A stretch of DNA of 61,175 nt from a virus (Duplodnaviria > Caudoviricetes). Every line of letters begins with the position of its first letter. Positions within the stretch are counted from its first letter, which is position 1. The stretch lies in the IMG/VR virus record IMGVR_UViG_3300037486_000366, positions 1 through 61,175 of that record; one strand, 5' to 3'. The notes beneath the pieces are model-generated. The model was not told the origin of the DNA. It saw only the letters and a list, made by a program, of their open reading frames with translations, and did no database searches. The translations under genes were made by a program, and so were the position numbers. Positions 1-61,175 of this stretch are shown piece after piece.

Positions 1-151
1 TCTATAGGTTTTTCTTCTATAGGGGTAAGATCAATTATTTCTTTGAATGCAACATCATAAGCCGCTTGATCTTGCTCATGGTTAACTATTCCTTGTCCTG
101 TTTGCATATTTCCTCCATTTGTGGGCGGACGCCACCGTCTCCACCTTATAT
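1..151. repeat. Terminal direct repeat (copy 1), circular assembly overlap
   Basis: Identical to 61025-61175 except g81 vs a61105, a synonymous AAC/AAT change in the scaffold gene. Confidence 0.95.
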
Positions 152-164
152 TTCATAAGTGTAT

Positions 165-446
165 CTAACTTTCGTTAGGCACTTTCTGATCAACTCCTGC
201 TTCGGCATTATATGCCCCTGTTTTAAATTCATTTCTCTCTTTTGTGGGGCGAGCAATATCAGCTAGAATATCGTCTCGCAGACCTCTTATTAACCCTTGA
301 AGTTCATCACGTCTTTCTCCCTTGGCTAATATGAGAGACTCTTTATACTCTTCTATATAACATTTCAATAGAGAAGTAAACAAAATTTTAACAGACCCGT
401 CAAGTAATTTAAACTGCTTTAATTTTTCTACCTTGTCGCTTCCCAT
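165..446 (-). CDS. Hypothetical head-region protein
   Basis: 93-aa ORF between the portal-adjacent gene and the scaffold, same strand. Confidence 0.7.
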   Translation of the reverse strand: MGSDKVEKLKQFKLLDGSVKILFTSLLKCYIEEYKESLILAKGERRDELQGLIRGLRDDILADIARPTKERNEFKTGAYNAEAGVDQKVPNES

Positions 447-850
447 AAACCTTTACGAAACCCTCCAGCCGTAGGAGCCTCTGCTCCAAATAAAGCTTTA
501 TCTTTTTCAGCTTCTATTTCACTGAAAACTCTATTAAAAATTCCTTCGTCTCCACCAATATCGACACCCAAATCAGTAATTTGAATATCTAAGTTCTGAC
601 GAATTTGTTTATCATACTGGTCTTCTGAGACACTAACTCGAACAACTTCACCCTCAGCTTCTATATGAACCTTATCTCCAACTCGTAGTTGTGAAATATC
701 AATGTTGAGTTTTTTAATTATTTCTGTAGAAAAATCTAGCCTTAACCCATACGGATAACTAGGACCTTTATCTTCACTGGATTTTTCAGCAACTAGAGCA
801 GTAGGTTCACTATCACTTTTAGGTATTTCCATATTAACTAACTTAATCAT
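428..850 (-). CDS. Putative capsid-associated (staple/cement-like) protein
   Basis: GGAGG RBS; YPYGLRL...VGD...V.RVS...IQITDL pattern resembles small beta-barrel head proteins found next to podophage portals. Confidence 0.5.
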   Translation of the reverse strand: MIKLVNMEIPKSDSEPTALVAEKSSEDKGPSYPYGLRLDFSTEIIKKLNIDISQLRVGDKVHIEAEGEVVRVSVSEDQYDKQIRQNLDIQITDLGVDIGGDEGIFNRVFSEIEAEKDKALFGAEAPTAGGFRKGLWEATR

Positions 851-860
851 TAGTACCTCC

Positions 861-2966
861 TTATTGAGTCATTGGACTAGAGATAGGCTCCTTTTCTGTA
901 GACCCAACTGTTTGTTCTAACCGTTTCAATCTCCCTGTTAAATTACGAACAGCAGATTCTATAGTATCTAAAGCTTGTTCTCTAGCATTTACTTCCATTT
1001 CAAGTTTTGCTTTCATGGTCTCTTCTTGCATGCGCATATTAAATTCTTCAGCTTGCTGAGCTTTTGCTGCTTCTTGTTGTGATTGAACTATTTGAGCATG
1101 TTCTTCAGGTGTACGTACAGCATCAACTTCAGCAATATCCGTTGACTTAGCCCATTCTTTAAGAAGATTTTCACGTTTAACCCAAGGAGCATCAAACTGA
1201 TTAAGAGTCATTTGTAAGAATAATTGAATCTGTTGTGCACGTAACTCTTTTGCCATAAGGGCTGTAGAACCACGTGCTTCAATTTCCATATCACCTTTAA
1301 TACTAGTATCAGGATTAAATTGCATATTCCAGTGATACATGTTAGAAATAAACGGTTTTGTGATACACTCATCAAACATTCTTACGATGTCAGTTAACCC
1401 TACATTAGCTTGCCCCATCAACATTGAAAGACCAGAGGCTGTTCTACCTGCACCAGAAACTCTGGCATCACCTTGCAAGTATCTTGGTATTAAGGTAACT
1501 TCATCTCCTGCTCTACTGAATGCTCCCCATAACTGCATAAATTCAGGAGTATAGGATGAAATTTGTTTTATACGAACAACTTCTTTTCCTGCAACATCAG
1601 CATCTCTACCTGTACGTAACCAGACTTTAAATGCCCCAGTCTCGGTAGGATCTTCGTTTGCATCTAACAGGTCAACATTAACTTCATATTGTGGTCCAGC
1701 ACAATGGGCAGCATTATCAATCATCCCACGTACAGAGGCATTAACAAGGCGTTGTGGGTCACGCATAACAGTAGGAATACCTTCAGCATAAATGCTTGTT
1801 TCATCTTTATCAAAGTAATAAGGATAATAGATAAACTCTACCCCTTCAATTGGCTGCTGTGCAATCTTAATGATACTATCACCGAGGACCCAAGCATTGA
1901 CAAAAATATCTATAATATCCTCATCAAGTTGTAGCATAATTATTTCTGGTTTCTGTTTATCTTCGTCATTTAAACTATTGACAAGGTCTACGACTGGAAT
2001 ATACCCCCAGAATTCTAGGACTTGATATTTACCTGTAGAAGAAGCTGGTACTTGATCAAAGGCTTTTAAGTTAAAAAGCTCCTGTTCAAAAAGTTCAAAG
2101 TTACAGTCACCAGCAGGATGGTCAGTTAAATAATTAGTAATTTCTTCCCCGTTAAAATCAGGTCGTTTAGCTAACTCCATAACTTTGTGACGTTGCAAAG
2201 TATGGCGTTCAATCATATAGCGACAATTTTCTATTTCCGTAACAGACATATCTAGATAAAGATTCCAGATATGCTTAAACTCGATATATGGTTTTAATAT
2301 AGGAACATTTTTTATGTTCCATTGACCCTCAGTATTCTGGGTCCATTTCTTTCTATATGTTTGATCAACTAAGGGTCCTTTCAGAAAACCAGTACCATAT
2401 AAGTGGCCTGAGTGCGCTACATCACGCATAAGTTTTCTATATTTCAGTTCAGTCAACTGGTCATTTATTGTGTTCTCCATTTTAGAAGCAATCACTTTAG
2501 AGGCTTCTAATCTAGCTATCTCTAACTCTTCTTCTGTTGGACTACGTGGAGTAGGTTTAGGTACAGTATTAGGGTCACCACCTTGTTGCTGTACCTGCTG
2601 TACTTGCTGTTGATACTGTGCTATTGAACTTTGTGCTATAGCTTGGGTTAGTCCTTGAATTAACTCTTGCTCAACATCTGGCGGGAACTCTGGCTCTGGC
2701 GTCGGTCTAATACCCCAGTTCTTTTCTCCGTTTGCCGGGAAGAGAAGATCCATGACTCTGGCGTCGACAGTCCTAACTTTTGTTCTTGTTTCTCTGATAA
2801 AGGCTTGTGACCGCTTTGGGTCCATGTTTTGCTTAATTTCCGGATCGTAGATGCCTTTATACTGCCTGAGGTCTTTGAGCCATAGATCTTCATAGCCTTT
2901 CCTCTTCCCCTTAGCTTCAGTAAAATATCCTTTAATCGTTTGTGATAAATCATAGCCTACAGTCAT
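861..2966 (-). CDS. Portal protein
   Basis: ~700 aa directly after TerL; HLYGTGFLKGP, GRTASGLSMLM and helical C-terminal barrel typical of P22/T7-like podophage portals; ATG at 2966 preferred over the TTG at 3002. Confidence 0.88.
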   Translation of the reverse strand: MTVGYDLSQTIKGYFTEAKGKRKGYEDLWLKDLRQYKGIYDPEIKQNMDPKRSQAFIRETRTKVRTVDARVMDLLFPANGEKNWGIRPTPEPEFPPDVEQELIQGLTQAIAQSSIAQYQQQVQQVQQQGGDPNTVPKPTPRSPTEEELEIARLEASKVIASKMENTINDQLTELKYRKLMRDVAHSGHLYGTGFLKGPLVDQTYRKKWTQNTEGQWNIKNVPILKPYIEFKHIWNLYLDMSVTEIENCRYMIERHTLQRHKVMELAKRPDFNGEEITNYLTDHPAGDCNFELFEQELFNLKAFDQVPASSTGKYQVLEFWGYIPVVDLVNSLNDEDKQKPEIIMLQLDEDIIDIFVNAWVLGDSIIKIAQQPIEGVEFIYYPYYFDKDETSIYAEGIPTVMRDPQRLVNASVRGMIDNAAHCAGPQYEVNVDLLDANEDPTETGAFKVWLRTGRDADVAGKEVVRIKQISSYTPEFMQLWGAFSRAGDEVTLIPRYLQGDARVSGAGRTASGLSMLMGQANVGLTDIVRMFDECITKPFISNMYHWNMQFNPDTSIKGDMEIEARGSTALMAKELRAQQIQLFLQMTLNQFDAPWVKRENLLKEWAKSTDIAEVDAVRTPEEHAQIVQSQQEAAKAQQAEEFNMRMQEETMKAKLEMEVNAREQALDTIESAVRNLTGRLKRLEQTVGSTEKEPISSPMTQ

Positions 2967-2967
2967 A

Positions 2968-4314
2968 TTAATACCCCGCAACTCTATCAATTGCCCCAAC
3001 ACGTATACTACGTCGTCCAGGCTGTTGTGTTGTATTCGGATACCATTTCCGCATACCTAAGAACTCATGCTTTTGTGCAAGTGTTTGAAAAGCATCAGCC
3101 CCATGACGAGACCAGTCTTTTACTGGATGCTCTTTAAATGTCCCCGTCGCTTCATCAAATTCCTTACGATAATTTTCAAGACAGTCAACTAATCTAGAAC
3201 AGCGAACAGCATCTATCCAAACATGTGGAAAGAATGTTCTTGCCATTTCAATGGAGTCTTCCTTATATTTCACTTTCTTCGCTATATCAAACTTAATGCC
3301 TACACGACGGGCAGATTCTAACCGGGAAATTCCTGGTCCTTGTTCTTTAACTTTAATATCGTGAGGAGCAACGTGGCGACCATAGATGTAAGGTTTCTCA
3401 CGTAATACTTTAGCGTAGTGAGCGAACCCCTCTCCAGAATTTTCATAGTAATCCATGATATGGACTTCACGACCAATGTCCTGTGTAAACACAATCGACA
3501 TCGAATCATCCATTCCAAGGTCCCACCATGTGTCTACTGGGACTCCTGTGTGTATAGGTACCCCAGAAATCCTCCCCTCTTTTCTAGCATTCACTAACTG
3601 AAGCGAGAAGTAAGCACCAGGAATACCTGCTTCCCAGGAACAATAATATTCCTGTTGAATCATTTCCTCAGAAATAATACCTTCCTGTCTTATCTGATCT
3701 ATCTGACTCTCTTTAAATACTCCAGTATCAGTGATTGTAAGTAACTGAGCAAACCAGGAACCATTCGCCTTACTCATACGTTGAGCCATGTTATAGAGTC
3801 TGTAACCATGGTTTTTACCGCGGGGAGTATATACAAAGATCGCCCAGCCCCCGTTCTCTAACAGAATTGGGGAAATGAGTTCCCAGGCTTTAGGGTCTTG
3901 TAGAGAGTATTCTGAAAAGATACAACCGACTGGATTTGGCCCGACCAGTCTATTAATGTAGTCAGTACCAACTATCTGATAAATAGAGCCATTCACAAAC
4001 TCTACTTGCATATCGGTCTTATTTTTGTTTTTGATTATTTCAGGTGGAAAGTGGTCAACGAAGGGTCTTCCAGTTTTGGTCATACCTTGCCAGGCAATTT
4101 TCCTACCTTGATTATATGTAGGAAATAAGTGCCAGTATAACCCTACGCGTTCCATAGCTGCTGTGGCGCAAAAGTTAATGGCAGTAAGATCTTTTCCTGT
4201 ACGTCTGTGCCATACCCATACTGCACGTAGACATCCAGCTTCTAATGCACGCCATCCTGGAAATTGATAATGGCGAGGGGTGAAATCGTATGGAAGAGTT
4301 ATTTCAGCAATCAT
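2968..4314 (-). CDS. terL: Terminase large subunit
   Basis: Walker A HRRTGKD, Walker B CIFSEYS, YTPRG coupling motif, RNase H-like nuclease motifs WDLGMDDS and HGADAF. Confidence 0.95.
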   Translation of the reverse strand: MIAEITLPYDFTPRHYQFPGWRALEAGCLRAVWVWHRRTGKDLTAINFCATAAMERVGLYWHLFPTYNQGRKIAWQGMTKTGRPFVDHFPPEIIKNKNKTDMQVEFVNGSIYQIVGTDYINRLVGPNPVGCIFSEYSLQDPKAWELISPILLENGGWAIFVYTPRGKNHGYRLYNMAQRMSKANGSWFAQLLTITDTGVFKESQIDQIRQEGIISEEMIQQEYYCSWEAGIPGAYFSLQLVNARKEGRISGVPIHTGVPVDTWWDLGMDDSMSIVFTQDIGREVHIMDYYENSGEGFAHYAKVLREKPYIYGRHVAPHDIKVKEQGPGISRLESARRVGIKFDIAKKVKYKEDSIEMARTFFPHVWIDAVRCSRLVDCLENYRKEFDEATGTFKEHPVKDWSRHGADAFQTLAQKHEFLGMRKWYPNTTQQPGRRSIRVGAIDRVAGY

Positions 4315-4317
4315 ATT

Positions 4318-4656
4318 TTATGTCTTGGTTTCTTCGTCAGGGTCTCCTAGTAATGCTTTACGCCCCTCATCTGTAAGCTTACTTTCTGCTGAATCATTCT
4401 CTGAGAACTTTTTAATCCGTATGACAAGGCCTTCATCGTCAGCATTACCAATTTCAACTGCTCGACGTTTAGGATGAAGATACTGGGCAAGGTCACGGAG
4501 AATTTTGATTCGTTCGGCAAGAGGGGTGTTAACATTTTTTGCTAGTTTGGCCATCTCGATAATCGGGTCAAGGTCCTCGGCATCTAGCTTGAATTGAAGA
4601 TCATATAAGGCTGCTTGGCCACGACGCTTCTTTAACTCTTTGTTCATCTCGGACAT
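4318..4656 (-). CDS. terS: Probable terminase small subunit
   Basis: 112 aa immediately upstream of TerL; helical, with LAQYLHPKRRAVEI motif typical of this position. Confidence 0.65.
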   Translation of the reverse strand: MSEMNKELKKRRGQAALYDLQFKLDAEDLDPIIEMAKLAKNVNTPLAERIKILRDLAQYLHPKRRAVEIGNADDEGLVIRIKKFSENDSAESKLTDEGRKALLGDPDEETKT

Positions 4657-4699
4657 AGGGCCTCTTTTCAGATAAAGATCTTTATAGACTATATAACAT

Positions 4700-4728
4700 A
4701 TTGTACACTGTTTTAGATAGTTTGTAAA
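4700..4728 (-). promoter_or_regulatory. sigma70-type promoter for the packaging/structural arm
   Basis: Minus strand TTTACA-N17-TACAAT, ~45 nt upstream of terS. Confidence 0.6.
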
Positions 4729-4915
4729 TATATTTGTTACACTAGGATAAAAATATATTTGTGTGGAGTACTAGGGACTAGAATAAAAGGGGCTTTCACC
4801 GCGCCCCTCGGATTTTTCTAGCTCGTAAGCGGGCAAAGGGGAATGGCAGTTGGTCCATGTGGGCCGAAAATCATTTTAATATTTTCATAATTAATTAATC
4901 ATTTATATTTTTTTA

Positions 4916-4944
4916 TTGTACAAAATCATATTTTATTATATAAT
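4916..4944 (+). promoter_or_regulatory. sigma70-type early promoter
   Basis: TTGTAC-N17-TATAAT preceded by an AT-rich UP-like tract. Confidence 0.6.
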
Positions 4945-5036
4945 GATATTAAATGAAATTGAATATCGCGTGTGTATAACATCACACAATAATAAAAATG
5001 TTGTTCTAGTACCGTTCTTTGATAATTGAATATTGT

Positions 5037-5466
5037 GTGTGTTTCTCGTACATAACAATCATCTTAAAGGAGGATTTGTAATGGACGAGAAATTGGCGAA
5101 GAGGTTCGAGGGATTTTGTGAAATGTTGGTGGAATGTGACGACACCCAAAAGGCAAAGATCCGTGAATTGCTGGGAGTGAAGGAAATTCCTATCGGCACA
5201 GTGGCAAAATCACGCATGACCGGTAAATTCATGCGTACCGACAAGGTGTATGAGGGAAATCTCAATAAGCAAATGACCGTGTTGATTAAATCTCTACCCT
5301 CTGACCGTGGTATCACCGTTGATGAATGGGCGACACTTGCAATTGAGAATAAGTTGGAAACACAACAGTCACCGGTTAGGATTGTTGCGTACTACAGAAA
5401 ACAGATCATCGAAATGGGATTCGCGAAACAGGTATAATGATCATAAACCTCGTACGAGAAACACAC
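5037..5466. repeat. 15-bp perfect inverted repeat enclosing the first early gene
   Basis: GTGTGTTTCTCGTAC (5037-5051) and GTACGAGAAACACAC (5452-5466). Confidence 0.9.
5081..5437 (+). CDS. Putative winged-helix-like DNA-binding protein (paralog 1)
   Basis: AAGGAGG RBS before ATG 5081; C-terminal LETQQSPVRIVAYYRKQIIEMGF resembles two other ORFs in this genome. Confidence 0.65.
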   Translation: MDEKLAKRFEGFCEMLVECDDTQKAKIRELLGVKEIPIGTVAKSRMTGKFMRTDKVYEGNLNKQMTVLIKSLPSDRGITVDEWATLAIENKLETQQSPVRIVAYYRKQIIEMGFAKQV

Positions 5467-5472
5467 CAAATG

Positions 5473-5499
5473 AAAGAGACGCTTAATTGCGTCTTTTTT
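5473..5499 (+). terminator. Rho-independent terminator
   Basis: AAAGAGACGC-TTAATT-GCGTCTTTTT hairpin running into a T tract. Confidence 0.75.
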
Positions 5500-5596
5500 A
5501 TTATATTAAATAAGAGAATAAGGGGTCGCAAGAAAGTAACGCTTTTCAGTTGGATTTGTTTTTGGTGCTTATACATCGGTGATCGTAGATATTAAT

Positions 5597-5643
5597 CTTC
5601 GGTAATCTTCGGGGTTTACTTTTAATTAAATGCATGATATAAT
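5597..5643 (+). promoter_or_regulatory. Phage promoter family member with upstream CTTCG direct repeats
   Basis: CTTCG at 5597 and 5607, TTTACT 5615-5620, N17, TGn-TATAAT 5638-5643. Confidence 0.8.
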
Positions 5644-5671
5644 AAAAATAAAGAAAGGAGAATGGAACTAA

Positions 5672-5806
5672 ATGAAAGTATTGTTTAAATGTAACTTTTG
5701 TGGAAAGACTTGGAAAAAGAAGTTTGGACCTAAAAGCTCAATTGAACAAAGGTGCCCAAAATGTAAAGAGTATGATGTAGAACTTATTCAAACCAATGTT
5801 AAATAA
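5672..5806 (+). CDS. Small zinc-ribbon protein (44 aa; not in ORF track)
   Basis: MKVLFKCNFCGK...RCPKCKEYDV; two CxxC pairs; AAAGGAG RBS. Confidence 0.7.
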   Translation: MKVLFKCNFCGKTWKKKFGPKSSIEQRCPKCKEYDVELIQTNVK

Positions 5807-5820
5807 GAAAGGAGAATGAA

Positions 5821-6243
5821 ATGAAGCACATCGATTCTTTAAGAGTTATTGGCGAACGAGGTTGCGCAACCAAGGATAAAGCAAGGCTTAGTCTTATCAA
5901 CCATCCAATGTCGTATTTAGACATGATTAAATTCTACGACCACGTTAAAACACTCTTCCCTAATATGCCTGAAATCTATATTAGAAATATGAACAAGGGA
6001 AATGCTAGATTGCACGGCACCTTCTTTTTTGAAAGAAAAGAGATCCGAATAAATCGCTCTTGTGTACTAGTTCTACTTCATGAGCTCTCCCATGTGATAC
6101 AACGCTACCATTATAAAGATTGCGGCACATCTCACTCAAGCGTTTTCTGTAATGTACTTGATCATCTTATTTACGATTGGGTAAAACTTAATAAGGAAGA
6201 AGCATTGAGTATCGGTCTTATACTGAAAGGAGAACAATCATGA
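5821..6243 (+). CDS. SprT-like zincin metallopeptidase-domain protein
   Basis: LLHELSH (HExxH) plus downstream SHSSVF third-ligand motif. Confidence 0.65.
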   Translation: MKHIDSLRVIGERGCATKDKARLSLINHPMSYLDMIKFYDHVKTLFPNMPEIYIRNMNKGNARLHGTFFFERKEIRINRSCVLVLLHELSHVIQRYHYKDCGTSHSSVFCNVLDHLIYDWVKLNKEEALSIGLILKGEQS

Positions 6244-6488
6244 GGTTAAAAAGTGTAGAAACATATGTTCAATATACTTACTTCGATGCTCCTGATGCCT
6301 TCGTTAACCTTTACATTGGTTGGAAACACTCAACTAACCCAGCACTCAGAAGTATTGCTTTTCAGCTTGCTGACTACATTCTCGAACTTGCTGCCTTCTG
6401 TGAGGACAAAGAATTTGTTTCTCCTCTTGACTGGGTTGAAACAAGGGTTCAGACTTTGGACGGAGTTGAGTTGATCGAAGATTGTTAA
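6240..6488 (+). CDS. Hypothetical protein
   Basis: AGGAG RBS, ATGA overlap with upstream gene. Confidence 0.7.
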   Translation: MRLKSVETYVQYTYFDAPDAFVNLYIGWKHSTNPALRSIAFQLADYILELAAFCEDKEFVSPLDWVETRVQTLDGVELIEDC

Positions 6489-6499
6489 TCGTGATAAAA

Positions 6500-6960
6500 A
6501 TATATTCTATCTGAAATATATTGGCTCTGAAGAATATCATATTCTACCATGTTATTAACATGATTAAACAATGTTAATCATATCAGAGATATTATTGACA
6601 CGGTAAAAAATTGACTTTTTTCTTCTCAATAATATTCAGATATATTTAAGTTATTAATATGATTAAACAATGTTCTTTGATAAAGAGACATAATGACAAA
6701 GGGGATTAATTCGCCAATAAATTTACTCATCACCCTTGTTATTAATATTATTCAACATATGGTTTATATATTAGACTGTTATTGGCAAAGGAGGTCAAAA
6801 TTTTAGATTTAGAAAATTTTATTTTTTTTTTTTTAAACCTCTATATATAGTCAGTATATATCTTTTATAGAATAAAATGTTGTACAAAGTTAATAACTTA
6901 TGTTAAAATAATTATATCTGAATATTATTGGTGATATAAAACGCCAATATAAATTAAACT
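6500..6960. repeat. AT-rich non-coding region with direct and inverted repeats (candidate replication origin)
   Basis: 25-bp direct repeat at 6551-6575 and 6650-6674 (1 mismatch) with a degenerate third copy at 6738; 18-bp perfect inverted repeat 6627-6644/6913-6930; T13 run at 6822-6834. Confidence 0.55.
6880..6909 (+). promoter_or_regulatory. Putative sigma70-type promoter
   Basis: TTGTAC-N18-TAAAAT with extended -10 TG. Confidence 0.45.
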
Positions 6961-6984
6961 TTTTCCACATAGAAAGGAGCACCG

Positions 6985-7410
6985 ATGTCCAAGAAACTCA
7001 TTAAGCAACTCATCGAAATAGGTACTCGTATCATTCCCGATGATTATGACACCCCTCAACAAAAATCTTTCTGCTTAAAACTAACCTACCCATGCTGTGG
7101 TAAACGTTCATGGAAATACATCCGTCCTCTCTACACAAGCCCCTGTTCTGCCCTTCCACTCACACTTGTAATTCACCACAGAAACTGTATTTATAGTATC
7201 TTGTGTTTTCGAATCACGGTTTCTTTTCAACCAAACCACAATAATACTGATGTTATTGCGATGATTGATGATTGGTTTGAATTAAAGAAAGAAAACAGTT
7301 ACATTCTCGACTATAAACAAAAGCGCCTTTGTAAACGCCGTTGCAACCATTACAAATATTGTAAATACTGTGAACCATGCGAATGCTTAAAACGAGGAAC
7401 AAACAATTAA
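6985..7410 (+). CDS. Cys-rich hypothetical protein
   Basis: AAAGGAG RBS; C-terminal CKRRCNHYKYCKYCEPCEC. Confidence 0.7.
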   Translation: MSKKLIKQLIEIGTRIIPDDYDTPQQKSFCLKLTYPCCGKRSWKYIRPLYTSPCSALPLTLVIHHRNCIYSILCFRITVSFQPNHNNTDVIAMIDDWFELKKENSYILDYKQKRLCKRRCNHYKYCKYCEPCECLKRGTNN

Positions 7411-7420
7411 CACCGATAAT

Positions 7421-7457
7421 CTTCGTTATTTACTTTTAAATTTACCCGTGATATAAT
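7421..7457 (+). promoter_or_regulatory. Phage promoter family member
   Basis: CTTCG 7421, TTTACT 7429-7434, N17, TGn-TATAAT 7452-7457. Confidence 0.8.
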
Positions 7458-7502
7458 AATTATAATGTAAAGATTTTCAATAGTATCTGTAAGGAGAAAA
7501 TT

Positions 7503-7715
7503 ATGAGCGGACCTGAAAGAACTCCAATGGCCGAGGACATGGCAACGATACTCAAAGGGACAATTAAAGTCCTTGAAATCTATGAAGCTATTGTTAAACA
7601 TGTAGCTTACAGCCCACAAATGATCATTAATCAAATGGACCTGGAAGATTTCGAGGAGAAGATAAGCTCTCGCGATGTCCAATTCAAAGAACCTATTTTT
7701 AAGAAAGGAGAATGA
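7503..7715 (+). CDS. Hypothetical protein
   Basis: AAGGAG RBS downstream of promoter. Confidence 0.7.
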   Translation: MSGPERTPMAEDMATILKGTIKVLEIYEAIVKHVAYSPQMIINQMDLEDFEEKISSRDVQFKEPIFKKGE

Positions 7716-7718
7716 AAG

Positions 7719-7922
7719 ATGGGAGAAAAAATGAGTAAAGAGGAAATGATGCAGGCAATGGACCAGGCAGCTATACAAGCTGAACAGTTTCTTCGCTCAA
7801 TTCTTGGGGCTGATTGTTCAGCGGAAGACGTGTTGCGATGGTTTAAAAACTGGTACCTTCAGGCCGGTCACAAGCGGTTAGGACGCATCATGGTAAAACT
7901 TTCAAAGGAGTACCAACTGTAA
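7719..7922 (+). CDS. Hypothetical protein
   Basis: AGAAAGGAG RBS; WFKNWYLQAGHKRLGRI motif. Confidence 0.7.
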   Translation: MGEKMSKEEMMQAMDQAAIQAEQFLRSILGADCSAEDVLRWFKNWYLQAGHKRLGRIMVKLSKEYQL

Positions 7923-8044
7923 TGGACATTTTAATTGCAGCAATAGCAGGTAAGGTAGTCGCGATAGCTGGGTGTCTTCTGATACTGTCTGGCATCTGTC
8001 ATTTGATCCGGAAGATACGCCATAAGATTGCAAGGGTGAAATAA
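7922..8044 (+). CDS. Small membrane peptide (40 aa; not in ORF track)
   Basis: AAGGAG RBS, TAATG coupling; hydrophobic stretch followed by basic tail. Confidence 0.55.
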   Translation: MDILIAAIAGKVVAIAGCLLILSGICHLIRKIRHKIARVK

Positions 8045-8139
8045 TGAGTAACGATGATCTGACATGGCCAGAGGTCGTGGTTATTTTAATCATTACTGTG
8101 TTTGTTGCTTTTATGGTATTAATCTTAAAGGCACCTTGA
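8044..8139 (+). CDS. Small membrane peptide (31 aa; not in ORF track)
   Basis: TAATG coupling; MSNDDLTWPEVVVILIITVFVAFMVLILKAP, one TM helix. Confidence 0.55.
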   Translation: MSNDDLTWPEVVVILIITVFVAFMVLILKAP

Positions 8140-8233
8140 CTATGTAAGAACTATTCTTTTAGTTATGCGCTGGGGTAGCGCGACGGTGAAGTGTAGCAGG
8201 GTGCCTCTTAACAACAGAAAGGAGAATGCAGTT

Positions 8234-8698
8234 ATGGCAAAGCGAAAGATTTTAATTCAGACTGTCGAGACCATTTGGTCATCAGCCGAAGTAGATTTAC
8301 CTGATGAAGCCTTTGAAACTGACCTTCATGAATGGATTCAGTTACACCCCAATGAATGTATGAAAACCACCCTTCATATCCAGAACGTTATTAATTCCAC
8401 AACGAATGCCTTCTATCTCGCGCTTGAAGATGTACAGGCAATAATTTATTCTGAAGATTGCCGCACTCTCGGTCGCATTGAAGACCAAATAATGGAGGAT
8501 TCACGCGATTTGACAATTGACTTGATGGAGAAACTGGAACTAATTCCAACTACTATAGTTACATTCATTGAGGACGTAGATGAGGACCTATTTGCAAAGT
8601 GGAACACTAAGGCAGTTGATGCACTTAACTTTCACTTAGGTCGCCATCAAATACCACCGATAGTTAGGGCATTTGTCCGGGAGAAGGGGGTACTTTAA
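8234..8698 (+). CDS. Hypothetical protein
   Basis: AGAAAGGAG RBS before ATG 8234. Confidence 0.7.
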   Translation: MAKRKILIQTVETIWSSAEVDLPDEAFETDLHEWIQLHPNECMKTTLHIQNVINSTTNAFYLALEDVQAIIYSEDCRTLGRIEDQIMEDSRDLTIDLMEKLELIPTTIVTFIEDVDEDLFAKWNTKAVDALNFHLGRHQIPPIVRAFVREKGVL

Positions 8699-8875
8699 AT
8701 GGCATTAACATCACATGATGAGGAAGAGAGGGGCGGGGTATCTTGTTTCACTTGCAGTGACGCCCAGTGTAGGGAAACTCAAATCAATATCTACAACATT
8801 TCTCGTGGTATAAGTACGAACATCCCTGTTGATACTTATTTAAAAACTACCGGTTGTGATGAGTGGAGGGAATGA
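8699..8875 (+). CDS. Small Cys-containing hypothetical protein (58 aa; not in ORF track)
   Basis: Abuts previous stop; CFTCSDAQC...GCDEW. Confidence 0.5.
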   Translation: MALTSHDEEERGGVSCFTCSDAQCRETQINIYNISRGISTNIPVDTYLKTTGCDEWRE

Positions 8876-9003
8876 TGACTATGTTTCTTAATCTCCTTGA
8901 AGGATATATTATGTGCTTTGTATACGCCTTCTTTGTGTTTGGCGCGGTGGCAGTGATTGCTCTAGTGACGTGGCTTTATATGCTTATCTTTGAGGCTGAT
9001 TAA
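8872..9003 (+). CDS. Small membrane peptide (43 aa; not in ORF track)
   Basis: GGAGG RBS, ATGA overlap; long hydrophobic segment. Confidence 0.55.
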   Translation: MMTMFLNLLEGYIMCFVYAFFVFGAVAVIALVTWLYMLIFEAD

Positions 9004-9707
9004 TGGACCGCTGTCTTCAATGCAATTGCACACGAACTGAAGTTACTACTGCTTGTGTTCACATGTCTATTTGTAATAGAGAGGGTGTTCCTCTTGATGG
9101 GTTTAACTGTCCATTTCGCTGGTCAAAAGATAGGTGGGGCAGGCGGGCTCAATGTAGTTTATATAGCAACTGTAATAGAGAAACAGGTAACTTTTTTATA
9201 GGAGGACACAGTTTTATGAGTGAGGAAGAGATTGAACGCACTAGTTCACCGTTCGAATTACCGGGAATAAAAATTCCAACTCCATGGATTATGGCAGTTG
9301 CTGACCTATTAAATCATGGGGCTAACCTTTGTCATGCCATGGGTTTACCGAACAGTACTGCACAGTTAGAGACTATGGCGAAGGTTGTCATGGAAACTAT
9401 TGAATTGGAGGTCGAGCAGACGGGACAGGATCCATTGCTCATCTTAATGCAAAGACTACTAGATACGGGGAACGAGCGGAAAGATACACGTACCTTGATG
9501 GAGGTTTCACCTATTCGTTCTGTAATGTCTGACCGCATTTGGCGGACTACCATGTTACTACATTCACAGATACTTAAGGCAAACCAGTATGGTTGGACAT
9601 TTTATGAGAACATTCACTTGATGCTAGAACAGCGTGAAGCATGGTCACAAGGAGATGTGCTTTGGTTAATTGCTGTAGCCGTAGACTACATTGAAGGAAG
9701 GGTATGA
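9003..9707 (+). CDS. Hypothetical protein (possible internal start at 9216)
   Basis: TAATG coupling; Cys-rich N-terminal ~70 aa, then AGGAGG RBS before in-frame ATG 9216. Confidence 0.65.
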   Translation: MDRCLQCNCTRTEVTTACVHMSICNREGVPLDGFNCPFRWSKDRWGRRAQCSLYSNCNRETGNFFIGGHSFMSEEEIERTSSPFELPGIKIPTPWIMAVADLLNHGANLCHAMGLPNSTAQLETMAKVVMETIELEVEQTGQDPLLILMQRLLDTGNERKDTRTLMEVSPIRSVMSDRIWRTTMLLHSQILKANQYGWTFYENIHLMLEQREAWSQGDVLWLIAVAVDYIEGRV

Positions 9708-9710
9708 TAT

Positions 9711-9827
9711 ATGAAGATACCTAAAGAAGAGTTTAATGAAGAAGAAAAGAGGGAAGAAGAAGAGTGGGAGGAGACAGAGCGGGATGATTCATTCCAACTT
9801 CTTGAGGACAGGGATAGAGAGAATTAG
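9711..9827 (+). CDS. Highly acidic 38-aa peptide (not in ORF track)
   Basis: 18 of 38 residues D/E; fills the gap between two genes. Confidence 0.55.
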   Translation: MKIPKEEFNEEEKREEEEWEETERDDSFQLLEDRDREN

Positions 9828-9836
9828 GGAGGAGAA

Positions 9837-10130
9837 GTGATGATAAAGACTGCGCAGTTTATAAAACCATGTGTGTGTCGTTCGGTTGGTGAGTGTTGGC
9901 ATAATACCTTCGCAGAACTGACAGCTCTTGATAAAATGGTTGATTCTTTTGCAGAAGAAGTAAAAAGCAAGCTCCGTTCAAAGTGTCTAATGGGATATAC
10001 GGGATGGGACAACCCAGAGCTACAACCACTACTTTTGCAAAAGCTAAAAGAACACATTGAAAGAGAAGGGCAGGAAATAGACGTGGGGGCATTGGCTGCA
10101 ATGTTGTGGAACATGAAGGAGGAGAAGTAA
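9837..10130 (+). CDS. Conserved phage hypothetical protein (possibly MazG-like helical fold)
   Basis: F..E.K.KL......GY.GW...L..H......DV...AAMLW pattern seen in many phage proteins. Confidence 0.55.
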   Translation: MMIKTAQFIKPCVCRSVGECWHNTFAELTALDKMVDSFAEEVKSKLRSKCLMGYTGWDNPELQPLLLQKLKEHIEREGQEIDVGALAAMLWNMKEEK

Positions 10131-10333
10131 TGCCGAAATTCATGATAACCTTCGGACAAAGGCATCCACTAAGAGATAACTGGATAGAGATTGAAGCTCC
10201 TGATGAAGCCTTAGCACGTTTAGAAATTATTTCTGTTATTGGTAAGTATTGGGCGTTTAGTTATGAGGAAGCTTTATTTGAACCAAAATATTTTCCAGGT
10301 GGACGTGTAGGAAAAGTTATTGAGGTAAAATAA
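10130..10333 (+). CDS. Hypothetical protein
   Basis: GGAGGAG RBS, TAATG coupling. Confidence 0.7.
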   Translation: MPKFMITFGQRHPLRDNWIEIEAPDEALARLEIISVIGKYWAFSYEEALFEPKYFPGGRVGKVIEVK

Positions 10334-10605
10334 TGACTAGAGTAAATGACCGACGCATAGGAAAAAAGAAGATCTTCAAATTTACCTTTAACTATAAAGG
10401 TGAGATACACGATGTTTATACTCATGGCCTTAATGAGGACGTGGGCTTTGGACAGGCAACATTTAAACTCGCTCAAAAGTTAGGTATTACTGGTTATGCA
10501 TTGCGCTGTTATTTTTTAGGGAAACAGAATTCATACTCGAGTGTTGAGGTTAAGCAAGACGATACTAGAGACAAAAGTAAAGGAACAGGTAATAGAGCTT
10601 GTTAG
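10333..10605 (+). CDS. Hypothetical protein
   Basis: GAGG RBS, TAATG coupling. Confidence 0.65.
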   Translation: MTRVNDRRIGKKKIFKFTFNYKGEIHDVYTHGLNEDVGFGQATFKLAQKLGITGYALRCYFLGKQNSYSSVEVKQDDTRDKSKGTGNRAC

Positions 10606-10625
10606 CAAAGGAGGTGAAAACGAGA

Positions 10626-10766
10626 ATGAAAGATTGGGTGTGCACTAAATGTGGGCACGAGGTCATGGCTACAGAAAGACCGTCACCTATAAAGTGGTCA
10701 GATGGCCATGTATGTTCATTTGTTGAAGATAAAAAATACACGTTTATTAAACAGGAGGGTAGATGA
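10626..10766 (+). CDS. Small zinc-binding protein (46 aa; not in ORF track)
   Basis: AGGAGGTG RBS; WVCTKCGHE...DGHVC. Confidence 0.6.
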   Translation: MKDWVCTKCGHEVMATERPSPIKWSDGHVCSFVEDKKYTFIKQEGR

Positions 10767-11407
10767 CTAGTTATATTACACAAGAAGTTATCTCAATAAC
10801 TCCAGATAGGCAAGTTCTTGCATTTAAAAATTTACGTAGTGCCCATGCTTCTCTTCTTCAGGAGTACCATAGCTACATTATTGAAAATGAAATTGATTTA
10901 GCAAACAAGTTTTCTAATGATGAATTATGTTCATGGTATCTAAGCCTGAAAGTGAGTCAACGTGAATTCAGTACAACAGAAGACCCACGTAGACTTCCAC
11001 TTGAAATGAGAACAAGTCATGTTCATACTGCACGATATATGTGGCCTATCTTAATAATGCAAGGAAGAAAAACAGTGGAAAAGATACGTCGTGGGGAAAA
11101 GGTTACATCAATAACTGATACAAGTAGACGAAAAAAAGCTGGTCCATGTGTCTATTTCTGTAACTATGAACCTGGTGTAGACAAGGTACTCGACACCATT
11201 TATGTTAAAATGAACCCACAAATAAAGGCTCTCATAAACTTAGCAATAGATAATATTCCCAGCTCTGGATTAGTAGACTTTAAGTTTTATGAGATGATAA
11301 TGAAGTCAGCAGATAAACTAAAAACGCGGCAAAGGCCATGGCTTATATGGCTATACTATAGAACCAAAATATTAAAGTTAGGCTTTATCGAAGAAAGGAG
11401 AGTGTAA
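10763..11407 (+). CDS. Protein with C-terminal winged-helix-like domain (paralog 2)
   Basis: GGAGG RBS; C-terminal LKTRQRPWLIWLYYRTKILKLGFI. Confidence 0.7.
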   Translation: MTSYITQEVISITPDRQVLAFKNLRSAHASLLQEYHSYIIENEIDLANKFSNDELCSWYLSLKVSQREFSTTEDPRRLPLEMRTSHVHTARYMWPILIMQGRKTVEKIRRGEKVTSITDTSRRKKAGPCVYFCNYEPGVDKVLDTIYVKMNPQIKALINLAIDNIPSSGLVDFKFYEMIMKSADKLKTRQRPWLIWLYYRTKILKLGFIEERRV

Positions 11408-11751
11408 TGCCTGAACAGATGTTAGGTGATAAAAAAGTAGAGGTCTCATATCTAAGGTTGCTTGGAATTTATGAAGGTGATGTTCTCGTTGACCCGGAAA
11501 AGAAAAAATATGTTCATGCATTCCTTATTCATTGTGAAACTGTAGAGAAACAAAGGTATATTTGCCCAGTTTATACACAACCAAATCATTATGAGTCAAC
11601 TAAGAAAGCAATAGGCAGGTTAATTCCTTTATTATTTGCAGCATTTGACAAGACTATCGGCCTTGTTAAGGATGAGCATCAGGAAGGGGGAGCAGAAGTT
11701 TCTCCTGTTGTTGAACATGTCTATCAAGAAGAAAATGAGAAGACACATTAA
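11407..11751 (+). CDS. Hypothetical protein
   Basis: AAAGGAG RBS, TAATG coupling. Confidence 0.7.
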   Translation: MPEQMLGDKKVEVSYLRLLGIYEGDVLVDPEKKKYVHAFLIHCETVEKQRYICPVYTQPNHYESTKKAIGRLIPLLFAAFDKTIGLVKDEHQEGGAEVSPVVEHVYQEENEKTH

Positions 11752-11772
11752 GTTCATGCAAAAAAGATTGAC

Positions 11773-11819
11773 CTTCGTTAAACTTCGAGGTTTACTTTTT
11801 AAATTATCCGTGATATAAA
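11773..11819 (+). promoter_or_regulatory. Phage promoter family member with CTTCG direct repeats
   Basis: CTTCG 11773 and 11783, TTTACT 11791-11796, N17, TGn-TATAAA 11814-11819. Confidence 0.75.
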
Positions 11820-11875
11820 GGAATTAAATGATAATTTTGATCTATCAACTAAAATGAGAAAGGAGAATGAAGAAG

Positions 11876-12844
11876 ATGGCAGCAAATGTTGAAAGTATGG
11901 CGTACAATGGAGCAGTTCCTTGGCATGGTTTAGGTGTGCCTGTTAAGGAAAACTTAACCCCTGCTGAAATTCTTGTGGCAGCTTCTCTTAACTGGTCGGT
12001 ACGGCGTGAAGGTATAGTTACTTCCGTATCAGGGCAGACGATGCTTGATCATTACGCATTAGTAAGAGATGTAGACAACCAGATTCTTGGTATCTGTGGC
12101 AAAGAATATCAGCCCTTCCAAAACAGTGAGGTGTTTGATTTCTTCACTAAATTCGTTGAGGCCGGTAAAATGGAAATGCATATTGCCGGTTCACTTCTTA
12201 ATGGCAAGTACATTTGGGCACTTGCTAAAATCAAAGATGGACAGTTTAATCTGATGGGCGATGATCCTAATTACTCTTACTTACTTATGGTTTCTCCTCA
12301 CGTATGGGGTAAAGCCATGACGCTTCTATTTACCTCAGTACGAGTGGTATGCTGGAACACTATGAACATGGCATTAAGTAGGATAATTGCTGAACGTTTC
12401 AGGATCCTTCACAATCGTACCTTTCCGGAATTAAAAGCAGCCGCTCAAGATACCATTGAACAGGTGTTAGTTGTGAAAGAGAAATACGCGCAGCAAGCAT
12501 TACTACTTGCACAAGCTAAAGCCGAGAAAGACCAAGCACTTGAATACTTCGCTCGCCTTGTAAGCCCAAAAGCACTTGACAGTTTCAGTAAGATTAGTGA
12601 CCTTAATGAGCTCAATGATAATGCTCGCAGAATTATTTACAACTTTGAAAAAGGTCCGGGGGCAGAGCTTGTATCAGCAAAGGGAACATGGTGGGGCGCA
12701 TTCAATGCAGTCACACGATTTGTCGATCATCAGCAAGGACGATCAGGTCAAGACAAACGTTTGTATGATTCTTGGTTGGGTATAAAGAGCAAGTTGAAAC
12801 ATCAGGCTCTTGATCTTGCAATTGAGTATGCCGAAGCAGCTTAA
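11876..12844 (+). CDS. DUF932/DUF945-family (LGT_TIGR03299-like) phage/plasmid protein
   Basis: MAANVESMAY..VPWHGLG, YQPFQN, AGSL.NGK.IW.LA, VRVVCWNT, GTWWGAFNAVT..DH. Confidence 0.9.
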   Translation: MAANVESMAYNGAVPWHGLGVPVKENLTPAEILVAASLNWSVRREGIVTSVSGQTMLDHYALVRDVDNQILGICGKEYQPFQNSEVFDFFTKFVEAGKMEMHIAGSLLNGKYIWALAKIKDGQFNLMGDDPNYSYLLMVSPHVWGKAMTLLFTSVRVVCWNTMNMALSRIIAERFRILHNRTFPELKAAAQDTIEQVLVVKEKYAQQALLLAQAKAEKDQALEYFARLVSPKALDSFSKISDLNELNDNARRIIYNFEKGPGAELVSAKGTWWGAFNAVTRFVDHQQGRSGQDKRLYDSWLGIKSKLKHQALDLAIEYAEAA

Positions 12845-12950
12845 AGAAAAGGAGGGAAATGACGTAAGTAAAAGATTCGTCATCTTAGCGGCGCGAGGAT
12901 ATGGACTAATAACGCAACATAACAATCTAAAAAAATGGAGGATGTTTAAT

Positions 12951-13340
12951 ATGACAGAAGCAAAGAGCGAGGCAAAGAAGGTTCCTGAGATTCCTAAGAA
13001 AACCAAGGCAGCACCTGATGTTCCTAAAAAGGAAGTGGCAGAAAAACCTAAAAAGGAAAAGGTAGTTAAACCCGTTAAGACAGGCACGAAGTACACCCTG
13101 CTTAAGAATTTTGACCCTGCCGGCGCCGAGAAAATGCCTTTGCAGTGTCGTCAGATTCTTACAATAATTGACGAGGCACCTGGAAAAGCTATCACTAAGG
13201 TTGATTTGCTCGAAAAAATGAAAACCGCCGTAATCACGAGACAGCCGATTGAAAGAATCTTGGCCTTCTATCAGCCAAGAATTATCAGTGGAAAATATGT
13301 TGCAATGGAAGCTATTACCTCTGTTGTAGCACCTGCCTAA
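12951..13340 (+). CDS. Lys/Pro-rich tail plus winged-helix-like domain (paralog 3); possible nucleoid-associated protein
   Basis: GGAGG RBS; KKVPEIPKKTKAAPDVPKKE N-terminus; VITRQPIERILAFYQPRIISGKYV C-terminus. Confidence 0.7.
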   Translation: MTEAKSEAKKVPEIPKKTKAAPDVPKKEVAEKPKKEKVVKPVKTGTKYTLLKNFDPAGAEKMPLQCRQILTIIDEAPGKAITKVDLLEKMKTAVITRQPIERILAFYQPRIISGKYVAMEAITSVVAPA

Positions 13341-13369
13341 TTAACTTAATAAAATGTTTGTTATATCAA

Positions 13370-13401
13370 TGGCAGGGGGAAAATAAAAATTCTCCCTGCC
13401 A
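13370..13401 (+). terminator. GC-rich intergenic hairpin (terminator or processing site)
   Basis: TGGCAGGGGGA...TCTCCCTGCCA stem; weak U tract. Confidence 0.45.
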
Positions 13402-13423
13402 CTTGCTTAGAAAGGAGAATGAA

Positions 13424-13876
13424 ATGCAACAATTCCTTCAAAAAGAAATTGACTCCCACCTTGGATATATTGAAAAATTAACCGCCATGGATGATACTGC
13501 AAGGGTAATAGCACAAATAAAAGAAGAAATTGATCCTTCATTAAGCGTCTCATTACACGCTGGTGTTACCCTTACACAAATTCAAGGAATTATGGTAATG
13601 ATTTACCCAAAACATTTTGATGAAGTTAAATCAGTTCTCAAACTATTTGCTTTAAATGGTTTTTATATTAATGGTAAACCAGAGGATTATGCAGAAATAA
13701 GTAGACGTACATGGAGATTAAAATCAAAAGAACATTCTACTCCAGTTAGTATATGTGCTTTTTTCTCTGACTATAAAGAGGGGCAGGGTTGTAAATTTGT
13801 TAAGGTTGGAGTTAAAGAAGCGCCAGTCTATAAGCTCATGTGTGATACAGAGGAGGTGAAAGAAGATGCCGAATAA
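13424..13876 (+). CDS. Hypothetical protein
   Basis: AGAAAGGAG RBS before ATG 13424. Confidence 0.7.
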   Translation: MQQFLQKEIDSHLGYIEKLTAMDDTARVIAQIKEEIDPSLSVSLHAGVTLTQIQGIMVMIYPKHFDEVKSVLKLFALNGFYINGKPEDYAEISRRTWRLKSKEHSTPVSICAFFSDYKEGQGCKFVKVGVKEAPVYKLMCDTEEVKEDAE

Positions 13877-14666
13877 GTTTGGCAAATCAACAGATAAAAC
13901 ATATCTGTCTTTAGATAATGCCGAGGAGCGAGGTTTTATACACCGTGATTATATTGCTCATTGCTTACGCTGGACTCATATTGTTAAATTTCTCCAGGAA
14001 AAACAACGATATAAGACTGCATATGTAATGGACATAGGTTGTGGACAAGAAGCTCCGTTACTTAAAACACTTTACACCTCTCGTCTTTTACCTTATGTCT
14101 ATTGTGGTGTAGATGTTGGACCTATTAAGATTTTCAATACAATGCCGGCGTTACGGAAATTTGCTTTTAGTGAAGATCATATGGAAGGTATCTTATTAAT
14201 TCCTGAATGTAATATTCTAGAATTAGAACCTCCACCAACATACCAACATGCTCCTGATGTAATTGTAATGTTTGAGGTACTAGAACACAATGAAAAGGAA
14301 ACAGGGGTCAAGATTCTAGAAACCCTGAAAAAATTTGGTGGCCCACAAACAACCTTATTTATATCTACTCCATGTTATGATGGTAAAAACCTTGCTGCAA
14401 ACCATGTATATGAGTGGAGCTATAATGAGTTAGCAGCAGAACTTACAAAACACTTTATTATTGAAAATGTCTGGGGAACGTTTGCATCTATAAGAGATTA
14501 TGATCATAGGTTAGACCAAATATCTATCGACGGTTTATCTGAAATTTTCAGAAGAATGCGAGAATACTATGATGTTAACTACCTTGCGACGATTTTTGCT
14601 CCTCTGTTTCCTGAGCTTAGTCGTAATTGTCTTTGGCAATTGCATTACAAGCACCAGCTTGCTTGA
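13866..14666 (+). CDS. Class I SAM-dependent methyltransferase
   Basis: VMDIGCG motif I, DVIVMFEVLEH motif, LFISTP; GGAGGTG RBS. Confidence 0.85.
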   Translation: MPNKFGKSTDKTYLSLDNAEERGFIHRDYIAHCLRWTHIVKFLQEKQRYKTAYVMDIGCGQEAPLLKTLYTSRLLPYVYCGVDVGPIKIFNTMPALRKFAFSEDHMEGILLIPECNILELEPPPTYQHAPDVIVMFEVLEHNEKETGVKILETLKKFGGPQTTLFISTPCYDGKNLAANHVYEWSYNELAAELTKHFIIENVWGTFASIRDYDHRLDQISIDGLSEIFRRMREYYDVNYLATIFAPLFPELSRNCLWQLHYKHQLA

Positions 14667-15018
14667 TTTTAAACAGCATAAGTCGCCTACACTTGTAGCT
14701 TCGTGGTATGATTATAGTATCAACAACAGGATGATTAGTAAAACAAGGGCTACCTGTGCTAGTCGTGATTTCCCACGTTATTCTTATTTAATAGTAACTA
14801 ACCTAGATAATGGTAAAAGTGTTAGGTGCTTTGTAAACGATTATATAGAGCATCCTGATCGACACGTTGATCTATCAAGTCATGCCTTTAAACAAATAGC
14901 AAATTTAAAATTAGGATTAATTCAAGTAAAAATAACTGGAGGTAGTGATGCGGGAACTAACACCAATTCAAGAAGTAAAAATAAAACTATTGTATCAGGA
15001 CTCAATAATTCCAACTAA
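14569..15018 (+). CDS. RlpA-like double-psi beta-barrel (lytic transglycosylase-like) protein with N-terminal TM/signal
   Basis: ASWY, TCASRDFP, VTNLDNGKSV...VND, R.VDLS..AF.QIA. Confidence 0.75.
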   Translation: MMLTTLRRFLLLCFLSLVVIVFGNCITSTSLLDFKQHKSPTLVASWYDYSINNRMISKTRATCASRDFPRYSYLIVTNLDNGKSVRCFVNDYIEHPDRHVDLSSHAFKQIANLKLGLIQVKITGGSDAGTNTNSRSKNKTIVSGLNNSN

Positions 15019-15409
15019 GTCACGGGAAGGGGATGCGGGGTTTGATGTGTATGCTCTCAAATCAGTGTTGATTTGGCCACAACGATGGTATAAGTTTCCA
15101 TTAGGTTTTGCTATGGAAATTCCACAAGGATGGGTAGCAATGGTAAGTGAACGTTCAGGAATGGCAGCTAATAAAGCATTATTTACTATAGGCAACATCA
15201 TCGACTCAACTTATCGTGGAGAAGTACACGCAATAGTTTATAATGGGGATGAAGCGAATAGATGGCAAATAAATGTAGGAGATAAGATAGCTCAAATCCT
15301 AGTAATCCCCTGTTATACTGGAATTAATTTACGCGTAATGAAACGTTTATCTGAGACAGATCGTGGGGATAAAGGTTTCGGTTCAAGTGATGTGGAGGAT
15401 AAACGATGA
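14948..15409 (+). CDS. dut: Trimeric dUTPase
   Basis: AGFDV, RSG, IDSTYRGE, GDKIAQ and RGDKGFGSS: all five motifs. Confidence 0.93.
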   Translation: MRELTPIQEVKIKLLYQDSIIPTKSREGDAGFDVYALKSVLIWPQRWYKFPLGFAMEIPQGWVAMVSERSGMAANKALFTIGNIIDSTYRGEVHAIVYNGDEANRWQINVGDKIAQILVIPCYTGINLRVMKRLSETDRGDKGFGSSDVEDKR

Positions 15410-16407
15410 AAGATCAAACTGGAATTATTGTTCTTGATGGCCCTGATGCATGTGGCAAAACAACTTTACAACAAGCCTTTGTTGAACAAGCTGGTGCTAT
15501 ACCAATTCATTTAACTTACCCAGCTCCAAATGGTCTTAGTATGTTTGAGTATCAGACAAGAGAAATGGTTAATGCTATTAAGTTATCAGATGCTAACCTT
15601 GTTATAGTTGACCGTCATTGGATTAGTGAAAAATTATATGCTAAAGTTTTTCGTGATGGTAGTCCATGGCCTTTAATGGGACAGATGATGCATTATATCT
15701 TGTTAAAACAAGCAGCCCTGTATATCCTTTGTTTACCACATACAATTCCTTTGACATTAAAACGTCACAATGAAAACATTGACCAGAAGCATCCTTATCC
15801 AGATGATAAATTTACAGAGTTACTCAATGAATATCTTGATTTCTGGGAAGAACGAGCATATAACTTCTTTTTTATGCGGTATAGAATAGAGTTTGAAGGG
15901 GCTGATATGCGGTTTTTTATTTCCCAAGCACTGGAAAGATTACGAACAAATATTAGATCGCAGTATTCTCCAGCTCTTAATGTCAATGAACGTAATATTT
16001 CAGGTCACTTACTCAAAGCAAAATGTTTACTTGTTGGTTTGCAATTAAACCCTAAATATTTTCATGAACAGTTTGATGCGAACTATCCATTTTATGAGTA
16101 CGGAAACTCAAGTTTGTTTTTACATCAAACATTAAATAAGGTAATGAAGCGAGGGAAAATAGATCCAGAGTATTTTATGTGGACGAATGTCTATCAACTG
16201 GATTTTTTAACATCAGCACACTTATCACCATTACATGAAAAAGGATTAAAGATAATTACCCTTGGTAAAGAAGCTGAGAAGGTTGTTAAGCGAATTAATT
16301 TACCTTATAATGCTATACCTCACCCACAATATATCAAAAGATTTGGTGAAGGTGTGACAGATTATGAGAAACTATTATGGGAGGCAACGGAGCATGTTTT
16401 CTACTAA
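15406..16407 (+). CDS. dNMP (thymidylate-kinase-like) kinase fused to a UDG-superfamily-like domain
   Basis: P-loop DGPDACGKTT, VDRHW.SE; C-terminal LLVG...PF...SS.FL...WTN...IITLGK.A...PHPQY. Confidence 0.75.
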   Translation: MKDQTGIIVLDGPDACGKTTLQQAFVEQAGAIPIHLTYPAPNGLSMFEYQTREMVNAIKLSDANLVIVDRHWISEKLYAKVFRDGSPWPLMGQMMHYILLKQAALYILCLPHTIPLTLKRHNENIDQKHPYPDDKFTELLNEYLDFWEERAYNFFFMRYRIEFEGADMRFFISQALERLRTNIRSQYSPALNVNERNISGHLLKAKCLLVGLQLNPKYFHEQFDANYPFYEYGNSSLFLHQTLNKVMKRGKIDPEYFMWTNVYQLDFLTSAHLSPLHEKGLKIITLGKEAEKVVKRINLPYNAIPHPQYIKRFGEGVTDYEKLLWEATEHVFY

Positions 16408-17233
16408 TCCTATTTTTGCTCCAACAGCAAATATTGCTTGGGTAACTTTACTGGAGCATGTTTTAAGTAGTGGGGGGACAACTTCTCCTCGTGGTCTTAA
16501 GTCTCAAGAACTAATAAATATGACTACCTGTTGTGCTATGCATAAACCTATAGTCACTATTAAAGATAGGAAGTTAGGGTATAGGTTTCTATTTGCAGAG
16601 GCATACTGGATTTTATCTGGTGATAATCGTGTGCAGACAATTGCTCCTTATTCAAAACATATTCAGAAATTTTCAGATGATGGGCATACCTTTTTTGGGG
16701 CATATGGGCCCAAGATTGTTGAACAAATACCTTATGTTATTAGCAGTTTAATGCGTGATAAAGATACGAGGCAAGCTGTGTTAACTATATGGCGAGAGAA
16801 TCCACCACAAAGTAAAGACATTCCTTGTACTATATCAGTTCAATGGTTAATCCGAAACAATAACCTTCATTGTATTGATAATATGCGTAGTTCTGACATC
16901 TGGCTTGGTTGGCCTTATGATGTGTTTAATTTTTCAATGATAAGTTCTTATGTTCTTTTAATGCTTAAAGACCATTATCCTACATTGGAATTAGGTAATA
17001 TCAGTATGAACCTTGGGAGTGCTCATTTATACGAAAAGAATTTCAATGATGCTCAGTTATGTATAACTAATTTGAATGATTATAAGTTTCGTTATGGTAT
17101 ACTTGAGCCAAAAAAAGAATTCATTTATCCATCTGATTTATTGTATCATCTTAAGTGTGTTGCTGAGAATAGGCATTCAGAACTTAAATCACAATGGTGT
17201 TGCTGTATTGCAAGAGGCGACCATAATAAATAA
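16394..17233 (+). CDS. Thymidylate synthase homolog, probable dCMP (hydroxy)methyltransferase
   Basis: DIPC catalytic Cys; MRSSDIWLGWPYD has Asp where dUMP-specific ThyA has Asn (RSCDVFLGLPFN); SAHLY. Confidence 0.8.
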   Translation: MFSTNPIFAPTANIAWVTLLEHVLSSGGTTSPRGLKSQELINMTTCCAMHKPIVTIKDRKLGYRFLFAEAYWILSGDNRVQTIAPYSKHIQKFSDDGHTFFGAYGPKIVEQIPYVISSLMRDKDTRQAVLTIWRENPPQSKDIPCTISVQWLIRNNNLHCIDNMRSSDIWLGWPYDVFNFSMISSYVLLMLKDHYPTLELGNISMNLGSAHLYEKNFNDAQLCITNLNDYKFRYGILEPKKEFIYPSDLLYHLKCVAENRHSELKSQWCCCIARGDHNK

Positions 17234-17247
17234 ACAAGGAGAAAGAT

Positions 17248-17973
17248 ATGTTAAAGCCAAAGGAACTAGACATTGAAGGACTAAAGACACTAATCATTAC
17301 TGAATTAGCTTCTATCGAACGTGTGGGTATTGATAAGTTACTTGTTTATCTTACTAAAGACACAGATTATTTTACAGCTCCATCATCAGCTTCGTTTCAT
17401 TATGCTTTTCCTGGTGGTCTTGCTGCCCATTCATGGAATGTTTTTAATTTACTAACAGCTAAAATAGAAATGTTTAATATCCCTGTTCAGACTGATAGCA
17501 TTTCTATTGTAGCTTTACTTCATGACCTCTGTAAAGTAAACTTTTATGAGGTAGATAATGATCCACCGAGTGATGCTCAAATAAAATATCTACGTGATCT
17601 AGCGAAACGAGAATATTATCAGATTCCCCCTGATCATATGACAAAGGGGTATGTTAGTTCCTTAATAAATTTCTATAAGAATGGAGGAGAGAAACCTGAA
17701 TTCAAAACTACGTATAAGTTTAATGATCAGTTTCCTATGGGACATGGAGAAAAAAGTGTTATCCTTGCACAAAACTATATCCAATTACGTGATGAAGAAG
17801 CCATTGCTATACGTTGGCATATGGTTGCTTTTGACGCTGGTATTCATTTTAATTACCCAAGTGGTTTTCCATTCAGACAAGCTGTTGAAAAATATGCACT
17901 GGTTACTCTCCTCGCCACTGCAGACATGGAAGCTTCTAATATCTTAGAAAGTGAGAGAGAATATAAGGAATAA
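17248..17973 (+). CDS. HD-domain phosphohydrolase
   Basis: APSS..FH....GGLAAHS, LLHDLCK, GHGEKS, AIRWHM, AD. Confidence 0.88.
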   Translation: MLKPKELDIEGLKTLIITELASIERVGIDKLLVYLTKDTDYFTAPSSASFHYAFPGGLAAHSWNVFNLLTAKIEMFNIPVQTDSISIVALLHDLCKVNFYEVDNDPPSDAQIKYLRDLAKREYYQIPPDHMTKGYVSSLINFYKNGGEKPEFKTTYKFNDQFPMGHGEKSVILAQNYIQLRDEEAIAIRWHMVAFDAGIHFNYPSGFPFRQAVEKYALVTLLATADMEASNILESEREYKE

Positions 17974-18078
17974 TTTTTAGCGGTCTATCAAGGCCTGGGG
18001 CATGGGAGCCGGTGATCTAAGTTCGTCCTCGCACTGTGGTAGAAAGCGAAACAGGAGTCAGGAGCCGGTGCTAAAAAT
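17973..18078. other. GC-rich intergenic element, possible structured RNA
   Basis: Closed by ATTTTTAGC/GCTAAAAAT inverted ends; internal GGAGCCGGTG direct repeat at 18005 and 18061. Confidence 0.3.
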
Positions 18079-18117
18079 AAATAGTTAAGTAATATATCAT
18101 AATTTATTTTTGTGTAA

Positions 18118-18154
18118 CTTCTAGGTTTACTTATGGTAAAACATATGATATATT
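18118..18154 (+). promoter_or_regulatory. Phage promoter family member upstream of DNA polymerase
   Basis: CTTCT-AGG-TTTACT 18126-18131, N17, TGn-TATATT 18149-18154. Confidence 0.7.
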
Positions 18155-18187
18155 ATTTATATTAGAAAGAAGAATGAAAGGCATATT

Positions 18188-20035
18188 ATGTGGTTACCAC
18201 CAACTGAATTACCTAGTCTTGAGTCAGCTAAAAAAATATCTATTGATATAGAAACCCGTGACCCTCATCTTAAAGAAAAGGGACCTGGTACCTTTCGCAA
18301 AGATGGCTATATCGTTGGTATTGCTGTTAATACAGGTGATGGGTATAAACAGTACTTTCCTGTTGGCCATGATAATGGGGGAAACTTAGATAAGCAGGTT
18401 GTTTATTCCTGGTTAAATGATGAGTTATCACGTGATTGGCAACCAAAAGTAGGGGCTCGTATATCTTATGATATGGAATGGTTATGGCAAGCAGGGGTAC
18501 AAATTAAAGGTCCTAAGTATGATGTAACAATTGCCGAAGCCCTATTAAATGAAAATAAGTTTAGGTATAACTTAGATAGTATTGCTGCAGAGCGTTTAGG
18601 TAAGCATAAATTTAATCAAGAATTAATTCAAGTCGCTTCTCGATACAAAATAAAACCAGACAAAGTTAAACAGCACATGAATATCTATACCCCACAGGAG
18701 GTTGCTCCTTATGCAATTGAAGACACAGAATTACCTCTTGAAATTTTTGCACAGCAGGAAATTGAACTTAAAGATCAGGAATTATGGCCTTTATTTATTC
18801 TGGAAACTAATCTCCTTGACTGTCTTCTTGCAATGCGTCTTCGTGGAGTTCCTATTGACGTCAGAAGAGCTGAGCAATTACAAGAAGAATTTATTCTTCG
18901 TGAAAAAACGATGCAAGAATATCTCAATTCTTTTGCCGGTTGCTCTATCCAAATCTGGGCTGCTGACTCGATTTCAAGAGCGTTTGATATTGCAAATATT
19001 CCATACCCTAGAACACCAAAGACTAATAAACCGTCTTTTACAAAGGACTGGCTTGAAAACCATCAATCAGAACTTGCCAGATTAATACTAGAACTTCGTC
19101 AAGTTCATAGATTACGAAACTCGTTTATTGAAAAAATGATTCTTGAACATAGTATCAATGGTCGTATTCATCCAGAGTTTCATCCTGTTAAACATGATGA
19201 AGGTGGAACTGTAAGTGGTAGGTTTAGCTCAAGTAATCCTAACCTTCAACAAGTTCCTATACGTCACCCAGTTTATGGGCCATTGATTCGTAGTTTATTT
19301 ATTCCTGAACATGGGGGTGAGTGGAACAAGAATGACTATAGTCAGCAAGAACCAAGGTTAACAGTTCACTATGCTTATTTAAGAGGTTATCCTGGTGCTC
19401 AAGAAGCTAGAGATCGTTATATCGCTGATCCAAATACCGATTATCATACGTTCACAGCAGAGCTTTGTAATTGTGAAAGACGTCTTGCAAAAGATATTAA
19501 CCTTGGTCTAGCATATGGTATGGGTATCGAGAAAATGGCAGCAAAATTAAATTTGCCTATTGATACTACAAAAACCTTGTACCAAATGTATCATAAAAAA
19601 ATTAGGTATATGAAACCACTTGCTATTGATTTAATGAATCTTGCTGCTACTAGAGGATACATTAAAACAATTTTAAATAGACGTAGACGCTTTGATTCAT
19701 GGGTTCCACCTGGGAAGCATGAAGAAAAAATAATTCCTTTGCCTTATGAAGAAGCAAAAGAAAAATGGGGACTTCCACTTAAACGTGCATTTACACATAA
19801 AGCACTAAATGGTTTGATACAAGGGTCTGCTGCTGATATGATTAAAAAAGCAATGTTAGATTGTTATCATGCAGGATACGTCCCACATTTAACTGTACAT
19901 GATGAGCTTGATCTTACAACTAATAGTCCAAAAGAAAGACTTATGATAAAAGATATTATGCTTAATGCATTAAAATTAGAAGTTCCTTTGAAAGTAGATT
20001 CCTTTGTTGCTAAGAATTGGGGGGAATGTAAATGA
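18188..20035 (+). CDS. polA: Family A DNA polymerase with 3'-5' exonuclease domain
   Basis: ExoI DIET, TVSGRFSSSNPNLQQ, motif A DYSQQEPR, motif B KDINLGLAYGMG, motif C VHDE; no 5' nuclease domain. Confidence 0.96.
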   Translation: MWLPPTELPSLESAKKISIDIETRDPHLKEKGPGTFRKDGYIVGIAVNTGDGYKQYFPVGHDNGGNLDKQVVYSWLNDELSRDWQPKVGARISYDMEWLWQAGVQIKGPKYDVTIAEALLNENKFRYNLDSIAAERLGKHKFNQELIQVASRYKIKPDKVKQHMNIYTPQEVAPYAIEDTELPLEIFAQQEIELKDQELWPLFILETNLLDCLLAMRLRGVPIDVRRAEQLQEEFILREKTMQEYLNSFAGCSIQIWAADSISRAFDIANIPYPRTPKTNKPSFTKDWLENHQSELARLILELRQVHRLRNSFIEKMILEHSINGRIHPEFHPVKHDEGGTVSGRFSSSNPNLQQVPIRHPVYGPLIRSLFIPEHGGEWNKNDYSQQEPRLTVHYAYLRGYPGAQEARDRYIADPNTDYHTFTAELCNCERRLAKDINLGLAYGMGIEKMAAKLNLPIDTTKTLYQMYHKKIRYMKPLAIDLMNLAATRGYIKTILNRRRRFDSWVPPGKHEEKIIPLPYEEAKEKWGLPLKRAFTHKALNGLIQGSAADMIKKAMLDCYHAGYVPHLTVHDELDLTTNSPKERLMIKDIMLNALKLEVPLKVDSFVAKNWGECK

Positions 20036-20181
20036 AATACTATAGGACAGAAGGTAACTATTGTCTTGCTTGTGGTAGATTATTTATAGGTACACAACAA
20101 GGTTATATATATGATTTCTATTGTTTAAGGCCGTGTTTGCCAGTAATAGATGACTGTTTCGTTTTAACAAGTGGAATATAA
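20032..20181 (+). CDS. Small Cys-rich hypothetical protein (49 aa; not in ORF track)
   Basis: Overlaps the polA stop; CLACG...CLRPC. Confidence 0.45.
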   Translation: MKYYRTEGNYCLACGRLFIGTQQGYIYDFYCLRPCLPVIDDCFVLTSGI

Positions 20182-20184
20182 ATA

Positions 20185-20439
20185 ATGGAAAATATAACAA
20201 AACAAATAGAAGTTCCTGAATACGAAGTTATTAGTAATGGAAACTATATTTTAAGCTATGAAACTGCTTACCTTTTAGCCCTTGATAAACTAAAAACTAT
20301 GCTTGAAGAAGAAGGATACATACTTATAAAAGCAAAAAATTCTGCCGTACAATATGAAATTTTTGCTAAAAATTTTATTGTTAAGTTTGAATGTTTAGTT
20401 GACAGCATACCTTATTTTAATGTATGGGGGGTTATATGA
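20185..20439 (+). CDS. Hypothetical protein
   Basis: ORF within the operon. Confidence 0.6.
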   Translation: MENITKQIEVPEYEVISNGNYILSYETAYLLALDKLKTMLEEEGYILIKAKNSAVQYEIFAKNFIVKFECLVDSIPYFNVWGVI

Positions 20440-20879
20440 CAGAAAAAGAAATGTGGGCAACACTATATACTCAATTAAAAAAAGATTGTTCAATGACAAG
20501 ATTAGAAAATGCTGTATCTTTTGGTATACCTGATTTAATTATTGGTTATATGAACAGATCTTTTTGGGTAGAAACTAAAATTGATAAAGGTGGTTTCTTT
20601 CTAATTCGTCCGAGTCAGATAGCATGGCACATAAAACATATACAGTGCAATTGTCTGGATGCTTATTTTCTAGTCTATATGAAAAACGAAGCATATAGAC
20701 TTTACTTAGCAAAAGATTTATTGCAATTTGAAAATTTAGAATCTTATGGAAATGTAACGCGAGTTTTACTACGTGATTATATTACATGGTTTCAAACATT
20801 AGACCCGCGTGGGTTAAAAGGAATATTAAATTATATGTTTATTTGTACAAAAGAATTTGATGGGAAAGGAAGTGATTAA
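20436..20879 (+). CDS. VRR-NUC / Holliday-junction-resolvase-like PD-(D/E)XK nuclease
   Basis: RLEN...GIPDL...WVETK...RPSQIAWH. Confidence 0.8.
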   Translation: MTEKEMWATLYTQLKKDCSMTRLENAVSFGIPDLIIGYMNRSFWVETKIDKGGFFLIRPSQIAWHIKHIQCNCLDAYFLVYMKNEAYRLYLAKDLLQFENLESYGNVTRVLLRDYITWFQTLDPRGLKGILNYMFICTKEFDGKGSD

Positions 20880-21207
20880 TTTGGTTTTTGTCATCCAGGA
20901 AAATGCAACAAAGAATATCTCACCAGCACTAGAATATGGTGAACTAAAAATTCTTTTACCACCAGGTCAGGTGACCTTTTCTCCCGGTCCTAGTATCGCT
21001 AGGTTACGACGTGGGTTAAAGAATTTTAGTGATAATGATTATTTACTCTGTATTGGAGACCCAATAGCGATAGGTATGGCTTCAATTATTGCGGCAGAAA
21101 ATAATGCTGGTAGAGTAAAATATCTGAAGTGGGATAATCAGGAACACCGTTACTTACCTATTACAGTTGATGTAAATTTCGCTAGAAAGGAGATTGATAA
21201 TGACTGA
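20860..21207 (+). CDS. Conserved phage replication-module protein of unknown function
   Basis: VFVIQE...A.EYGEL...DYLL.IGDP...LKWD...Y pattern common in PolA/UvrD phage modules. Confidence 0.7.
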   Translation: MGKEVINLVFVIQENATKNISPALEYGELKILLPPGQVTFSPGPSIARLRRGLKNFSDNDYLLCIGDPIAIGMASIIAAENNAGRVKYLKWDNQEHRYLPITVDVNFARKEIDND

Positions 21208-21778
21208 TTTTATAGATGAGCTTGCAGCTGATTCATTAAATATACCAGAAGTAGATGATCTTTCACTTTTAACTGAATTAGTTAAAAAGCATCTTACAAT
21301 AGAAAATGAAATTGAAATGATGGTATATGAACTAGCAATAAAGCAAGGGGAACTTCGAAACTTATCTGAAAAAATAATTCCTGAAATTTTTGAACGGTTA
21401 AATCTTGAAGAAATCAAACTTAATAATGGCGTAAAAGTTAATGTAAAACCATTTTATGCTGGGACTATTACCGCAGAAAATCAACCTGCTGCGTTTACTT
21501 GGTTAAAGGAAAATGAGCATGATGATTTAATTAAGAACGAATTAAAGTTAACGTTCGGAAAGGGGGAAGAGGAAACTTGTTTAGGTCTAATGGAATCATT
21601 AGAAGTAGCAGGGTATAACTTTGTTAATAAGAAATCAGTCCACCCACAAACATTAAAAGCATTTATTAAAGAACAAATTGAAGCGGGTAATAAGGAATTT
21701 TCAAGCGCAATGGACCTTTTTAGTGTTCATATTGGGAAACAAACAAAGATTAAAATTCCAAAAGGAGGAATAGTTTAA
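21200..21778 (+). CDS. Conserved phage protein upstream of SSB
   Basis: AF.WL.EN.H.DLIKN, VHPQTLKAFIKEQ. Confidence 0.75.
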   Translation: MTDFIDELAADSLNIPEVDDLSLLTELVKKHLTIENEIEMMVYELAIKQGELRNLSEKIIPEIFERLNLEEIKLNNGVKVNVKPFYAGTITAENQPAAFTWLKENEHDDLIKNELKLTFGKGEEETCLGLMESLEVAGYNFVNKKSVHPQTLKAFIKEQIEAGNKEFSSAMDLFSVHIGKQTKIKIPKGGIV

Positions 21779-22569
21779 TGGCCAAAGTAAAAGATAAAGA
21801 AGTATTGGTAAAAGAAACTTATAGTAGTCAAGCGTTAGTAATTGAAGATATGGTTACTGATGCAGAATTAGGACTAGAGGACATTGGTGCTGGTGATGTA
21901 GCTCTTCCTTTTCTATCTATTTTACAATCAGGAAGTCCACAAGTAAAACGTGGTGAACAACAAGTTGAAGGAGCAGTTGAAGGTGACGTCTTTAACACTG
22001 TTACTCTTGATGTTTACAATGGTGAAGAAGGTATTTTCGTTGTCCCTTGTATGTATAAGAAAGCATATGTTGAATGGAAACCAAGAGAAGCAGGTGGTGG
22101 TTTTGTAATGCAACATGAAAGTGAACATGTAATGCAGCAAACAAGAAAAGATGCAAAGGGCAGAGACATGCTTGAAAATGGAAACATTATAGTTCCTACT
22201 GCTTATCACTATGTTTTACTTATTAATCCAGTTTCAGGAGATTCAACTCGTACAGTAATAGGTATGAGTAGTACACAGTTAAAGAAATCTAGACGCTGGA
22301 ATGCAGTAATGACAACCTTAAAACTTCAACGTAATGATGGGACCAAGTTTACACCAGCAATGTTTTCTCACATGTATAAATTAACAACTGAAGCTGAGTC
22401 AAATGAACTTGGTGCTTGGTCAGGGTGGAAAATAGAAATTGCTGGTTTAGTTCCTTCTAAAGAAATATATGCTTCTGCTAAAAAATATTCAGCAGATCTA
22501 AAATCAGGAGCTATCAGAGAAGCTGCTCCCCCGCGAACTGACTTTCAGGACAGCGATGCGCCGTACTAA
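21778..22569 (+). CDS. Putative single-stranded DNA-binding/annealing protein
   Basis: LPFL.ILQ..SPQ, YVEW.PR..GGG, M.STQLKKSRRWN; acidic tail ending in an aromatic residue (DSDAPY). Confidence 0.7.
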   Translation: MAKVKDKEVLVKETYSSQALVIEDMVTDAELGLEDIGAGDVALPFLSILQSGSPQVKRGEQQVEGAVEGDVFNTVTLDVYNGEEGIFVVPCMYKKAYVEWKPREAGGGFVMQHESEHVMQQTRKDAKGRDMLENGNIIVPTAYHYVLLINPVSGDSTRTVIGMSSTQLKKSRRWNAVMTTLKLQRNDGTKFTPAMFSHMYKLTTEAESNELGAWSGWKIEIAGLVPSKEIYASAKKYSADLKSGAIREAAPPRTDFQDSDAPY

Positions 22570-22583
22570 AGTCAGTGTATATA

Positions 22584-22610
22584 GGGCTCCAGTAATAAAA
22601 GCTGGAGCCC
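22584..22610 (+). terminator. Intergenic hairpin after SSB gene
   Basis: GGGCTCCAG-N9-CTGGAGCCC perfect 9-bp stem. Confidence 0.55.
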
Positions 22611-22635
22611 ATTTGCTTATCATAAGGGGAGAACA

Positions 22636-24150
22636 ATGTACGAGATTGCGACTGGATTTCTTGAGCTATTTAACGGTTATGATAAAGCTTATGGTATATA
22701 TAAAGTTGAACAAACAACTTCTTCTGGTAAAGCAAAGGGACAAGCTTCCACAATTGTTGCGGACGTAACACCTGAATTATGGGTTAAACATTTAACAGGT
22801 AAACAAGGTATAGGAATAATTCCTATCAAGAATGATAATACCTGTTACTTTGGGGCCATTGATATAGACATAATCGGTGTTAATTTCGTAGAAATAATAA
22901 AAAAGCTTAAGCGCCATAACTTTCCATTTGTCCCCTGTCGTTCTAAGTCAGGTGGATGTCACCTATTTATCTTTTTAGCTTCACCTGTATCTGCTAAAAT
23001 AATGCAAACAAAGCTTCGTGAAATGGCAGCTACCCTTGGTTATGGTAACTCTGAAATATTCCCAAAGCAAATAGAAGTTTTAACTGAACGTGGTGATCTG
23101 GGTCAGTGGATTAACATGCCTTATTTTAATGATCTACGTGGGTTACGATATGCAGTCAATGAAATAGGTGAAGCATTATCAATCGCGGATTTTCTTTCTT
23201 TAGCGTATAAATCAAGAATAACAGTAGATGAATTTGCCGCGATACAAGTAGAAATTATAAGTGATGAAATTACAGATGGTCCACCTTGTCTTCAATATCT
23301 TATAACACAAGGTTTTCAAGAAGGTATGCGTAACAACGGACTATTTAATATAGGTGTGTATGCAAGAAAAGCTTTTCCAGATGAATGGGAAAAGAAAACA
23401 GAGGAATATAACCAGATGTTTATGATTCCTGCCTTACTTTCCTCTGAAGTTCAGCAAGTATTAAAATCAGTAAAAAAGAAAACTTACATCTATACATGTA
23501 ACCAAGCACCAATAAATGCTTTTTGTAATAAGGCTTTATGCATCACTAGAAAATATGGTATTGGCCCTGATATGTCTTTACCTAATCTAAGCAACTTAAC
23601 AAAGTTTAATTCAAATCCACCTATTTGGTTTATTGACGTTGAAGGTGCTGGAAGAATGGAATTAACAACAGAAGATTTACAGACACAAGAAAGATTTCAA
23701 CGACGCTGTATAGAAGCCTTGAACATGATGCCCCCAATAATCAATAAAATGACGTGGCAACAAATTGTTCAGAGGTTATTAGATACAGTAGTATTAATTA
23801 TTGCTCCAGCTGATGCTTCACCTTCAGGACAATTAATAGAACACTTAGAAAGATTTTGTACTTCACGTGTACATGCAAGAGATAAGAATGAAATTTTACT
23901 AGGTAAACCATATTCAGAAAACACTCATCATTATTTTAGAATGTCTGATTTTATTTCTTATTTAGATCGTCATCATTTTAAAGAATTTAAGGTGCATAAA
24001 ATTTCTTCAATCATAAAAGAACAACTTAAAGCAGAGCATACTTTTTTAGTTCTTAAAGGGAAGGGGGTGAACGTTTGGAAGGTTCCTGAATTTCAGTTAC
24101 AAGATAGCGACCATGATGTTCCTGATATTAATGATAAGATACCCTTTTAA
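22636..24150 (+). CDS. Archaeo-eukaryotic-type primase with PriCT-like and Cys-rich domains
   Basis: GAIDID, SKSGGCH, EIFPKQ, INMPY; GPPC...GMRNN.LF; YTC...FCNKALC. Confidence 0.82.
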   Translation: MYEIATGFLELFNGYDKAYGIYKVEQTTSSGKAKGQASTIVADVTPELWVKHLTGKQGIGIIPIKNDNTCYFGAIDIDIIGVNFVEIIKKLKRHNFPFVPCRSKSGGCHLFIFLASPVSAKIMQTKLREMAATLGYGNSEIFPKQIEVLTERGDLGQWINMPYFNDLRGLRYAVNEIGEALSIADFLSLAYKSRITVDEFAAIQVEIISDEITDGPPCLQYLITQGFQEGMRNNGLFNIGVYARKAFPDEWEKKTEEYNQMFMIPALLSSEVQQVLKSVKKKTYIYTCNQAPINAFCNKALCITRKYGIGPDMSLPNLSNLTKFNSNPPIWFIDVEGAGRMELTTEDLQTQERFQRRCIEALNMMPPIINKMTWQQIVQRLLDTVVLIIAPADASPSGQLIEHLERFCTSRVHARDKNEILLGKPYSENTHHYFRMSDFISYLDRHHFKEFKVHKISSIIKEQLKAEHTFLVLKGKGVNVWKVPEFQLQDSDHDVPDINDKIPF

Positions 24151-24161
24151 GGAGATGATTA

Positions 24162-24359
24162 ATGTTAACTACTCGTGATATACAATGGCTAGATAAATTC
24201 CGAGGTGCAGCTGACGAGGCTTGGAGCTCCTTAACTACCTGGGAAAAAAGATTTTGTGAAGACGTGCTTGAAAAATATAGGGTACATAAGGAACTTCTTA
24301 CATTGTCTAAGAAACAATGGGAAGTAATTTCTAACATTAGTGAAAAACTAGGTTTATAG
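24162..24359 (+). CDS. Hypothetical protein
   Basis: AAGGAG RBS; LT.WE..F...LS.KQ motif. Confidence 0.7.
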   Translation: MLTTRDIQWLDKFRGAADEAWSSLTTWEKRFCEDVLEKYRVHKELLTLSKKQWEVISNISEKLGL

Positions 24360-24365
24360 GAGGAA

Positions 24366-24635
24366 ATGATGTCATCATTAGATAAAGGCTTCAATCCACT
24401 AGACAATATTAATGTAGAAGCATTAAAACCGATTATATGTGATTGTGGAAACGATTTATTTATACAAAGTTCTATCTTAAGAGATATACCAGTAATACAA
24501 TCACCAACAGGACAACGTACATTAGCTAATATTATAATGGGCTATATGTGTATAGCATGTCACAATGTAGTTACATTTACTGTGGATGCTAAAACAGATC
24601 AATATGTGTGGAAGAAAAAGAAAGAAGCCTCATGA
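24366..24635 (+). CDS. Small zinc-ribbon protein
   Basis: CDCGN...SPTGQ...CIACH. Confidence 0.7.
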   Translation: MMSSLDKGFNPLDNINVEALKPIICDCGNDLFIQSSILRDIPVIQSPTGQRTLANIIMGYMCIACHNVVTFTVDAKTDQYVWKKKKEAS

Positions 24636-26047
24636 ATATAATCTTAGGTCCACCAGGTACAGGAAAAACTACAAGGTTACTAAACCTAGTAGAAGATTAT
24701 CTTGCTAAAGGAGTTCTACCGAAACAAATAGGTTTCTTAGCGTTTACTCGTAAAGCTGCTGATGAAGCAAAAACAAGGGCTAAAGAAAAATTTGGGGTAA
24801 GTGACTCTGGTTTTATGTTCTTTCGTACTATTCATTCTCTAGTTTTTCGTCAACTTGGATTATCTAAGACGCAGATAATGCAGAAGGAACATTATAGAGA
24901 AATTGGAGAATTACTTGGACTAGAAATTAATTGTTATATTGATTTGGAAGAAGGAAACTTAGGTACTGGTACAGCAGAAGGAGACCAGTTAATATTTATT
25001 GATAATCTCGCAAGAGTAAAGATGATACCGTTACGTGATCTATATGATCAAACTACTTATGATGTTGATTGGCAACGTTTACTTCAGTTATCACAAACAA
25101 TTAAAAAATATAAGGAGGCGAAAGGATTAATTGATTTTACGGACATGTTAGAGCTGTTTCTTAAACATGGGGAAATTCCAAAGTTTGATGTTCTGTTTAT
25201 TGATGAAGCCCAAGACTTGAGTATACTACAATGGAAGGTAATCGAGGCAATCATGAAAAATACACCGGAGGTTTACATTTGTGGAGATGATGATCAATCT
25301 ATTTTTCGTTGGGCTGGGGCTGCTACTGACTATTTCATTACTCTTTTGGGGGATATTACGGTGCTTGAGCACTCATGGAGAGTACCACGGAATATACAGC
25401 AAGTTGCTCATGAAATCATTAATCAGGTTAAGTTTCGTCGACCTAAGACGTGGCGACCTCGTTCCGATGGCGGGGAGGTTTTTTATTGGAATGATTTGGA
25501 TTCTATACCTATTGACAGTGGGCATTGGTTATTACTTGGTAGGAACGCTTATTTACTTAAAAGATTGGAAGAGCATTGTATGCGCAATGGTTATTCTTTT
25601 GAAGGTGCTAGGTTTTCCCCCCTCAAGTCTCCTGCATTAAAAGCCATTAAATCGTGGGAAACACTACGTGCTAGTGGAAGTATAACTACTGAAGAAGAAA
25701 AGAGAATGTTTCAATATCGTACTTCTAAAGTTATTCCGAAACATATGGACATATGGCATGTTGAACTAGATAAAATATCTCCTTATGAACGTGAGTATTT
25801 TATTGCAGCAAGACGACGTGGAGAAACCTTGTTAAAGATTCCTCGTATAAAAATTAGTACGATACATGGGGCAAAGGGTGGAGAAGCTCAGAACGTATTA
25901 CTCTTAACAGACATGGCATATAGAACCTACCAGGAAATGCAGCAAAATTATGATGACGAAGCAAGGGTCTTTTATGTAGGAGTAACAAGGGCTAAAGAGA
26001 CTTTACACATTATGGAACCGAGTACGAATTTATATTTCCAATTATAG
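24632..26047 (+). CDS. UvrD/Rep-like superfamily 1 helicase
   Basis: GPPGTGKT, AFTRKAA, IDEAQD, GDDDQSIF, STIHGAKGGE, YVGVTRA. Confidence 0.94.
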   Translation: MNIILGPPGTGKTTRLLNLVEDYLAKGVLPKQIGFLAFTRKAADEAKTRAKEKFGVSDSGFMFFRTIHSLVFRQLGLSKTQIMQKEHYREIGELLGLEINCYIDLEEGNLGTGTAEGDQLIFIDNLARVKMIPLRDLYDQTTYDVDWQRLLQLSQTIKKYKEAKGLIDFTDMLELFLKHGEIPKFDVLFIDEAQDLSILQWKVIEAIMKNTPEVYICGDDDQSIFRWAGAATDYFITLLGDITVLEHSWRVPRNIQQVAHEIINQVKFRRPKTWRPRSDGGEVFYWNDLDSIPIDSGHWLLLGRNAYLLKRLEEHCMRNGYSFEGARFSPLKSPALKAIKSWETLRASGSITTEEEKRMFQYRTSKVIPKHMDIWHVELDKISPYEREYFIAARRRGETLLKIPRIKISTIHGAKGGEAQNVLLLTDMAYRTYQEMQQNYDDEARVFYVGVTRAKETLHIMEPSTNLYFQL

Positions 26048-26147
26048 ATTAGTATAAGGTGGTAAAAACGGATGAAAAAATGAGTCCACAGGACTCCACA
26101 AGTGGTACTTAAAATAAATAATTGATATAGTATATGGGTGAAATTTT

Positions 26148-27629
26148 ATGGGGACATTACAATATCCTTTCAAGTTAAAGCCATTTGAACACCAGTTAAA
26201 AGTGTGGAATATTAGTTGTGATTTACAAAGTTATGCTTTATTTATGGACATGGGAACTGGTAAAAGTAAAGTTATAATTGATAGCGCCGCCTTTTTATAC
26301 GACAAAGGAAAGATAGATGGTTTACTTGTTCTAGCTCCAAAGGGAGTATATCGAACTTGGTATGATATAGATCCTGATACCAATGACCCTATCGGTGAGA
26401 TACCTACTCACTTACCTACACATATCAAGTATTATGCTACATGGTGGTCAGCTTATAAAACGAAAGAAAAACTTCTTTCCTATAAACCATTTTGGGAAGT
26501 GTCTGAGGACTTACATATTCTTTTAATGAACATAGAAGCCTTGTCAAATAAAGGTGAAGCAAATGTACTTGCCCGTAGGTTCTTATCAAGTCATCGTTGC
26601 ATGATGGTTATTGATGAATCGACTACAATAAAAAATTTAAAAGCACAACGTACTATTTCAAGTATTAATCTTGGTAGATTTGCTATTGCAAAACGTATAG
26701 CTACAGGTATGCCAACAACAAGGTCACCAATGGATTTATATGCTCAATGCTATTTTTTAGACCCACACCTACTTGGTTTCTCAAGTTATTATGCATTTAG
26801 AGCACGGTATGCTATCATGCAAAAAATGCACCTTGGAAAAAGATCATTTGATAAGGTTGTAGGTTATCAAAGACTTGATGAGTTAACTGAAAAACTTAAG
26901 GAGTTTAGTTTCAGAATAACAAAAGAAGAGTGCCTTGATTTACCTCCCAAGCTTTATCAATATCGAGAAGTGGAACTTTCACATGAGCAAAGCCTTGTCT
27001 ATAAGCAAATGAAACAATTAGCGATGGCTCAATTAGATGCTGCAACAGTGGTAACAGCTACTATGGTAATGGTTAAGATACAGAAACTCCATGAAATTAC
27101 TTGTGGGTTTTTAAAAGATCCTGTAACAGGAAAAATACGCCCATTAAAAAATGATAGACTAGAAAACTTAATGGAAATACTCGATGAAACATCTGGTAAA
27201 ATTATTATCTGGGCAACATATACTTATAATATAGAAGAGATATATACTGCAATTGCTAAGGAATATGGTACTGAAACAGTAATGCATTTTTATGGTAGTA
27301 CAAGTGATGATGATAGAGAACTAGCAAAACGTAGATTTCAGAATCCAACTGATTCGTTAAGATTTCTTGTAGCAAACCCATCAACAGGTCGGTTCGGGAT
27401 GACTCTTACTGAAGCAAAAACATTTATTTATTATAGTAATAATCATGATTTAGAGCATCGCGTTCAGTCAGAGGACAGAGCACATAGAATCGGGCAAACT
27501 AAAAATCTATTAATTATTGACCTTATAACTCGTGGTACGGTTGATGAAAAAATTATCAAGAACCTACGGGAAAAGAAAACCATTGCGGATAAGATAATGG
27601 GTGATGGGTATAGGGAGTGGTTAAAATGA
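26148..27629 (+). CDS. SNF2-family (SF2) helicase
   Basis: MDMGTGKS, IDES, TG.P, QSEDRAHRIGQ. Confidence 0.94.
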   Translation: MGTLQYPFKLKPFEHQLKVWNISCDLQSYALFMDMGTGKSKVIIDSAAFLYDKGKIDGLLVLAPKGVYRTWYDIDPDTNDPIGEIPTHLPTHIKYYATWWSAYKTKEKLLSYKPFWEVSEDLHILLMNIEALSNKGEANVLARRFLSSHRCMMVIDESTTIKNLKAQRTISSINLGRFAIAKRIATGMPTTRSPMDLYAQCYFLDPHLLGFSSYYAFRARYAIMQKMHLGKRSFDKVVGYQRLDELTEKLKEFSFRITKEECLDLPPKLYQYREVELSHEQSLVYKQMKQLAMAQLDAATVVTATMVMVKIQKLHEITCGFLKDPVTGKIRPLKNDRLENLMEILDETSGKIIIWATYTYNIEEIYTAIAKEYGTETVMHFYGSTSDDDRELAKRRFQNPTDSLRFLVANPSTGRFGMTLTEAKTFIYYSNNHDLEHRVQSEDRAHRIGQTKNLLIIDLITRGTVDEKIIKNLREKKTIADKIMGDGYREWLK

Positions 27630-27889
27630 TACTAGATCAATTTGGTAGACCTGTAAGAAATAAGTGGGATGACTGGGGATCTATTGCCCTGGAGAGAGCT
27701 GCAATTGCAATAACTAATATTTGTAAGGAAAAAACTTTTCCAGGTCAAAGTCTTATTTTAGATCAGCATGGGAAACCAATCACATCTAAGAAAGGTGAAA
27801 TGATTAAGTTTAGAAGATACACTCCTTTTAAAATTGACCAAGATACTTTTAGGCGAGAGTATATGGGTGATTGGAACGTTGACGAATAA
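27626..27889 (+). CDS. 87-aa protein with capsid-like and terminase-like peptide segments
   Basis: GGGAG RBS, ATGA overlap with SNF2 stop; see findings. Confidence 0.65.
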   Translation: MILDQFGRPVRNKWDDWGSIALERAAIAITNICKEKTFPGQSLILDQHGKPITSKKGEMIKFRRYTPFKIDQDTFRREYMGDWNVDE

Positions 27890-28046
27890 TTATCTTTAGC
27901 CTTTTTCTTCTAAATAAACATCGAAAAATATTATGATACCGGCTCCCACAGTAATCACATTTTAAATTTATGCTAAGCTTTGACAACTTTACCGGTCTCG
28001 GCCGTGTACCCCTCAACTTTGCCATCCGAACCAGCTCCAAGACCAT
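27849..28046 (-). CDS. Possible small basic protein with CCHC zinc knuckle
   Basis: CDYCGSRYHNIFRC matches C-x2-C-x4-H-x4-C; RBS unclear; 3' end overlaps an opposite-strand gene. Confidence 0.3.
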   Translation of the reverse strand: MVLELVRMAKLRGTRPRPVKLSKLSINLKCDYCGSRYHNIFRCLFRRKRLKIIIRQRSNHPYTLA

Positions 28047-28050
28047 AAGT

Positions 28051-28082
28051 GTGGGGCAAGGAACCGAAGTCCCTTACCCCAC
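28051..28082 (-). terminator. UUCG-tetraloop hairpin at the end of the late arm
   Basis: Minus strand GUGGGGUAAGGGAC-UUCG-GUUCCUUGCCCCAC, 14-bp stem whose two wobble pairs form only on the minus strand. Confidence 0.75.
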
Positions 28083-28122
28083 CGCACCAAGACAAGGAGC
28101 CAAGGCACGAGGCACGTATGTA

Positions 28123-28404
28123 CTACATGTTAGGTTTCCATTTAGGAGCAGGAGGTTTTTTAATAAATACCGGCTTAACTGTTAAATCTTTTGCTGGCAT
28201 TATAAATGTACAAGTTTTACTTGTATTCCCTTCCTGACATATAACACCTTCCCAACGAATAAACCTACTGTCTGGGCACGCTTTCACAGTAAGAACTTCT
28301 TTAGTCCCTTCAAGTAATTTCGCTGAACATTGTGCATATGCTAACGTGGTAAGGGACAGGGCCCAAATAACTGCAACCACCAGCATAATAACTTTCTTAA
28401 CCAT
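28123..28404 (-). CDS. Secreted small protein, InlB B-repeat-like domain
   Basis: Signal peptide MVKKVIMLVVAVIWALSLTTLAYA; LTV.A...SRF..WEG..C......C.F.M...TV...F. Confidence 0.6.
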   Translation of the reverse strand: MVKKVIMLVVAVIWALSLTTLAYAQCSAKLLEGTKEVLTVKACPDSRFIRWEGVICQEGNTSKTCTFIMPAKDLTVKPVFIKKPPAPKWKPNM

Positions 28405-28405
28405 T

Positions 28406-28744
28406 CTATTTTTTCCATTTTGGCGCAGGTGGAGCAGTGAAATCGAAAAAATTTGTGAGTACATCCACGTCACTAGTATTTCCTTCTTTGTCGATAGATG
28501 CAACACCAAGTACCCAGTCCCCTTCAACAGTAATAGGCACTTGAGCAGGAATATTTACTCCATACAAAAGTACTCCCTGCTCATACACAATATCAACAGA
28601 CGGTACTTCTGGTAGAGCATTTAAGTCCGCATCAATTATAGGTCCTGGAGCAGGAGCATAATACACTCTGATATTTTCAACATCTGCTAATGCGGGAACA
28701 TCTGGAAGAACGAAAAACCTTGTCTTGCTTACTATTTTAGCCAT
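28406..28744 (-). CDS. Small fibronectin-III-like beta-sandwich protein
   Basis: RVYY...GDW.LGV.SID.EGN.SD...FDFTAP.AP pattern; GGAGG RBS. Confidence 0.6.
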   Translation of the reverse strand: MAKIVSKTRFFVLPDVPALADVENIRVYYAPAPGPIIDADLNALPEVPSVDIVYEQGVLLYGVNIPAQVPITVEGDWVLGVASIDKEGNTSDVDVLTNFFDFTAPPAPKWKK

Positions 28745-28746
28745 TT

Positions 28747-29142
28747 TTAACCTCCAATTAATTGAATATGACCTGCGTCATAAGTAAATTTATATTTGCC
28801 ACCCCACTCTAAACCTAGTTTTTCTGCAAGTAAACCAAGTTCTTTATAGTCTGCCATTTCATCATGATCAAAATCAACTGTAGTGTCCCAACAAATTTTA
28901 CCGTCATGTAATAAAACAAAATCACAGGCTTTAGAAGCTGGTTTACCATTAACAACAAAGTTATGTGGCCCGACGCGTCGTTTAGATTTCTTAGCCAAAT
29001 AAAGAGCTTCTTGTTCTATAGAATTTCGCCATGTACAAATAAGCAAAATATCATGACCAAGTATTTTAGCTTCTTTTTCAAATGCAAACCACAAAGCTCG
29101 CATCTCAGGGCAAAGATGTTTTATATCTCTACTAGCCACCAC
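28747..29142 (-). CDS. Endolysin, M15 family (L-Ala-D-Glu peptidase-like)
   Basis: TWRN..EQ.ALY, H(NF)...ACD, GLEWGG...DAGHIQL. Confidence 0.85.
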   Translation of the reverse strand: MVASRDIKHLCPEMRALWFAFEKEAKILGHDILLICTWRNSIEQEALYLAKKSKRRVGPHNFVVNGKPASKACDFVLLHDGKICWDTTVDFDHDEMADYKELGLLAEKLGLEWGGKYKFTYDAGHIQLIGG

Positions 29143-29151
29143 AAGACCTCC

Positions 29152-29568
29152 TTACATAATATAAGGAGTAAAATCAACGTTACCCCCACCTGCACCGGGG
29201 TCACCTGAACAAGTTAATGTTACTGTAACCTCTCCACCAGCAAGGGGTAAACCTGGAGCCATATTAGTGGACTGAGGATATAGTGGATAGGTTGCATTGC
29301 GTGCTTTAGCACCACTATTATAAATCTCAAGTCCATCTGGATCCGTAATTTTAATTGTAATAGTAACGGCATTTGTAAAGTTAGGAACCTTTAAGACACA
29401 GAACGGCATAAAGAAGCCATCAGCACAGTCCATTGTAAATGATGGTGTTAACTGGGCCCCTGCTGCACCATTCGGAACGTTCTCTGTTTGTTTCGGACAT
29501 TTGAAAATTACATGAGGGGATTTCGGGTTTCCTAAAAGTCTTGCTCTGTTTAAATTAATATCTGCCAT
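29152..29568 (-). CDS. Putative virion beta-sandwich protein
   Basis: GGAGG RBS; G/T/P-rich beta-strand composition in the structural arm. Confidence 0.6.
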   Translation of the reverse strand: MADINLNRARLLGNPKSPHVIFKCPKQTENVPNGAAGAQLTPSFTMDCADGFFMPFCVLKVPNFTNAVTITIKITDPDGLEIYNSGAKARNATYPLYPQSTNMAPGLPLAGGEVTVTLTCSGDPGAGGGNVDFTPYIM

Positions 29569-29580
29569 AAGTATCCTCCA

Positions 29581-30081
29581 TTATTTAAGTCCTAAAAATT
29601 TTGCCACTGTTAATGTCTTCATTAGTTGAGCTGCTTGTTCAGTAGTTAAACTACCTGTTAAAGGTATCTCCATTAGCTGGTCATGTTCTTCTGTGGTTAA
29701 TCCACCACTACCACCTGAATCAAAACTGATTGCTTGTACTGGTTGCTGATAATTAATTCGCACAACATAACTACCTGTAGTATTATTAAATGGGTCACCA
29801 CCGCCATTTACCAATAGAATGCCATCTCCTATTGTAAGCGTATGATGTGCTTCTTGCGGCTTTATCCTCCAACCATTCATAAGAAAGGCATAGATGGGTA
29901 TCTTAGTTCCTGTGGAGATATCTATATCGTCACCACCTACCTGCATAAATGCAGGTAAATATTTTGAATTATCTCCTGTAAGAAACCAATCTACCCATCT
30001 ACTCCATATATCACGCACCGACAGGGCAACCGTCCCTGCCGATAACGTCATCACTTTTGTTGCTCCATCGAAAGAAATCAT
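29581..30081 (-). CDS. Putative tail-associated protein
   Basis: Structural arm; IWSRWVDW...KY segment resembles the N-terminus of the upstream gene. Confidence 0.6.
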   Translation of the reverse strand: MISFDGATKVMTLSAGTVALSVRDIWSRWVDWFLTGDNSKYLPAFMQVGGDDIDISTGTKIPIYAFLMNGWRIKPQEAHHTLTIGDGILLVNGGGDPFNNTTGSYVVRINYQQPVQAISFDSGGSGGLTTEEHDQLMEIPLTGSLTTEQAAQLMKTLTVAKFLGLK

Positions 30082-31730
30082 TATGCAATATAACCTCTAT
30101 CTTGTTCAGCTGTAAGCGTAATAGAAATAGATTTGCTTTCAGTAATAAGACCTGTTGCAACAACTGGTTTCGCTGAGCCTGCATTTCCTGCAACAACTGT
30201 TACGGCTGCATCTGTGTCAGGGGTTCGACCTCCCTGATTATTACCAGTATAATCAAAACTAAACGAGATTGCCCCAGCAGTAATTGTTCCTTGTATTGGG
30301 TTGCCATCTTTATCATTTACTGTTACAGCAGTCGCAGTACCATAGTTACCTGTCGGGTTTGTAGTGAAATACATTCGATAGTAACCAGTACTTCCAGCAG
30401 TTAAGAATGAGTTAAAGTTTAAATTACCAGCTGATGAATACGGGTATTCTCTCGTAACATAACTATTATCATAAAATACTATACTGTTAAGATCTGCATC
30501 CTGAAGACCCTGTACAAGGACTCCTGTACCACCCCCTGCTGGATTTGTTGGTGTATAAAAACCACACTTCAAGGATGCGCCAACAAAATTAAGCAACATA
30601 GAAGCTGTTTTACCATTAACACTTGTTACTGCAGCATTTATATTACTGTCTTGCCGTAACTGGTACTGAATTTTTGTATATATCTCTGCTAATGTTGCAA
30701 CGGTTGGAGAAGCGAGTTTTGCTGTGAAAGAAAGATTTGAGCCAGCAGCAATTGTTCCTGTAACTGTAATTGTTGTAGCAGTATTACCGGTAATTGGGAA
30801 AGAAACATTTTTATCTGTGCCTTCATAAATTGTAAGTGTTCCTCCAACAAAGGCAGCAGCTGTCATTCCCCCTTCAGCACTTGTAAGTACTGAAGCACCA
30901 CCAGGAGCTGAACCATCAATACCTGAATGAGTACCAACATCAACTACTATCCCAAAGTTTCGTAATGTAGTATCATTAATGTCTCTTGAAAATGCGCCAG
31001 TAAAATATCTTATTTTAATTGCTGTGTATGGGGAAATAGTTCCGACATTAGTGTCATTATCTGTAATATTTAAGTCTGCCCCAACCGCAATTGGCAATGC
31101 GACTTTATACGCACCAGTTCCAGATTCACCAACATCGCCAAGAGCAGCATCATCATAAGTATAATTATATTCTCGGCAAAACAATTTAAAATAGGCATTC
31201 TCAGCAGGGTCTGGTGTTCCACCATCTTCGAAAATTTTAATTGCTTCATTTGGGGCATCATCGTAGGTAAAGTCTGCTGCTATCCCAGTTGTTGTGGTCT
31301 GATAATAGAACTGTGCACCAGTAGGATACCCAGAGGCAAGAGCAACCATACCAACGTATGTGCGGTCAAGTGTACCATTGGCAAGATATTCTTGCCATCC
31401 AGCATCACGTATCATTTGCCTACTTGTGTCATCAAGTGGAACCCAGCCATTATAAGTACCACCAGGATCCTGTCCAAAGATATACTGACCAGAACGAGCA
31501 TCAATAATATTCATCGGAAATGGGTACTTATTATATGCTGATGTCGTCCATAGATCGACCATTTTCGCCCAGATAGCATTACCCGATACTCCATCCTTAG
31601 CAACAAGTGAACCATAAGGTTCAAGGGCAATAGTTTTATTAGTAGTGTTCAACCATATGTTTCCATCAATACCTAAATTACCTTCAGTTGAAGATACTAC
31701 CAAATCATCAGGATCAATTATTTTTGCCAT
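30081..31730 (-). CDS. Putative tail/baseplate-like structural protein
   Basis: 549 aa, G/T/N/A-rich; GGAGG RBS. Confidence 0.65.
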   Translation of the reverse strand: MAKIIDPDDLVVSSTEGNLGIDGNIWLNTTNKTIALEPYGSLVAKDGVSGNAIWAKMVDLWTTSAYNKYPFPMNIIDARSGQYIFGQDPGGTYNGWVPLDDTSRQMIRDAGWQEYLANGTLDRTYVGMVALASGYPTGAQFYYQTTTTGIAADFTYDDAPNEAIKIFEDGGTPDPAENAYFKLFCREYNYTYDDAALGDVGESGTGAYKVALPIAVGADLNITDNDTNVGTISPYTAIKIRYFTGAFSRDINDTTLRNFGIVVDVGTHSGIDGSAPGGASVLTSAEGGMTAAAFVGGTLTIYEGTDKNVSFPITGNTATTITVTGTIAAGSNLSFTAKLASPTVATLAEIYTKIQYQLRQDSNINAAVTSVNGKTASMLLNFVGASLKCGFYTPTNPAGGGTGVLVQGLQDADLNSIVFYDNSYVTREYPYSSAGNLNFNSFLTAGSTGYYRMYFTTNPTGNYGTATAVTVNDKDGNPIQGTITAGAISFSFDYTGNNQGGRTPDTDAAVTVVAGNAGSAKPVVATGLITESKSISITLTAEQDRGYIA

Positions 31731-31848
31731 CGTAAACCTCCCTTAATATTTGAGACTTTAATTACACGTACTGTTATTTCTAATTCTTTTTTATTTTCTT
31801 CTTCAGAGGGTTCCTTTTTTTCTTCTTCTTTTTCACTCATTTTTACCC

Positions 31849-33441
31849 CTATGCTAAATAATATCTATCAATCTCTTGTGCAATTGGTAGACTCACTGCA
31901 TCAGCAGAAAGTTCATATGAACGAGAATAATATGGAACATACCCAGCTTTAAATACTCCTATATCTACAAGTTCTCCAGCATCAGCACCATCATACCCAT
32001 ACACATATGTTGTTCCAGGGTTTGCATCTACATTAACTCTTTCAGTTGATGTTCCTGCATCAAGAATAACTATATCAGAACCAGTAATAAGACCTGTTAG
32101 TGTCAGATTGACTGTATTAACTACAGAAACAGTTGCTCCATCTGTCCTATAACTTATTGTTCCAGTACATCCACTAACATTAATAGTTACTGTTCCAGTT
32201 GTCCTTTTAATATGTAACGCACTACTATTAACATTATTTGACGCACTAAATCCAGAAAACGTTATGCCACTTAAGTTTAACGTTGTTGGTGAGGATGTGC
32301 CAAACTCTATTGCATGATGATCATTAGTCCCCTTTACAAAGGTCATATCATCTAAAAGTCCAGATGGGTCTGTAGCTACATTCCATACTACTGCGGAAGC
32401 ATTAGCAGCTACAGTAGAAGCATCTACAGTACTTCCTGTTAAATTGCTACCAGGAGCAGTAATTGCAGCGCACCTTCTAAAGGTACAATCAAGAGCAGCA
32501 GTTCCTGCCAATAGGGTAAAGGTAGACATGTCGGTAAACACACATGTTTGAAGATTAACATCCGCATTATCTGTTACTACAAATGTTCCTTTAGATACTG
32601 TACCTAATGCCGTAACATTTATATTTGTCCAGTCTACTCGAGTTGATACGTTGCGTATTTCAAAACCATTAAATGAAGCTGCTACTTTTCTTGTATTTTG
32701 GATAACTATGTTTCTATTAGAATCACGGAAGTCACATACAGCTCCGTACCCAATGATAAATAATCCTTTCATTAAATACCCAGCTGTAACCGCTTGAAAC
32801 TGCCCCCACCTATTATACCCAGCCGTTGCATCATTTGCATCGTTTTTAGCAGCAGCCCCAACAAAGGTTGCATAATTAGCTGTTTCTCCACCAGATACTC
32901 GGAACTCTCTACCATATCTAAAGGCATCAACAAGACATGGGCTGCCTTTAGTAATAGCATCTGAATTATAAAATGCCGCTCCAAACCATTGTTTAGTCGT
33001 TGAAGGACTTCCTACAGTATCATCTGGTGTAACAACAGTATTGTCAACATCCACCGCTTCATTTATCCAACCTCCATATGTATAAAGGTCTTTTCCACCC
33101 ACATCCCAGCTATAAAACACGTTCTGAGCACTGCCACGCATAAGGCGGATACCACCATCTACATAGTCATATAACGTTTTCGGTGATGCCCAATAGAACC
33201 ATGCAAATACTGCTGCCGGAGAAGTAATAGTAAGACCACCAGCAGCATCAAATATCATACCACCAATGCCAGTAGCATTAAATGCTTTAGAAACTGCCCC
33301 TGTACCCTGAACAAAGTTTTCAGTGTCTGCTCCAGGTGTGGCTCCATATGTCCAGCCCGTAGCGGTAGGTTCGACCCATGTACCTATTGCATCACAAAGA
33401 CTTATTGTTTGTAAATCTGTTGCATATGTCGGTGCTGCCAT
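31849..33441 (-). CDS. Putative tail spike / beta-helix receptor-binding protein
   Basis: 530 aa, beta-helix-like central part (CVFTDM, CTFRRC, ITFSG) and Ig-like C-terminus. Confidence 0.6.
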   Translation of the reverse strand: MAAPTYATDLQTISLCDAIGTWVEPTATGWTYGATPGADTENFVQGTGAVSKAFNATGIGGMIFDAAGGLTITSPAAVFAWFYWASPKTLYDYVDGGIRLMRGSAQNVFYSWDVGGKDLYTYGGWINEAVDVDNTVVTPDDTVGSPSTTKQWFGAAFYNSDAITKGSPCLVDAFRYGREFRVSGGETANYATFVGAAAKNDANDATAGYNRWGQFQAVTAGYLMKGLFIIGYGAVCDFRDSNRNIVIQNTRKVAASFNGFEIRNVSTRVDWTNINVTALGTVSKGTFVVTDNADVNLQTCVFTDMSTFTLLAGTAALDCTFRRCAAITAPGSNLTGSTVDASTVAANASAVVWNVATDPSGLLDDMTFVKGTNDHHAIEFGTSSPTTLNLSGITFSGFSASNNVNSSALHIKRTTGTVTINVSGCTGTISYRTDGATVSVVNTVNLTLTGLITGSDIVILDAGTSTERVNVDANPGTTYVYGYDGADAGELVDIGVFKAGYVPYYSRSYELSADAVSLPIAQEIDRYYLA

Positions 33442-33460
33442 ACATCTTCCCTATTAAAAA

Positions 33461-33700
33461 TTATATATAAGACAACGTTAAGTAATCAGACCAACGCTGA
33501 TTAAACCTATCATCACCATCAGGATATTTTATAATTAAGCTTGATGTTTCATCGAGACGTTTAATTTGCCAAACATATTCAGAATCAAGTGCTCCTGGTT
33601 TAGCTTTACCAATATATGTAATTGGGGCAACTTCAACCATTCTTAATGTATATTCTTGACTTATTATCCTAACTACTTCATGTCCAGCAAAAATTTCCAT
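33461..33700 (-). CDS. Small conserved phage protein
   Basis: TYIGKA.PG....VWQIKR...Y.DG...F...W. Confidence 0.65.
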   Translation of the reverse strand: MEIFAGHEVVRIISQEYTLRMVEVAPITYIGKAKPGALDSEYVWQIKRLDETSSLIIKYPDGDDRFNQRWSDYLTLSYI

Positions 33701-36700
33701 TATTCAAGTAACCTTACACGTTCTGCTTTATTAGGAACATATAGTGCTTTAGCTTGACGTTTAAGTGATTCTTTAGTAATCACTGGAACTTGTCCACCCA
33801 GATTATATCTTACCACAAGATTATTATATTGTACAACTTTATCCATCGTCTTCTGTAACATTTTAGAATCATTTGACATTAATGAATTACGATACTGCTC
33901 ATAAATGTCATCACGCATTTGAGTAAAGTTTTCCCGTTCCATGAGGGCTTCTGATCGTCTCTCTACCATAGTAGCTTGCTGAGCAGATCTAAATCCTAGA
34001 ACCCGTGCCCCAGTCTCAAATGCACTTGCTTTATAAGGCATTCCTTGATTATTAAATACTGGTGTACCTTTGGTTGTAGTTACACCAGAAAGTTCTCTAT
34101 ATGCCTTAAATAAATTACCAATACCAGTTGGTAAAGTCTTTTCCGCAGCTCTACCATATTCTCCTAACTTAGTATAATGTAAAGCATCGCCCACATCTTT
34201 CACTAGTCCACCACCTACACCAAGTAACTCATACATATTTCGTGGTAGTCCAGCATTAATGTTTAATGATCCAGACACATCTAATCCAAGGGCTCCAATG
34301 AGTCCGTGTCTCAAGATAGTTTCTGATGATTTCCCCATGGATTTACGTGTCTTGTCCCAGAACCATTTTTCAGCATCAACCTTTATTCCTAGCAATCTTA
34401 ACAGGGCATTAAAGATACCTACCCAAATATCTTTAAGTGGGGCTACAGCCATACCTGCTAAGAAAATAGGAGACATTAAACCATATAAGAAGCCTTTAAC
34501 ATTCTTCTTTTTGAAACCAACATCATAAAGCATCTGTAAATAATTATGGGGAAACTTCTGGAATGTATACAGCATCTGAAATAATTTAGCTGCTGGATTT
34601 TTCCCTAACGCATACGAAGGTAATGTTGCCTTACCATACACAGCATGTGCTTTATTAGAAGCATCATATGCTTTTGCTACAGCTTCATCATGAGTAAGGT
34701 CAGGATTATTTTTCTTTGCTAATCTATATGCTGCAAGTATTGTTGAACCTCTAATCCATTGTTCTGATTTCTTAAACCCAAACAAGGCTAAACCAAGGGA
34801 CTGGTTCCAAATACGGCCATGGGTTCTTTGTAACGTGCCCATAGCGTCTTGCATATATTGAGGCATATCATAGCCTTTTTCATGTATCTCATCAACAAGT
34901 TTCTGTTCATTAGCATTAGGTAATTCTTGTCCACGCATAACACCGATGTAGTCTTTACTTGAACGAGTAATTTCTGCTCCAATACTTGCTAAACTACCTT
35001 TACCGCCCATAACATATTGATGAATAGCAGTAGGAACAGTGGTTCCAAGGGCAAGCACATTGACAAATAATGTTCGGGGGTTAAACCCGAGATATTTAAA
35101 AGAAGCTACAGATTTAGCATAACCAATTAATCTATCAGTATTATCTGCATTACGTAATTGTTCTTCAACATATTTAGTAGCTACTTCATAAGCACGTCTT
35201 TCTTTTTGTTCGTCAATTCCACCGACTTTCTTTTTACTACCCTCTTCGTCAGTAACATACTTACCAGTAATTGTGCTGAACATATTTTTAGCTGCTTCAG
35301 CTTTAGCTAGTCCAGCAGAAATATTTCCCACATACCTAACAAACCGTTCGCCTGGATCTACGATATAACCTCGGACTATTTTATCCTTACGTCGACGAAT
35401 CATCGACCCTCTAAATCCTCGAGCTTTAATTATATCTGCAATATTATCAAGCAGTTCATTTTCAAACTTCATCCTTAGTTCAGGAGCTTCAAGTTTAGTT
35501 CCTTTCATTGCTAGATTAATTGCTTGATGTATACTAACAAGGCGTAAGTTACCATAAACATCTTCATGAAGTCGTTCACGTTCTTTTATCGGTTCAATAG
35601 TAAAACCTTGACGGGTAAGTGATGCAGCTAAACGTTCTGCAGCTAACCTATTCGATTTATGATAACGAACTTCTTCTTCTTCACCACGTTTACCTACTAC
35701 TTCCCATTCACCTACTTCACGTAAACGAGGAGCATAGGAACCTTTTAATTGTCCCATTGTGTGAAGAACTTCTTTAAGATTAACAGTAGTTATTTTTCCT
35801 TCTTCATCGTATGTTTGAAACTGAGGATATTGTGGTTTTTTATTTTTTGCTTTAGCTTCATCTTCTACCTCAGTTACTGTTTTAACTAAGGGCTCCATAA
35901 GTAAATCTAAAGCCTTGTCATATGCTACTCTATGTGCCTTATATAACTCAAGTACATCTTGTGGAATATTTTGATTCTCAAGATATTGCAAATATGACAT
36001 ATCAGGATTATCTACTTTCTCTCTCCATTCACCTGTATCACCTTCATCAACTATACGAGAAAATAGCTTATAATCATCTGATGTTTCCCCTCTAACTATT
36101 TGCCACCGTGTAAGACCTTTATTTCTAAGAGCAGTTGTTCGCTGAGAAACAGTCTCATCAGAATTTTCAATTTCATCAAGGGTATGAAATAATTCATAGT
36201 AACGATCATGCCGTTTAATGGCAAGGTCAACAAGTTTACGTAGTACTGGATGACTGTACCATTCAGGAGAACGTAAAAGTCTTTCCATAAATGTCAAGGC
36301 TGGAAGATTTCGTGGACGCTGAGCTGAAATTGTTTTTAATAAAGCTTTCGCCTCTTCTCCCCAGAAGTTTTTAAGAACTGCTGGATCAAGCTCATTGAGA
36401 TTTGGGTCTAGCGTACCTTGCTTAGAAACCTTAGCATACTTAATTGGTTGTTTTGCTTTCTCTACTTGAACATTTTGCTTACGATACATTTCCTGAAATT
36501 CTGTGTTTGAGAAAGATCTCGAAGACCCGTCTGTAAACTCAATAACGAAAGTGTTAGTTGCCTCATTCTTGAAAACTTTATCTACTTTACGTAAACCTAT
36601 GATCTTATCAACACGTAACCTATTAGGTTGGATGAAGCCTTTCTTTTCGTTATATTCTCCAGCTCTAGGATTAGGTATCATTACTTTACCATAATCTTTT

Positions 36701-39700
36701 ACTATATAACCTTTCATCTTTTTAGAAGTAGATTCTAGTTCACGCAAACCTTCTTTAGAAACTCTAGAAAATTTCCCAGGTTTATCATATCTAGCCGCAG
36801 TAAAACGTTTACTAAAGTTACCTGTATAAAATGAAGGGGGTACTTTTTCTCCTTCATTAAGTCTAACTACGTCATCAATATAATTAGCTAAGTTTACCTG
36901 ATCTTCTGAAGATATTGTTGCTTTATCTTTTCCAAGAACTGGGACATTTTCAAGTTTAAATGATGGAACCAGCTCTAATAGTTCTGCTTTATCTGCCTCA
37001 TTACTAAACACATCATCAAAGAATTTTTGTTCAGTTGGCGTAAGATATGTTCTAATTTCCTTTTTAGTTGGCTCTAATTCTTCTAACATAGACTTTATTT
37101 CATTCTTATACAAATTAATTGTTTCTATGTCAGGAATATCTTTACTCTTCTCAACCACAATCTTTTTTTCAAGAAGGTCAATTACACTATTGGTTCTTAA
37201 TAAATGATTTTCTTCTGCAGATCTTTTTCCTGGGATAATGTTTGCTACTCTATCTTTAAAATTATCATAAAGAACCTTATCTTCTTTAGAGATAAAATCT
37301 ATTACATTAGTTTTTTCAGTATAAAGATTTTGTAAATCTTTAAAAGATAAAATTTCTTCCTGCCCATCAATAATAAATTTAAGGTCAGTTACTTTTGTAG
37401 CAGGGTCTATCTTAACTTCATTATCTTGAACCCCTTCACTTTCAATGGCTTTAGTGGGAAAAATGATAGCCACAGAAATTTTATCATTAGCCCCATAAGC
37501 AACTATCGGGGAAATATTACTGATTAATTGTGCAGATATTCCAGGGTAGCCTTCAAAATCTTCCCCAACAAATAACTCATTATTCTCTACAATTGAACGA
37601 AGTTCATCGATCGTAGTTATCCTTGTAGCTGTATTAGGTTTAATTGTTCCTACATAAAGTTTATTTTTTAAATTGTCTTTTAAAGCAATCTTCGTACCAA
37701 CTGATTTTTCTATTGAAATAGGAGTTGCTTTATTAAAAGCTTCCTTAATTTCTTCCATTGTAACTATTACTTTAGGATATGTAACGATTGCCTTACGCCC
37801 TACTAAATTATCGAGAGCTTCAAATTCATGACTAGGTTTTTCTGCAAGAAAACGTTGGCTTCGAGCTAACAAGGCTTTGATGTCACCATCCGTATAAGTT
37901 TTTACTATTCCCCAATCACGAAACTTATTGCGAACAAAGGCTATAATCTTTTCCCATAATGTTTCAGATAATTGATTTTTAGGGTCTTGTGCTTGAAATG
38001 CTAAAAATTCTTCAGCAGCTAATAATTGACCACGATTACCACTAGTGCCTGATGAATCACCTTCAATAGACTCATCTATTTCGTATTCTTTCACAACTGT
38101 CTTCATTAAAGGTGTATCTTTATAACTACTATATATTTGGCGCAAAATAGGTTTAAATTCTTCTACACCTAGCATTTCCCACATGCCATGATGAACTAAT
38201 GCTTCATGTAAAAGAGTGCCAAGTGCTTCATCTAAATCTGCAATCTGATCTGCAAAAAGATGAATAGCAATATACCCATCATTATTTGGCCAATATACTC
38301 CAGGAATAAATTGCGTCTCAAGGTCAGCGTTTAAAAGAATATCAACAGGGACGTCTGGATGATAAATAGAATCATAGATCGTGACTATAGGTAAACCTGG
38401 ATGTTCTTCAACAAACTTGTCAATATGGGTCGCAATATCTTTTGCTTTTAAGTTCCCTGCTTTTTCATGTGTTCTTGGTTGTTTGACCTTAGCAAATTTT
38501 TTAGGAATAGCAGTTAATTTATCTTTTTGAAGAATTTCAATATTATTTTCATCAAAATCTATTCCTGTACCATGTTTACCAACTTTAGCTGCCTTAACTC
38601 CAACAAGAGTAGTTGCTACCTTATTAAAGTAATCTATTAAACCATCAATTTGTCGATCAAACTGACTCTTTTCTTCTGAAGTTGCAAAATGAGTGTTTAA
38701 TAAGCCATCATCAAATGATGCTGATAATTGGCCTAGGTAATCAGACAAATGAACCAGGTTGACTTTACTTTCGTCACCAAGATGCCATCGATTATTAATC
38801 ATAGTAGACAATGCGTTTAATAAAGAGGGTAAATCTCCCGTTGTCTTGGGGACTAACGTATTTGTCTTTTTATTAAGGGTTAATACTCGAGTTGAAAGGT
38901 CTTTGTTTTCTTGAGCCGTTTGAAACAAGGGATTTAAGGCTATAAGCTTATGCTTCTTTGCAACAGGTTTCTCTTTTGCAATCTCAGCACGAAGAGCCAT
39001 TTCTTCACGTTTCTCTTCTTCAATTCTATCATCAACCATTTCCTGAATTTCTTTTTCACTTAATTCAGAAAAGTCAGTAGAGAACATATCATATAAATCA
39101 GCTCGACGTTCTTTTTCTTCTTGTTCAGTCATTAAAGGAACTTCAAGCGGGGCAATTTCTTCTTCAGGTTCTTCGACTTTTTCTTCTGTTATTTTTGCCA
39201 TTGCACGTTGATCTGCTGCTTCCTCACGTTCCTCTTCAGTCATCGTGCCTTTTTCTTTCCAAGTACCTTCAGTAGTCTGTTTCCATTGTTTAACAAGGGT
39301 TTTATGCTCAGCAACTTCTTCAGTTGGAACAGCTTCACCTTGCTGTAGTCTTGCTAGAACGTTACGATAACGGGCTTTCTTTTTTAGTGTCTTCTTTACT
39401 TCTGGTAAAGTTTTAATAGAAGGTTCACCTACATAAACATAAGATAAAGTAACCCCACCTTTAATATCTTTTTCAATTTGAGATATATTAGAAAAATCAG
39501 GTTTATTTTTTTCACCAACAAACTCAAATGTATGTTGTGAATATGTTTTATTTTTTAAGACACTTGAAATAGCTTCAGGTAAAGTGTTATAGGTTTCTTG
39601 CCTAATTAACTCTTGATTAGGTTCTATACTTTCTTGTTTATGTTCAACTATATACTTTCCATCCTCCTCTGAAATATCTGCATAAGCTTTATCAAAGGTA

Positions 39701-42354
39701 GTAGAACGTTCAGAAAAATCACTTGCATTGACAAGTTGAGTTTTAAGGTTTTTAATCTCAGTCATTACTTCTGGTAAAGTTTTGCCAGTCTCTGTGGTAC
39801 TAGTACCTGTATCGACTTTACCTTGCTCGATAACCCCTGTAACCACTGCTCCAGTGACTGGCTTGGGAGGACGTCCAGGTTTTCGCTTAGGTCCTGGTTC
39901 AACTGCAGGTCTTTCTTTCTTAGGTCTTCCAACCTTTTTCTTAATCGCTTCTTCAAGGATTGCATCTCCTTTCGCTTCAACCTTTGTGCCATTTTCAAGT
40001 TCAACTTTTACAGTAACATCTTTTAAATCTTCTTTTGCTATTCTATCAAGAATACGTTTAGAAGAAACTATATCTGAAGCAATAATTATTGTGGACGTTT
40101 TTTCTTGAGCTTGCTTAGCTTTTCTTTTAAGCTCTCCTTTTTTGGTTGCTCGTTTTTCTTCTTTAGAAAGGGGTGTTTCGCGTTGTTCTTGAACATTTCC
40201 ACTTGCTGTAATCTTTCCTTCGCCTGTTCCTGTGACAGGTCCGGTTTTGACAGGTTTTTCCCCTTGCTGGACTTTACTTGATAGCCTTGCGATGTTTGTA
40301 CGATCACTTGTAATCTCCTTTCGTTTCGCAATCCACTGTTCCTTGCCTTCTTCTGTATGACCTATTTTTGTAGGTTCATACATATTAAAAATACCAGGCA
40401 TCTTCTGCTCAAGTTTACGTAAAGTAAGTAAAACACTCCCTTTTGAAGTAAAAGCATTTCCCTTAGCTGTCCTAATTTCCGCAGGCACTTCACCAGTAGC
40501 AGTTGGGGTAATTTTCTTTAGCCGTTGTGTTTCTAATCCTCGCTGAATAAGATCAGAAAAAACTTTAGGAACAGCAATCCAGGCTTTAGTATTTAATCTG
40601 AAAGGTACTAGTTCTTTTTCTTTATTAGCTTCTTTTATTGCTTTCTTTGTAACTGCTTCTGAAACAAAGGGTATTTCTTCTCCAGCTTTGTTTTGACTTG
40701 TTAATGATACTTTACGAATTAATTCTGGTAAAGACATTAACGTTCCAATATTCTTTTCATGAGTAAAAGAGTCGGGAGTATGCGCTTCAGAAATAGGCCG
40801 CATGACTGGGTTGCCCTGCTCATCTACGATATGAGAAGATTGAACCATCATAGGAGAAGGAACAATAGGTCCCCGCGCCCCCATAATGGTCTGAGCTAAT
40901 TGAGTCGCACGATTTTCATCAAAACCACGTTTAATGAAATCATCTTTGAAAAAATTAAACAGTTCATACCCAATAATTCGTCTACCAGTTTTTTCATTTT
41001 CTGGGTGAAGTTCTTCTTGCTGAGTAACTTCTTTTGGTGTTTCAATTCCACGTTCCTCAAACTTTTTGACATCTTCAGAAAGTTGTTGTTCAAGGAAACG
41101 TTCCTTAGTCATCTCTTGAAATGTTCTTAATGACTCAAGGTTCTTGTTTAACTCCATTGGTTCTTGATTAACTATCTTATATGCCGCATACTCTTGCCAT
41201 TTAGAAGCAAGATCAGTATCATTAGTTCCATCTAGTTTCTTAAGTTCATTAAAGACTATTTCTGCAGCACGATGTCTATCAGATACATCAGCCTCAGCAT
41301 CTTCTAAAACCTTTGTTACTTGCCCCCGCATCTTTGCCCCACGACCATGACCTACTCCAGCAAATAATAGTGAGGCAAAAAATGTAGGACCTATTGCTTG
41401 TAAAGCCTGTTCTTCAGGAGAAGTCTCTTGAGGTAAACCTGCTTCTTCACGAAACCTTCCTTCAAGATAGCTCTGAGCCATTTCAGTTGGAATTTCAACA
41501 GCTGATAATTTTCCGACTGTAGCCGCATAATCTTTTACACCAGCCGTAGTTCCACGTTCAAGTAACTGTTTAACTGTTTTTGTTGCTGCACGACCGACAC
41601 CTAACCTATCAAGAAACGACCCAATAACAAGGTCACCTGTAAATTCAAGGCCAGCTTCCTGAATAGCAGAAGCAGCTGCCCATGGTTTCCATTCATTATC
41701 TGTTATTGCAAATTGAGGATTTTTCTGATTAAACTTATAGACGTCTTCTGCGAATTGATCATATTCTTGAAGACCAAATGCAATACCACCACCAAGTGCT
41801 CCGGTAGCAATACCTCCTACTCGTCTACCTAATTCAGCTGCTTGTGGAGTTTTACCTATTGCCATACCTAGTGCAGCACCTAACGCTTGACCTGGTTCTG
41901 AGGCAATCAGAATAGGCATAATAGACTGCACAAAACTACGAGAACCCTCAAATACAGAGGTACGAAAAACATTTCCTGCTGACCATGGATCACCTGTTAA
42001 TGTTGGTTGTTTAAAAACACTTGGGAGAGCATTTTCTATCTCTGGTTTTTTCTCAATAAACCAAGTAGCAACAACATCTTTCAGTCCCTGATCTTCATCT
42101 TTAACATTACCGAGACGAATATCGCGTGCTAACATTTCAATTGAACTCAATAAACCAGCAGCAAGACCAGCTGGTAAATCACCGATGACCCCCATCCAAC
42201 TGCTTCGTACAGGAGTAGGTGGTTCTGGTGGATTTATGCTAGCAAGATCTTGTTGTACTTCAGTTAAGCCTTGGTAAATATTTGTAGGTTCAGCACCAGG
42301 AGTACCTACAGAACCAGCCATGTCACGAGCAAATTGTTCAAGGTCAAACGCCAT
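33700..42354 (-). CDS. Giant internal virion / polyvalent protein (2884 aa)
   Basis: Last of the ejected-protein genes; Gly/Ala-rich TM-like N-terminus, GRP AT-hook-like motifs, LLHEALVHHG...AEEFLA metallopeptidase-like motif, helical C-terminus. Confidence 0.8.
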   Translation of the reverse strand: MAFDLEQFARDMAGSVGTPGAEPTNIYQGLTEVQQDLASINPPEPPTPVRSSWMGVIGDLPAGLAAGLLSSIEMLARDIRLGNVKDEDQGLKDVVATWFIEKKPEIENALPSVFKQPTLTGDPWSAGNVFRTSVFEGSRSFVQSIMPILIASEPGQALGAALGMAIGKTPQAAELGRRVGGIATGALGGGIAFGLQEYDQFAEDVYKFNQKNPQFAITDNEWKPWAAASAIQEAGLEFTGDLVIGSFLDRLGVGRAATKTVKQLLERGTTAGVKDYAATVGKLSAVEIPTEMAQSYLEGRFREEAGLPQETSPEEQALQAIGPTFFASLLFAGVGHGRGAKMRGQVTKVLEDAEADVSDRHRAAEIVFNELKKLDGTNDTDLASKWQEYAAYKIVNQEPMELNKNLESLRTFQEMTKERFLEQQLSEDVKKFEERGIETPKEVTQQEELHPENEKTGRRIIGYELFNFFKDDFIKRGFDENRATQLAQTIMGARGPIVPSPMMVQSSHIVDEQGNPVMRPISEAHTPDSFTHEKNIGTLMSLPELIRKVSLTSQNKAGEEIPFVSEAVTKKAIKEANKEKELVPFRLNTKAWIAVPKVFSDLIQRGLETQRLKKITPTATGEVPAEIRTAKGNAFTSKGSVLLTLRKLEQKMPGIFNMYEPTKIGHTEEGKEQWIAKRKEITSDRTNIARLSSKVQQGEKPVKTGPVTGTGEGKITASGNVQEQRETPLSKEEKRATKKGELKRKAKQAQEKTSTIIIASDIVSSKRILDRIAKEDLKDVTVKVELENGTKVEAKGDAILEEAIKKKVGRPKKERPAVEPGPKRKPGRPPKPVTGAVVTGVIEQGKVDTGTSTTETGKTLPEVMTEIKNLKTQLVNASDFSERSTTFDKAYADISEEDGKYIVEHKQESIEPNQELIRQETYNTLPEAISSVLKNKTYSQHTFEFVGEKNKPDFSNISQIEKDIKGGVTLSYVYVGEPSIKTLPEVKKTLKKKARYRNVLARLQQGEAVPTEEVAEHKTLVKQWKQTTEGTWKEKGTMTEEEREEAADQRAMAKITEEKVEEPEEEIAPLEVPLMTEQEEKERRADLYDMFSTDFSELSEKEIQEMVDDRIEEEKREEMALRAEIAKEKPVAKKHKLIALNPLFQTAQENKDLSTRVLTLNKKTNTLVPKTTGDLPSLLNALSTMINNRWHLGDESKVNLVHLSDYLGQLSASFDDGLLNTHFATSEEKSQFDRQIDGLIDYFNKVATTLVGVKAAKVGKHGTGIDFDENNIEILQKDKLTAIPKKFAKVKQPRTHEKAGNLKAKDIATHIDKFVEEHPGLPIVTIYDSIYHPDVPVDILLNADLETQFIPGVYWPNNDGYIAIHLFADQIADLDEALGTLLHEALVHHGMWEMLGVEEFKPILRQIYSSYKDTPLMKTVVKEYEIDESIEGDSSGTSGNRGQLLAAEEFLAFQAQDPKNQLSETLWEKIIAFVRNKFRDWGIVKTYTDGDIKALLARSQRFLAEKPSHEFEALDNLVGRKAIVTYPKVIVTMEEIKEAFNKATPISIEKSVGTKIALKDNLKNKLYVGTIKPNTATRITTIDELRSIVENNELFVGEDFEGYPGISAQLISNISPIVAYGANDKISVAIIFPTKAIESEGVQDNEVKIDPATKVTDLKFIIDGQEEILSFKDLQNLYTEKTNVIDFISKEDKVLYDNFKDRVANIIPGKRSAEENHLLRTNSVIDLLEKKIVVEKSKDIPDIETINLYKNEIKSMLEELEPTKKEIRTYLTPTEQKFFDDVFSNEADKAELLELVPSFKLENVPVLGKDKATISSEDQVNLANYIDDVVRLNEGEKVPPSFYTGNFSKRFTAARYDKPGKFSRVSKEGLRELESTSKKMKGYIVKDYGKVMIPNPRAGEYNEKKGFIQPNRLRVDKIIGLRKVDKVFKNEATNTFVIEFTDGSSRSFSNTEFQEMYRKQNVQVEKAKQPIKYAKVSKQGTLDPNLNELDPAVLKNFWGEEAKALLKTISAQRPRNLPALTFMERLLRSPEWYSHPVLRKLVDLAIKRHDRYYELFHTLDEIENSDETVSQRTTALRNKGLTRWQIVRGETSDDYKLFSRIVDEGDTGEWREKVDNPDMSYLQYLENQNIPQDVLELYKAHRVAYDKALDLLMEPLVKTVTEVEDEAKAKNKKPQYPQFQTYDEEGKITTVNLKEVLHTMGQLKGSYAPRLREVGEWEVVGKRGEEEEVRYHKSNRLAAERLAASLTRQGFTIEPIKERERLHEDVYGNLRLVSIHQAINLAMKGTKLEAPELRMKFENELLDNIADIIKARGFRGSMIRRRKDKIVRGYIVDPGERFVRYVGNISAGLAKAEAAKNMFSTITGKYVTDEEGSKKKVGGIDEQKERRAYEVATKYVEEQLRNADNTDRLIGYAKSVASFKYLGFNPRTLFVNVLALGTTVPTAIHQYVMGGKGSLASIGAEITRSSKDYIGVMRGQELPNANEQKLVDEIHEKGYDMPQYMQDAMGTLQRTHGRIWNQSLGLALFGFKKSEQWIRGSTILAAYRLAKKNNPDLTHDEAVAKAYDASNKAHAVYGKATLPSYALGKNPAAKLFQMLYTFQKFPHNYLQMLYDVGFKKKNVKGFLYGLMSPIFLAGMAVAPLKDIWVGIFNALLRLLGIKVDAEKWFWDKTRKSMGKSSETILRHGLIGALGLDVSGSLNINAGLPRNMYELLGVGGGLVKDVGDALHYTKLGEYGRAAEKTLPTGIGNLFKAYRELSGVTTTKGTPVFNNQGMPYKASAFETGARVLGFRSAQQATMVERRSEALMERENFTQMRDDIYEQYRNSLMSNDSKMLQKTMDKVVQYNNLVVRYNLGGQVPVITKESLKRQAKALYVPNKAERVRLLE

Positions 42355-42362
42355 TTTAACAC

Positions 42363-43733
42363 CTAAAATGCTATTGCAGCAGAATCAGTTTCATCTTTCA
42401 TTCTAAGACCAGGACCTTTTGATGCTTTCTTTTCTTTTAATGCAGCAATAACCTGATTAATGGTACCAACTGCTGCTGCAGGATTAGTACTGAAACGCTG
42501 TTTAGCGGCAGAAAGTCTTCTACCAAGGTTCATACTTTCTTTCGGAGTTAATTTATCTCCAAGTTCTGCTACTAAATTTGCTACCTCAGTCGCCTTAGTT
42601 TGATATTCTTTATGAAATTCGGCCTTCATAGGAGACTTAGGTTGAGTTGGAGTAGTAGGAGTTCCACCACCTCCTCCACCAAGCATCTTTTTACCAGCAA
42701 CTGTACTTACTAGCTGCTGATTATAAGTTGCAAGAGCCTCATTAACTGCCGCTTGTTTTCCTGTATTAAATGCCTCTTCTGTAATTATCTTAGTATTTCC
42801 CTCAGCATCGTAAATGACTGGTTGCTGATTTGCATTACGATGAGATTTTTCATACTCTGACCCAACTTTCTCGATAATACCAGCCCATGCAGCAAACACC
42901 TGACCTTGACCCATAATCTCTTTTTGTTTTTCAGCGGTAATATTAGCTGCCCCTAAATGACCTTTCATATTTATAACAGCTTGTCCAAGGTGACCTAATG
43001 TATCTGCTGGTACCTTTGTTCCTTCTTTAAGACCAGAATACTTAGCTACTTCTTTAGTTATTGGTTGCCAATTCTCTTTAACAGCACGTTGCTCAAGAAA
43101 CTTATCAAGAGATTTGTGAGTATCGGTAATTAATGTATCAACAATACTTGTGTCACCACCAGCTGTCTTTACTATTCCTCGTAAAGAATTTAATGACTTA
43201 GTTCGCCCTAATAAAAACTCCTCTGGTCGTTCCTGATAGTACTTCATCCCCTGATCTAACTTTGCTATATCTGCTTTTTTCTTTTCAGGAGGATCATTTG
43301 ATGCTTCTATTTCAGCACGTTTCTCAGTCATATAAGACATTGGATTTGTTGCATTAATAGCAAAACCTATAAAAACAGGGGCAGCTTGACCAAAATCAAA
43401 TAAAGTTAACTGCTGTCCTTTACTATCAAGATAATGTTTACCATCATCACTTATTTTCCATCCAAGAGTTTTAAATGCTCCACCTGTTCCAGCAACAGCC
43501 TGTTGTTTAACACCAGGAGGCAAATGTTTAGTTTGTTCATCTACAACATTTGACACAAAATCTACAGTTAAAGGTTGATCATACATTGCTTGTTTTGCTC
43601 GTTCTCGTTTCAACCCCATTCCCTGTGCTTCAAGTTCCATCATTTGTTTTGGAACTCCAAGGGTTACATTAAGATAATCTTGTGTTTGTCCTCTAATCGT
43701 GTCAGATAAATTTTTCCAATCTTCAGTTGCCAT
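42363..43733 (-). CDS. Internal virion (ejection) protein
   Basis: AAGGAG RBS; helical; lies upstream of the giant protein. Confidence 0.6.
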   Translation of the reverse strand: MATEDWKNLSDTIRGQTQDYLNVTLGVPKQMMELEAQGMGLKRERAKQAMYDQPLTVDFVSNVVDEQTKHLPPGVKQQAVAGTGGAFKTLGWKISDDGKHYLDSKGQQLTLFDFGQAAPVFIGFAINATNPMSYMTEKRAEIEASNDPPEKKKADIAKLDQGMKYYQERPEEFLLGRTKSLNSLRGIVKTAGGDTSIVDTLITDTHKSLDKFLEQRAVKENWQPITKEVAKYSGLKEGTKVPADTLGHLGQAVINMKGHLGAANITAEKQKEIMGQGQVFAAWAGIIEKVGSEYEKSHRNANQQPVIYDAEGNTKIITEEAFNTGKQAAVNEALATYNQQLVSTVAGKKMLGGGGGGTPTTPTQPKSPMKAEFHKEYQTKATEVANLVAELGDKLTPKESMNLGRRLSAAKQRFSTNPAAAVGTINQVIAALKEKKASKGPGLRMKDETDSAAIAF

Positions 43734-45366
43734 AGCACTCTCCTTCTTTTGCAATATACGGAAGCTTTATTTCTGGAGCGTATTTTAAAAACAAATCAAG
43801 CGCTGTTAAAAAGTAATGATCAACAGCCTCATCAATTTTACCTTGTTTTACTAACTCAACACATGGAGTAATAAATTTAGGTTTTAGTTCAGAATAAAAT
43901 TCTTTTAGGTTTGGTTCAGCCTTCTTAATTTTTCTTAAAAGTTTCAGCCCATTTATTGCATACCAAGTAAAATATTTTGGAGACCTTTTTAAAGCATGCC
44001 CTTGAATCATAAAAGTATACTTCAATTCATCTGGAGTCATTCCAACATACATAATTATAGCTACACAAAGCCAACCTTTACCAATGGCTTTATTAACTGG
44101 TTCCGGTAACAATGATTCTCTAATATCTTGCGCACCACCTTCAAGGTCACCTGCAAAAATTTTCTCTGCCCCTGCAAATCCTTTTTCCTGGGCATAACCA
44201 AGATTAGTTGATTCTATACTTTGTATTAAAAAATTATCGTCAGACATACCCGAATGTTCAAGACCTGCAGTGGCTAACGAGGTAGTAATCTCAGACATTG
44301 GGCGTGACATTACATCTCCCATAGCATGAGTATGTGATCCTGGCTCATGTTCCTCAGCCATTTGTGAGCCATATTTATAAGATTGTTGAACTACAATGGC
44401 TGCGAGCGCTGCAATACCAGCGGCAGATGATGCTGCTGCTCCCCCTTCTGCTGCTACACCAGTTTCTGCTGAAGCATTAGCAAAGGCCCCAGCTTCTTCA
44501 CCAGTAGACATCATAGCAGATTCAACTGACTCAGCATTAACAAAAGCCCCAGCTCCCTCACCAGTAGCTAAATTACTTGTTTGACTTGCTTCAGTAAACA
44601 TAGCCTCTGATTCAGTAAGAGGAGATATTGTGTCTGTTGGAGGTTTACCCCACGTAGAAAAATCTGGTACTTGACCTTGTACTGCCCCCTCTATTGGAAC
44701 TTCGCCAGGCACATTTGGAGTAATTGAAGCTTCACTTAATGGTACTGAAGAAGTTATTCCATCTACTCCAGCTTCTCCAGGTATTCCAGTTAGTTCGGTT
44801 GGTGCGCTAGATATTTCAGACACAGGTGGTGCTCCAGGAGCTGGTGGTGCTCCAGGAGCTGGTGATATAGGAGCACTTGGTGCTCCAGGAGCTGGTGATA
44901 TAGGAGCACCTGGCCCCATGATCTGTTCTTTTACCCAAGTTGCCCCCTGTTTAGCATAATCTCCAGCTGTACTAAGTATACCAGGACCTGAATCAGTTGT
45001 AGTAGCTCCTGGATTTACCATTTTATCTATAGCTGAACCTGTCTTATACGCTCCATAAACATTAGCCGCTAGTCCAAGTCCTCCTATAACTTCAGAGGTT
45101 GTTTGCGCTCTTTTAGCAGCATCAATTTGATCTTGAGCAATAGTTTTTTGATCTGCTACACTTTGCCTCTCAATAGCTAACCGTTCTTTTTGAAGAGCCA
45201 GGTCTTGCTTTACTAATTCTGCTTCAGCAGCTGCAGCGTCATCCCTCTGTTTTTGTGCATATATGGCAGGTAAATTATCAGCTTGCTGTTTTACCATTGC
45301 TTCATAATTAAGCCCTGGAAAACGTTTTCTAGTTAATGCACCATATTGTGAAGATACTCCAGGCAT
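43723..45366 (-). CDS. Internal virion (ejection/pilot) protein
   Basis: Coiled coil, GLGLAA TM-like segment, Pro-rich repeats, CFI-box-CTERM-like C-terminus. Confidence 0.6.
   Translation of the reverse strand: MPGVSSQYGALTRKRFPGLNYEAMVKQQADNLPAIYAQKQRDDAAAAEAELVKQDLALQKERLAIERQSVADQKTIAQDQIDAAKRAQTTSEVIGGLGLAANVYGAYKTGSAIDKMVNPGATTTDSGPGILSTAGDYAKQGATWVKEQIMGPGAPISPAPGAPSAPISPAPGAPPAPGAPPVSEISSAPTELTGIPGEAGVDGITSSVPLSEASITPNVPGEVPIEGAVQGQVPDFSTWGKPPTDTISPLTESEAMFTEASQTSNLATGEGAGAFVNAESVESAMMSTGEEAGAFANASAETGVAAEGGAAASSAAGIAALAAIVVQQSYKYGSQMAEEHEPGSHTHAMGDVMSRPMSEITTSLATAGLEHSGMSDDNFLIQSIESTNLGYAQEKGFAGAEKIFAGDLEGGAQDIRESLLPEPVNKAIGKGWLCVAIIMYVGMTPDELKYTFMIQGHALKRSPKYFTWYAINGLKLLRKIKKAEPNLKEFYSELKPKFITPCVELVKQGKIDEAVDHYFLTALDLFLKYAPEIKLPYIAKEGECYGN
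44825..44912 (-). repeat. Pro-rich tandem repeats (APISPAPGAP / PAPGAP)
   Basis: 33-bp unit repeated at 44846 and 44879 plus a partial 18-bp unit. Confidence 0.85.
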
Positions 45367-45369
45367 ATT

Positions 45370-45816
45370 TTACCTCCCTAAAAGATATTTTATACGCTCA
45401 TCTTTACTAAGTTTATCTGCCACTTTCATTTTTTGATACCCACTATATGCAGATACCCCAAGACCAACTGCTCCTAAAATATCAGATGTGTTCTGTTGAC
45501 GCTCTACTAAATTCAGCTTTTCTCTGTCTTTCCAATTACGTAAACCAGCGCTTTCTCGTAATAAAGCATTATAACCAGAACCTATTTCTTTATTAGCCAC
45601 TACTTTTTCTTTAGCAAGGTCAACTTTTTGCTTATCAAGGGCAAGATTGCTAAGCACAAGCGACTTATCAATACCAGCTTGTTCTGCTTTCTTTAAAACT
45701 TCATCACCAAAAATTCTACCAGCTAAAGCAGAAACTTCTGGTTGTGTTGACATGACCTTTCGCATTGCAGAAAAATAATCAGGTGCTGACGGATCAGAAT
45801 GATACCATGAAGACAT
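45370..45816 (-). CDS. Small internal virion (ejection) protein
   Basis: AAGGAGG RBS; ILGAVGLGVSAY TM-like segment similar to that of the downstream gene. Confidence 0.55.
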   Translation of the reverse strand: MSSWYHSDPSAPDYFSAMRKVMSTQPEVSALAGRIFGDEVLKKAEQAGIDKSLVLSNLALDKQKVDLAKEKVVANKEIGSGYNALLRESAGLRNWKDREKLNLVERQQNTSDILGAVGLGVSAYSGYQKMKVADKLSKDERIKYLLGR

Positions 45817-45818
45817 AG

Positions 45819-45998
45819 CTACCTCCTTAATGCTCTAGCTTGTTTATATGAAACCATTTCTGGATTTACTTTCTTAGGCTCATGTTTTACTGGAACCTGG
45901 TCTTGTAAAAAATATTTTAAGGCTTCATTTTCAGTGTTTAAAGCAAAAACTTCATCTTTCAATTCATCAGTAACTTTTACGAATTTACTTACTTCCAT
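45819..45998 (-). CDS. Hypothetical protein (lysis-adjacent)
   Basis: GAGG RBS before ATG 45998; coiled-coil-like. Confidence 0.5.
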   Translation of the reverse strand: MEVSKFVKVTDELKDEVFALNTENEALKYFLQDQVPVKHEPKKVNPEMVSYKQARALRR

Positions 45999-46000
45999 TT

Positions 46001-46204
46001 TTATAATTTTGGCCTCGATACAATTATAGCAATCATTGATCCTACTACTGAAAGTAAAGTTACAATAACCCACCCTAATATTTGATTAAACTTACTCGAT
46101 AAGCATGAGTGCAATAGTTCCTGTTTTTTAAATAAGTCAGCACACATCTTATCTATATTCTCATGTTTTTCGTCACAAAGTTCTTTGATATACTCCTTCG
46201 TCAT
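46001..46204 (-). CDS. Small membrane protein with C-terminal TM helix (lysis-adjacent)
   Basis: ATGA overlap with holin; ILGWVIVTLLSVVGSMIAIIV. Confidence 0.65.
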   Translation of the reverse strand: MTKEYIKELCDEKHENIDKMCADLFKKQELLHSCLSSKFNQILGWVIVTLLSVVGSMIAIIVSRPKL

Positions 46205-46698
46205 TTACCATTCCTCGTTTTTTCCCAGCTTCGTAAACCACCCATTCCAAGTAAAGCTGCCACCAAACCAAGAATCTCCTCTGCGTGAAAAGTATTTGGA
46301 TAAGGAGGCATCACTGCCGCTGCAACATTAGTTGTATTGTAAAGAATCATAAAGCACTGAGTTATCCAAACGAAGGACGCAATTAGTGCTTGTGGAATAT
46401 AATAAGCTCCAAGAGAAATACCACAAACCCAACCTATAAATGGTCGCCAACCAGCAACAAACACATTCGCACTTGCCGCCTCTATCTTGTTTATTTCAAC
46501 CTGTCCCTGATCAATAAGCGCCTGTAATTCAGCCCCTCGTTGTATAAGCCTAGCTTCTTCTTCTGGACTTACTTTACCTCTGATTGCAGAGGCAATATCT
46601 TGAATGAAGCCGCCAATACCCTCAAAAACTTTCTTTACCCCTTCGCCAGCTTCTCTCACAACATTACCATCTATCTTAACATCAGAAATAAGCCCCAT
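46201..46698 (-). CDS. Holin, GTA 3TM holin family
   Basis: Q.EINKIEA...FVAGWRPFIGWVCG...LLGMGGLRSWEK. Confidence 0.88.
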   Translation of the reverse strand: MGLISDVKIDGNVVREAGEGVKKVFEGIGGFIQDIASAIRGKVSPEEEARLIQRGAELQALIDQGQVEINKIEAASANVFVAGWRPFIGWVCGISLGAYYIPQALIASFVWITQCFMILYNTTNVAAAVMPPYPNTFHAEEILGLVAALLGMGGLRSWEKTRNGK

Positions 46699-46710
46699 AA
46701 ATCTTTCTCC

Positions 46711-47412
46711 TTACGCAAAAATATCAGTTCCAATAAATGGTTTATCAAAACCTGACAATATACAGGCATGATTTGCAAAGTCTAATGCAACATTTAAATT
46801 TAATACAGGAACTTTATAAGCTTCATTATTAGTACAACATTGTCTATATCGTAAAAAATGAAGAGCAATTTTATCTTCATCTTCAGAAGTAAGTTCATCT
46901 TTATATTGCATTGACCTAAACATTATATGTATCTTACCAAATGACTTCGGGCTATGACAAAATCTTGCCTTCACATCAAGATTAGGGTAATACTGAGAAA
47001 GATAAGTATTAATATACTGTATATCTAATGGGCAAAACCAACAACGCATTTCATATGGCAATTCATTATCAATACAAATTTGTGCTGCTTTTAAACAGGG
47101 CACACTCCCTTTAAGTGCTTTTGCTGGTTCGGTAAACTCTGCCCCTAACTTCCCATCATAGAAATATCCTTCAAGATATTGTTTCCAATTAATATTCCAC
47201 CCAGTTAATAAAGCAAATCCTGGCCAATCATACATATAAGCAGTTTTATTAGCAATCATCCAAGTAAGACAATCAAGATGAGACTGTTTAACGTCACTCA
47301 TAGTTATACTCTGGACTATATTAACTGGATATGCCCACATTGCTCGTCCTAAAAGATATTGTTTAAGCACTGATAATTGTACAGTATCTGTTATTGTATA
47401 TGTCCAATTCAT
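46711..47412 (-). CDS. Cys-containing protein of unknown function (radical SAM cassette)
   Basis: ATGA overlap with the glycosyltransferase; 9 Cys; no recognised family. Confidence 0.7.
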   Translation of the reverse strand: MNWTYTITDTVQLSVLKQYLLGRAMWAYPVNIVQSITMSDVKQSHLDCLTWMIANKTAYMYDWPGFALLTGWNINWKQYLEGYFYDGKLGAEFTEPAKALKGSVPCLKAAQICIDNELPYEMRCWFCPLDIQYINTYLSQYYPNLDVKARFCHSPKSFGKIHIMFRSMQYKDELTSEDEDKIALHFLRYRQCCTNNEAYKVPVLNLNVALDFANHACILSGFDKPFIGTDIFA

Positions 47413-48398
47413 AATAATGCTATAAACTCCTGTTTAAATTGTTCATAGTTAAATCTTTCTTTACCTGCCAATGCTATTATATGGGCTTCTTTTTCAAAAC
47501 TGGAAAGATCAGCATTTTTTATTTCCAAAAGATTTGCTATCATAGTATCAACATCATTTGTTTCATAATGAAGACCATCACACCAATTTACCCAATTTCC
47601 ATCAAACGTTCCAGAGTTCCTATCATTTACAATTAATGGAATTGTCCCAGTAAAAATAGCTTGCATAATAGTTGCATTAAAAGGTTCATACCCATCATGT
47701 GGTAAAATAAAGAATTTATAGTTATTAAGTTCTTTAGGCACCTCTGACTGTTTAATAAAGCTATTTAACTTTAAATTACCTGAGGATTGTGCACTAAACA
47801 ATAGATCATAGTAATCATTTTTAGATATAGGAAAAGACCAAGTCCAAGAAGGTTCTTCAGCATTCCACATTTTCCCAAAACACTCAATAAACAAGTCAGT
47901 TTGTTTTATCTTCTGAATAAACTCAACAGAAAATTTATGAGGAAGAACATGCCCAAAATAACAGAATAAGTTACGTTTGTTCCATGGAATCACGTAAGAA
48001 AAAATATCTGCTGTTGGGTAAAAACGATTCAATATTTTTGAATCATACAGAGTAGTAACAGCAGCAGGTTTCTTATTCAATATAACTATATATTCTGCCT
48101 TATTAAATAGTGGAACATACTCAGGTAAAAATAATTCTTTCCAAACATGTGCAATAACAATTAAACGTGTTGATGGATTATCAGTAATATAATTAAGAAT
48201 ATGTGTTATGACATTCGGGTAAAGCTCATTTAAAATAATTAAATCAGGAGTAAGTAAACTAAATGCATCATAGTAATTAATTCCTTGTTGCTTTATTACT
48301 GATATATCTGGATTTGCTTCTTTTACCCATTCACCAATAATTGAACCATAGTATTCAATGGCTGAACCAACATTAAGATTTACAAATACTATTTTCAT
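47409..48398 (-). CDS. GT-B fold glycosyltransferase (GT4-like)
   Basis: MKIVFVN, PDLIILNE, FCYFGH, FFILP...YEPFNATIMQAI.TG..P (E-x7-E/Q motif). Confidence 0.78.
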   Translation of the reverse strand: MKIVFVNLNVGSAIEYYGSIIGEWVKEANPDISVIKQQGINYYDAFSLLTPDLIILNELYPNVITHILNYITDNPSTRLIVIAHVWKELFLPEYVPLFNKAEYIVILNKKPAAVTTLYDSKILNRFYPTADIFSYVIPWNKRNLFCYFGHVLPHKFSVEFIQKIKQTDLFIECFGKMWNAEEPSWTWSFPISKNDYYDLLFSAQSSGNLKLNSFIKQSEVPKELNNYKFFILPHDGYEPFNATIMQAIFTGTIPLIVNDRNSGTFDGNWVNWCDGLHYETNDVDTMIANLLEIKNADLSSFEKEAHIIALAGKERFNYEQFKQEFIALL

Positions 48399-48874
48399 TC
48401 TTTACTCCTTAAGGAATCGAGATACATCTTTGTAAACTCAATTGTTGGAAGCATATAAATCTTTTCTAATGCTTCTATTCTATGAAACAGTCTTTTTGTC
48501 ATATAAAACAAATCTTCAAGTGAATGTCTCATTCGATAGATTGCCTCAACTCGGTTTATTGCGTCACTAATATATTTATCTTTAACGGAACTTTCATTCC
48601 AGCTTTTAATTAAAAAGCAATATTTTTCAATAAACATGGCAAATTCCTTGGTTATTGGAACCTCAAAAAACACCCCAAAAAATGTATCTAACCACTTTGA
48701 AACCATAGGAATTTGTTCTTGTGCTAACTTATCTTCCCCATCAACTAATTTAATACATGAAGTAGCAACATTATTAATCTGTGCTCTGATCTCATCAAGG
48801 TGAGGACCTTTAAATGGAGATAATTCTACTTCTTTTAAGAGCTCTAAACTAAGTTTTTCAATTTGATCTTTCAT
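48395..48874 (-). CDS. Helical protein of unknown function (radical SAM cassette)
   Basis: ATGA overlaps on both sides. Confidence 0.7.
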   Translation of the reverse strand: MKDQIEKLSLELLKEVELSPFKGPHLDEIRAQINNVATSCIKLVDGEDKLAQEQIPMVSKWLDTFFGVFFEVPITKEFAMFIEKYCFLIKSWNESSVKDKYISDAINRVEAIYRMRHSLEDLFYMTKRLFHRIEALEKIYMLPTIEFTKMYLDSLRSKE

Positions 48875-50043
48875 AAAGTATTCCTTAATGAGTCTATTAT
48901 TTCATGTTTATGGTGAATAAGTTGACACACAGAAGGAATTGGGGTAAACATATCCCCAGTTGATTCATACTGTGCCCCTAAACATTGCCCCATACACTTA
49001 TCTTTTATTCCACACATATTACAATATGGTTGATTCTTAAAATCACAATAATGAGTTGCTACATACAGAGTAAAATTCTTTTCATTTGTCCCAACAATCT
49101 TATTCTCTTCCACTTTCATATCAAATAATTCAAACTCTTTATACATTAACCTATGACAGGGAAAACTTTTTAAATCACCCAAACGAATATGATAATGAGG
49201 TTGAAGAGCACATGCCAAACCTTTATTTGTTTTAGCATAAATATTAGTTAAAATATTAAAACCTTTATGTTGGGCGAATAAATCATTAACATTTCCTTTG
49301 CTTGCTAAATACCCCATAAGATAAGTAATAAATTTTCCATATTGTTTTATTTGTTCTTCTGACCATTCTGCATTACGTACTTCTAATAAGTATAGAAAGA
49401 ACCATGGAAAATCATATAATTTAAGCATATCTTGGAACCAATTAAAGTTATCAATCCATCGTTCTATACCATTAGAATACACCATTGGGTGAAAACCAAC
49501 ATCTCCAGTTTTCTTAACAAATTCAAAGGCTGTATTATACCAGTATTGATCCCTATGACCATAAATACATGGGCGATTTTCATCATCCATGAACGGTCCA
49601 TCAAAAGAAGCGCTATTAAACAATATTGCTCCTTTATCTTTAAACTTTTTCTTATATGAAAATATCTTGTCCTCATTACCAGTAAAAATAAAATTAAAGT
49701 TTGTGGGAACAACACAACGCAACCCTGACCAGGCATAAGAAAGAATTAAATCAAGTAATTCAAACCCTATTTGTTGTGAGTAAAGTTCTCCTGAAAATAT
49801 CTCAAGATTAGGTTTCCAATTATTTTTTTTCAACCACTCAAATACTAATACTGCATTAGAAATAATTTTTTCTTCATCTTGTGTTCCTGAAGGAAATAAC
49901 TTATCTCTATGTCTATGAATATAACAGTAAGTGCACATATTATCACATTTACCATTAACAATAAGTTCAAGGGTAAAAAACGAATTTTCTTTCTCCCAAG
50001 CTTTATAGAATGTACGCGATAATAAATTATCAAGTAAAGTCAT
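48871..50043 (-). CDS. Radical SAM/SPASM-domain enzyme
   Basis: CDNMCTYC, FSGE, SFDGP; SPASM cysteines C..PCH and CNMCGIKDKCMGQC...C. Confidence 0.93.
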   Translation of the reverse strand: MTLLDNLLSRTFYKAWEKENSFFTLELIVNGKCDNMCTYCYIHRHRDKLFPSGTQDEEKIISNAVLVFEWLKKNNWKPNLEIFSGELYSQQIGFELLDLILSYAWSGLRCVVPTNFNFIFTGNEDKIFSYKKKFKDKGAILFNSASFDGPFMDDENRPCIYGHRDQYWYNTAFEFVKKTGDVGFHPMVYSNGIERWIDNFNWFQDMLKLYDFPWFFLYLLEVRNAEWSEEQIKQYGKFITYLMGYLASKGNVNDLFAQHKGFNILTNIYAKTNKGLACALQPHYHIRLGDLKSFPCHRLMYKEFELFDMKVEENKIVGTNEKNFTLYVATHYCDFKNQPYCNMCGIKDKCMGQCLGAQYESTGDMFTPIPSVCQLIHHKHEIIDSLRNTL

Positions 50044-51214
50044 TCATAACCTCAGCAATATATTTATCATATTCAGCATAACAAAAAAGTTGAATAAGGT
50101 TCAAATCAACTAAGTTGATAGATCCCATATTTATCAATTCAGCTTTACATGCTCCAGTAACCATGACCAATAATAAAGACATAAATGATCGACGTTGTGG
50201 ATCATTATAAACATCACTTATTTTATTTGCTAATAACAACTCAATCATTAACATATTAACTAATGCAAGACGAAAAGCATAATAACGATGAAAACCATTA
50301 ATAAGATATAAAAACCGTGAACTATCTTCCACAAATGAATATTCTTTCCTAAACTTTTGTTGTGGAAATAAGAAATATTGACACAGTGTTTTTTCCTTTA
50401 CTGTTGTAGCAATTGCAGATCTTCCAGCTGAACACTGGGCTCCATAATGATATGAAGAAAAATCAGACAAATTTAATATAGTATTTATAAACAAGGGCTC
50501 CATGGGATAAACTACATATGGAACAGTCTTTCTTAACTGCTTCATATGCTCAATAACTATTTTAAATGCTTGTATTTGCTCATCAGTATAGTTTCCAGGA
50601 TAACACGGTCCAGGAGCAAGACAAACATAATTATCTCTATATCCTGCTTTAATTAAAATATCAGTAACATTTTTCATATAACTATAGTATTCATATATCA
50701 TCTGAACGTTTTTAGCAAGATAAGTATAATGTTCTGGCCCCCATGTAACTTTATATCTCATAGTTAAATTTTTATACGTATGTTCTGTTACAAAATCAAG
50801 CAGCCCTTGTAATCCAGCATGTATTTGCTCATGTTTCTTTCTTCCTATTTTTGTGAGTTCTGGAGGGCCATCTATTGAAAACTGAACATCTAATTTAAAA
50901 TTATAAAGCTCTACTTTTTTAATAAATCTTTTTACTGGGGCAATATCTATAAGGTTTGTTGAGAACATAATCTTTTTTAAGTTTTTAAAACGATTAACAA
51001 TATAATCAAGATCATCAATTAAATAATCAAGATTAATAGTAGGTTCTCCTCCCCATAAACTTAGGTCTTCAATCTCTAATGGGACATTTTCCCATATTTT
51101 TCTACTTTTAATGCTATGTATAACTTCATCATTATTCATAGTTTTATCTAATAAACAATATGAACAATCGAGTTGACATTTAGATGATAATAATATTTGT
51201 GACCCTATAAACAT
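50030..51214 (-). CDS. Radical SAM enzyme with partial (twitch-like) auxiliary domain
   Basis: CQLDCSYC, WGGEPT, STN, FSIDGP; QCSAG...LC and GAC...FC. Confidence 0.92.
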   Translation of the reverse strand: MFIGSQILLSSKCQLDCSYCLLDKTMNNDEVIHSIKSRKIWENVPLEIEDLSLWGGEPTINLDYLIDDLDYIVNRFKNLKKIMFSTNLIDIAPVKRFIKKVELYNFKLDVQFSIDGPPELTKIGRKKHEQIHAGLQGLLDFVTEHTYKNLTMRYKVTWGPEHYTYLAKNVQMIYEYYSYMKNVTDILIKAGYRDNYVCLAPGPCYPGNYTDEQIQAFKIVIEHMKQLRKTVPYVVYPMEPLFINTILNLSDFSSYHYGAQCSAGRSAIATTVKEKTLCQYFLFPQQKFRKEYSFVEDSSRFLYLINGFHRYYAFRLALVNMLMIELLLANKISDVYNDPQRRSFMSLLLVMVTGACKAELINMGSINLVDLNLIQLFCYAEYDKYIAEVMNDFT

Positions 51215-51216
51215 AA

Positions 51217-51663
51217 TTAAGAAATACCTGCATTATTATAAGTACCATTATAACCGGTATTATGTGTACTATAATGTGTTGTATAATGTGTAGCCCTATA
51301 AGTAGTAAGATTAGAAGATAAATGCGTAGTATAATGAGTAGCACAATAACTTGCATTATGTGTTGCTAAGTAAGTAACAAGATTAGAGGCTAAATGTGTT
51401 GCTAAATAAGTTGCATAATAAGTATGACAGTAATTATTAGTATGAGCTTCATCAAGGGCAGTTCGTAATTGAAGATAATCCATTGTACCTGTACCAGAAT
51501 CCTGTCTTGTAGGATCATATTGTGCTGGTGTTCTACTCCATGAATAGGCTCCTAAACCTGTTAATGAACGTAAAGTATCTATATTCGTCTGTAGTTCAGT
51601 AACATGAGAGGCTTTAGGTTTTGTTACATATTGTGTAAGTGCTTCAGCCCATGAAAAAGACAT
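51217..51663 (-). CDS. Tetrapeptide-repeat protein B (candidate radical SAM substrate, tail-associated)
   Basis: AGAGGAG RBS before ATG 51663; C-terminal 17 repeats YCHT YYAT YLAT HLAS NLVT YLAT HNAS YCAT HYTT HLSS NLTT YRAT HYTT HYST HNTG YNGT YNNA. Confidence 0.8.
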   Translation of the reverse strand: MSFSWAEALTQYVTKPKASHVTELQTNIDTLRSLTGLGAYSWSRTPAQYDPTRQDSGTGTMDYLQLRTALDEAHTNNYCHTYYATYLATHLASNLVTYLATHNASYCATHYTTHLSSNLTTYRATHYTTHYSTHNTGYNGTYNNAGIS

Positions 51664-51692
51664 TTTGTTTTTCTCCTCTTGAGTAGCGACCG

Positions 51693-52040
51693 CTACCCGC
51701 CAATTGCCCCACCGCAATCACCAGAAAGAAAACCATTCCAATGAGTCCCATAGTGAGCTCCTCTATTAGTAGCATAATGGGGGACTAAATTAGTAACAAG
51801 ATAGGTACCACAATAACTTGCATCATGAGTAGCTAAATAAGTAGTAAGATTAGAAGATAAGTGTGTAGTATAATGAGTGGGGCAATAACTTGCATTATAT
51901 GCAGTTAAATGAGTGGTATGGTGAGTTGCACAATAAGCAAGATTATTATGAAGCCAATCAGAATTATCTCGTATTTCTTGAACATCTACACGTTCATCGT
52001 TTAATCTTTGTGCAATAGTTTGTGCCCATGTAAAAGCCAT
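51693..52040 (-). CDS. Tetrapeptide-repeat protein A (candidate radical SAM substrate, tail-associated)
   Basis: Starts 1 nt after the tail fibre stop; YCAT HHTT HLTA YNAS YCPT HYTT HLSS NLTT YLAT HDAS YCGT YLVT NLVP HYAT NRGA HYGT HWNG... Confidence 0.8.
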   Translation of the reverse strand: MAFTWAQTIAQRLNDERVDVQEIRDNSDWLHNNLAYCATHHTTHLTAYNASYCPTHYTTHLSSNLTTYLATHDASYCGTYLVTNLVPHYATNRGAHYGTHWNGFLSGDCGGAIGG

Positions 52041-52041
52041 C

Positions 52042-53265
52042 TTATTTCACCTTTACCCAATGTCGTTTTCGTACTTCTATACCATTCCAGATAGGGTTCA
52101 ATTCTTCCCTCAAAAAAGTAGCTATAATTCTTTCCGGGTAATTTTTACAAGATACTCTTGTCATTCTCGTAAGTTTACCATTTTTATCACTAGTTAAAGG
52201 TGTACCAGGAACATACACTCTATCAACACAGGCAAGAACATACCCAGCCACAGAAATAGGAATACTGTTCTTCTTAACCCCAACCCCGAAACCATAAGTA
52301 TCAGAAGCAATTCCAATTATTCCTACTTGACAGTATTGAGTTGATAAGGTAACTTCCCTGCCTTTCATTACGTATACTCTACCAAATTCAATTTTAAGTT
52401 TATGCTCTAACTCCAAGAAGTCAGCAATATCATTATAAACTGCATTATATATTTTTCCTGAAGAAAGTCTTCCATGTGTATCTGGAGTTTCTGATGGGGC
52501 TGATGCATCAGAATGCCAAATAATAGCGAGGTTTTGAGCACTTGCATTTTGAAAATAAAACTGTGCTGCTGCACCATCAGCTGCAGTATTTTTAAATGTT
52601 ATAGTAGTGCCACAAACTATGGTTGCACTATTTGCTGTAATTGTGCCCCCAGTACTAACTAAAGTAAGTCCAGAAATTGTACCAGAAGCAGCAGTAATAT
52701 TACCAGAACTTGTTAATGTAGCCCCAGATATTGTACCAGAAGAAGCAGTAATGTTGCCAGTACTAATAAGAGTAGCCCCAGAGATTGTACCAGCCGCTGC
52801 AGTAATATTACCAGTACTAACAAGAGTACCTGCAGAAATTGTACCAGAAGCAGCAGTAATATTGCCAGAGGCTGTTAGAGTAGTAACATCAAGTCTTTGT
52901 GCGCTACCCCACCAAGCTTGTTCTCTTGGAAGATTCGTAACTGTTGCGGTACCTGCACCTCCAAACACTTGATATGGTCCTGCTTCTACAGTACCATTAA
53001 TTGTCAGGGTTTTAAGAGCAGTAACAGTTAAAAGACAACCTTTAGGAAGTTTTAATGTTACATTTGCTGGAATAGTTAAATTATCAGTCACAGTCCATGT
53101 GCCTGGACGAAGAAGCAAAGTAACTGTATCACCACCAATTGCTGCTAATGCAGTATTTAATGTTGCTAAAGTAAAATTATTACTTGTCCCATATCTTACT
53201 AAAGCATCTACTTCATTAAGAACATGAAGACCACCAATTAAAGTTCCAGCAAGTAATTGTGCCAT
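52042..53265 (-). CDS. Tail fibre with C-terminal intramolecular chaperone / autocleavage domain
   Basis: 18-aa Thr/Gly repeats; YNAVYNDIADFLE...IGIASDTYGF..G...P....G.V...ERII...WVKVK resembles Peptidase_G2-type chaperone domains. Confidence 0.8.
   Translation of the reverse strand: MAQLLAGTLIGGLHVLNEVDALVRYGTSNNFTLATLNTALAAIGGDTVTLLLRPGTWTVTDNLTIPANVTLKLPKGCLLTVTALKTLTINGTVEAGPYQVFGGAGTATVTNLPREQAWWGSAQRLDVTTLTASGNITAASGTISAGTLVSTGNITAAAGTISGATLISTGNITASSGTISGATLTSSGNITAASGTISGLTLVSTGGTITANSATIVCGTTITFKNTAADGAAAQFYFQNASAQNLAIIWHSDASAPSETPDTHGRLSSGKIYNAVYNDIADFLELEHKLKIEFGRVYVMKGREVTLSTQYCQVGIIGIASDTYGFGVGVKKNSIPISVAGYVLACVDRVYVPGTPLTSDKNGKLTRMTRVSCKNYPERIIATFLREELNPIWNGIEVRKRHWVKVK
52648..52881 (-). 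repeat. Four-plus 54-bp (18-aa) tandem repeats in the tail fibre shaft
   Basis: TTGTACCAG...GCAGTAAT anchors at 52677, 52731, 52785, 52839; TLxSxGNITAxxGTISxx. Confidence 0.9.
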
Positions 53266-53266
53266 A

Positions 53267-56248
53267 TTATACCTCTATATCATCTCTTTCAATTAAGTAT
53301 TGATACCCCCATGCTAAGGGCCTTATTTTAGTAGTAGCATCTTTTGGTACAAAGGTAAATCTTACTTTATGTAAAAAAGCAGTAGAATTACATAATGAAA
53401 CAAATCGTTGGACTCGTTGAACTCCCTCTGCAAGAGCCACTGTAGTTAAAAGAGTATAAGAAGAATCCCCGTTTGCCGCATATTCTACTAAAACAGGAAT
53501 TGCAGTTAATGTACGATTAACTCCGGGGTTAACATACGCAGCACGAGTTGCTGGAAGAAAAGTTAACAAATCAGCTGTGACGGACTGAAGGATGTATTTT
53601 GAATTCCATAATGGTTCATCTGTTAAAATAACATACCCGGGTTGAAAACCGGCAACAACAAAATCACCCGCAGCAGTAGATATTGTTGTTTGTATACCTT
53701 CGAAAATTTCCCCATCTATTTGTAGAGCACCAGCTGTTTCTTTATAATGTGGTGGGTTAGGAACAAAGGTTGCTCCTTCTTCAATTGATTTACAATGTAA
53801 ATCATCACCAGAGAAATGAACTTCAGTAACTAATGGGTCTTCAATTACTTCATTATATACCCTACAATTACCATCTAAATAACCTGAACCAGTAAAAATA
53901 AAATCATTGCGGGTATACTTAAGGGCATCTAAAGGAGTTGTTTTAGTTAATAATTTAATGCGTCGCATTAATGTAGTATCAAATATATCCCCACTTGGTA
54001 AATGTTCTCCCATAGTTATAGAAGCTTGAATGTCTTCAGTATCATTCCACAACAACCCAGATTCTAACAAGGCCATATGACCATTATTAAATAAGGCGTA
54101 AATAAAGATATTGCCTTGAGTATCATTTACTTGAAACGTTGCTTGTGGTACAGGTTGTGTTCCTGGTTTTTTCTGTGACCATCGCTTAGAATTAAGATTA
54201 TACATTACCCAAACATTACATTCTGTTTGCCCAGTTCCTGATGGGAAGCATAAATTATACTCGTTATAGTTCGGATCAAACCAGGCATGTGCTCTATGAA
54301 TATAAGCAGAATTAATGCATTCTGTTTTTGTAGCATCAAAAAAATTATCTATTCCACGTAATGGGACAAGCACAGCAGCATCAAATAACATCGGCCCTCT
54401 GGCGCTTAACCATAAGGCAATATTACGAATATTCCCAGCTGATATTTCATAGGCAATTTCTGCTGTAACCATAGTACGAGGAGCAGGACAACCAATATGT
54501 GTAGACACAGTAAATAATTTAAATGTTGAAGGGCCATCACCATCAAGTAAAAATGTTGACCCTTTTTTTAATAGTAGTTCAGAATTATATAAATTTGAAC
54601 CAAATCTATTAAAAATGTTTACAGCCGTCATTAAATCATCACTGTCCCCAATATAAAGCTGTTTTTCCCCATCACTTGATTCATCGCCATTATAACAATC
54701 TATCGTGTCAATCGGCCCGTAATCAAGACGATTTGCTTCTTTACCTAATTTATAGTTCGCCAGAAAAACTCGATTTTTAAAAGAAAAACCAAAATCATAA
54801 ATAGGTAAAGGATCAGTAGCTGTAACACCAAACAAGGCATCGACTGATGTTCCATCATTAGATGTACCAGGAGTTAAAGTAGCATTTGGGACTAATTTAT
54901 AAGCATAACCAGTAGTATCAAACATTGTTACCGGAAATTCGAGCCCATCAGCTGGAGAGTCCCATGAGATATGACCACTTTGTCCAAGGGTTGCGCTACT
55001 AACCATAGTACCATCATATACTGTACCTGTAGTTACAAATGCAGAACCGTTCCAATAATAAACAGTAAAAGAGGCAGCAACAGCATTAACTTTTCCAGCA
55101 ATCATTATTACTTTTACTGCTGATGTTCTACGACTGAACATTAGAATTATCTGATCAGAACTTGTTAATCCACCCCATTTTGCAGCGATTGGATATGTAG
55201 AATTACTTATTTCTGCAAGTTCAGCAGTATAATTTTCCCAGTTTGCTCCTCGTTTATCTTGTGCTTGAATGCAATAACGATATTGACCATCCCAAAGGTT
55301 ACAAAGATTCTGTATTGGACAATCTACAGTAACATGATAAAGATCAGCAGTACCCGCAGAAATAGTAAAATAGTACCAGTATAGGGACATTCCCTCAATT
55401 AAAGCAGGCTTTACTGTACCAACCGTAGAAGTAAAAGAAACAGACCCCTGTCCACTTGGTATAGCTAATGTTTTTCCACCAGAAGATGTTCCATCAGTTA
55501 AAGTAAGAGCGCCCCAAGAAGTACCATTCCAAACATAACCAGACATACTTGAAGCTGAAGCATTTAAAGTTTTAATATAAGCTTTCCATGCTTTAATTGG
55601 ACGAGTAGTACCGAATAAGAAAACTTTACCAGTAGCAAAAGTAAAGATATTAAGAGAATCTTGTAAAACATTTCTAACACGGTCAGTTATATCTTTTCCA
55701 CCAGTTAAAGTTAAAGCAGAAATAGAGTCTGCAAGAAAAGCAGCTCCTATCGCTTGTTCTGCCCCAGCATATATCTTAGTTTCAACTCCATTACAATACA
55801 ACATATTGTTCAGAGGTAACTGGTTTATATTAGCTATACCAGCTCCAGCAGCATCAGTAAAAACTTCTGTTGCCTCAAAAGTTCCTGACCCTGGTGGCTC
55901 AACAATGTTCAAAAATACTTTTGATGCAGTTAAATCAGTATTAAAACATTGAGCAAAGATTAATGATTTAATAGTATAAGGGGTTCTTATTTGAAGACCA
56001 GTACGACCTTTAATATAGGTCGTAATAGCACTTGAAGTGACTTTTTCATAACCATCAACACTTTCTAGATCTTTATCAATGTATCTGAAATTTTCTATTT
56101 CTGAATAATTCTCTAGTGCAAGTTTTAATGGGTCAACATTTGGCTGCCACTCACCAGTAAAAGCAAATTGCTTCTGAAGAAACTTTTCAGTAGTTTCATC
56201 ACGTTTCTGGTAGTATGCTTGGTTATAATCAATTACTTGATTAGGCAT
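53267..56248 (-). CDS. Tail nozzle / tail tubular protein B-like (P22 gp10-like)
   Basis: ~990 aa beta-rich; IGCPAP.T, WLS.RG, Y.L.F...VW.MYN.....W; follows the adaptor genes. Confidence 0.7.
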   Translation of the reverse strand: MPNQVIDYNQAYYQKRDETTEKFLQKQFAFTGEWQPNVDPLKLALENYSEIENFRYIDKDLESVDGYEKVTSSAITTYIKGRTGLQIRTPYTIKSLIFAQCFNTDLTASKVFLNIVEPPGSGTFEATEVFTDAAGAGIANINQLPLNNMLYCNGVETKIYAGAEQAIGAAFLADSISALTLTGGKDITDRVRNVLQDSLNIFTFATGKVFLFGTTRPIKAWKAYIKTLNASASSMSGYVWNGTSWGALTLTDGTSSGGKTLAIPSGQGSVSFTSTVGTVKPALIEGMSLYWYYFTISAGTADLYHVTVDCPIQNLCNLWDGQYRYCIQAQDKRGANWENYTAELAEISNSTYPIAAKWGGLTSSDQIILMFSRRTSAVKVIMIAGKVNAVAASFTVYYWNGSAFVTTGTVYDGTMVSSATLGQSGHISWDSPADGLEFPVTMFDTTGYAYKLVPNATLTPGTSNDGTSVDALFGVTATDPLPIYDFGFSFKNRVFLANYKLGKEANRLDYGPIDTIDCYNGDESSDGEKQLYIGDSDDLMTAVNIFNRFGSNLYNSELLLKKGSTFLLDGDGPSTFKLFTVSTHIGCPAPRTMVTAEIAYEISAGNIRNIALWLSARGPMLFDAAVLVPLRGIDNFFDATKTECINSAYIHRAHAWFDPNYNEYNLCFPSGTGQTECNVWVMYNLNSKRWSQKKPGTQPVPQATFQVNDTQGNIFIYALFNNGHMALLESGLLWNDTEDIQASITMGEHLPSGDIFDTTLMRRIKLLTKTTPLDALKYTRNDFIFTGSGYLDGNCRVYNEVIEDPLVTEVHFSGDDLHCKSIEEGATFVPNPPHYKETAGALQIDGEIFEGIQTTISTAAGDFVVAGFQPGYVILTDEPLWNSKYILQSVTADLLTFLPATRAAYVNPGVNRTLTAIPVLVEYAANGDSSYTLLTTVALAEGVQRVQRFVSLCNSTAFLHKVRFTFVPKDATTKIRPLAWGYQYLIERDDIEV

Positions 56249-56876
56249 TTGTTGTTCCTGGTTGTACTTCTGTTTGTTTAAGGTTATATGAATCAAGTGC
56301 CGGAGCACCAAATTTTTGAGTTAAAAGATTACTTATGTCTGTTGATAATGAAGCTATATAAAGATTAAACATTTGCAAAGCTTTTGTTGTTTGTCTCTCT
56401 TTTATCAGCCCCATTGCCACGACAAAAATAACTGCAGACATATAAAATCTACCTGAAATTAATGTTATATCATTAGTTTCTTTGGCAAAAAAAGCTGTAA
56501 GAATTTGCCCATTCTCTGCTAATGTTGGAGTTGGGAACAACCATATTTTTGAAGCATAATCATAAAAATATTCAGGTGGGCCAGTAGGTATAGCAGTTTG
56601 AAAGCCTCTCATTAAAGGCGTGGTCTTACGTAGTGTTTTTCCTGCAGCAGCATAATAAATATTATCGACTCGTAAAAATGCAGTTGCTGGTGTATATGAA
56701 TCAATTCCAGTTAACAATGAAATATAATCAACTGTTTCTACAGAATAAGTACGAGTAGATATATCATATGCAGCTTGAGTAACCCAATCTTCTAAATCAG
56801 TATCAAGCCAAAATGAGGCATATTGCTCATTCAATAATCTTCGTGCCGCTGTTTTTACTAATAGAACTGATGGCAT
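56241..56876 (-). CDS. Head-tail adaptor / tail tubular protein A-like
   Basis: AR.LLNE...FW.D.DL..W...A, GPPEYF, IWLFPTP. Confidence 0.75.
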   Translation of the reverse strand: MPSVLLVKTAARRLLNEQYASFWLDTDLEDWVTQAAYDISTRTYSVETVDYISLLTGIDSYTPATAFLRVDNIYYAAAGKTLRKTTPLMRGFQTAIPTGPPEYFYDYASKIWLFPTPTLAENGQILTAFFAKETNDITLISGRFYMSAVIFVVAMGLIKERQTTKALQMFNLYIASLSTDISNLLTQKFGAPALDSYNLKQTEVQPGTTNA

Positions 56877-56884
56877 ATATTACC

Positions 56885-57538
56885 TCACCAATTTGAAAAT
56901 GGAGGTTGTTGAACTCTAAAAGATAAACGTGTTCTACCAGTCTTTTTTATCTTTTTAGCAGTTGACCTATCTGCCTGAAATAAATCTTCAAAATATTCTC
57001 CCTCACGAATATTTGTCCAGGCTTGTTTAGGTAACTTAAAAATACGCCCGAATACTCCATACTTAATACAATCAAACCAATCATCGTAGATATAATCAGG
57101 AATTACTGTTGCAGTCAACTTTGGTTTTAAAGAAGCCCAAATTTCAAGGCCACCAGCAACACTTTCAGTTGGGATATACCTGAAACGAAATATTTTCTCA
57201 ATATCTGCTAAATAAGTGATTTGACCAGAAGAGGTCTGTTGGCGCCAAGCATCTGCACTACTATCAAGGACTTCCATTGAATCTGGAGTAAGAAATCCTC
57301 CAGAGAATTCAGCTCGTTCTACATTAACAACTGATGCTTGTAAAGCTACTGGGGCAACTAAAGCATATTCTGCTACACCTATTGTTACATTAATTGCGTC
57401 TAGTTTTTCCTGCCATGTACCAGTCGTAGCACAGAAATCACGAATTGAATTCATTACTTCGCGATCAATTATGTCTTTTGGACAACCAGGAATACCCTCT
57501 GAAACATCAGCTAACCAATCATTAATAGAGTAAGGCAT
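56885..57538 (-). CDS. Head-tail connector protein
   Basis: PGCP.......IRDFC..T..W, LKP...A..IPD, W.N pattern of podophage adaptors. Confidence 0.7.
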   Translation of the reverse strand: MPYSINDWLADVSEGIPGCPKDIIDREVMNSIRDFCATTGTWQEKLDAINVTIGVAEYALVAPVALQASVVNVERAEFSGGFLTPDSMEVLDSSADAWRQQTSSGQITYLADIEKIFRFRYIPTESVAGGLEIWASLKPKLTATVIPDYIYDDWFDCIKYGVFGRIFKLPKQAWTNIREGEYFEDLFQADRSTAKKIKKTGRTRLSFRVQQPPFSNW

Positions 57539-57549
57539 AACAAACTCCT

Positions 57550-57588
57550 TAAAAAAGTGGGGGAGAAAGGAGGAGTAACTCCCCCACT
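57550..57588 (-). terminator. Rho-independent terminator after the capsid genes
   Basis: Minus strand AGTGGGGGAG...CTCCCCCACT followed by TTTTT. Confidence 0.8.
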
Positions 57589-57607
57589 AAGGTTAAAGGG
57601 TTAACAG

Positions 57608-58138
57608 TTATGCTAACACAGTTGAAGGTATTTCCCGCATATCTGAACACGTCCAAGTAACACCAGCAGCGTCACTATTAGTTGTTCCAAATGTGAACGG
57701 GTTAGTTGTATTCACCACCTTTATCTGCCCAAAGGCAATTTTTCCAGCCGGAGTTGGCGGTCTAACTGGAGTTGCAGATGAAATAACAGTTACACCTTCA
57801 TGCATTCCCCAAGTACCAGCATCAGTAATTGTTAACAAGAATATTCTGGCATACCCGGCTGCAAGAATTGTCGGGGTATAACCAGCAATTGTCGAAACAT
57901 CAATTGTTGCAGTAATTGCTACTGTACCTATAGTACCATCACTTTTGGCATAGTATGTAGCAGCCACTGTTTTAAGATCAGCATCCGCTGTAGCTTTAGC
58001 GACTAAACCTGGTGCCGGCCCAAGCATTTGACCCCTTACCATTTCAATCTGAATCTGGCTAAGGATCGCATAAAGTGCGCGTTTAGCTGCAGGGTCCTTA
58101 ATGTTCTGAAGAAACTGTTTAATTTTTACAACGGCCAT
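57608..58138 (-). CDS. Putative capsid decoration protein (paralog 2)
   Basis: Shares AKATADADLKT, ATIDVS and NTTNPF.FGTTNSDAAGVT.TCSD with the upstream gene. Confidence 0.7.
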   Translation of the reverse strand: MAVVKIKQFLQNIKDPAAKRALYAILSQIQIEMVRGQMLGPAPGLVAKATADADLKTVAATYYAKSDGTIGTVAITATIDVSTIAGYTPTILAAGYARIFLLTITDAGTWGMHEGVTVISSATPVRPPTPAGKIAFGQIKVVNTTNPFTFGTTNSDAAGVTWTCSDMREIPSTVLA

Positions 58139-58164
58139 ACGCAAAATCCTCCTATAAGGAATTG

Positions 58165-58704
58165 TTACTGAGTAATTGTGTCAAGATAACAGGACCCCAG
58201 ACCGTTAACTATGTCAGACAAATCTGAACAAGTAAAGGTCACACCAGCAGCGTCACTATTAGTCGTACCGAAAATAAACGGATTTGTAGTGTTCGTAACT
58301 ACAACCATTCCTACTGGACACACATTTGCCGGACAGGCAGGCAAAAGCATAAGAGCTGCTGCTGACGTTGCCGCATCAAGTCCTTTAAGCAAATTCCAGG
58401 TTCCAGAAGCTAAAGTCAAAAGATAAGCTGCATATTTAGCAGCTGCCTGAGTCCAGGTTCCTGCTGCCACACCAGCTACACAACCTGCAAGACCTGAAAC
58501 ATCAATCGTCGCTGCTGCTGCCTGAATAATACATTTTCCATTCAGGGCATAATTGATCGTAGTTGTGGTTTTAAGATCTGCATCAGCTGTGGCTTTAGCA
58601 GCAAGCGTCCCACCTGAAAATGCACGTGTATTTGTACGTGCAAGCAAAAGGTTAAATAGAGATGCAATATCTGCATCACGCACATAATCGTATATTCTGG
58701 GCAT
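58165..58704 (-). CDS. Putative capsid decoration protein (paralog 1)
   Basis: GAGGAGG RBS; Ala/Thr-rich; paralog of the downstream gene. Confidence 0.7.
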   Translation of the reverse strand: MPRIYDYVRDADIASLFNLLLARTNTRAFSGGTLAAKATADADLKTTTTINYALNGKCIIQAAAATIDVSGLAGCVAGVAAGTWTQAAAKYAAYLLTLASGTWNLLKGLDAATSAAALMLLPACPANVCPVGMVVVTNTTNPFIFGTTNSDAAGVTFTCSDLSDIVNGLGSCYLDTITQ

Positions 58705-58720
58705 AAGTTATGTCCTCCTC

Positions 58721-59122
58721 TTAGACAAGATAAAATGGGAACCGTCGTACCTGACGAGAAAGAATCGGTCCAAATTCCTTACCATCATCCATTTCACGAA
58801 AGTATCTCGTTTCAGTCGCATTTTCAAGAGCATGTATTACAGCTACTGGTACTGATACTTCTATTTCGCGAGGTATATTGTAACCGACACCATTAACAGC
58901 AACAAACACTGCATGATTACCACCAGGACCATCCTGATTATGAATAATAATCGACCGCCTTGTTTGTGCTACTACTTCTTCAGTTTTCTTTCCCTGCAAA
59001 TCTGTTTCGTGTTCCCTTAAATACTTAGTGATTTCTTCTTTACTAGACTCTTCATCCGCTTCAGGTTCCTGACCTTTAATAGGTTCAGGATCAACCACCT
59101 CGAGCTTTTTCTCCTTTACCAT
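58721..59122 (-). CDS. Conserved protein downstream of the major capsid gene
   Basis: VFVAVNG..Y.IPR..EV.VP.AV..AL.NA...RFP motif. Confidence 0.7.
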   Translation of the reverse strand: MVKEKKLEVVDPEPIKGQEPEADEESSKEEITKYLREHETDLQGKKTEEVVAQTRRSIIIHNQDGPGGNHAVFVAVNGVGYNIPREIEVSVPVAVIHALENATETRYFREMDDGKEFGPILSRQVRRFPFYLV

Positions 59123-59164
59123 AGTACGGTTCTCCTTTTAGATTATTTTTAGCTACACTTCATA

Positions 59165-60166
59165 TTACGGATTGAGTGTAACAGAAGTCTCAGCTCGCAG
59201 CATCCAAGCATCATTAAGGATAACTGCTTTCTGCATTGACTTCCATGATACGTGGCCTCTCTGTGCTAACGGGTCACTATCACTTGGGGTTGGATTAACG
59301 ACCATAGGAACAATAGCATTGGGTCCTTTCAGAGGAACAATACCATATGCGTTTGAACCAAGATAAATGATCGGATATATATCAGCGTTTGTCCCAGCAG
59401 TAGAAATCATTTCTGTACCAGAACCTGATTTTGCCGCCCCACCATCTGCCCAAGGAACAAAAATAGTGGAGTAAATATACCGGACATCTTCAACCTTACC
59501 GATTTCAGACTCATACGGTGTAAGCTGTCCATACTCTTCCACAGGCACGAAACCAGGAAGATTACGAATGTCTGCTTCACAATCAGAGTGACAAAGGGCA
59601 ATAAAGGCCGGCGCAACGTTAGCAGTACCGAAAGCTGCAGTTGATCGAACAACTTTACTGATCTTCTTGGCCATCTGGCGTTTAAGATAACGAGTGATTC
59701 TTCGTTGCAGAGAAAGAGTAATAGGGGTATTGACATCAGTACGCTGCGTACCATTTGCATAATACACATTTGTTCCAGCTTTAATAACCCCGAAACGTGC
59801 TACTTCAACCATCTGAGCAGCTTGTTCTCCAAGGACTTCCTGAGCTTCTTTGAAAACTGGATCTTCGTGAGTGTCCTGGATAACGTCAGTAATAGTAATT
59901 CTATCACCAAGCTGTTCGAGGGTGACTGATACATCCGTAGAGGTAAGCTGTTTTCCAGTAGGCGTCACCCCTTCAACAAGCACATTAGGAGTATTGTCCA
60001 AGGAATTGTATCGCCTGAAATTCATGGTCTTTGAATTGTTTGCAGGTAATGGTTTTGCCTGCCCAAATTTTTCTATTACAAGATAAGGAAGAGCTCTTTC
60101 AAGAAATTCCTTAGCTGCAAATGCTGCAGTACGAGGAGATATATCTCCATATTTAGTTATAGCCAT
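59165..60166 (-). CDS. Major capsid protein, N4-gp56 family
   Basis: YGDISPRTAA, KFGQ.KPLP.N.SKT..FRRY, EGVTP, EIGKVE.VR, DPLAQRG.VSWK. Confidence 0.92.
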   Translation of the reverse strand: MAITKYGDISPRTAAFAAKEFLERALPYLVIEKFGQAKPLPANNSKTMNFRRYNSLDNTPNVLVEGVTPTGKQLTSTDVSVTLEQLGDRITITDVIQDTHEDPVFKEAQEVLGEQAAQMVEVARFGVIKAGTNVYYANGTQRTDVNTPITLSLQRRITRYLKRQMAKKISKVVRSTAAFGTANVAPAFIALCHSDCEADIRNLPGFVPVEEYGQLTPYESEIGKVEDVRYIYSTIFVPWADGGAAKSGSGTEMISTAGTNADIYPIIYLGSNAYGIVPLKGPNAIVPMVVNPTPSDSDPLAQRGHVSWKSMQKAVILNDAWMLRAETSVTLNP

Positions 60167-60183
60167 ACGTTAGACCTCCTGAG

Positions 60184-61131
60184 TCATTTTTTTAGATTAT
60201 CTTTTGCAACTGCCTCATTAAAAGCGCCGACGAAATCATTCTTGTCAACTTCAGATTTTGGTAAAAGAACAGAACTACTTCCTGTCTTTACTGCAGCAGC
60301 TGCAATTATTTTTTCGTTAGGTTTTTCCTCTTTCTTTTCCTCTTTCTTTTCCTCTTTCTTTTCCTCTTTCTTTTCTTCTGCTTTAAGAGGAATGCCTCTT
60401 GCTACTTTGTATTCCTTAAGAAGTTTTAGAACTTGGGAAGTATTACCATGATCAATTATATTCAAGGTTGCTTTTGCTTGAGCGTAAGGTAATTCTTCAG
60501 CGTATTTAGTAAGATCACCTGAGGTAATTATCTTATTAATATCTGGATGTTGCTCTTCAATTGTCATAAAATGTTCGGCTGTTTTTTCTGCCTTAGCTTC
60601 TTCGAGAGTCTTTTTAACAGTAGTAGTTGCTTCAGTAGCAAAGGCTTTTGCTGCAGTAAGCTCTTTACCTACTACTTCTTTAATTAGTTTTCTAATTAAA
60701 ATATTGACGGGTTTTACAAACTCTTCTCCCATCTCCTCTTCGAAAGCTTTAAGAGAGATAGTTTCTGCTTCTGATAAACCTACTTGTAAGTCTGGGTCTT
60801 TTACTACTGGGGCTTTAGCTGACTGAAGTTCCTTAATAAGTTTATCTTGTGCAGCAAGTCTCCCATCCCAGGATTTCATTCGGTCTTCATTAGCTTTTGC
60901 TTTTTTCTCAGCCTCTTCCCATAAAACCCTATAGTCTGTAGACTTTTCTTCTATAGGTTTTTCTTCTATAGGTTTTGTCTCTATAGGTTTTTCTTCTATA
61001 GGTTTTTCTTCTATAGGTTTTTCTTCTATAGGTTTTTCTTCTATAGGGGTAAGATCAATTATTTCTTTGAATGCAACATCATAAGCCGCTTGATCTTGCT
61101 CATGATTAACTATTCCTTGTCCTGTTTGCAT
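60184..61131 (-). CDS. Capsid scaffolding protein
   Basis: Directly upstream of MCP; charged coiled coil, H..I...HPD motif, C-terminal DF..AF.EA; GGAGG RBS. Confidence 0.75.
   Translation of the reverse strand: MQTGQGIVNHEQDQAAYDVAFKEIIDLTPIEEKPIEEKPIEEKPIEEKPIETKPIEEKPIEEKSTDYRVLWEEAEKKAKANEDRMKSWDGRLAAQDKLIKELQSAKAPVVKDPDLQVGLSEAETISLKAFEEEMGEEFVKPVNILIRKLIKEVVGKELTAAKAFATEATTTVKKTLEEAKAEKTAEHFMTIEEQHPDINKIITSGDLTKYAEELPYAQAKATLNIIDHGNTSQVLKLLKEYKVARGIPLKAEEKKEEKKEEKKEEKKEEKPNEKIIAAAAVKTGSSSVLLPKSEVDKNDFVGAFNEAVAKDNLKK
60322..60378 (-). repeat. 12-bp tandem repeat (KKEE)x4 in the scaffold
   Basis: TTCCTCTTTCTT units. Confidence 0.85.
60943..61047 (-). repeat. 15-bp tandem repeat (PIEEK)x7 in the scaffold
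   Basis: TTCTTCTATAGGTTT units, one variant PIETK. Confidence 0.92.
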
Positions 61132-61175
61132 ATTTCCTCCATTTGTGGGCGGACGCCACCGTCTCCACCTTATAT
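61025..61175. repeat. Terminal direct repeat (copy 2), circular assembly overlap
   Basis: Matches 1-151 with one mismatch. Confidence 0.95.

Follow-up and report, generated by a model that had tools for sequence, protein, structure and literature searches.

A putative T4-style cytosine-modification gene cluster in a Caudoviricetes genome, with a predicted dCMP 5-hydroxymethylase, a linked methyltransferase and a kinase/UDG-fold fusion

The 61,175-nucleotide Caudoviricetes sequence analysed here (IMG/VR record IMGVR_UViG_3300037486_000366; hereafter the window) carries on its + strand, at 13866-17973, ORFs for a methyltransferase (MTase), a dUTPase, a fusion of a dNMP kinase to a UDG-fold domain, a thymidylate synthase (TS) homolog and an HD protein, with the DNA polymerase PolA directly 3' of them. 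With moderate confidence, we read this cluster as a T4-style pre-replicative cytosine-modification module that would make 5-hydroxymethyl-dCMP. The active site of the TS homolog matches those of dCMP hydroxymethylases, so the phage DNA probably carries modified cytosine. The core of the module is a known kind of pathway; what is new here is the pairing of the MTase with the UDG-fold domain. The features of the region are as follows.

13866..14666, + strand: SAM-dependent MTase, class I, 266 aa (PF13489 Methyltransf_23, E 9.5e-10)
14569..15018, + strand: RlpA-like DPBB protein (PF03330 DPBB_1, E 1.7e-09)
14945..15409, + strand: dUTPase, trimeric type (PF00692, E 1.1e-26)
15406..16407, + strand: dNMP-kinase/UDG-fold fusion, 333 aa (phrog_761 and AlphaFold model comparison)
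15406..15960, + strand: dNMP (thymidylate-type) kinase domain, residues 1 to ~185 of the fusion (phrog_761)
15940..16407, + strand: UDG-superfamily (family 4/5-like) domain, residues ~179-333 of the fusion (structure matches)
16394..17233, + strand: TS-fold enzyme, predicted dCMP 5-hydroxymethylase, 279 aa, ORF open from 16364 (PF00303, E 2.1e-20)
16817..16819, + strand: GAC, the hydroxymethylase-signature Asp, three positions ahead of the catalytic Cys (Ec L143, T4 D145)
16826..16828, + strand: TGT, catalytic Cys (Ec C146)
16895..16897, + strand: GAC, Asp at Ec D169, which is Asn in 5-hydroxy-dCMP synthases
16919..16921, + strand: GAT, cytosine-specifying Asp at Ec N177
17248..17973, + strand: HD-domain protein, 241 aa (phrog_28876, E 7.1e-30)
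18188..20035, + strand: family A DNA polymerase (PolA) with a 3'-5' exonuclease domain (PF00476, E 1e-52; PF01612, E 1.2e-05)

The five genes that a sequence-only reading had named in a row ahead of PolA are all present as ORFs, back to back on the + strand. A sixth ORF, absent from that reading, lies at 14569-15018 and overlaps both flanking ORFs; the RlpA-like DPBB protein that it encodes has a hydrophobic N-terminus, scores under the cut-off of the TIGR00413 rlpA model (E 3.2e-08) and was found in none of 40 related loci, which places it outside the conserved module. The dUTPase (TIGR00576 dut, 108.3 bits; cut-off 102.55) has a homolog in 5 of 68 MTase loci. Its position is held in most relatives by a PRA-PH (MazG-like) NTP pyrophosphatase, as seen in Stenotrophomonas phage AXL3 and in 9 of the 10 MTase-bearing IMG/VR loci examined. 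PolA follows the TS homolog in 32 of the 40 related loci. Profile matches in the window revealed neither a MazG-like NTP pyrophosphatase nor any other recognisable dCTPase, so that complete replacement of cytosine is not assured in this phage. The window also lacks a dCMP-deaminase-family gene, though most relatives have one, and neither DHFR, nor a glycosyltransferase, nor a thymidylate synthase besides the TS homolog was found in it. A hydroxymethylase releases tetrahydrofolate and needs no DHFR; the Xp12 group encodes this enzyme, unlike the window.

Read from the ATG at 16394, which has GGGAGG upstream, the TS homolog has 279 aa, the length of a 100%-identical database protein (P0001), and the Asp encoded by GAT at 16919-16921 is residue 176 (residue 186 of the 289-aa ORF). 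This Asp had been proposed to occupy the site of Asn177 of E. coli ThyA, and the alignments bear this out: HMMER alignments to solved TS chains place it opposite the Asn of the TS motif PFNIAS, and MAFFT alignments place it opposite N177 of E. coli K-12 ThyA. The dCMP specificity proposed along with it also holds up at the level of residues, as the cytosine-specifying Asp is joined by the Ser/Arg pair of deoxyribonucleotide-using enzymes, and dCMP is therefore the likely substrate of the predicted enzyme. According to work available to us in part (marked so here and below), N177D leads to a preference for dCMP and an acidic residue 143 accompanies hydroxymethyl products (PMC13326640, in part), a Ser167/Arg126 pair accompanies use of deoxyribose and an Ala/Lys pair use of ribose (PMC5175136, in part), and Asp177 is enriched on metagenome contigs with modified cytosine (PMC8670742, in part). 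The catalytic set of the TS homolog is complete (Cys, Arg166, Glu58, Tyr94, His207/Tyr209). Members of its clade are named thymidylate synthase in GenBank and by JGI (AXL3 gp28, HTVC119P gp16, JGI entries), and it is the only candidate for that activity in the window. However, an ordinary enzyme converting dUMP to dTMP is extremely improbable: Ec 177 is Asp rather than Asn, 143 is Asp rather than Leu and 147 is Thr rather than His, all NCBIfam TS equivalog models remain far under their cut-offs (e.g. 56.8 versus 327 bits), and ThyX is encoded as well by AXL3 and by the related locus L039.

We read the diagnostic residues in the order Ec L143/H147/D169/N177 from alignments against enzymes of known product. 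The window enzyme has D/T/D/D, as does T4 gp42 (product 5hm-dCMP), while the set is D/N/D/N in SPO1 gp29 (5hm-dUMP), E/T/N/D in RB69 gp48 (5-hydroxy-dCMP), N/P/D/D in the Xp12 methylase (5m-dCMP) and L/H/D/N in E. coli ThyA. Because D/T/D/D is common to all 41 clade members (the window, AXL3, HTVC119P and 38 IMG/VR loci), which also have R126 and S167, 5-hydroxymethyl-dCMP is favoured over 5-methyl-dCMP as the product. The residue three positions before the catalytic Cys, where MilA too has Asp, activates the substrate water in T4 (Asp145), and the D145N variant is inactive (PMC6400193, in part). Two residues before the catalytic Tyr, the window enzyme has Gly where the hydroxymethylation signature of the same source (in part) would have Ser or Thr; in our alignment this position is Ala in SPO1 gp29 and Ser in the Xp12 methylase and so does not split the classes.

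The top solved relative of the TS homolog is the CMP 5-hydroxymethylase MilA (E 5.1e-19, 72 bits; best TS, E 4.7e-14), and the acidic Ec 143 together with Asp177 recalls RB69 gp48. A flavin-dependent 5-hydroxy-dCMP synthase of the RB69 gp48 kind or a MilA-like CMP (ribo) hydroxymethylase is nonetheless very unlikely. D169N, the mark of all tested 5-hydroxy-dCMP synthases (PMC13326640, in part), is absent from 41 of 41 clade members, the window has no detectable glycosyltransferase, and the ribose determinants Ala176/Lys133, through which MilA prefers CMP, are Ser/Arg, as in deoxy-specific enzymes. MilA (PDB 5b6d, 5jnh) does share the Asp three residues before the Cys, the Thr after it and the Asp at N177 (alignment; PMC13326640, in part), but it serves the mildiomycin antibiotic pathway rather than a phage replication module.

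A methylase of the Xp12 type, producing 5m-dCMP and hence 5mC in phage DNA, with the adjacent deaminase-family enzyme of the relatives turning part of the 5m-dCTP into dTTP, is unlikely. It would account for the Asp at Ec N177, and of 7 metavirome TS homologs with Asp177 and a linked deaminase, 5 yielded 5m-dCMP (bioRxiv 10.1101/2024.12.05.627091, in part); relatives of the window in which PRA-PH and a deaminase-family gene adjoin the TS homolog and PolA resemble the neighbourhoods in that preprint (in part). The Xp12 enzyme also has the TS fold and Asp at Ec 169, and its gene has an NTP hydrolase and a deaminase for neighbours. However, this enzyme, the one methylase that we could align, has Asn three positions before the catalytic Cys and is followed there by Pro where the window has Thr, loss of the corresponding Asp abolishes T4 hydroxymethylase activity (D145N; PMC6400193, in part), and the window has neither the DHFR that neighbours the Xp12 gene nor a deaminase. 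In a phylogeny with the known enzymes, which the sequence-only reading had suggested as a check, Xp12 paired with E. coli ThyA (support 99/99), away from the window's clade. This tree joined the clade to no reference, and each reference had a long branch (4-10 changes per column); in BLASTP the clade is about equidistant from all of them (47-57 bits).

The cultured relatives provide further evidence on the product. AXL3 (gp31-gp27) and Pseudoxanthomonas phage PW916 carry the module, as does the window. The AXL3 genes run MTase (gp31; 34% identity, E 2e-40), NTPase, a 327-aa kinase/UDG-like fusion (gp29; 26% over the full length, E 6e-23) and a D/T/D/D TS homolog (43%); the MTase, the fusion and the TS homolog are orthologs of the window genes and keep their order. 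AXL3 differs in its PRA-PH NTPase, whose place is taken in the window by the dUTPase and DPBB genes, in a dCMP-deaminase-family gene at the position of the window's HD gene, and in its ThyX. Eam1105I and AhdI have a common recognition site. Of 37 restriction enzymes in a panel that included KpnI and Eam1105I, just 2 are reported to cut AXL3 DNA, both at A/T-only sites (PMC7504290, in part). The 5mC DNA of Xp12 is cut completely by KpnI and completely or partially by AhdI, whereas both fail on 5hmC T4gt DNA (PMC7653180). By this comparison AXL3 DNA resists KpnI and Eam1105I, enzymes that would be expected to cut 5mC but not 5hmC DNA; the published base evidence for AXL3 is restriction resistance at G/C-containing sites. 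Of the two products that had been proposed for the TS homolog, 5hm-dCMP is thus favoured by the Asp before the Cys and by the AXL3 restriction data, and 5m-dCMP is less so.

In T4, the partners of gp42 are the dNMP kinase gp1, the dCTPase/dUTPase gp56 and the dCMP deaminase cd. Gp42 has the same fold and diagnostic residues as the window enzyme, including S167/R126, and the window likewise has a dNMP kinase beside it; the MazG-like NTPase and deaminase-family gene of the relatives complete the T4 enzyme set. However, identity to gp42 is 28.6% over 119 residues (47 bits), the clade branches deeply and on its own in the tree, and T4 Ser94 is replaced by Gly. Unlike T4, the window lacks the NTPase, the deaminase and a glucosyltransferase, its kinase is thymidylate-kinase/YorR-like and bears a UDG-fold domain, and it has a SAM-dependent MTase.

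The prediction that the phage has its own kinase for the modified nucleotide finds a kinase domain directly upstream of the TS homolog. Residues 7-150 of the fusion match the phrog_761 thymidylate kinase (E 1e-08), and in the AlphaFold model (pLDDT 94.1) residues 4-181 superimpose on thymidylate kinase 5x7j (Z 14.6, rmsd 3.3, 165 aligned), with SPbeta YorR (2axp) at Z 14.3. Residues 179-333 match family-4 UDG 1l9g (Z 11.2, rmsd 3.4, 143 aligned), followed by UdgX 6ail (Z 10.5), 2l3f (Z 9.9) and 2d3y (Z 9.8), and PF03167 detects 3 of 31 relatives (best E 3.2e-07). The domain has a single Cys, and its motif-A-like position reads VGLQLNPK, with Leu in the 'VGEQ' motif where most relatives have Glu or Asp. 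UDG-superfamily domains are also fused to family-A polymerases in phages with modified pyrimidines (NAR 2026, PMC13697223, in part), a similar joining to a replication or nucleotide enzyme; the window domain differs from them in being attached to a dNMP kinase, in its one Cys and in the Leu of its VGEQ motif.

The tightest-linked partner of the TS clade is the MTase, a link that the sequence-only reading had missed. It is a virus-specific protein of the small-molecule type; of 1423 candidates, 1108 qualified as relatives at E<=1e-3. Of 68 assessable loci fetched with the MTase, 67 have a TS homolog within 5 kb (64 read as D/T/D/D), which suggests that the MTase performs an additional, undescribed modification step; it may modify the base further. 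In the other direction, 29 of 40 loci fetched with the TS homolog have the MTase. It is somewhat unlikely that 5hm-dCMP is made while the MTase is unrelated to DNA, acting on a host or phage small molecule, RNA or protein and sharing only early expression with the module. Such a role would fit its fold matches, which are generic (small-molecule, lipid and protein-lysine MTases, Hen1, UbiG; by Foldseek with the AlphaFold model, pLDDT 90.1, generic small-molecule MTases alone at TM ~0.5), and the 9 of 40 TS-homolog loci that lack the MTase, the cultured pelagiphage HTVC119P among them. Against it stand the linkage itself, with the genes mostly in one order (MTase, NTPase, kinase, TS), the closest Atlas clusters with names, which are nearly all viral, and the UDG-fold domain, found only alongside the MTase (both in 20 loci; 2 at contig ends).

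In the 5-hydroxymethyl-dCMP pathway that we favour, the TS-fold enzyme (16394-17233) would bind dCMP via the Asp at the ThyA N177 position and place the methylene of 5,10-methylene-tetrahydrofolate on C5; water rather than hydride would then be added, because of the Asp at the Ec 143 position, to give 5-hydroxymethyl-dCMP. The kinase domain would phosphorylate this product, host NDP kinase would form the triphosphate, and the adjoining phage PolA would incorporate the modified dNTP, with the dUTPase excluding dUTP from DNA. A further step would most likely fall to the MTase, with either the hydroxymethylated nucleotide or the DNA base as its substrate, and the UDG-fold domain may serve the pathway by binding a pyrimidine, as nucleotide or as base.

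The HD protein (17248-17973), which had been suggested to remove dCTP, does not appear to have this role. It matches the metal-dependent phosphohydrolase family phrog_28876, with the Pfam HD model at 17.3 against a 22-bit cut-off, and it was found in none of the 40 TS-fetched and none of the 68 assessable MTase-fetched loci, so it is not conserved with the module. A profile of 45 HD relatives matched only YhaM, a 3'-5' exonuclease, in the PDB (9h3f, E 1.5e-08; 9o7t, E 7e-06), and the first row of an Atlas structure search is YhaM-named (TM 0.74). Judged by these relatives, it resembles the HD domain of YhaM, and a YhaM-like nuclease is a likelier identity for it than a dCTPase.

The window is a whole phage genome of 61,175 bases; portal, terminase and capsid are encoded on its minus strand, and the plus strand holds a replication block. 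The sequence-only reading had placed a cluster of base-modification genes at 13866–17973, just before PolA, and the ORFs and their family matches bear this arrangement out.

Genes of the 13866–17973 cluster and the adjoining PolA gene
First gene of the cluster (+): class I SAM methyltransferase (MTase; PF13489, E 9.5e-10)
14569–15018 (+): RlpA-like DPBB ORF with a hydrophobic, signal-peptide-like N-terminus, unlisted in the earlier reading
Between the DPBB ORF and the 333-aa protein (+): dUTPase (PF00692, E 1.1e-26; TIGR00576 above cut-off)
Between the dUTPase and the TS homolog (+): 333-aa kinase/UDG-fold fusion (superpositions of its AlphaFold model)
Between the 333-aa fusion and the HD gene (+): thymidylate synthase (TS) homolog (PF00303, E 2.1e-20)
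Last gene of the cluster, after the TS homolog (+): HD-domain protein
From 18188, directly after the HD gene (+): PolA

Megablast with the cluster as query gave no match in 50,697 phage records. The DPBB ORF lies inside the nucleotide-metabolism operon, overlapping the MTase gene by 98 nt and the dUTPase gene by about 70 nt, and no homolog of it was found in 40 related loci. About 1 kb 5' of the MTase gene, a DUF932 protein is encoded at 11867–12844 (+) (PF06067, E 2.2e-39); its homologs are placed likewise in 22 of the 40 loci, and the gene may belong to the same early block as the module.

Phage members of the TS fold have four documented activities on dCMP or dUMP, and the residues that separate them have been published. 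In the numbering of E. coli ThyA (Ec), used throughout, Asn at 177 selects uracil and Asp selects cytosine (PMC8670742; PMC13326640). Position 143 is hydrophobic in enzymes with methyl products and acidic in those with hydroxymethyl products, and Asn at 169 is the mark of flavin-dependent 5-hydroxy-dCMP synthases (PMC13326640). Asp145 of the T4 enzyme activates the added water, and the D145N variant is dead (PMC6400193); Ser167 and Arg126 characterize users of deoxyribonucleotides, with Ala and Lys in users of ribonucleotides (PMC5175136). Seven TS homologs, 5m-dCMP producers among them, were tested in a preprint on 5mC deaminase (bioRxiv 10.1101/2024.12.05.627091). We aligned enzymes of known product to the window TS homolog and read them at four sites.

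Residues at Ec 143/147/169/177 in enzymes of known product and in the window TS homolog
E. coli ThyA; dTMP; L/H/D/N
SPO1 gp29; 5hm-dUMP; D/N/D/N
T4 gp42; 5hm-dCMP; D/T/D/D
RB69 gp48; 5-hydroxy-dCMP; E/T/N/D
Xp12 enzyme; 5m-dCMP; N/P/D/D
Window TS homolog; predicted product; D/T/D/D, plus S167 and R126

The catalytic Cys and Glu58, Arg166, Tyr94, His207 and Tyr209 are all present in the window TS homolog by alignment. The Asp codon GAT at 16919–16921, read earlier as the counterpart of Asn177 in E. coli ThyA, indeed encodes Asp186 of the 289-aa ORF and aligns with that residue. The cytosine-specifying Asp is found in all 41 aligned members of the clade, which comprises the window, Stenotrophomonas phage AXL3, phage HTVC119P and 38 IMG/VR loci. 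Asp152 (codon GAC, 16817–16819), three residues before the catalytic Cys, is likewise Asp in 41/41 members, all of which also have the deoxyribose-type residues Ser167 and Arg126; the complete D/T/D/D reading is identical in 41/41. Among solved structures, the best relative of the TS homolog is the hydroxymethylase MilA (E 5.1e-19), as opposed to 4.7e-14 for the best TS. Because of these diagnostic residues and the match to MilA, we regard 5hm-dCMP as the most likely product of the predicted enzyme. The earlier proposal of 5-hydroxymethyl- or 5-methyl-dCMP synthesis is largely upheld and can be narrowed, with the hydroxymethyl form as the more probable.

Other members of the fold fit less well. 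A canonical ThyA has Asn177, Leu143 and His147 where the window protein has Asp, Asp and Thr, and among the NCBIfam TS equivalogs the best, NF002497, reaches 56.8 bits where 327 are required. A 5-hydroxy-dCMP synthase of the RB69 gp48 type is ruled against by Asp178 (codon GAC, 16895–16897), which stands at Ec 169 in place of the Asn mark. The main rival, synthesis of 5m-dCMP, agrees with the Asp residues at Ec 169 and 177 that the Xp12 enzyme also has; the Xp12-type methylase, the one methylase compared, has a non-acidic residue three positions before the Cys (Asn; ThyA has Leu), which would allow hydride transfer, where the clade has Asp in 41/41 members, and we consider this product unlikely. 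The residue two positions before the catalytic Tyr does not help in this choice: the clade, including the window, reads G-A-Y and not the T4-type Ser/Thr (T4 Ser94), but A-P-Y stands there in SPO1 gp29, a proven hydroxymethylase, and S-A-Y in the Xp12 methylase, so that Ser/Thr at this site is non-discriminating. In the alignment, the dCMP methylase of Xp12, a Xanthomonas phage with 5-methylcytosine DNA (L041, 45326–46195), has a non-hydrophobic residue, Asn, in place of Ec L143, and Pro in place of Ec H147; the rule that links a bulky hydrophobic residue at 143 to a methyl product is only approximately true for this enzyme.

Three points weigh against certainty about the product: the Gly two residues before the catalytic Tyr, the distance of the clade from the references, and a tree that does not place it. 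A word-index search with the TS homolog recovered 2057 proteins at E<=1e-5, and the clade is about equally far from every reference (47–57 bits). The IQ-TREE tree had 43 rows, including E. coli ThyA, T4 gp42, RB69 gp48, Xp12 TS and SPO1 gp29; three rows ending at contig ends (L030, L034 and L035) were dropped before it was built. The branches of all the references measure 4–10 changes per column, and with its unresolved backbone the tree assigns no function to the TS homolog. The proposed comparison with the T4, Xp12 and SPO1 enzymes yielded two firm reference pairs, T4+RB69 (97/97) and Xp12+ThyA (99/99), both outside the clade, and assigned the clade to no reference.

The closest cultured carriers of the TS homolog are the Pelagibacter phages HTVC119P and HTVC200P (52–55% identity), followed by AXL3 and Pseudoxanthomonas phage PW916 (43%). 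In AXL3 the genes run methyltransferase gp31, NTP pyrophosphatase gp30, a 327-aa 'thymidylate kinase' gp29, TS homolog gp28 and dCMP deaminase gp27, which for the shared genes is the same order as in the window. The MTases (34%, E 2e-40), the kinase fusions (26% over full length, E 6e-23) and the TS homologs (43%, E 5e-76) of the two phages are orthologous. As the module is carried by two cultured phages, AXL3 and PW916, its chemistry is open to testing at the bench.

Published restriction data bear on the choice between 5hmC and 5mC. Partial cutting by KpnI and Eam1105I is on record for AXL1, a 5mC-type phage, and we take Eam1105I and AhdI to share a recognition site. According to the paper on AXL3, a phage that also encodes ThyX, only two of 37 enzymes cut its DNA, both at sites made up of A/T alone, and the panel includes KpnI and Eam1105I (PMC7504290). 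In the NEB survey, 5mC-containing Xp12 DNA was fully cut by KpnI-HF, and cutting by AhdI is given as complete in the text and partial in Table S3, whereas DNA of T4gt, a T4 with 5hmC DNA, was scored resistant to both enzymes (PMC7653180; Tables S1, S3). By this comparison, AXL3 DNA behaves like 5hmC or something bulkier, and not like 5mC, since KpnI and Eam1105I fail on it yet KpnI and AhdI cut 5mC DNA. XbaI cuts T4gt DNA partially and is absent from the enzymes that cut AXL3, a contrast that gives a weak hint of an AXL3 base beyond plain 5hmC.

The TS homolog, used as query, retrieved 38 IMG/VR loci; AXL3 and HTVC119P bring the set to 40. The MTase is present in 29 of these, the kinase domain in 36 and the UDG-fold domain in 22; the last occurs only where the MTase does (20 loci have both, and two more end before the MTase slot). 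With the MTase as query, 80 loci were fetched, of which the 68 with >=3.5 kb downstream were assessable; 67 of the 68 have a TS homolog within the flank of the MTase. By regular expression 64 of these TS homologs read D/T/D/D, the other three having been read by regular expression only. The two sets share some contigs, and their counts are therefore not independent of each other.

Relatives encode a MazG-like PRA-PH NTP pyrophosphatase in the slot between MTase and kinase (9/10 examined loci and AXL3) and a dCMP-deaminase-family gene in the module, usually adjoining the TS homolog (again 9/10 and AXL3). Their NTPase, kinase, predicted hydroxymethylase and deaminase correspond to the T4 set gp56, gp1, gp42 and cd. 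In the window both slots are filled otherwise: the dUTPase and the DPBB ORF take the place of the NTPase, and the HD gene that of the deaminase. A dUTPase homolog is found in only 5/68 assessable MTase-fetched loci. Deaminase, ThyX, DHFR, PRA-PH and glycosyltransferase were not found among the other window ORFs scanned (41 ORFs against PHROGs, 39 against Pfam). Because the PRA-PH NTPase is replaced by a dUTPase and none was found elsewhere among the scanned ORFs, cytosine replacement in this phage may be incomplete.

The HD protein had been proposed as a remover of dCTP, for which we found no support: a profile of 45 members matches only YhaM 3'-5' exonucleases among solved structures (9h3f, E 1.5e-08; 9o7t, E 7e-06), and a structure search of the ESM Atlas likewise names YhaM (TM 0.74). 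This predicted protein is more probably a nuclease than a dCTPase, and one might speculate that it frees dNMPs from host DNA. The HD family is a large one, with 2949 representatives at E<=0.001, and the window type was detected in 0/40 TS-fetched and 0/68 assessable MTase-fetched loci. In two fetched loci, L012 (6931–7899) and L039 (6906–7856), a full YhaM-like protein (OB-fold plus HD, 316–322 aa) is encoded directly 3' of the TS homolog; HD nucleases thus recur near the TS clade in different forms. L039 also encodes ThyX and a canonical thymidylate kinase.

An AlphaFold model (pLDDT 94.1) bears out the earlier reading of the 333-aa protein as a fusion. Its residues 4–181 superpose on thymidylate kinases (5x7j, Z 14.6) and residues 179–333 on family-4/5 uracil-DNA glycosylases (1l9g, Z 11.2, rmsd 3.4, 143 aligned residues; further matches 6ail, Z 10.5, and 2d3y, Z 9.8). 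The glycosylase match came from a VIA-align wide search; in Foldseek the whole model matched P-loop proteins of the kinase type and others, with no UDG among them. Pfam UDG (PF03167) was matched in 3/31 relatives of the fusion, with a best E of 3.2e-07. Family-4/5 UDGs have four Cys ligands of an Fe-S cluster and a GE[A/G]PG-like motif A. A single Cys is present in the UDG-fold domain, and VGLQLNPK of the window stands in place of the VGEQ or VGDQ of most relatives. A complex prediction for this domain with the MTase (score 0.00, mark 0.32) counts neither for nor against their pairing.

The family of the MTase comprises at least 1108 proteins (E<=1e-3) and has many invariant residues; the named ESM Atlas clusters nearest to the MTase are almost all viral. 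Its model (pLDDT 90.1) matches only generic small-molecule methyltransferases in Foldseek, at TM about 0.5, including phosphoethanolamine, farnesyl-diphosphate and alkaloid N-methyltransferases; there is no DNA methyltransferase among the matches listed. A single-sequence search of PDB gave nothing below E 0.87, and profile and HMM searches reached the SAM-binding core only of PKMT2, HEN1 and UbiG. Near-obligate linkage to the TS clade, a fixed place as first gene of the nucleotide operon and a fold of small-molecule type lead us to infer that the MTase acts on the modified nucleotide or base. A more specific scheme, which we offer as a long shot, is that it O-methylates the hydroxymethyl group, with either 5hm-dCMP, ahead of phosphorylation, or 5hmC in DNA as substrate, to give 5-methoxymethylcytosine or another methylated 5hmC derivative in a large, mostly uncultured phage group; the UDG-fold domain would then be a pyrimidine recogniser that passes the modified nucleotide to the kinase or excises unmodified cytosine or uracil from DNA. 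A literature search found no mention of 5-methoxymethylcytosine as a DNA base; matches to the fragment '5-methoxymethyl-2' only were unrelated chemistry among the matches listed.

5hmC in place of cytosine is a classic phage counter-defence, and its hydroxymethylase signature is found here in a lineage far from T4. Since 'thymidylate synthase' is the label that most of the lineage bears in public records, metagenomes may hold more cytosine-modified phages than are counted. The core is a known pathway with a new member in a large lineage; the new part is the partner set, a virus-specific MTase and a dNMP kinase with a fused UDG-fold domain, which suggests an extra step. A new natural DNA base could emerge from it, as could enzymes for epigenetic sequencing chemistry, which earlier members of the pathway have supplied.

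In the late, structural part of the genome, 48871–51214 (-) holds a pair of neighbouring radical SAM genes (390 and 394 aa). The first has a SPASM-like C-terminus and both products show a weak likeness to SPASM peptide maturases, e.g. PapB at about 1e-08, far below cut-off; for this reason they were set aside as a DNA-hypermodification step and left out of the module. Their neighbours at 46711–48874 and 51217–53265 gave no family matches, and the region may be a phage-encoded peptide-modification cassette. Among the tail and virion genes, one ORF occupies 33700–42354 (-) and encodes 2884 aa. The segment 20857–22569 (+), which separates PolA from the primase gene, holds three consecutive genes of the Pam3 gp32-, gp33- and gp34-like families (PF23992, PF23984 and PF23977).

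Follow-up and report, generated by a model that had tools for sequence, protein, structure and literature searches.

Among the triggers of bacterial immunity, capsid proteins are some of the most common, and many assembly contacts converge on the capsid N-arm. According to the account in PMC9712102, CapRel(SJ46) is bound and activated by the newly made major capsid protein (MCP), and capsid proteins have been linked to Lit/Gol, PifA, and Pycsar; in the case of Lit, the activator is the Gol peptide of T4 gp23, which indicates that even a short MCP peptide can serve as an immune ligand. For the staphylococcal Thoeris system, as presented in PMC12578639, ThsB1 is proposed to bind monomeric capsid protein with a 1:1 stoichiometry, and the E-loop substitution W84K prevents activation and escapes Thoeris immunity. 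In phage 80alpha, the C-terminus of the scaffolding protein is described as docking on the N-arm helix, and SaPI1 CpmB, a competitor of this scaffold, takes up the same region on the capsid protein (PMC5644958).

Herein, we analysed a 61,175-nucleotide stretch of DNA from a virus of the Caudoviricetes (hereafter, the window), which encodes an 87-aa protein, P0001, at 27626..27889 (+). With the MCPs of PF25209 (Phage_capsid_4) and PHROG 1357, the likeness of P0001 is one of homology to the N-arm over about 53 aligned columns. The two differ in that the spine helix, the P-domain, and the A-domain are all missing from P0001, whereas the N-terminus of these MCPs is devoid of the extra N-terminal copy of a linker motif that P0001 carries. 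The MCP of the window matches both PF25209 and phrog_1357, whereas P0001 alone matches neither. A second MCP-derived gene in a phage genome has a precedent in T4 gp24, the vertex paralogue of the MCP gp23, which has the full-length HK97 fold and builds pentamers. In contrast to the full-length gp24, P0001 is a fragment-sized paralogue of 55 residues that is unable to form the fold.

The feature shared with CapRel(SJ46), Lit, and Thoeris ThsB1 is the use of unassembled MCP, or of an MCP peptide, as an immune ligand; in the accounts cited for these systems, however, the capsid segment is the trigger, and a free-standing capsid-derived antagonist is not described there. With SaPI1 CpmB, as described in PMC5644958, the likeness lies in a small competing protein at the N-arm/scaffold interface, which for P0001 is proposed from sequence. 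CpmB imitates the scaffold side of that interface, whereas P0001 resembles the capsid side, and the two proteins have no sequence relation.

A coupled small gene downstream of the helicase gene

The 87-aa ORF is a genuine gene with a translationally coupled start, and it belongs to a rare family of accessory small phage proteins. Its ATG lies at 27626 and its stop codon ends at 27889. The start codon overlaps the TGA stop of an SNF2-type DNA helicase gene (26148..27629, +; phrog_62, E 3.3e-103) in the tetranucleotide ATGA at 27626-27629, which suggests translational coupling of the P0001 gene. The same overlap is seen in a second phage, G001, in which the upstream gene encodes a DNA polymerase (two phages in all). 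Inspection of the sequence revealed a Shine-Dalgarno-like AGGGAG (27612..27617, +) 8 nt before the ATG. In seven of the nine family members, M-[ILF]-[LY]-[DEN] stands at the start position of P0001, and the other two have one or two additional residues; because the start positions of the family agree in this way, the ATG is favoured over a GTG at 27617.

The P0001 gene is the final + strand gene before a convergent late block, the - strand genes of which begin from 28123, and the GC skew changes sign at ~28 kb. The + strand genes upstream include those for a polymerase, a primase, and two helicases, and this run ends at P0001, which confirms the earlier description of the gene as the last of the replication operon. 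No tRNA, Rfam family at gathering score, or terminator-like site was found near the P0001 gene, and a blastn search of 26000-29200 against phage records gave no match. Four DNA runs labelled sediment metagenome, from four studies of which two may be the source, contain the stretch, and none of the runs listed is RNA. The contigs of these sediment runs are identical to the window wherever it is covered, leaving no population variation for a selection test.

A rare protein family on uncultured viral contigs

The P0001 family consists of nine proteins of 65-98 aa (P0001, P0006, and P0008 to P0014; alignment A2), all of which are encoded on uncultured viral or metagenomic contigs, P0008 on one of 65 kb and P0012 on one of 12.7 kb. 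These nine were found across 5.8 billion clusters. The family profile E-values range from 5.5e-35 to 4.2e-6 on the scale of 5.8 billion sequences, and the homologues were found at E 1e-10 to 4e-6 on the database-wide scale. The members are 20-42% identical to P0001. G49, I60, and R64 are invariant in the nine-member alignment, and the family consensus includes G-x-T-I-K-F-R-R-Y-N. The features that define the family were all found in P0001, namely a length of 65-98 aa, an M-phi-phi-[DEN] start, a central helix, the linker F-P...phi-phi-D-x-x-G-x-P, and G-x-T-I-K-F-R-R-Y.

Family members were found neither in 185,579 species genomes nor in cultured-phage records. A word-indexed homology search with P0001 alone matched only P0001 itself. 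Zero confirmed loci were obtained in metagenome scans with A3 and with P0008, and nothing was found in genome-contig scans with A3 and A1 or in viral-contig scans with P0012 and P0011. The DNA homologous to the P0001 gene in L161 and L164 is highly diverged (about 37% amino-acid identity). In Pfam, P0001 matched 0 families at E up to 10; in PHROGs, it matched only two unrelated 44-position families (E 0.36-0.38), and nothing usable was returned by the PDB sequence search and the ESM Atlas. Since the family is very rare and was not found in these species genomes and cultured-phage records, no host or defence system can be named for it. We know of no capsid-sensing defence for the uncultured sediment phage of the window.

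Three candidates were discarded. P0005 (1137 aa) and P0007 (1676 aa), which came from the exhaustive search, were dropped by eye as spurious long tandem-repeat proteins. A match in G003 (E 0.006) was dropped as spurious; it lies inside a 4592-aa frame, in a stretch that was read as a helicase-like motif (G-T-P-V-T-N).

The family core is homologous to the N-terminus of the MCP

The MCP gene of the window lies at 59165..60166 (-) and was assigned by phrog_1357 (E 2.6e-53) and PF25209. The P0001 family and the MCP family were compared by hhalign, which gave a probability of 91.6%, a P of about 8e-7, and a score of 45.4 over 53 columns. In this register, residues 13-71 of P0001 correspond to MCP residues 5-59, encoded at 59990..60154 (-). 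The reversed target scored 15.8, and 200 column-shuffled queries had a mean of 12.4 and a maximum of 25.9, with 0/200 reaching the real score; when P0001 was left out of its family, the score was 45.0. The MCP-like segment that the first-pass annotation had pointed out is thus better founded than it had appeared from the single sequence.

The family HMM was then run against the 322 six-frame ORFs of the window, in which the MCP was the sole non-self match below E 1 (E 0.0077, or 0.0068 without P0001; next match, 1.4 or 1.8). Of 58 MCP homologues, 57 were matched by the same HMM (E 0.045 or better), the highest score being 21.7 bits. A family-profile search for longer proteins returned a single one among 7999 scored candidates, a 325-aa protein with PF25209, whose E of 1.8 on the 5.8-billion-sequence scale is not significant alone. 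Six-frame searches of nine related virus records gave exactly one match in eight of them, each within a frame of 329-366 aa, and arithmetic from the MCP-homologue coordinates places these eight matches at MCP residues about 4-58. The best tblastn match of P0001 in 50,697 phage records fell under an annotated MCP (E 0.6). The profile comparisons show homology between the family core (P0001 about 13-71) and the N-terminal ~55 residues of the HK97-fold MCP of this lineage.

The family and the MCPs have in common a helix, a phi-phi-[DE]-x-x-G-x-x-P linker, and T-I-K-F-R-R-Y-N, which reads T-I-x-F-R-R-Y-N in the MCP family consensus; this last element is the best conserved both in the family and in the N-terminal part of the MCPs. 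In P0001, the predicted helix of residues 13-33 (27662..27724, +) is aligned to the N-arm helix region at MCP residues about 5-25. It is followed by residues 44-52 (ILDQHGKPI; 27755..27781, +), the second copy of the linker motif, aligned to VIEKFGQAKP of the MCP, and by residues 57-65 (GEMIKFRRY; 27794..27820, +), the best-conserved stretch of the family, which is aligned to SKTMNFRRY. The extra N-terminal motif copy at residues 2-10 (ILDQFGRPV; 27629..27655, +) has no counterpart at the MCP N-terminus, the hhalign match beginning at residue 13. The string LERA, which had been taken as a further point of resemblance between P0001 and the MCP, is out of register in both alignments and is coincidental.

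Predicted structures of P0001 and the MCP N-arm

The AF2 model of P0001 (pLDDT 67) contains helices at residues 13-33 and 72-79, with the remainder extended, and helix 13-33 is its best-modelled part (block pLDDT up to 85). P0001 is therefore predicted to be non-globular, with one helix flanked by extended chain and without the body of the capsid fold. Foldseek searches against BFVD and the PDB gave no structural match to P0001 at E 0.001 or better. The AF2 model of the MCP, built with 21 close homologues, is of low confidence (pLDDT 42.7) and places a helix at residues 11-24 and strands at 45-53 and 76-84. From this poor model and the general topology of the HK97 fold, we infer that MCP residues 11-24 form the N-arm helix and residues 45-53 the first strand of the E-loop. 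SKTMNFRRY is accordingly predicted to be the first strand of the E-loop hairpin, and GEMIKFRRY of P0001 is aligned there. The PDB sequence and profile matches to the MCP cover only residues about 83-326, outside the N-arm. Complex prediction for P0001 (A2) with full-length MCP (A4) scored 0.00 in two runs and speaks neither for nor against an interaction.

Genomic contexts and candidate roles

A P0001-type gene was present in one of 14 related virus records, and in one of the seven of these that are at least 90% complete. The 13 related records devoid of the gene have MCPs that are 61-81% identical. No P0001-type gene was found in the flanks (up to 4 kb on each side) of 80 related helicase loci. 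The small gene is accessory, mobile between related genomes, and, because it is absent from 13 of the 14 related records, dispensable. Three contexts are known: after the SNF2 helicase gene in the window; after the DNA polymerase gene in G001, where a convergent gene lies directly after the helicase; and before TerL in L164, where the homologue is directly upstream of TerL and portal within the head-gene block. In two of the three contexts, the gene lies at a distance from the head genes, and the L164 homologue is probably expressed with them. The proposal that the protein is made before the structural proteins agrees with the replication-module position of the gene in the window and in G001. 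In L164, 5 nt separate the homologue from TerL downstream of it, a position equally compatible with a role in assembly and with one as a decoy.

Given that the gene is dispensable and that its position changes between related genomes, a partner derived from conflict is favoured over the assembly machinery of the phage. Our leading interpretation, to which we give somewhat less than even weight, is that the small protein may be a free, competitive mimic of the unassembled MCP N-arm. The protein would occupy a partner that normally recognises this arm. One candidate is a host immune sensor of newly made capsid protein, for which the decoy would be produced earlier than the MCP or at the same time; a satellite protein that hijacks capsids, or the assembly protein of a competing phage, would be a less likely partner. 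A narrower version, which we regard as possible though doubtful, is a trigger mimic: a free, non-assembling copy of the N-arm, produced ahead of the capsid protein or simultaneously with it, would saturate a factor that recognises capsid protein (a host sensor of unassembled MCP or a satellite capsid-redirecting protein) without triggering it.

An anti-defence decoy role may be proposed on circumstantial grounds only, which are that the gene is accessory, mobile, and small. A fragment bearing the epitope of a sensor might activate that sensor instead of blocking it. In the literature searched, we found no capsid-fragment decoy of a non-activating kind. If the proposed mimicry is true, it would represent a class of counter-defence whose agent is a piece of the sensed protein itself. 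A conserved, dispensable, stand-alone copy of the N-arm offers a concrete reagent as well as a hypothesis; it could reveal which surface of unassembled MCP sensors, scaffolds, or satellites recognise, and whether a fragment of the trigger allows phages to blunt this recognition. A scan of small phage ORFs with profiles of the MCP N-terminus could show whether mini-paralogues of this kind occur in other capsid clades.

Alternatively, a free copy of the N-arm might modulate assembly of the phage's own head: by binding to the scaffolding protein, the MCP, or the portal, it could tune nucleation or timing or prevent premature or wrong assembly of the MCP. The docking of the 80alpha scaffold C-terminal helix at the N-arm helix, as described in PMC5644958, is consistent with this role, as are the one context in three that lies directly upstream of TerL and portal and the agreement of the family with the MCPs in their most conserved element. 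On the other hand, the 13 related records without the gene indicate that heads are assembled with no need of the small protein, and a small protein from the replication operon would be unlikely to equal the scaffold or the MCP in stoichiometry. Nor was scaffold mimicry of the CpmB kind apparent, since the Smith-Waterman score of P0001 against the scaffold candidate ORF (60187..61173) was 41, below the best-of-all-ORFs null mean of 42.3. We therefore consider a role in the assembly of the phage's own head conceivable, but not likely.

The likeness to the MCP could also reflect ancestry and not current imitation, the gene having arisen long ago by partial duplication of an MCP gene at its 5' end and having since acquired an unrelated, or only a marginal, use. 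Although the rarity and patchiness of the family, the low identity of its members to P0001, their variable tails, and the lack of any detectable function-bearing domain are all in keeping with such an origin, we judge this explanation unlikely. The elements kept in nine divergent members (the helix, the glycine and proline of the linker, and TIKFRRYN) are those conserved in the MCPs, which points to selection on a capsid-like surface, and the reading frames are intact, similar in length, and provided with coupled starts in different genomes.

Specificity of the capsid match and the P0001-specific tail

At the level of single sequences, the Smith-Waterman score of P0001 against the MCP was 50, compared with a shuffle mean of 27.0 (sd 4.3), and 0/1000 shuffles reached 50. 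When all 212 six-frame ORFs of the window were taken into account, the match was marginal, the maximum being at least 50 in 10 of 200 shuffles. This marginal value and the tiny size of the family would speak for a chance resemblance or a non-gene. That explanation is nevertheless very improbable: the profile-level shuffled controls and the analysis without P0001 hold, searches made without a target return MCPs, and the homologues are significant database-wide (E 1e-10 to 4e-6).

Residues 66-87 (27821..27886, +) form a P0001-specific tail outside the conserved core. The tail contains IDQDTFRREYMGDWN (27833-27877), which had been likened to TerL. This segment, residues 70-84, is exactly the best local alignment of P0001 to TerL, but shuffles did as well or better in 677 of 1000 cases, and their mean score of 30.1 exceeds the score of 28 obtained for the segment. 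A conserved TerL-like segment was not borne out by the homologues: the tails of the other eight members are unrelated or absent, and in L164 the homologue has FRRY as its last residues. As for the suggested portal link, the Smith-Waterman score against the portal of the window was reached by 156/1000 shuffles, and the relaxed ILDQxG[RK]P-type motif is absent from the portal ORF of the window. Neither terminase nor portal families of Pfam matched P0001 at E up to 10.

The first-pass annotation had regarded the 87-aa protein as a fusion of capsid and terminase fragments with a portal motif. The capsid part of this description stands, and with it the notion of a capsid-imitating small protein, at the level of homology of the core to the MCP N-arm; the terminase-like tail and the portal link are at chance level. 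As judged from its sequence, P0001 is a single-origin paralogue of the capsid arm and not a capsid-terminase-portal chimera. With support confined to its capsid-like part, a multi-epitope chimera that occupies several sensors (Avs, CapRel) is hardly credible.

The motif repeat noticed at the outset was confirmed. ILDQ[FH]G[RK]P occurs twice in P0001, and the 9-mer self-match score of 36 was reached by 0/300 shuffles. A repeat at the same position is also significant in P0006 (0/300 shuffles) and P0009 (1/300), and not in the other six members. Among the 322 six-frame ORFs of the window, the relaxed motif occurs three times, twice in P0001 and once in the MCP.

Position of the P0001 gene in the genome

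The window covers the entire virus record (61,175 bp) and carries a plus-strand gene block from about 5.0 to 27.9 kb, which includes the genes for DNA polymerase (18188..20035), primase (22636..24150), a helicase (24608..26047), and an SNF2-type helicase (26148..27629). The gene for P0001, a protein of 87 aa, is located at 27626..27889 on the same strand; its ATG overlaps the stop codon of the SNF2-type helicase (ATGA), and AGGGAG lies 8 nt 5' of the ATG. The first-pass annotation placed this gene last in its operon, and it indeed closes the plus-strand block, since a convergent minus-strand block comes next. The sign of the GC skew switches at the same point. The lysis, tail, and head genes belong to the minus-strand block, among them those for the portal protein (861..3002; PF23899), the terminase large subunit (TerL, 2968..4314), and the major capsid protein (MCP, 59165..60166; phrog_1357 at E 2.6e-53, PF25209). 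A likely scaffolding protein of 315 aa, matched by phrog_13678 only, is encoded just upstream of MCP (60184..61131, minus strand).

Resemblance of P0001 to capsid, terminase, and portal proteins

P0001 had been proposed to be a fusion of capsid and terminase fragments with a portal motif. P0001 was aligned with each target by the Smith-Waterman method, with 1000 shuffles of P0001 as the null. The score with MCP was 50 (shuffle mean 27.0, sd 4.3), and none of the shuffles was as good or better. The score with TerL was 28 (shuffle mean 30.1), which was equalled or exceeded by 677 of the 1000 shuffles, and the best local alignment was exactly the segment named in the first-pass annotation. For the portal protein, the score was 37 (shuffle mean 31.6; 156/1000 as good or better). 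When P0001 was compared with 212 six-frame window ORFs, MCP was again the top non-self match; because 10 of 200 shuffled P0001 queries scored at least 50 somewhere among these ORFs, the capsid match is marginal from the single sequence alone.

A word-indexed homology search with P0001 returned only P0001 itself, and an exhaustive HMMER search added P0006 (78 aa, E 1.3e-10) and P0008 (89 aa, E 5.2e-6), both of them small relatives. Two long repetitive proteins from the latter search were judged by eye to be spurious and dropped. The related virus record G001 (58 kb, with terminal repeats) encodes a 65-aa homologue, and a profile search brought the family to 9 proteins of 65-98 aa, all of which were aligned. 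Conservation is seen at the start (M-phi-phi-[DEN]), in a central helix, in F-P followed by phi-phi-D-x-x-G-x-P, and in G-x-T-I-K-F-R-R-Y-N. The tails after FRRY are mutually unrelated, and a tenth, partial homologue in the contig L164 ends directly after FRRY, indicating that the TerL-like tail is private to P0001. Together with the shuffle result, this disposes of the terminase fragment, and only the capsid part of the proposed fusion is retained.

The duplication of ILDQxG[RK]P within P0001 proved to be real, as its self-match was equalled by none of 300 shuffles. The corresponding self-match was reached by 0/300 shuffles for P0006 and 1/300 for P0009, and was not significant in the other six family members. 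Among 322 six-frame window ORFs, the relaxed motif occurs three times, twice in P0001 and once in MCP; it is absent from the window portal, and the suggested portal link is unsupported. The terminase and portal matches of P0001 are chance similarities.

Homology of the P0001 core to the MCP N-terminus

A set of 58 distinct MCP homologues was assembled from 80 virus contigs. Their N-termini are strongly conserved: a helix is followed by L-V-phi-E-K-F-G-Q-x-K-P-L-P and then S-K-T-I-x-F-R-R-Y-N. Comparison of the small family with this alignment by hhalign gave a probability of 91.6% (P 8e-7, score 45.4), with P0001 residues 13-71 matched to MCP residues 5-59, and a 21-row MCP alignment gave the same result. 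The score was 45.0 without P0001 and 15.8 with a reversed target, and none of 200 column-shuffled queries reached the real score (mean 12.4, sd 2.3, maximum 25.9). When the family HMM was run against the 322 window ORFs, MCP was the only non-self match below E 1 (E 0.0077; 0.0068 without P0001). The HMM also matched 57 of the 58 MCP homologues at E 0.045 or better.

Three target-free searches agreed. The search for longer proteins scored 7999 candidates and returned one of them, a capsid protein of 325 aa carrying PF25209 (E 1.8 at whole-database scale, not significant alone). Six-frame searches of nine related virus records gave exactly one match in eight of them, each in a frame of 329-366 aa and at MCP residues ~4-58, as computed from MCP coordinates. 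The top tblastn match of P0001 in 50,697 phage records falls under an annotated MCP (E 0.6). Collectively, the hhalign comparison with its controls, the family HMM, and these searches lead to the conclusion that the P0001 core is homologous to the N-terminal segment of MCP. The 'LERA' common to both proteins, pointed out in the first-pass annotation, does not line up in either alignment and is incidental.

In its AF2 model (pLDDT 67), P0001 has one helix at 13-33 and a second, short one in the private tail, with extended chain besides. Fold searches of BFVD (best E 1.4), PDB (best E 2.0), and Atlas gave no match. MCP was modelled poorly (pLDDT 42.7); the secondary structure of this model, a helix at 11-24, a hairpin at 45-53 / 76-84, and a long helix at 103-125, follows the HK97 order. 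Given the usual topology of the HK97 fold, MCP 5-59 would comprise the helix of the N-arm, a linker, and the strand that opens the E-loop.

Distribution of the small gene

Of 14 related virus records (examined as sets of 5 and 9), one carries the small gene, which makes 1 of 7 when records at least 90% complete are counted. The gene was present in none of 80 loci with a 46-53% identical helicase (flanks of up to 4 kb). Pattern scans of IMG/VR found G001 and L164 only, and no small-gene locus was found in metagenome contigs, genome contigs, or cultured-phage records. Three contexts were seen. The gene follows the SNF2 helicase in the window; in G001 it follows DNA polymerase, again with an ATGA overlap, and the helicase there has a convergent gene directly next to it; in L164 it lies 5 nt upstream of an intein-like TerL, which is followed by the portal gene. 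This patchy presence and the three contexts thus mark the small gene as dispensable and mobile.

Possible role of P0001

The comparisons show P0001 to be a free-standing paralogue of the capsid N-arm. Such a protein would compete for a partner that binds this arm of unassembled MCP. In published work, the scaffold C-terminus of 80alpha docks on the capsid N-arm helix (PMC5644958), CapRel is directly activated by newly made MCP and a capsid protein is likewise implicated in the cases of Lit/Gol, PifA, and Pycsar (PMC9712102), and Thoeris ThsB1 is a proposed binder of capsid protein as a monomer, with an E-loop substitution leading to phage escape (PMC12578639). Given that the gene is accessory and mobile, we lean towards a decoy acting in conflict, a tentative choice held at somewhat below even odds. 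Modulation of the phage's own assembly ranks next and is rather unlikely, kept alive by the L164 copy, which adjoins head genes. An exapted remnant of a partial duplication is a little less likely still. Chance resemblance is very improbable beside the family-level match, and a multi-epitope chimera of capsid, terminase, and portal is scarcely credible.

Searches of open-access papers and preprints (including PMC5644958, PMC13728456, PMC12578639, and PMC9712102) turned up neither a stand-alone paralogue of the capsid N-arm nor a capsid-fragment decoy. The nearest concept is SaPI1 CpmB, which competes at the N-arm/scaffold interface, but from the scaffold side. P0001 would be an example of a putative molecular mimic, a small phage protein imitating a structural-protein interface.

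Other features of the genome and its relatives

The final gene of the minus-strand block, facing the P0001 gene, is located at 28123..28527, and its 134-aa product falls just short of the cut-off for PF18998, a divergent InlB B-repeat domain (23.3 bits vs 23.6). Between the convergent blocks, 27990..28120 has 54-58% G+C, compared with ~35% for the genome, and contains a minus-strand hairpin (28051..28082) with a perfect 14-bp stem and a UUCG loop. The 151-nt minus-strand fold had a z of -2.54 (2/200 shuffles fold as well), and the plus-strand fold of the same patch was not significant. The hairpin lies just 3' of the minus-strand gene ending at 28123 and has no U-tract; it may act in termination or in stabilising RNA, and a simple terminator scan found nothing. 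No tRNA genes were found in the whole window. With a limit of E 0.01, no Pfam family matched an ORF of 2884 aa (33700..42354, minus strand), and the relative G003 has a 4592-aa open frame with a stretch read as a helicase-like motif.

Close to its N-terminus, the likely scaffolding protein has some seven K-P-I-E-E repeats in tandem, and a run of E-E-K-K repeats lies close to the C-terminus. The nearest cultured-phage MCPs, those of Pseudoalteromonas phage vB_Pun_Y3, Pseudomonas phage Rollin, Xanthomonas phage DES1, and Stenotrophomonas phage StenR_269, are only 37-44% identical to the window MCP. The L164 TerL (133..2430, plus strand) is 765 aa long, vs 448 aa in the window, with an intein-like insertion read by eye in the Walker A region (G-P-F-G-C ... 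H-N-S-G-K-S); inside this insertion, the opposite strand has an ORF of 250 aa (263..1015, minus strand). Four DNA runs that bear the label sediment metagenome have contigs matching 26800-28400 of the window, with no differences listed.

Follow-up and report, generated by a model that had tools for sequence, protein, structure and literature searches.

The window, which is the whole stretch of 61,175 nucleotides analysed here, carries at positions 46711-52040 a widespread, hitherto undescribed gene cassette related to the bacterial His-Xaa-Ser (HXS) anti-phage system; a literature search found no published description of this cassette family. The conserved core of the cassette consists of two repeat proteins (repA and repB), two radical SAM enzymes (rSAM1 and the rSAM/SPASM enzyme rSAM2) and the protein h159. 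Taking the statement as a whole, we put it at slightly better than even that this is a mobile protein-maturation unit, RiPP-like or HXS-like, located in the late structural operon of a sediment phage whose 61-kb genome is complete, with a place in the virion as the favoured but open fate of the product. The seven genes and their two neighbours are:

52042..53265, minus strand: fibre-like flanking protein, 407 aa; context outside the cassette, assigned by homology only
51693..52040, minus strand: repA, 115 aa; one N-domain of ~40 aa, then 17 tetrads [Y/H/N]-x-x-[T/S/A/G]
51217..51663, minus strand: repB, 148 aa; two tandem N-domains, then ~17 tetrads
50030..51214, minus strand: rSAM1, 394 aa; radical SAM, CX3CX2C at residues 13-20
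48871..50043, minus strand: rSAM2, 390 aa; radical SAM/SPASM, CX3CX2C at residues 33-40, C-terminal CX2CX5CX3C
48395..48874, minus strand: h159, 159 aa; six-helix partner, translationally coupled to rSAM2
47409..48398, minus strand: GT-like protein, 329 aa; glycosyltransferase family 1-like by homology, accessory
46711..47412, minus strand: p233, 233 aa; ORFan, ATGA overlap with the GT gene
46201..46698, minus strand: holin, 165 aa; context, PF11351 38.3 bits (cut-off 24.8), phrog_3427 E 7.5e-18

The preliminary description had placed seven packed genes between a tail fibre and a holin. This arrangement is borne out by the ORF list, in which the seven ORFs are co-directional and have exactly the coordinates first given for them; three ATGA stop/start overlaps (48874/48871, 48398/48395 and 47412/47409) were read directly from the DNA, and the rSAM1 and rSAM/SPASM genes overlap by 14 nt. 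The holin is confirmed by its family matches. The other neighbour is fibre-like by homology only: it shares 43% identity (E 1e-34) with a portion of a 1229-aa protein of locus L004, which itself matches tail-fibre PHROGs (E 7.6e-95), and its homologs are found no more than 6 kb from the rSAM pair in 10/61 loci. Promoter and terminator signals between the cassette and the fibre gene do not rise above chance. The enzyme region is indeed AT-rich, with a GC content of 0.295-0.322 over 47-51 kb vs 0.337-0.387 just outside, and in this it resembles an acquired accessory module or moron. As had also been noted, no exporter, peptidase (including leader peptidase) or immunity family was matched by the seven genes in Pfam, NCBIfam and PHROG profile searches.

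Concerning the repeat proteins, the strict four-residue register is real: the period-4 information of repA and repB is reached by 0/5000 shuffles for either protein. RepA contains 17 uninterrupted [Y/H/N]-x-x-[small] tetrads and has no match in Pfam, NCBIfam or PHROG. The listed repB ORF (51217-51717) opens at TTG 51717, and the ATG at 51663 gives the conserved MSFSW N-terminus; judging from the sequence, the latter is most likely the start. RepB was aligned with 19 two-domain paralogs, and in its AF2 model the helices at residues 18-34 and 59-78 are predicted with confidence, the repeat region with low confidence. An HMM of the N-domain matches repA once (E 1.6e-15) and repB twice (E 1.3e-10 and 4.6e-08). 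Across the proteins of this type (REP), the best-fitting period is 4 in 48/54 cores. The cores are acidic overall (D+E 15.7%, K+R 3.6%) and rich in His, Tyr and Asp, and Cys accounts for only 1.3% of core residues, too little for thioethers of Cys to be the main product. The length of the REP substrates reaches 300-560 aa and some are fused to lectin domains. A hydrophobic N-terminal stretch is absent in 55/56 REP proteins (19-aa Kyte-Doolittle maximum below 1.6); the single exception is an upstream ORF extension. Neither a peptidoglycan-binding or other Pfam domain in the REP proteins nor a virion-attachment domain in the repeat proteins was found.

The two radical SAM enzymes, one of them of the SPASM type, stand as first proposed; their translations contain CQLDCSYC and CDNMCTYC as well as CNMC-x5-C-x3-C at the C-terminus. 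RSAM1 matches Fer4_12 (30.2 bits, cut-off 22), Radical_SAM (23.6 bits) and phrog_1802 (E 4.5e-17), has three additional family-conserved Cys (C261, C278 and C355) and belongs to a family with 378 representatives at E<=1e-3. One database gene call for rSAM1 begins at residue 26, dropping the cluster motif. RSAM2 scores 24.1 bits with TIGR04085 SPASM (cut-off 27) and 34.7 bits over its full length with PapB. It has 261 homologs, which are ~40% identical and share invariant Cys in the alignment; PapB is matched by 35/35 and SPASM by 32/35 members of its family (E<=1e-3). The two enzymes are distant paralogs (hhalign probability 98.9%, E 2.8e-17). The top NCBIfam matches of rSAM1 are peptide maturases, and the curated NCBIfam cut-offs lie far above all enzyme family matches. 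Both enzymes resemble peptide- or protein-modifying rSAMs, nothing else scoring better. Membership of the HxsB and HxsC families did not hold, with 22 bits to HxsB (cut-off 370) and 19 bits to HxsC (cut-off 268). Neither enzyme is carried by any isolate phage in INPHARED, and hence no virion proteome exists.

The 159-aa protein is helical, as described before: its AF2 model is made up of helices throughout (pLDDT 90.2). A fold search against the PDB returned no match at E<=0.001, and no RRE-like domain was found. The identification of h159 as HxsD was tried and rejected (hhalign probability 0.8%). The assignment of the next gene as a GT-B glycosyltransferase holds through a homolog and not through the protein itself, whose sole family match is Exostosin with 14.6 bits: over its full length it is 31% identical (E 1e-54) to L005:13072-14070, which passes Glycos_transf_1 (33.1 bits, cut-off 26.4). 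GT1 or GT2 genes recur across the cassette loci, and in one of them (L052) the GT is fused to rSAM1 in an 803-aa protein, which makes the suggested glycosylation plausible; BLAST homologs of the GT near the rSAM pair are found in 7/61 loci, which marks it as accessory. The 233-aa gene, by contrast, can no longer be counted as an established part of the cassette. P233 has no family match in the Pfam, NCBIfam and PHROG profile searches and no relative in 44 viral loci, finds itself alone in the 128-408-aa range among 5.8 billion proteins, and has an atlas model (pLDDT 0.34) without a usable match; it is therefore at most a candidate member.

Members of the SPASM family occur in 44 viral loci and 27 MAG loci, and neighbourhood counts were made over the 61 in which the SPASM gene could be scored. 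A second rSAM (rSAM1) is present within 6 kb of the SPASM gene in 58/61 of these and in 39/39 with wide flanks, and an h159-like gene of ~150-200 aa follows the SPASM gene in 36/61. In the close clade, 20 loci have wide flanks, and each of them contains both h159 and a repeat protein, the latter being the same REP paralog pair in 17 and a His-Xaa-Ser protein in 3; close relatives lacking a repeat protein, which would speak against the proposal, were not seen among them. The N-domain HMM detects repeat proteins in a further 28 distinct loci, where its only other matches are a LamG fusion (L071) and a 263-aa protein with a different repeat (L010). Tracts with at least 75% S/T/N/G/Y/H/D/C lie within 3 kb of the rSAM pair in 40/61 loci, compared with 10/607 genes at other positions in these loci. 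The repeat type varies (tetrads, HxS triplets, Cys/Ser/Asn tracts) while the link between enzymes and repeats persists. In distant viral relatives there are also YcaO matches (127 and 107 bits) and a weak one to an M28/M20-like peptidase. The analogy to the His-Xaa-Ser system proved apt: in three cases a close relative of the enzyme pair directly adjoins bona fide HxsB, HxsD and HxsA3/A4-type genes (HxsB 476-514 bits, cut-off 370; HxsD 61.5 and 62 bits, cut-off 50), and in a quick tree these HxsA-type loci are embedded among those with REP.

With the enzyme pair, REP and h159 recurring in dozens of loci, the earlier view of enzymes and repeat proteins as one unit is upheld. It is very likely that the enzymes modify the co-encoded repeat proteins, and a maturation of proteins in the RiPP-like or HXS-like manner has good support. 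RepA and repB would be the substrates, the N-domain with its predicted helix (one in repA, two in repB) the probable recognition element and the hypervariable tetrad tracts, small-[S/T]-[H/Y/N/D]-x, the modified part. RSAM1 and the SPASM enzyme, together with h159, would most likely equip each tetrad with a single intramolecular cross-link or a related radical modification; the analogy is with HxsB/HxsC, whose target is S-H-R-S-S, and with SPASM maturases that form cyclophanes, ethers and thioethers. Sugars would probably be added to the abundant Ser/Thr by the GT-B enzyme. As no protease or exporter is encoded, the whole modified proteins would be the products. The modification chemistry is a proposal; against it stand family scores far under the curated cut-offs, the missing RRE-like domain, an h159 that matches no solved fold, and the low AF2 confidence in the repeat region.

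Since the cassette is co-transcribed with fibre genes, the favoured fate of the product is a tail-associated accessory fibre or decoration; its presence in the virion is nevertheless a tentative proposal, to which we give a little less than an even chance. The virion tail appendage put forward originally is consistent with the flanks of the viral loci. The 119 flanking proteins of REP loci include tape-measure, tail-fibre, tailspike and virion PHROG matches, four matches to Laminin_G_3 and one each to T4 portal and gp19. LamG (88 bits) is fused to the N-domain and repeats in L071, and protein P0282 has the order N-domain, long middle region without Pfam match, N-domain, repeats. Against it stand the AT-richness, the missing attachment domain, the absence of both enzymes from the isolate phages of INPHARED, the counts of GT and fibre-like homologs (7 and 10 of 61 loci) and two cellular loci. 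The latter are the Parcubacteria-labelled MAG contigs L055 and L057, in which the full REP cassette is surrounded by TsaD, NifS/NifU, CCA-adding/polyA polymerase, RecG, POR, TatC and Ham1 genes; a scan of 36 flanking proteins up to 10 kb from these cassettes found no phage families. Relatives lie beside tail genes in viruses and among housekeeping genes in these two MAGs, a mixed outcome for the placement away from tail genes that would speak against the proposal. The N-domain was not found on tail proteins in any of the loci.

HXS has been shown by experiment to act against phages: a repeat effector is matured by two rSAMs together with a small protein, the modified motif being S-H-R-S-S (PMC13128918; Li et al., Nat Commun 2026). 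The basic HxS repeats are proposed to bind DNA. An effector of this kind, acting in or on the infected cell and outside the virion (in superinfection exclusion at DNA entry, moron defence, or counter-defence against host HXS-type gatekeeping), is an unlikely reading of the cassette, the position at the tail genes then being a common insertion hot spot. The three HXS loci nested among REP loci, the window motif T-H-x-[ST]-[ST] set beside S-H-R-S-S, the cellular context of L055 and L057 and the AT-richness relative to the flanks all agree with it. However, the REP proteins are without the features HxsA needs (N-terminal hydrophobic stretch, peptidoglycan-binding domain), their cores are acidic where HxS repeats are basic, a late operon beside the holin is late for exclusion, and no window protein is a member of HxsB, HxsC or HxsD.

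Improbable, too, is a RiPP-like antimicrobial, metal binder or adhesive acting outside the cell, be it the modified proteins entire or pieces of them. Opening of the cell by holin and lysin would make an exporter unnecessary for such a product, which accords with the absence of exporter and immunity genes, the holin directly downstream, the His/Tyr/Asp-rich cores, and the YcaO and weak peptidase matches of distant viral relatives, as in classical RiPP clusters; but a leader peptidase is absent from the window and the close clade, substrates of up to 300-560 aa, some lectin-fused, are unlike diffusible peptides, and the cassette is also found in cells without nearby lysis genes.

Assignment to DNA hypermodification is common for rSAM and GT genes of phages, and this phage has a separate cluster which we take, from its unchecked annotation, to be one for nucleotide modification. 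That the enzymes act on a non-repeat target (DNA, cofactor), leaving the repeat proteins as ordinary low-complexity fibres without modification, is most improbable: a different rSAM module in Thermus phages is interpreted as DNA modification (PMC11437467), but the top NCBIfam relatives here are all peptide or protein maturases, the enzyme-repeat linkage is kept while the repeat type changes, and ~30 kb separates the cassette from the nucleotide genes.

Maturation of the repeat proteins, the preferred reading, can be compared with known systems. The SPASM maturases (PapB ranthipeptide, SCIFF, QhpD and Nif11-type; NF047865, TIGR03974, TIGR03906 and TIGR04064), which score best for 31-35/35 family members, share the CX3CX2C and SPASM Cys motif and act on a co-encoded ribosomal substrate; the window scores are about one tenth of the cut-offs, RRE, protease and exporter are absent and the substrates are whole proteins. 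YhhB, XyeB and FxsB are three-residue cyclophane (triceptide) synthases. Their short repeated motifs opening with an aromatic or His residue are similar, and YhhB is matched by 22/35 members at E<=1e-3, none near the cut-offs; the window unit, however, has four residues, with position 3 often Asp, Asn or Val in relatives. The CXXX-repeat/rSAM maturase system (TIGR04115, weakly matched by 7/35 members, far under the 350-bit cut-off) is a precedent for an rSAM target with a strict four-residue period, but its Cys at every fourth residue is absent from the window repeats.

The closest likeness is to HXS: two adjacent rSAMs, a small partner and a repeat protein that is itself the matured product, not a cleaved peptide (PMC13128918), with motifs of the type S-H-x-S-S in HXS and T-H-x-[ST]-[ST] in the window. 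The differences are that h159 is unrelated to HxsD, that the repeat period is 4 and not 3, and that the substrates are a two-paralog pair with a dedicated N-domain and mostly acidic cores, lacking signal peptide and peptidoglycan-binding domain; the window cassette also has a GT attached, and its carrier is a phage late operon.

The finding is classed with paired radical SAM maturation of a repeat protein. It is highly probable that the two radical SAM enzymes, with the helical protein h159 and the glycosyltransferase where present, modify the co-encoded repeat proteins post-translationally. The window spans an entire IMG/VR virus record (61,175 bases) with a completeness rating of 100%. A long late operon lies on its minus strand. 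In gene order, phrog_1357 (major head protein, E 2.4e-53) is followed by phrog_437 (virion structural protein), proteins of 1014 aa and of 407 aa, the latter fibre-like, then the seven genes and a holin (PF11351, 38.3 bits). The holin is followed in the same operon by genes of the size of internal proteins, one of 2884 aa (window 33700-42354). This ORF and the genes for 463, 547 and 148 aa look like an internal or ejected protein set of a podovirus-like particle; the latter three have no PHROG match.

The seven ORFs, their three ATGA overlaps, the two CX3CX2C motifs and the SPASM cysteine motif are as the preliminary description had them, and the enzyme genes are AT-rich as it noted (GC down to 0.295-0.322 across them). 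Two corrections apply: the start of repB, the second repeat protein gene, is probably 51663, and the 233-aa protein p233 is classed on sequence searches as an ORFan, with no usable lead from the ESM Atlas. In one database gene call rSAM1 (window 50030-51214) begins only at residue 26 (369 aa), which would cost it CX3CX2C; of the two starts, the longer is functional. The INPHARED phages hold no match to the 20-kb DNA stretch, rSAM1 or the SPASM enzyme, and hence no cultured relative. A promoter and terminator scan found sites no more numerous than in shuffles, and no RNA run is present among the sequencing runs listed, the four listed being DNA from sediment metagenomes, three of them candidate sources.

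Both enzymes carry CX3CX2C, which is conserved in both families. rSAM1 scores 30.2 bits on Fer4_12, above the cut-off of 22; the SPASM enzyme reaches only 13.4 bits on Radical_SAM, and PF04055 is present in many of its homologs. Judged by the motif together with a Radical_SAM or Fer4_12 domain, both are assigned to the Radical SAM superfamily. On the SPASM model TIGR04085 the window enzyme scores 24.1 bits, just under the cut-off of 27, and its C-terminal region contains CX2CX5CX3C with the invariant cysteines C341, C344, C350 and C354. The top NCBIfam rows of both enzymes are peptide or protein maturases (the ranthipeptide maturase PapB, about 35 bits; HxsB, 22; HxsC, 19), all far below their cut-offs. 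The SPASM enzyme has 261 database homologs, which are about 40% identical and unnamed; individual scans of 35 aligned family members matched PapB in 35/35, Nif11-rSAM in 34/35, QhpD in 33/35, SPASM in 32/35 (E<=1e-3), the SCIFF maturase in 31/35 and, weakly, HxsB in 23/35. rSAM1 is the faster-evolving (378 representatives at E<=1e-3, just 3 at E<=1e-30) and its family has three additional conserved cysteines. The two align with each other in hhalign at a probability of 98.9% (E 2.8e-17) and, as profile comparison places them, are distant paralogs, nearer each other than either is to HxsB. A complex prediction for the SPASM enzyme, h159 and the N-domain of the repeat proteins, with the N-domain as the partner scored, gave 0.06 against a mark of 0.32 and weighs neither way.

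Single-sequence scans of the viral contigs with either enzyme as query gave no matches. Scanning with an alignment turned up 44 viral loci, plus 27 in species-representative genomes; the latter are MAG contigs throughout, and since one of them repeats a viral locus there are 70 distinct loci, 61 of them with a scorable SPASM gene. rSAM1 is found within 6 kb in 58 of these 61 loci and in 39/39 of those with wide flanks; in 36/61 the gene after SPASM encodes a helical protein of about 150-200 aa. Among the 20 close-clade loci with wide flanks, all contain h159 and 17 the pair of repeat proteins; the other three are L062, L067 and L072. The second clade (16 rows in a quick, midpoint-rooted tree used for interleaving only) is all viral and includes huge-phage contigs. 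It keeps the enzyme pair, has other long types of repeat protein, rich in Ser, Asn, Gly, Cys and Tyr, and also possesses YcaO (127 and 107 bits) and GT2 genes.

On the huge-phage contigs (L023:6226-7809, L031:5739-7544 and neighbours, also L024, L025 and L018) a YcaO cyclodehydratase accompanies the rSAM pair. These loci also contain Ser/Asn/Gly/Cys/Tyr-repeat proteins of 230-425 aa, paired Cys-motif proteins of about 290 aa and a weak M28/M20-like peptidase match; taken together, the genes look like a large RiPP-like cluster carried by phages. In the viral contigs L014, L019, L022, L025, L026 and L028 the rSAM genes are split into many short ORFs under table 11, which suggests stop-codon reassignment in those phages, or poor assembly.

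The two repeat proteins of the window, repA and repB, consist of N-domains of about 40 aa followed by a core of tetrads. Their 4-residue register is not due to chance, since the observed signal was reached by 0 of 5000 shuffles. An HMM of the N-domain found repeat proteins in 28 further distinct loci, nearly always as side-by-side paralogs, one with two domains and one with a single domain; its only other matches there are two longer proteins, one in L071 (a LamG fusion) and one in L010, which has 263 aa and a repeat of another kind. Period 4 is the best fit in 48 of 54 cores and period 3 in three, a count which takes in both window proteins and two duplicates. The pooled tetrad is small-[S/T/G]-[Y/H/D/N/V]-polar, and the cores are acidic across the family (D+E 15.7%, K+R 3.6%; Cys 1.3%). 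Counted without the HMM, tracts in which S/T/N/G/Y/H/D/C make up at least 75% are found within 3 kb of the enzyme pair in 40/61 loci, compared with 10/607 genes elsewhere in those loci. The conserved N-domain and the variable core are compatible with a leader/core layout.

Structure prediction contributes little: the N-domain helices are predicted with confidence but the repeat tract is not (AF2 pLDDT 62.6 overall). repA and repB have no PHROG, Pfam or PDB-sequence match, and the N-domain profile retrieved from PDB sequences designed coiled coils only, at E>1. h159 is modelled with confidence as a bundle of six helices (pLDDT 90.2), for which Foldseek returned nothing from the PDB at E<=0.001 and the ESM Atlas no usable lead. 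The sequence S-D-[RK]-R-L-K-x-x-I plus three residues ends L010:284-1075, L010:2895-4526 and the protein homolog P0282, two of the three being similar to the repeat proteins; it may resemble the start of the S74 intramolecular-chaperone domain of tail fibres.

The glycosyltransferase-like protein of the window matches only Exostosin_GT47 (14.6 bits; the cut-off of Glycos_transf_1, PF00534, is 26.4), and its full-length homolog, at 31% identity (E 1e-54), reaches 33.1 bits on PF00534. Matches to PF00534 (GT1) are found in 7 of 119 flanking proteins of the loci with N-domain repeat proteins (REP loci), and BLAST homologs of the window gene in 7/61 loci. In L052 the glycosyltransferase and rSAM1 form one 803-aa ORF upstream of the SPASM gene, a Rosetta-stone link between the two activities.

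The preliminary description took the product for a tail appendage. What supports this is the setting among tail, fibre and lectin genes: the same 119 flanking proteins include tape-measure, tail-fibre, tailspike and virion-structural PHROG matches, four Laminin_G_3 matches, a minor tail protein family and single matches to T4 portal, gp19 tube, collagen and M15 lysin. Homologs of the 407-aa fibre-like protein lie within 6 kb in 10/61 loci, one being a collagen-like tail fibre, and in L071 Laminin_G_3 (88 bits) is fused with the N-domain and repeats. Three observations count against a virion role. First, L055 and L057 contain the full REP cassette between genes for TsaD, NifS/NifU, a CCA-adding or polyA polymerase, RecG, POR, TatC and Ham1, and a scan of 36 proteins encoded around it (ORFs from 90 aa upwards, up to 10 kb away) gave no phage family; the system therefore works in cells too. 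Second, the window cassette is low in GC, as an acquired accessory module would be. Third, the N-domain is not one that tail proteins share, and its nearest kin is a module of about 37 aa at the C-termini of secreted bacterial proteins. For repA and repB, no homology to known virion proteins and no virion-attachment domain was found, and the support for a virion role comes from gene context. We consider a virion appendage a real possibility, somewhat short of an even chance. A fuller version is more doubtful: phages would have captured an offshoot of the chemistry of HXS, the bacterial anti-phage system HxsA/B/C/D, to build their own particle part. repA and repB would then end up glycosylated and covalently stapled, as proteins of the fibre or decoration type, and would be the first known case of radical SAM (RiPP-type) enzymes maturing structural proteins of a virus; the tetrad tract would serve as a rigid, protease-proof element for receptor contact or envelope penetration.

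The cellular cassettes (L055:101-6753 and L057:544-6997) have cysteine desulfurase and NifU genes immediately before them, and TatC follows two genes further on; either neighbour could be functionally linked to them, through cluster supply (Fe-S assembly) or export of a folded product. The 37-aa module (FTDDPL...G.T.IKA.HI.ELR.AI; P0279, P0281, P0287, P0290, P0291 and P0294) occurs in three tandem copies at the ends of otherwise unrelated proteins (fn3, CAP, reprolysin-like) and is covered by no model in the Pfam copy used. A search for longer N-domain homologs found mostly proteins with this module and without repeats; the sole true fusion is P0282, in the order N-domain, long unassigned middle region (no Pfam match), N-domain, repeats, an arrangement that counts for the virion reading.

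In L062, L067 and L072 the enzyme pair adjoins true HXS genes, and directly upstream of it is a protein whose N-terminal segment is hydrophobic and which carries His-Gly/Ser-Ser triplets.

HXS matches in the three loci
HxsA4: L067, 101 bits, cut-off 55
HxsA3: L062, 55.6 bits, cut-off 65
HxsB: among the three loci, 476-514 bits, cut-off 370
HxsD: among the three loci, 61.5 and 62 bits, cut-off 50
HxsD-like protein: among the three loci, 66.5 bits, cut-off 41

All three are nested among the REP loci in the quick tree, so one enzyme lineage serves tetrad and His-Xaa-Ser proteins. Downstream of the HXS-linked cassette of L067 (11801-19659; Colwellbacteria-labelled) there are at least six more ORFs of about 285-325 aa with CX3CX2C-like N-termini, which may form an unusually dense radical-SAM island.

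According to a 2026 paper, HXS is an anti-phage device in which HxsB, HxsC and HxsD mature HxsA (+8 Da on S-H-R-S-S, and N-terminal processing); mature HxsA is periplasmic and stops phage DNA entry, and the effector has a signal peptide, a peptidoglycan-binding domain and His-Xaa-Ser repeats of period 3 (PMC13128918). The window shares the operon logic, in which two rSAM genes side by side go with genes for a small protein and for a repeat protein, and its tetrads (T-H-Y-T-T, T-H-L-S-S etc.) resemble S-H-R-S-S as given there, the common part being the local [ST]-H-x-[ST]-[ST] only. An effector of HXS type acting outside the virion would agree with these likenesses. The comparison with TIGR03977 and TIGR03978 proposed in the preliminary description was run and separates the window enzymes from HxsC and HxsB: rSAM1 scores 19.0 bits (cut-off 267.9) and the SPASM enzyme 22.4 bits over its N-terminal part only (cut-off 370), with an hhalign probability of 5% against a bona fide HxsB. 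h159 has no NCBIfam match at E<=0.1 (HxsD, TIGR03976, cut-off 50 bits) and an hhalign probability of 0.8% against an HxsD scoring 61.5 bits. The window repeat proteins have period 4 as opposed to 3, no hydrophobic N-terminus or signal peptide, and no Pfam or NCBIfam domain, including peptidoglycan-binding ones, and the acidic cores of the family fit poorly to electrostatic DNA capture; we regard such an effector as unlikely. A product released at lysis would agree with the adjoining holin and with the absence, as previously described, of any exporter family in scans of the cassette; we hold it improbable.

With regard to other known systems, the cassette differs from classical RiPP clusters: no RRE-like N-terminal extension was found, nor any peptidase or transporter family within it. 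PapB-type ranthipeptide maturation (NF047865 at 340 bits or more, with Cys-X3-Asp/Glu motifs) does not describe it either, both enzymes scoring about 35 bits and the cores being so low in Cys. The Thermus-phage 'rSAM module' (PMC11437467) is a different gene set, read by its authors as DNA modification. At the level of listings and abstracts, no description of the cassette family or of rSAM-modified phage fibres was found in the literature. To our knowledge, radical SAM maturation of whole proteins is known from few systems only.

These loci define a large unnamed sister family of HXS, in which paired paralogous rSAMs and their helical partner go with two tetrad-repeat substrates that bear the N-domain. 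It is spread over many uncultivated phages, among them huge ones where YcaO is added, and over genomes with a candidate-phyla radiation label. Should the products prove to be part of the virion, virus particles would be assembled on a principle new to the field, and stable, patterned cross-linked proteins would have a new source; should they prove to be effectors, phages would be armed with a weapon of HXS type. In both cases there is now a defined set of substrates and enzymes and a clear assay by mass spectrometry. That one lineage of enzymes has exchanged tetrad and His-Xaa-Ser substrates offers a handle on the chemistry of HXS.
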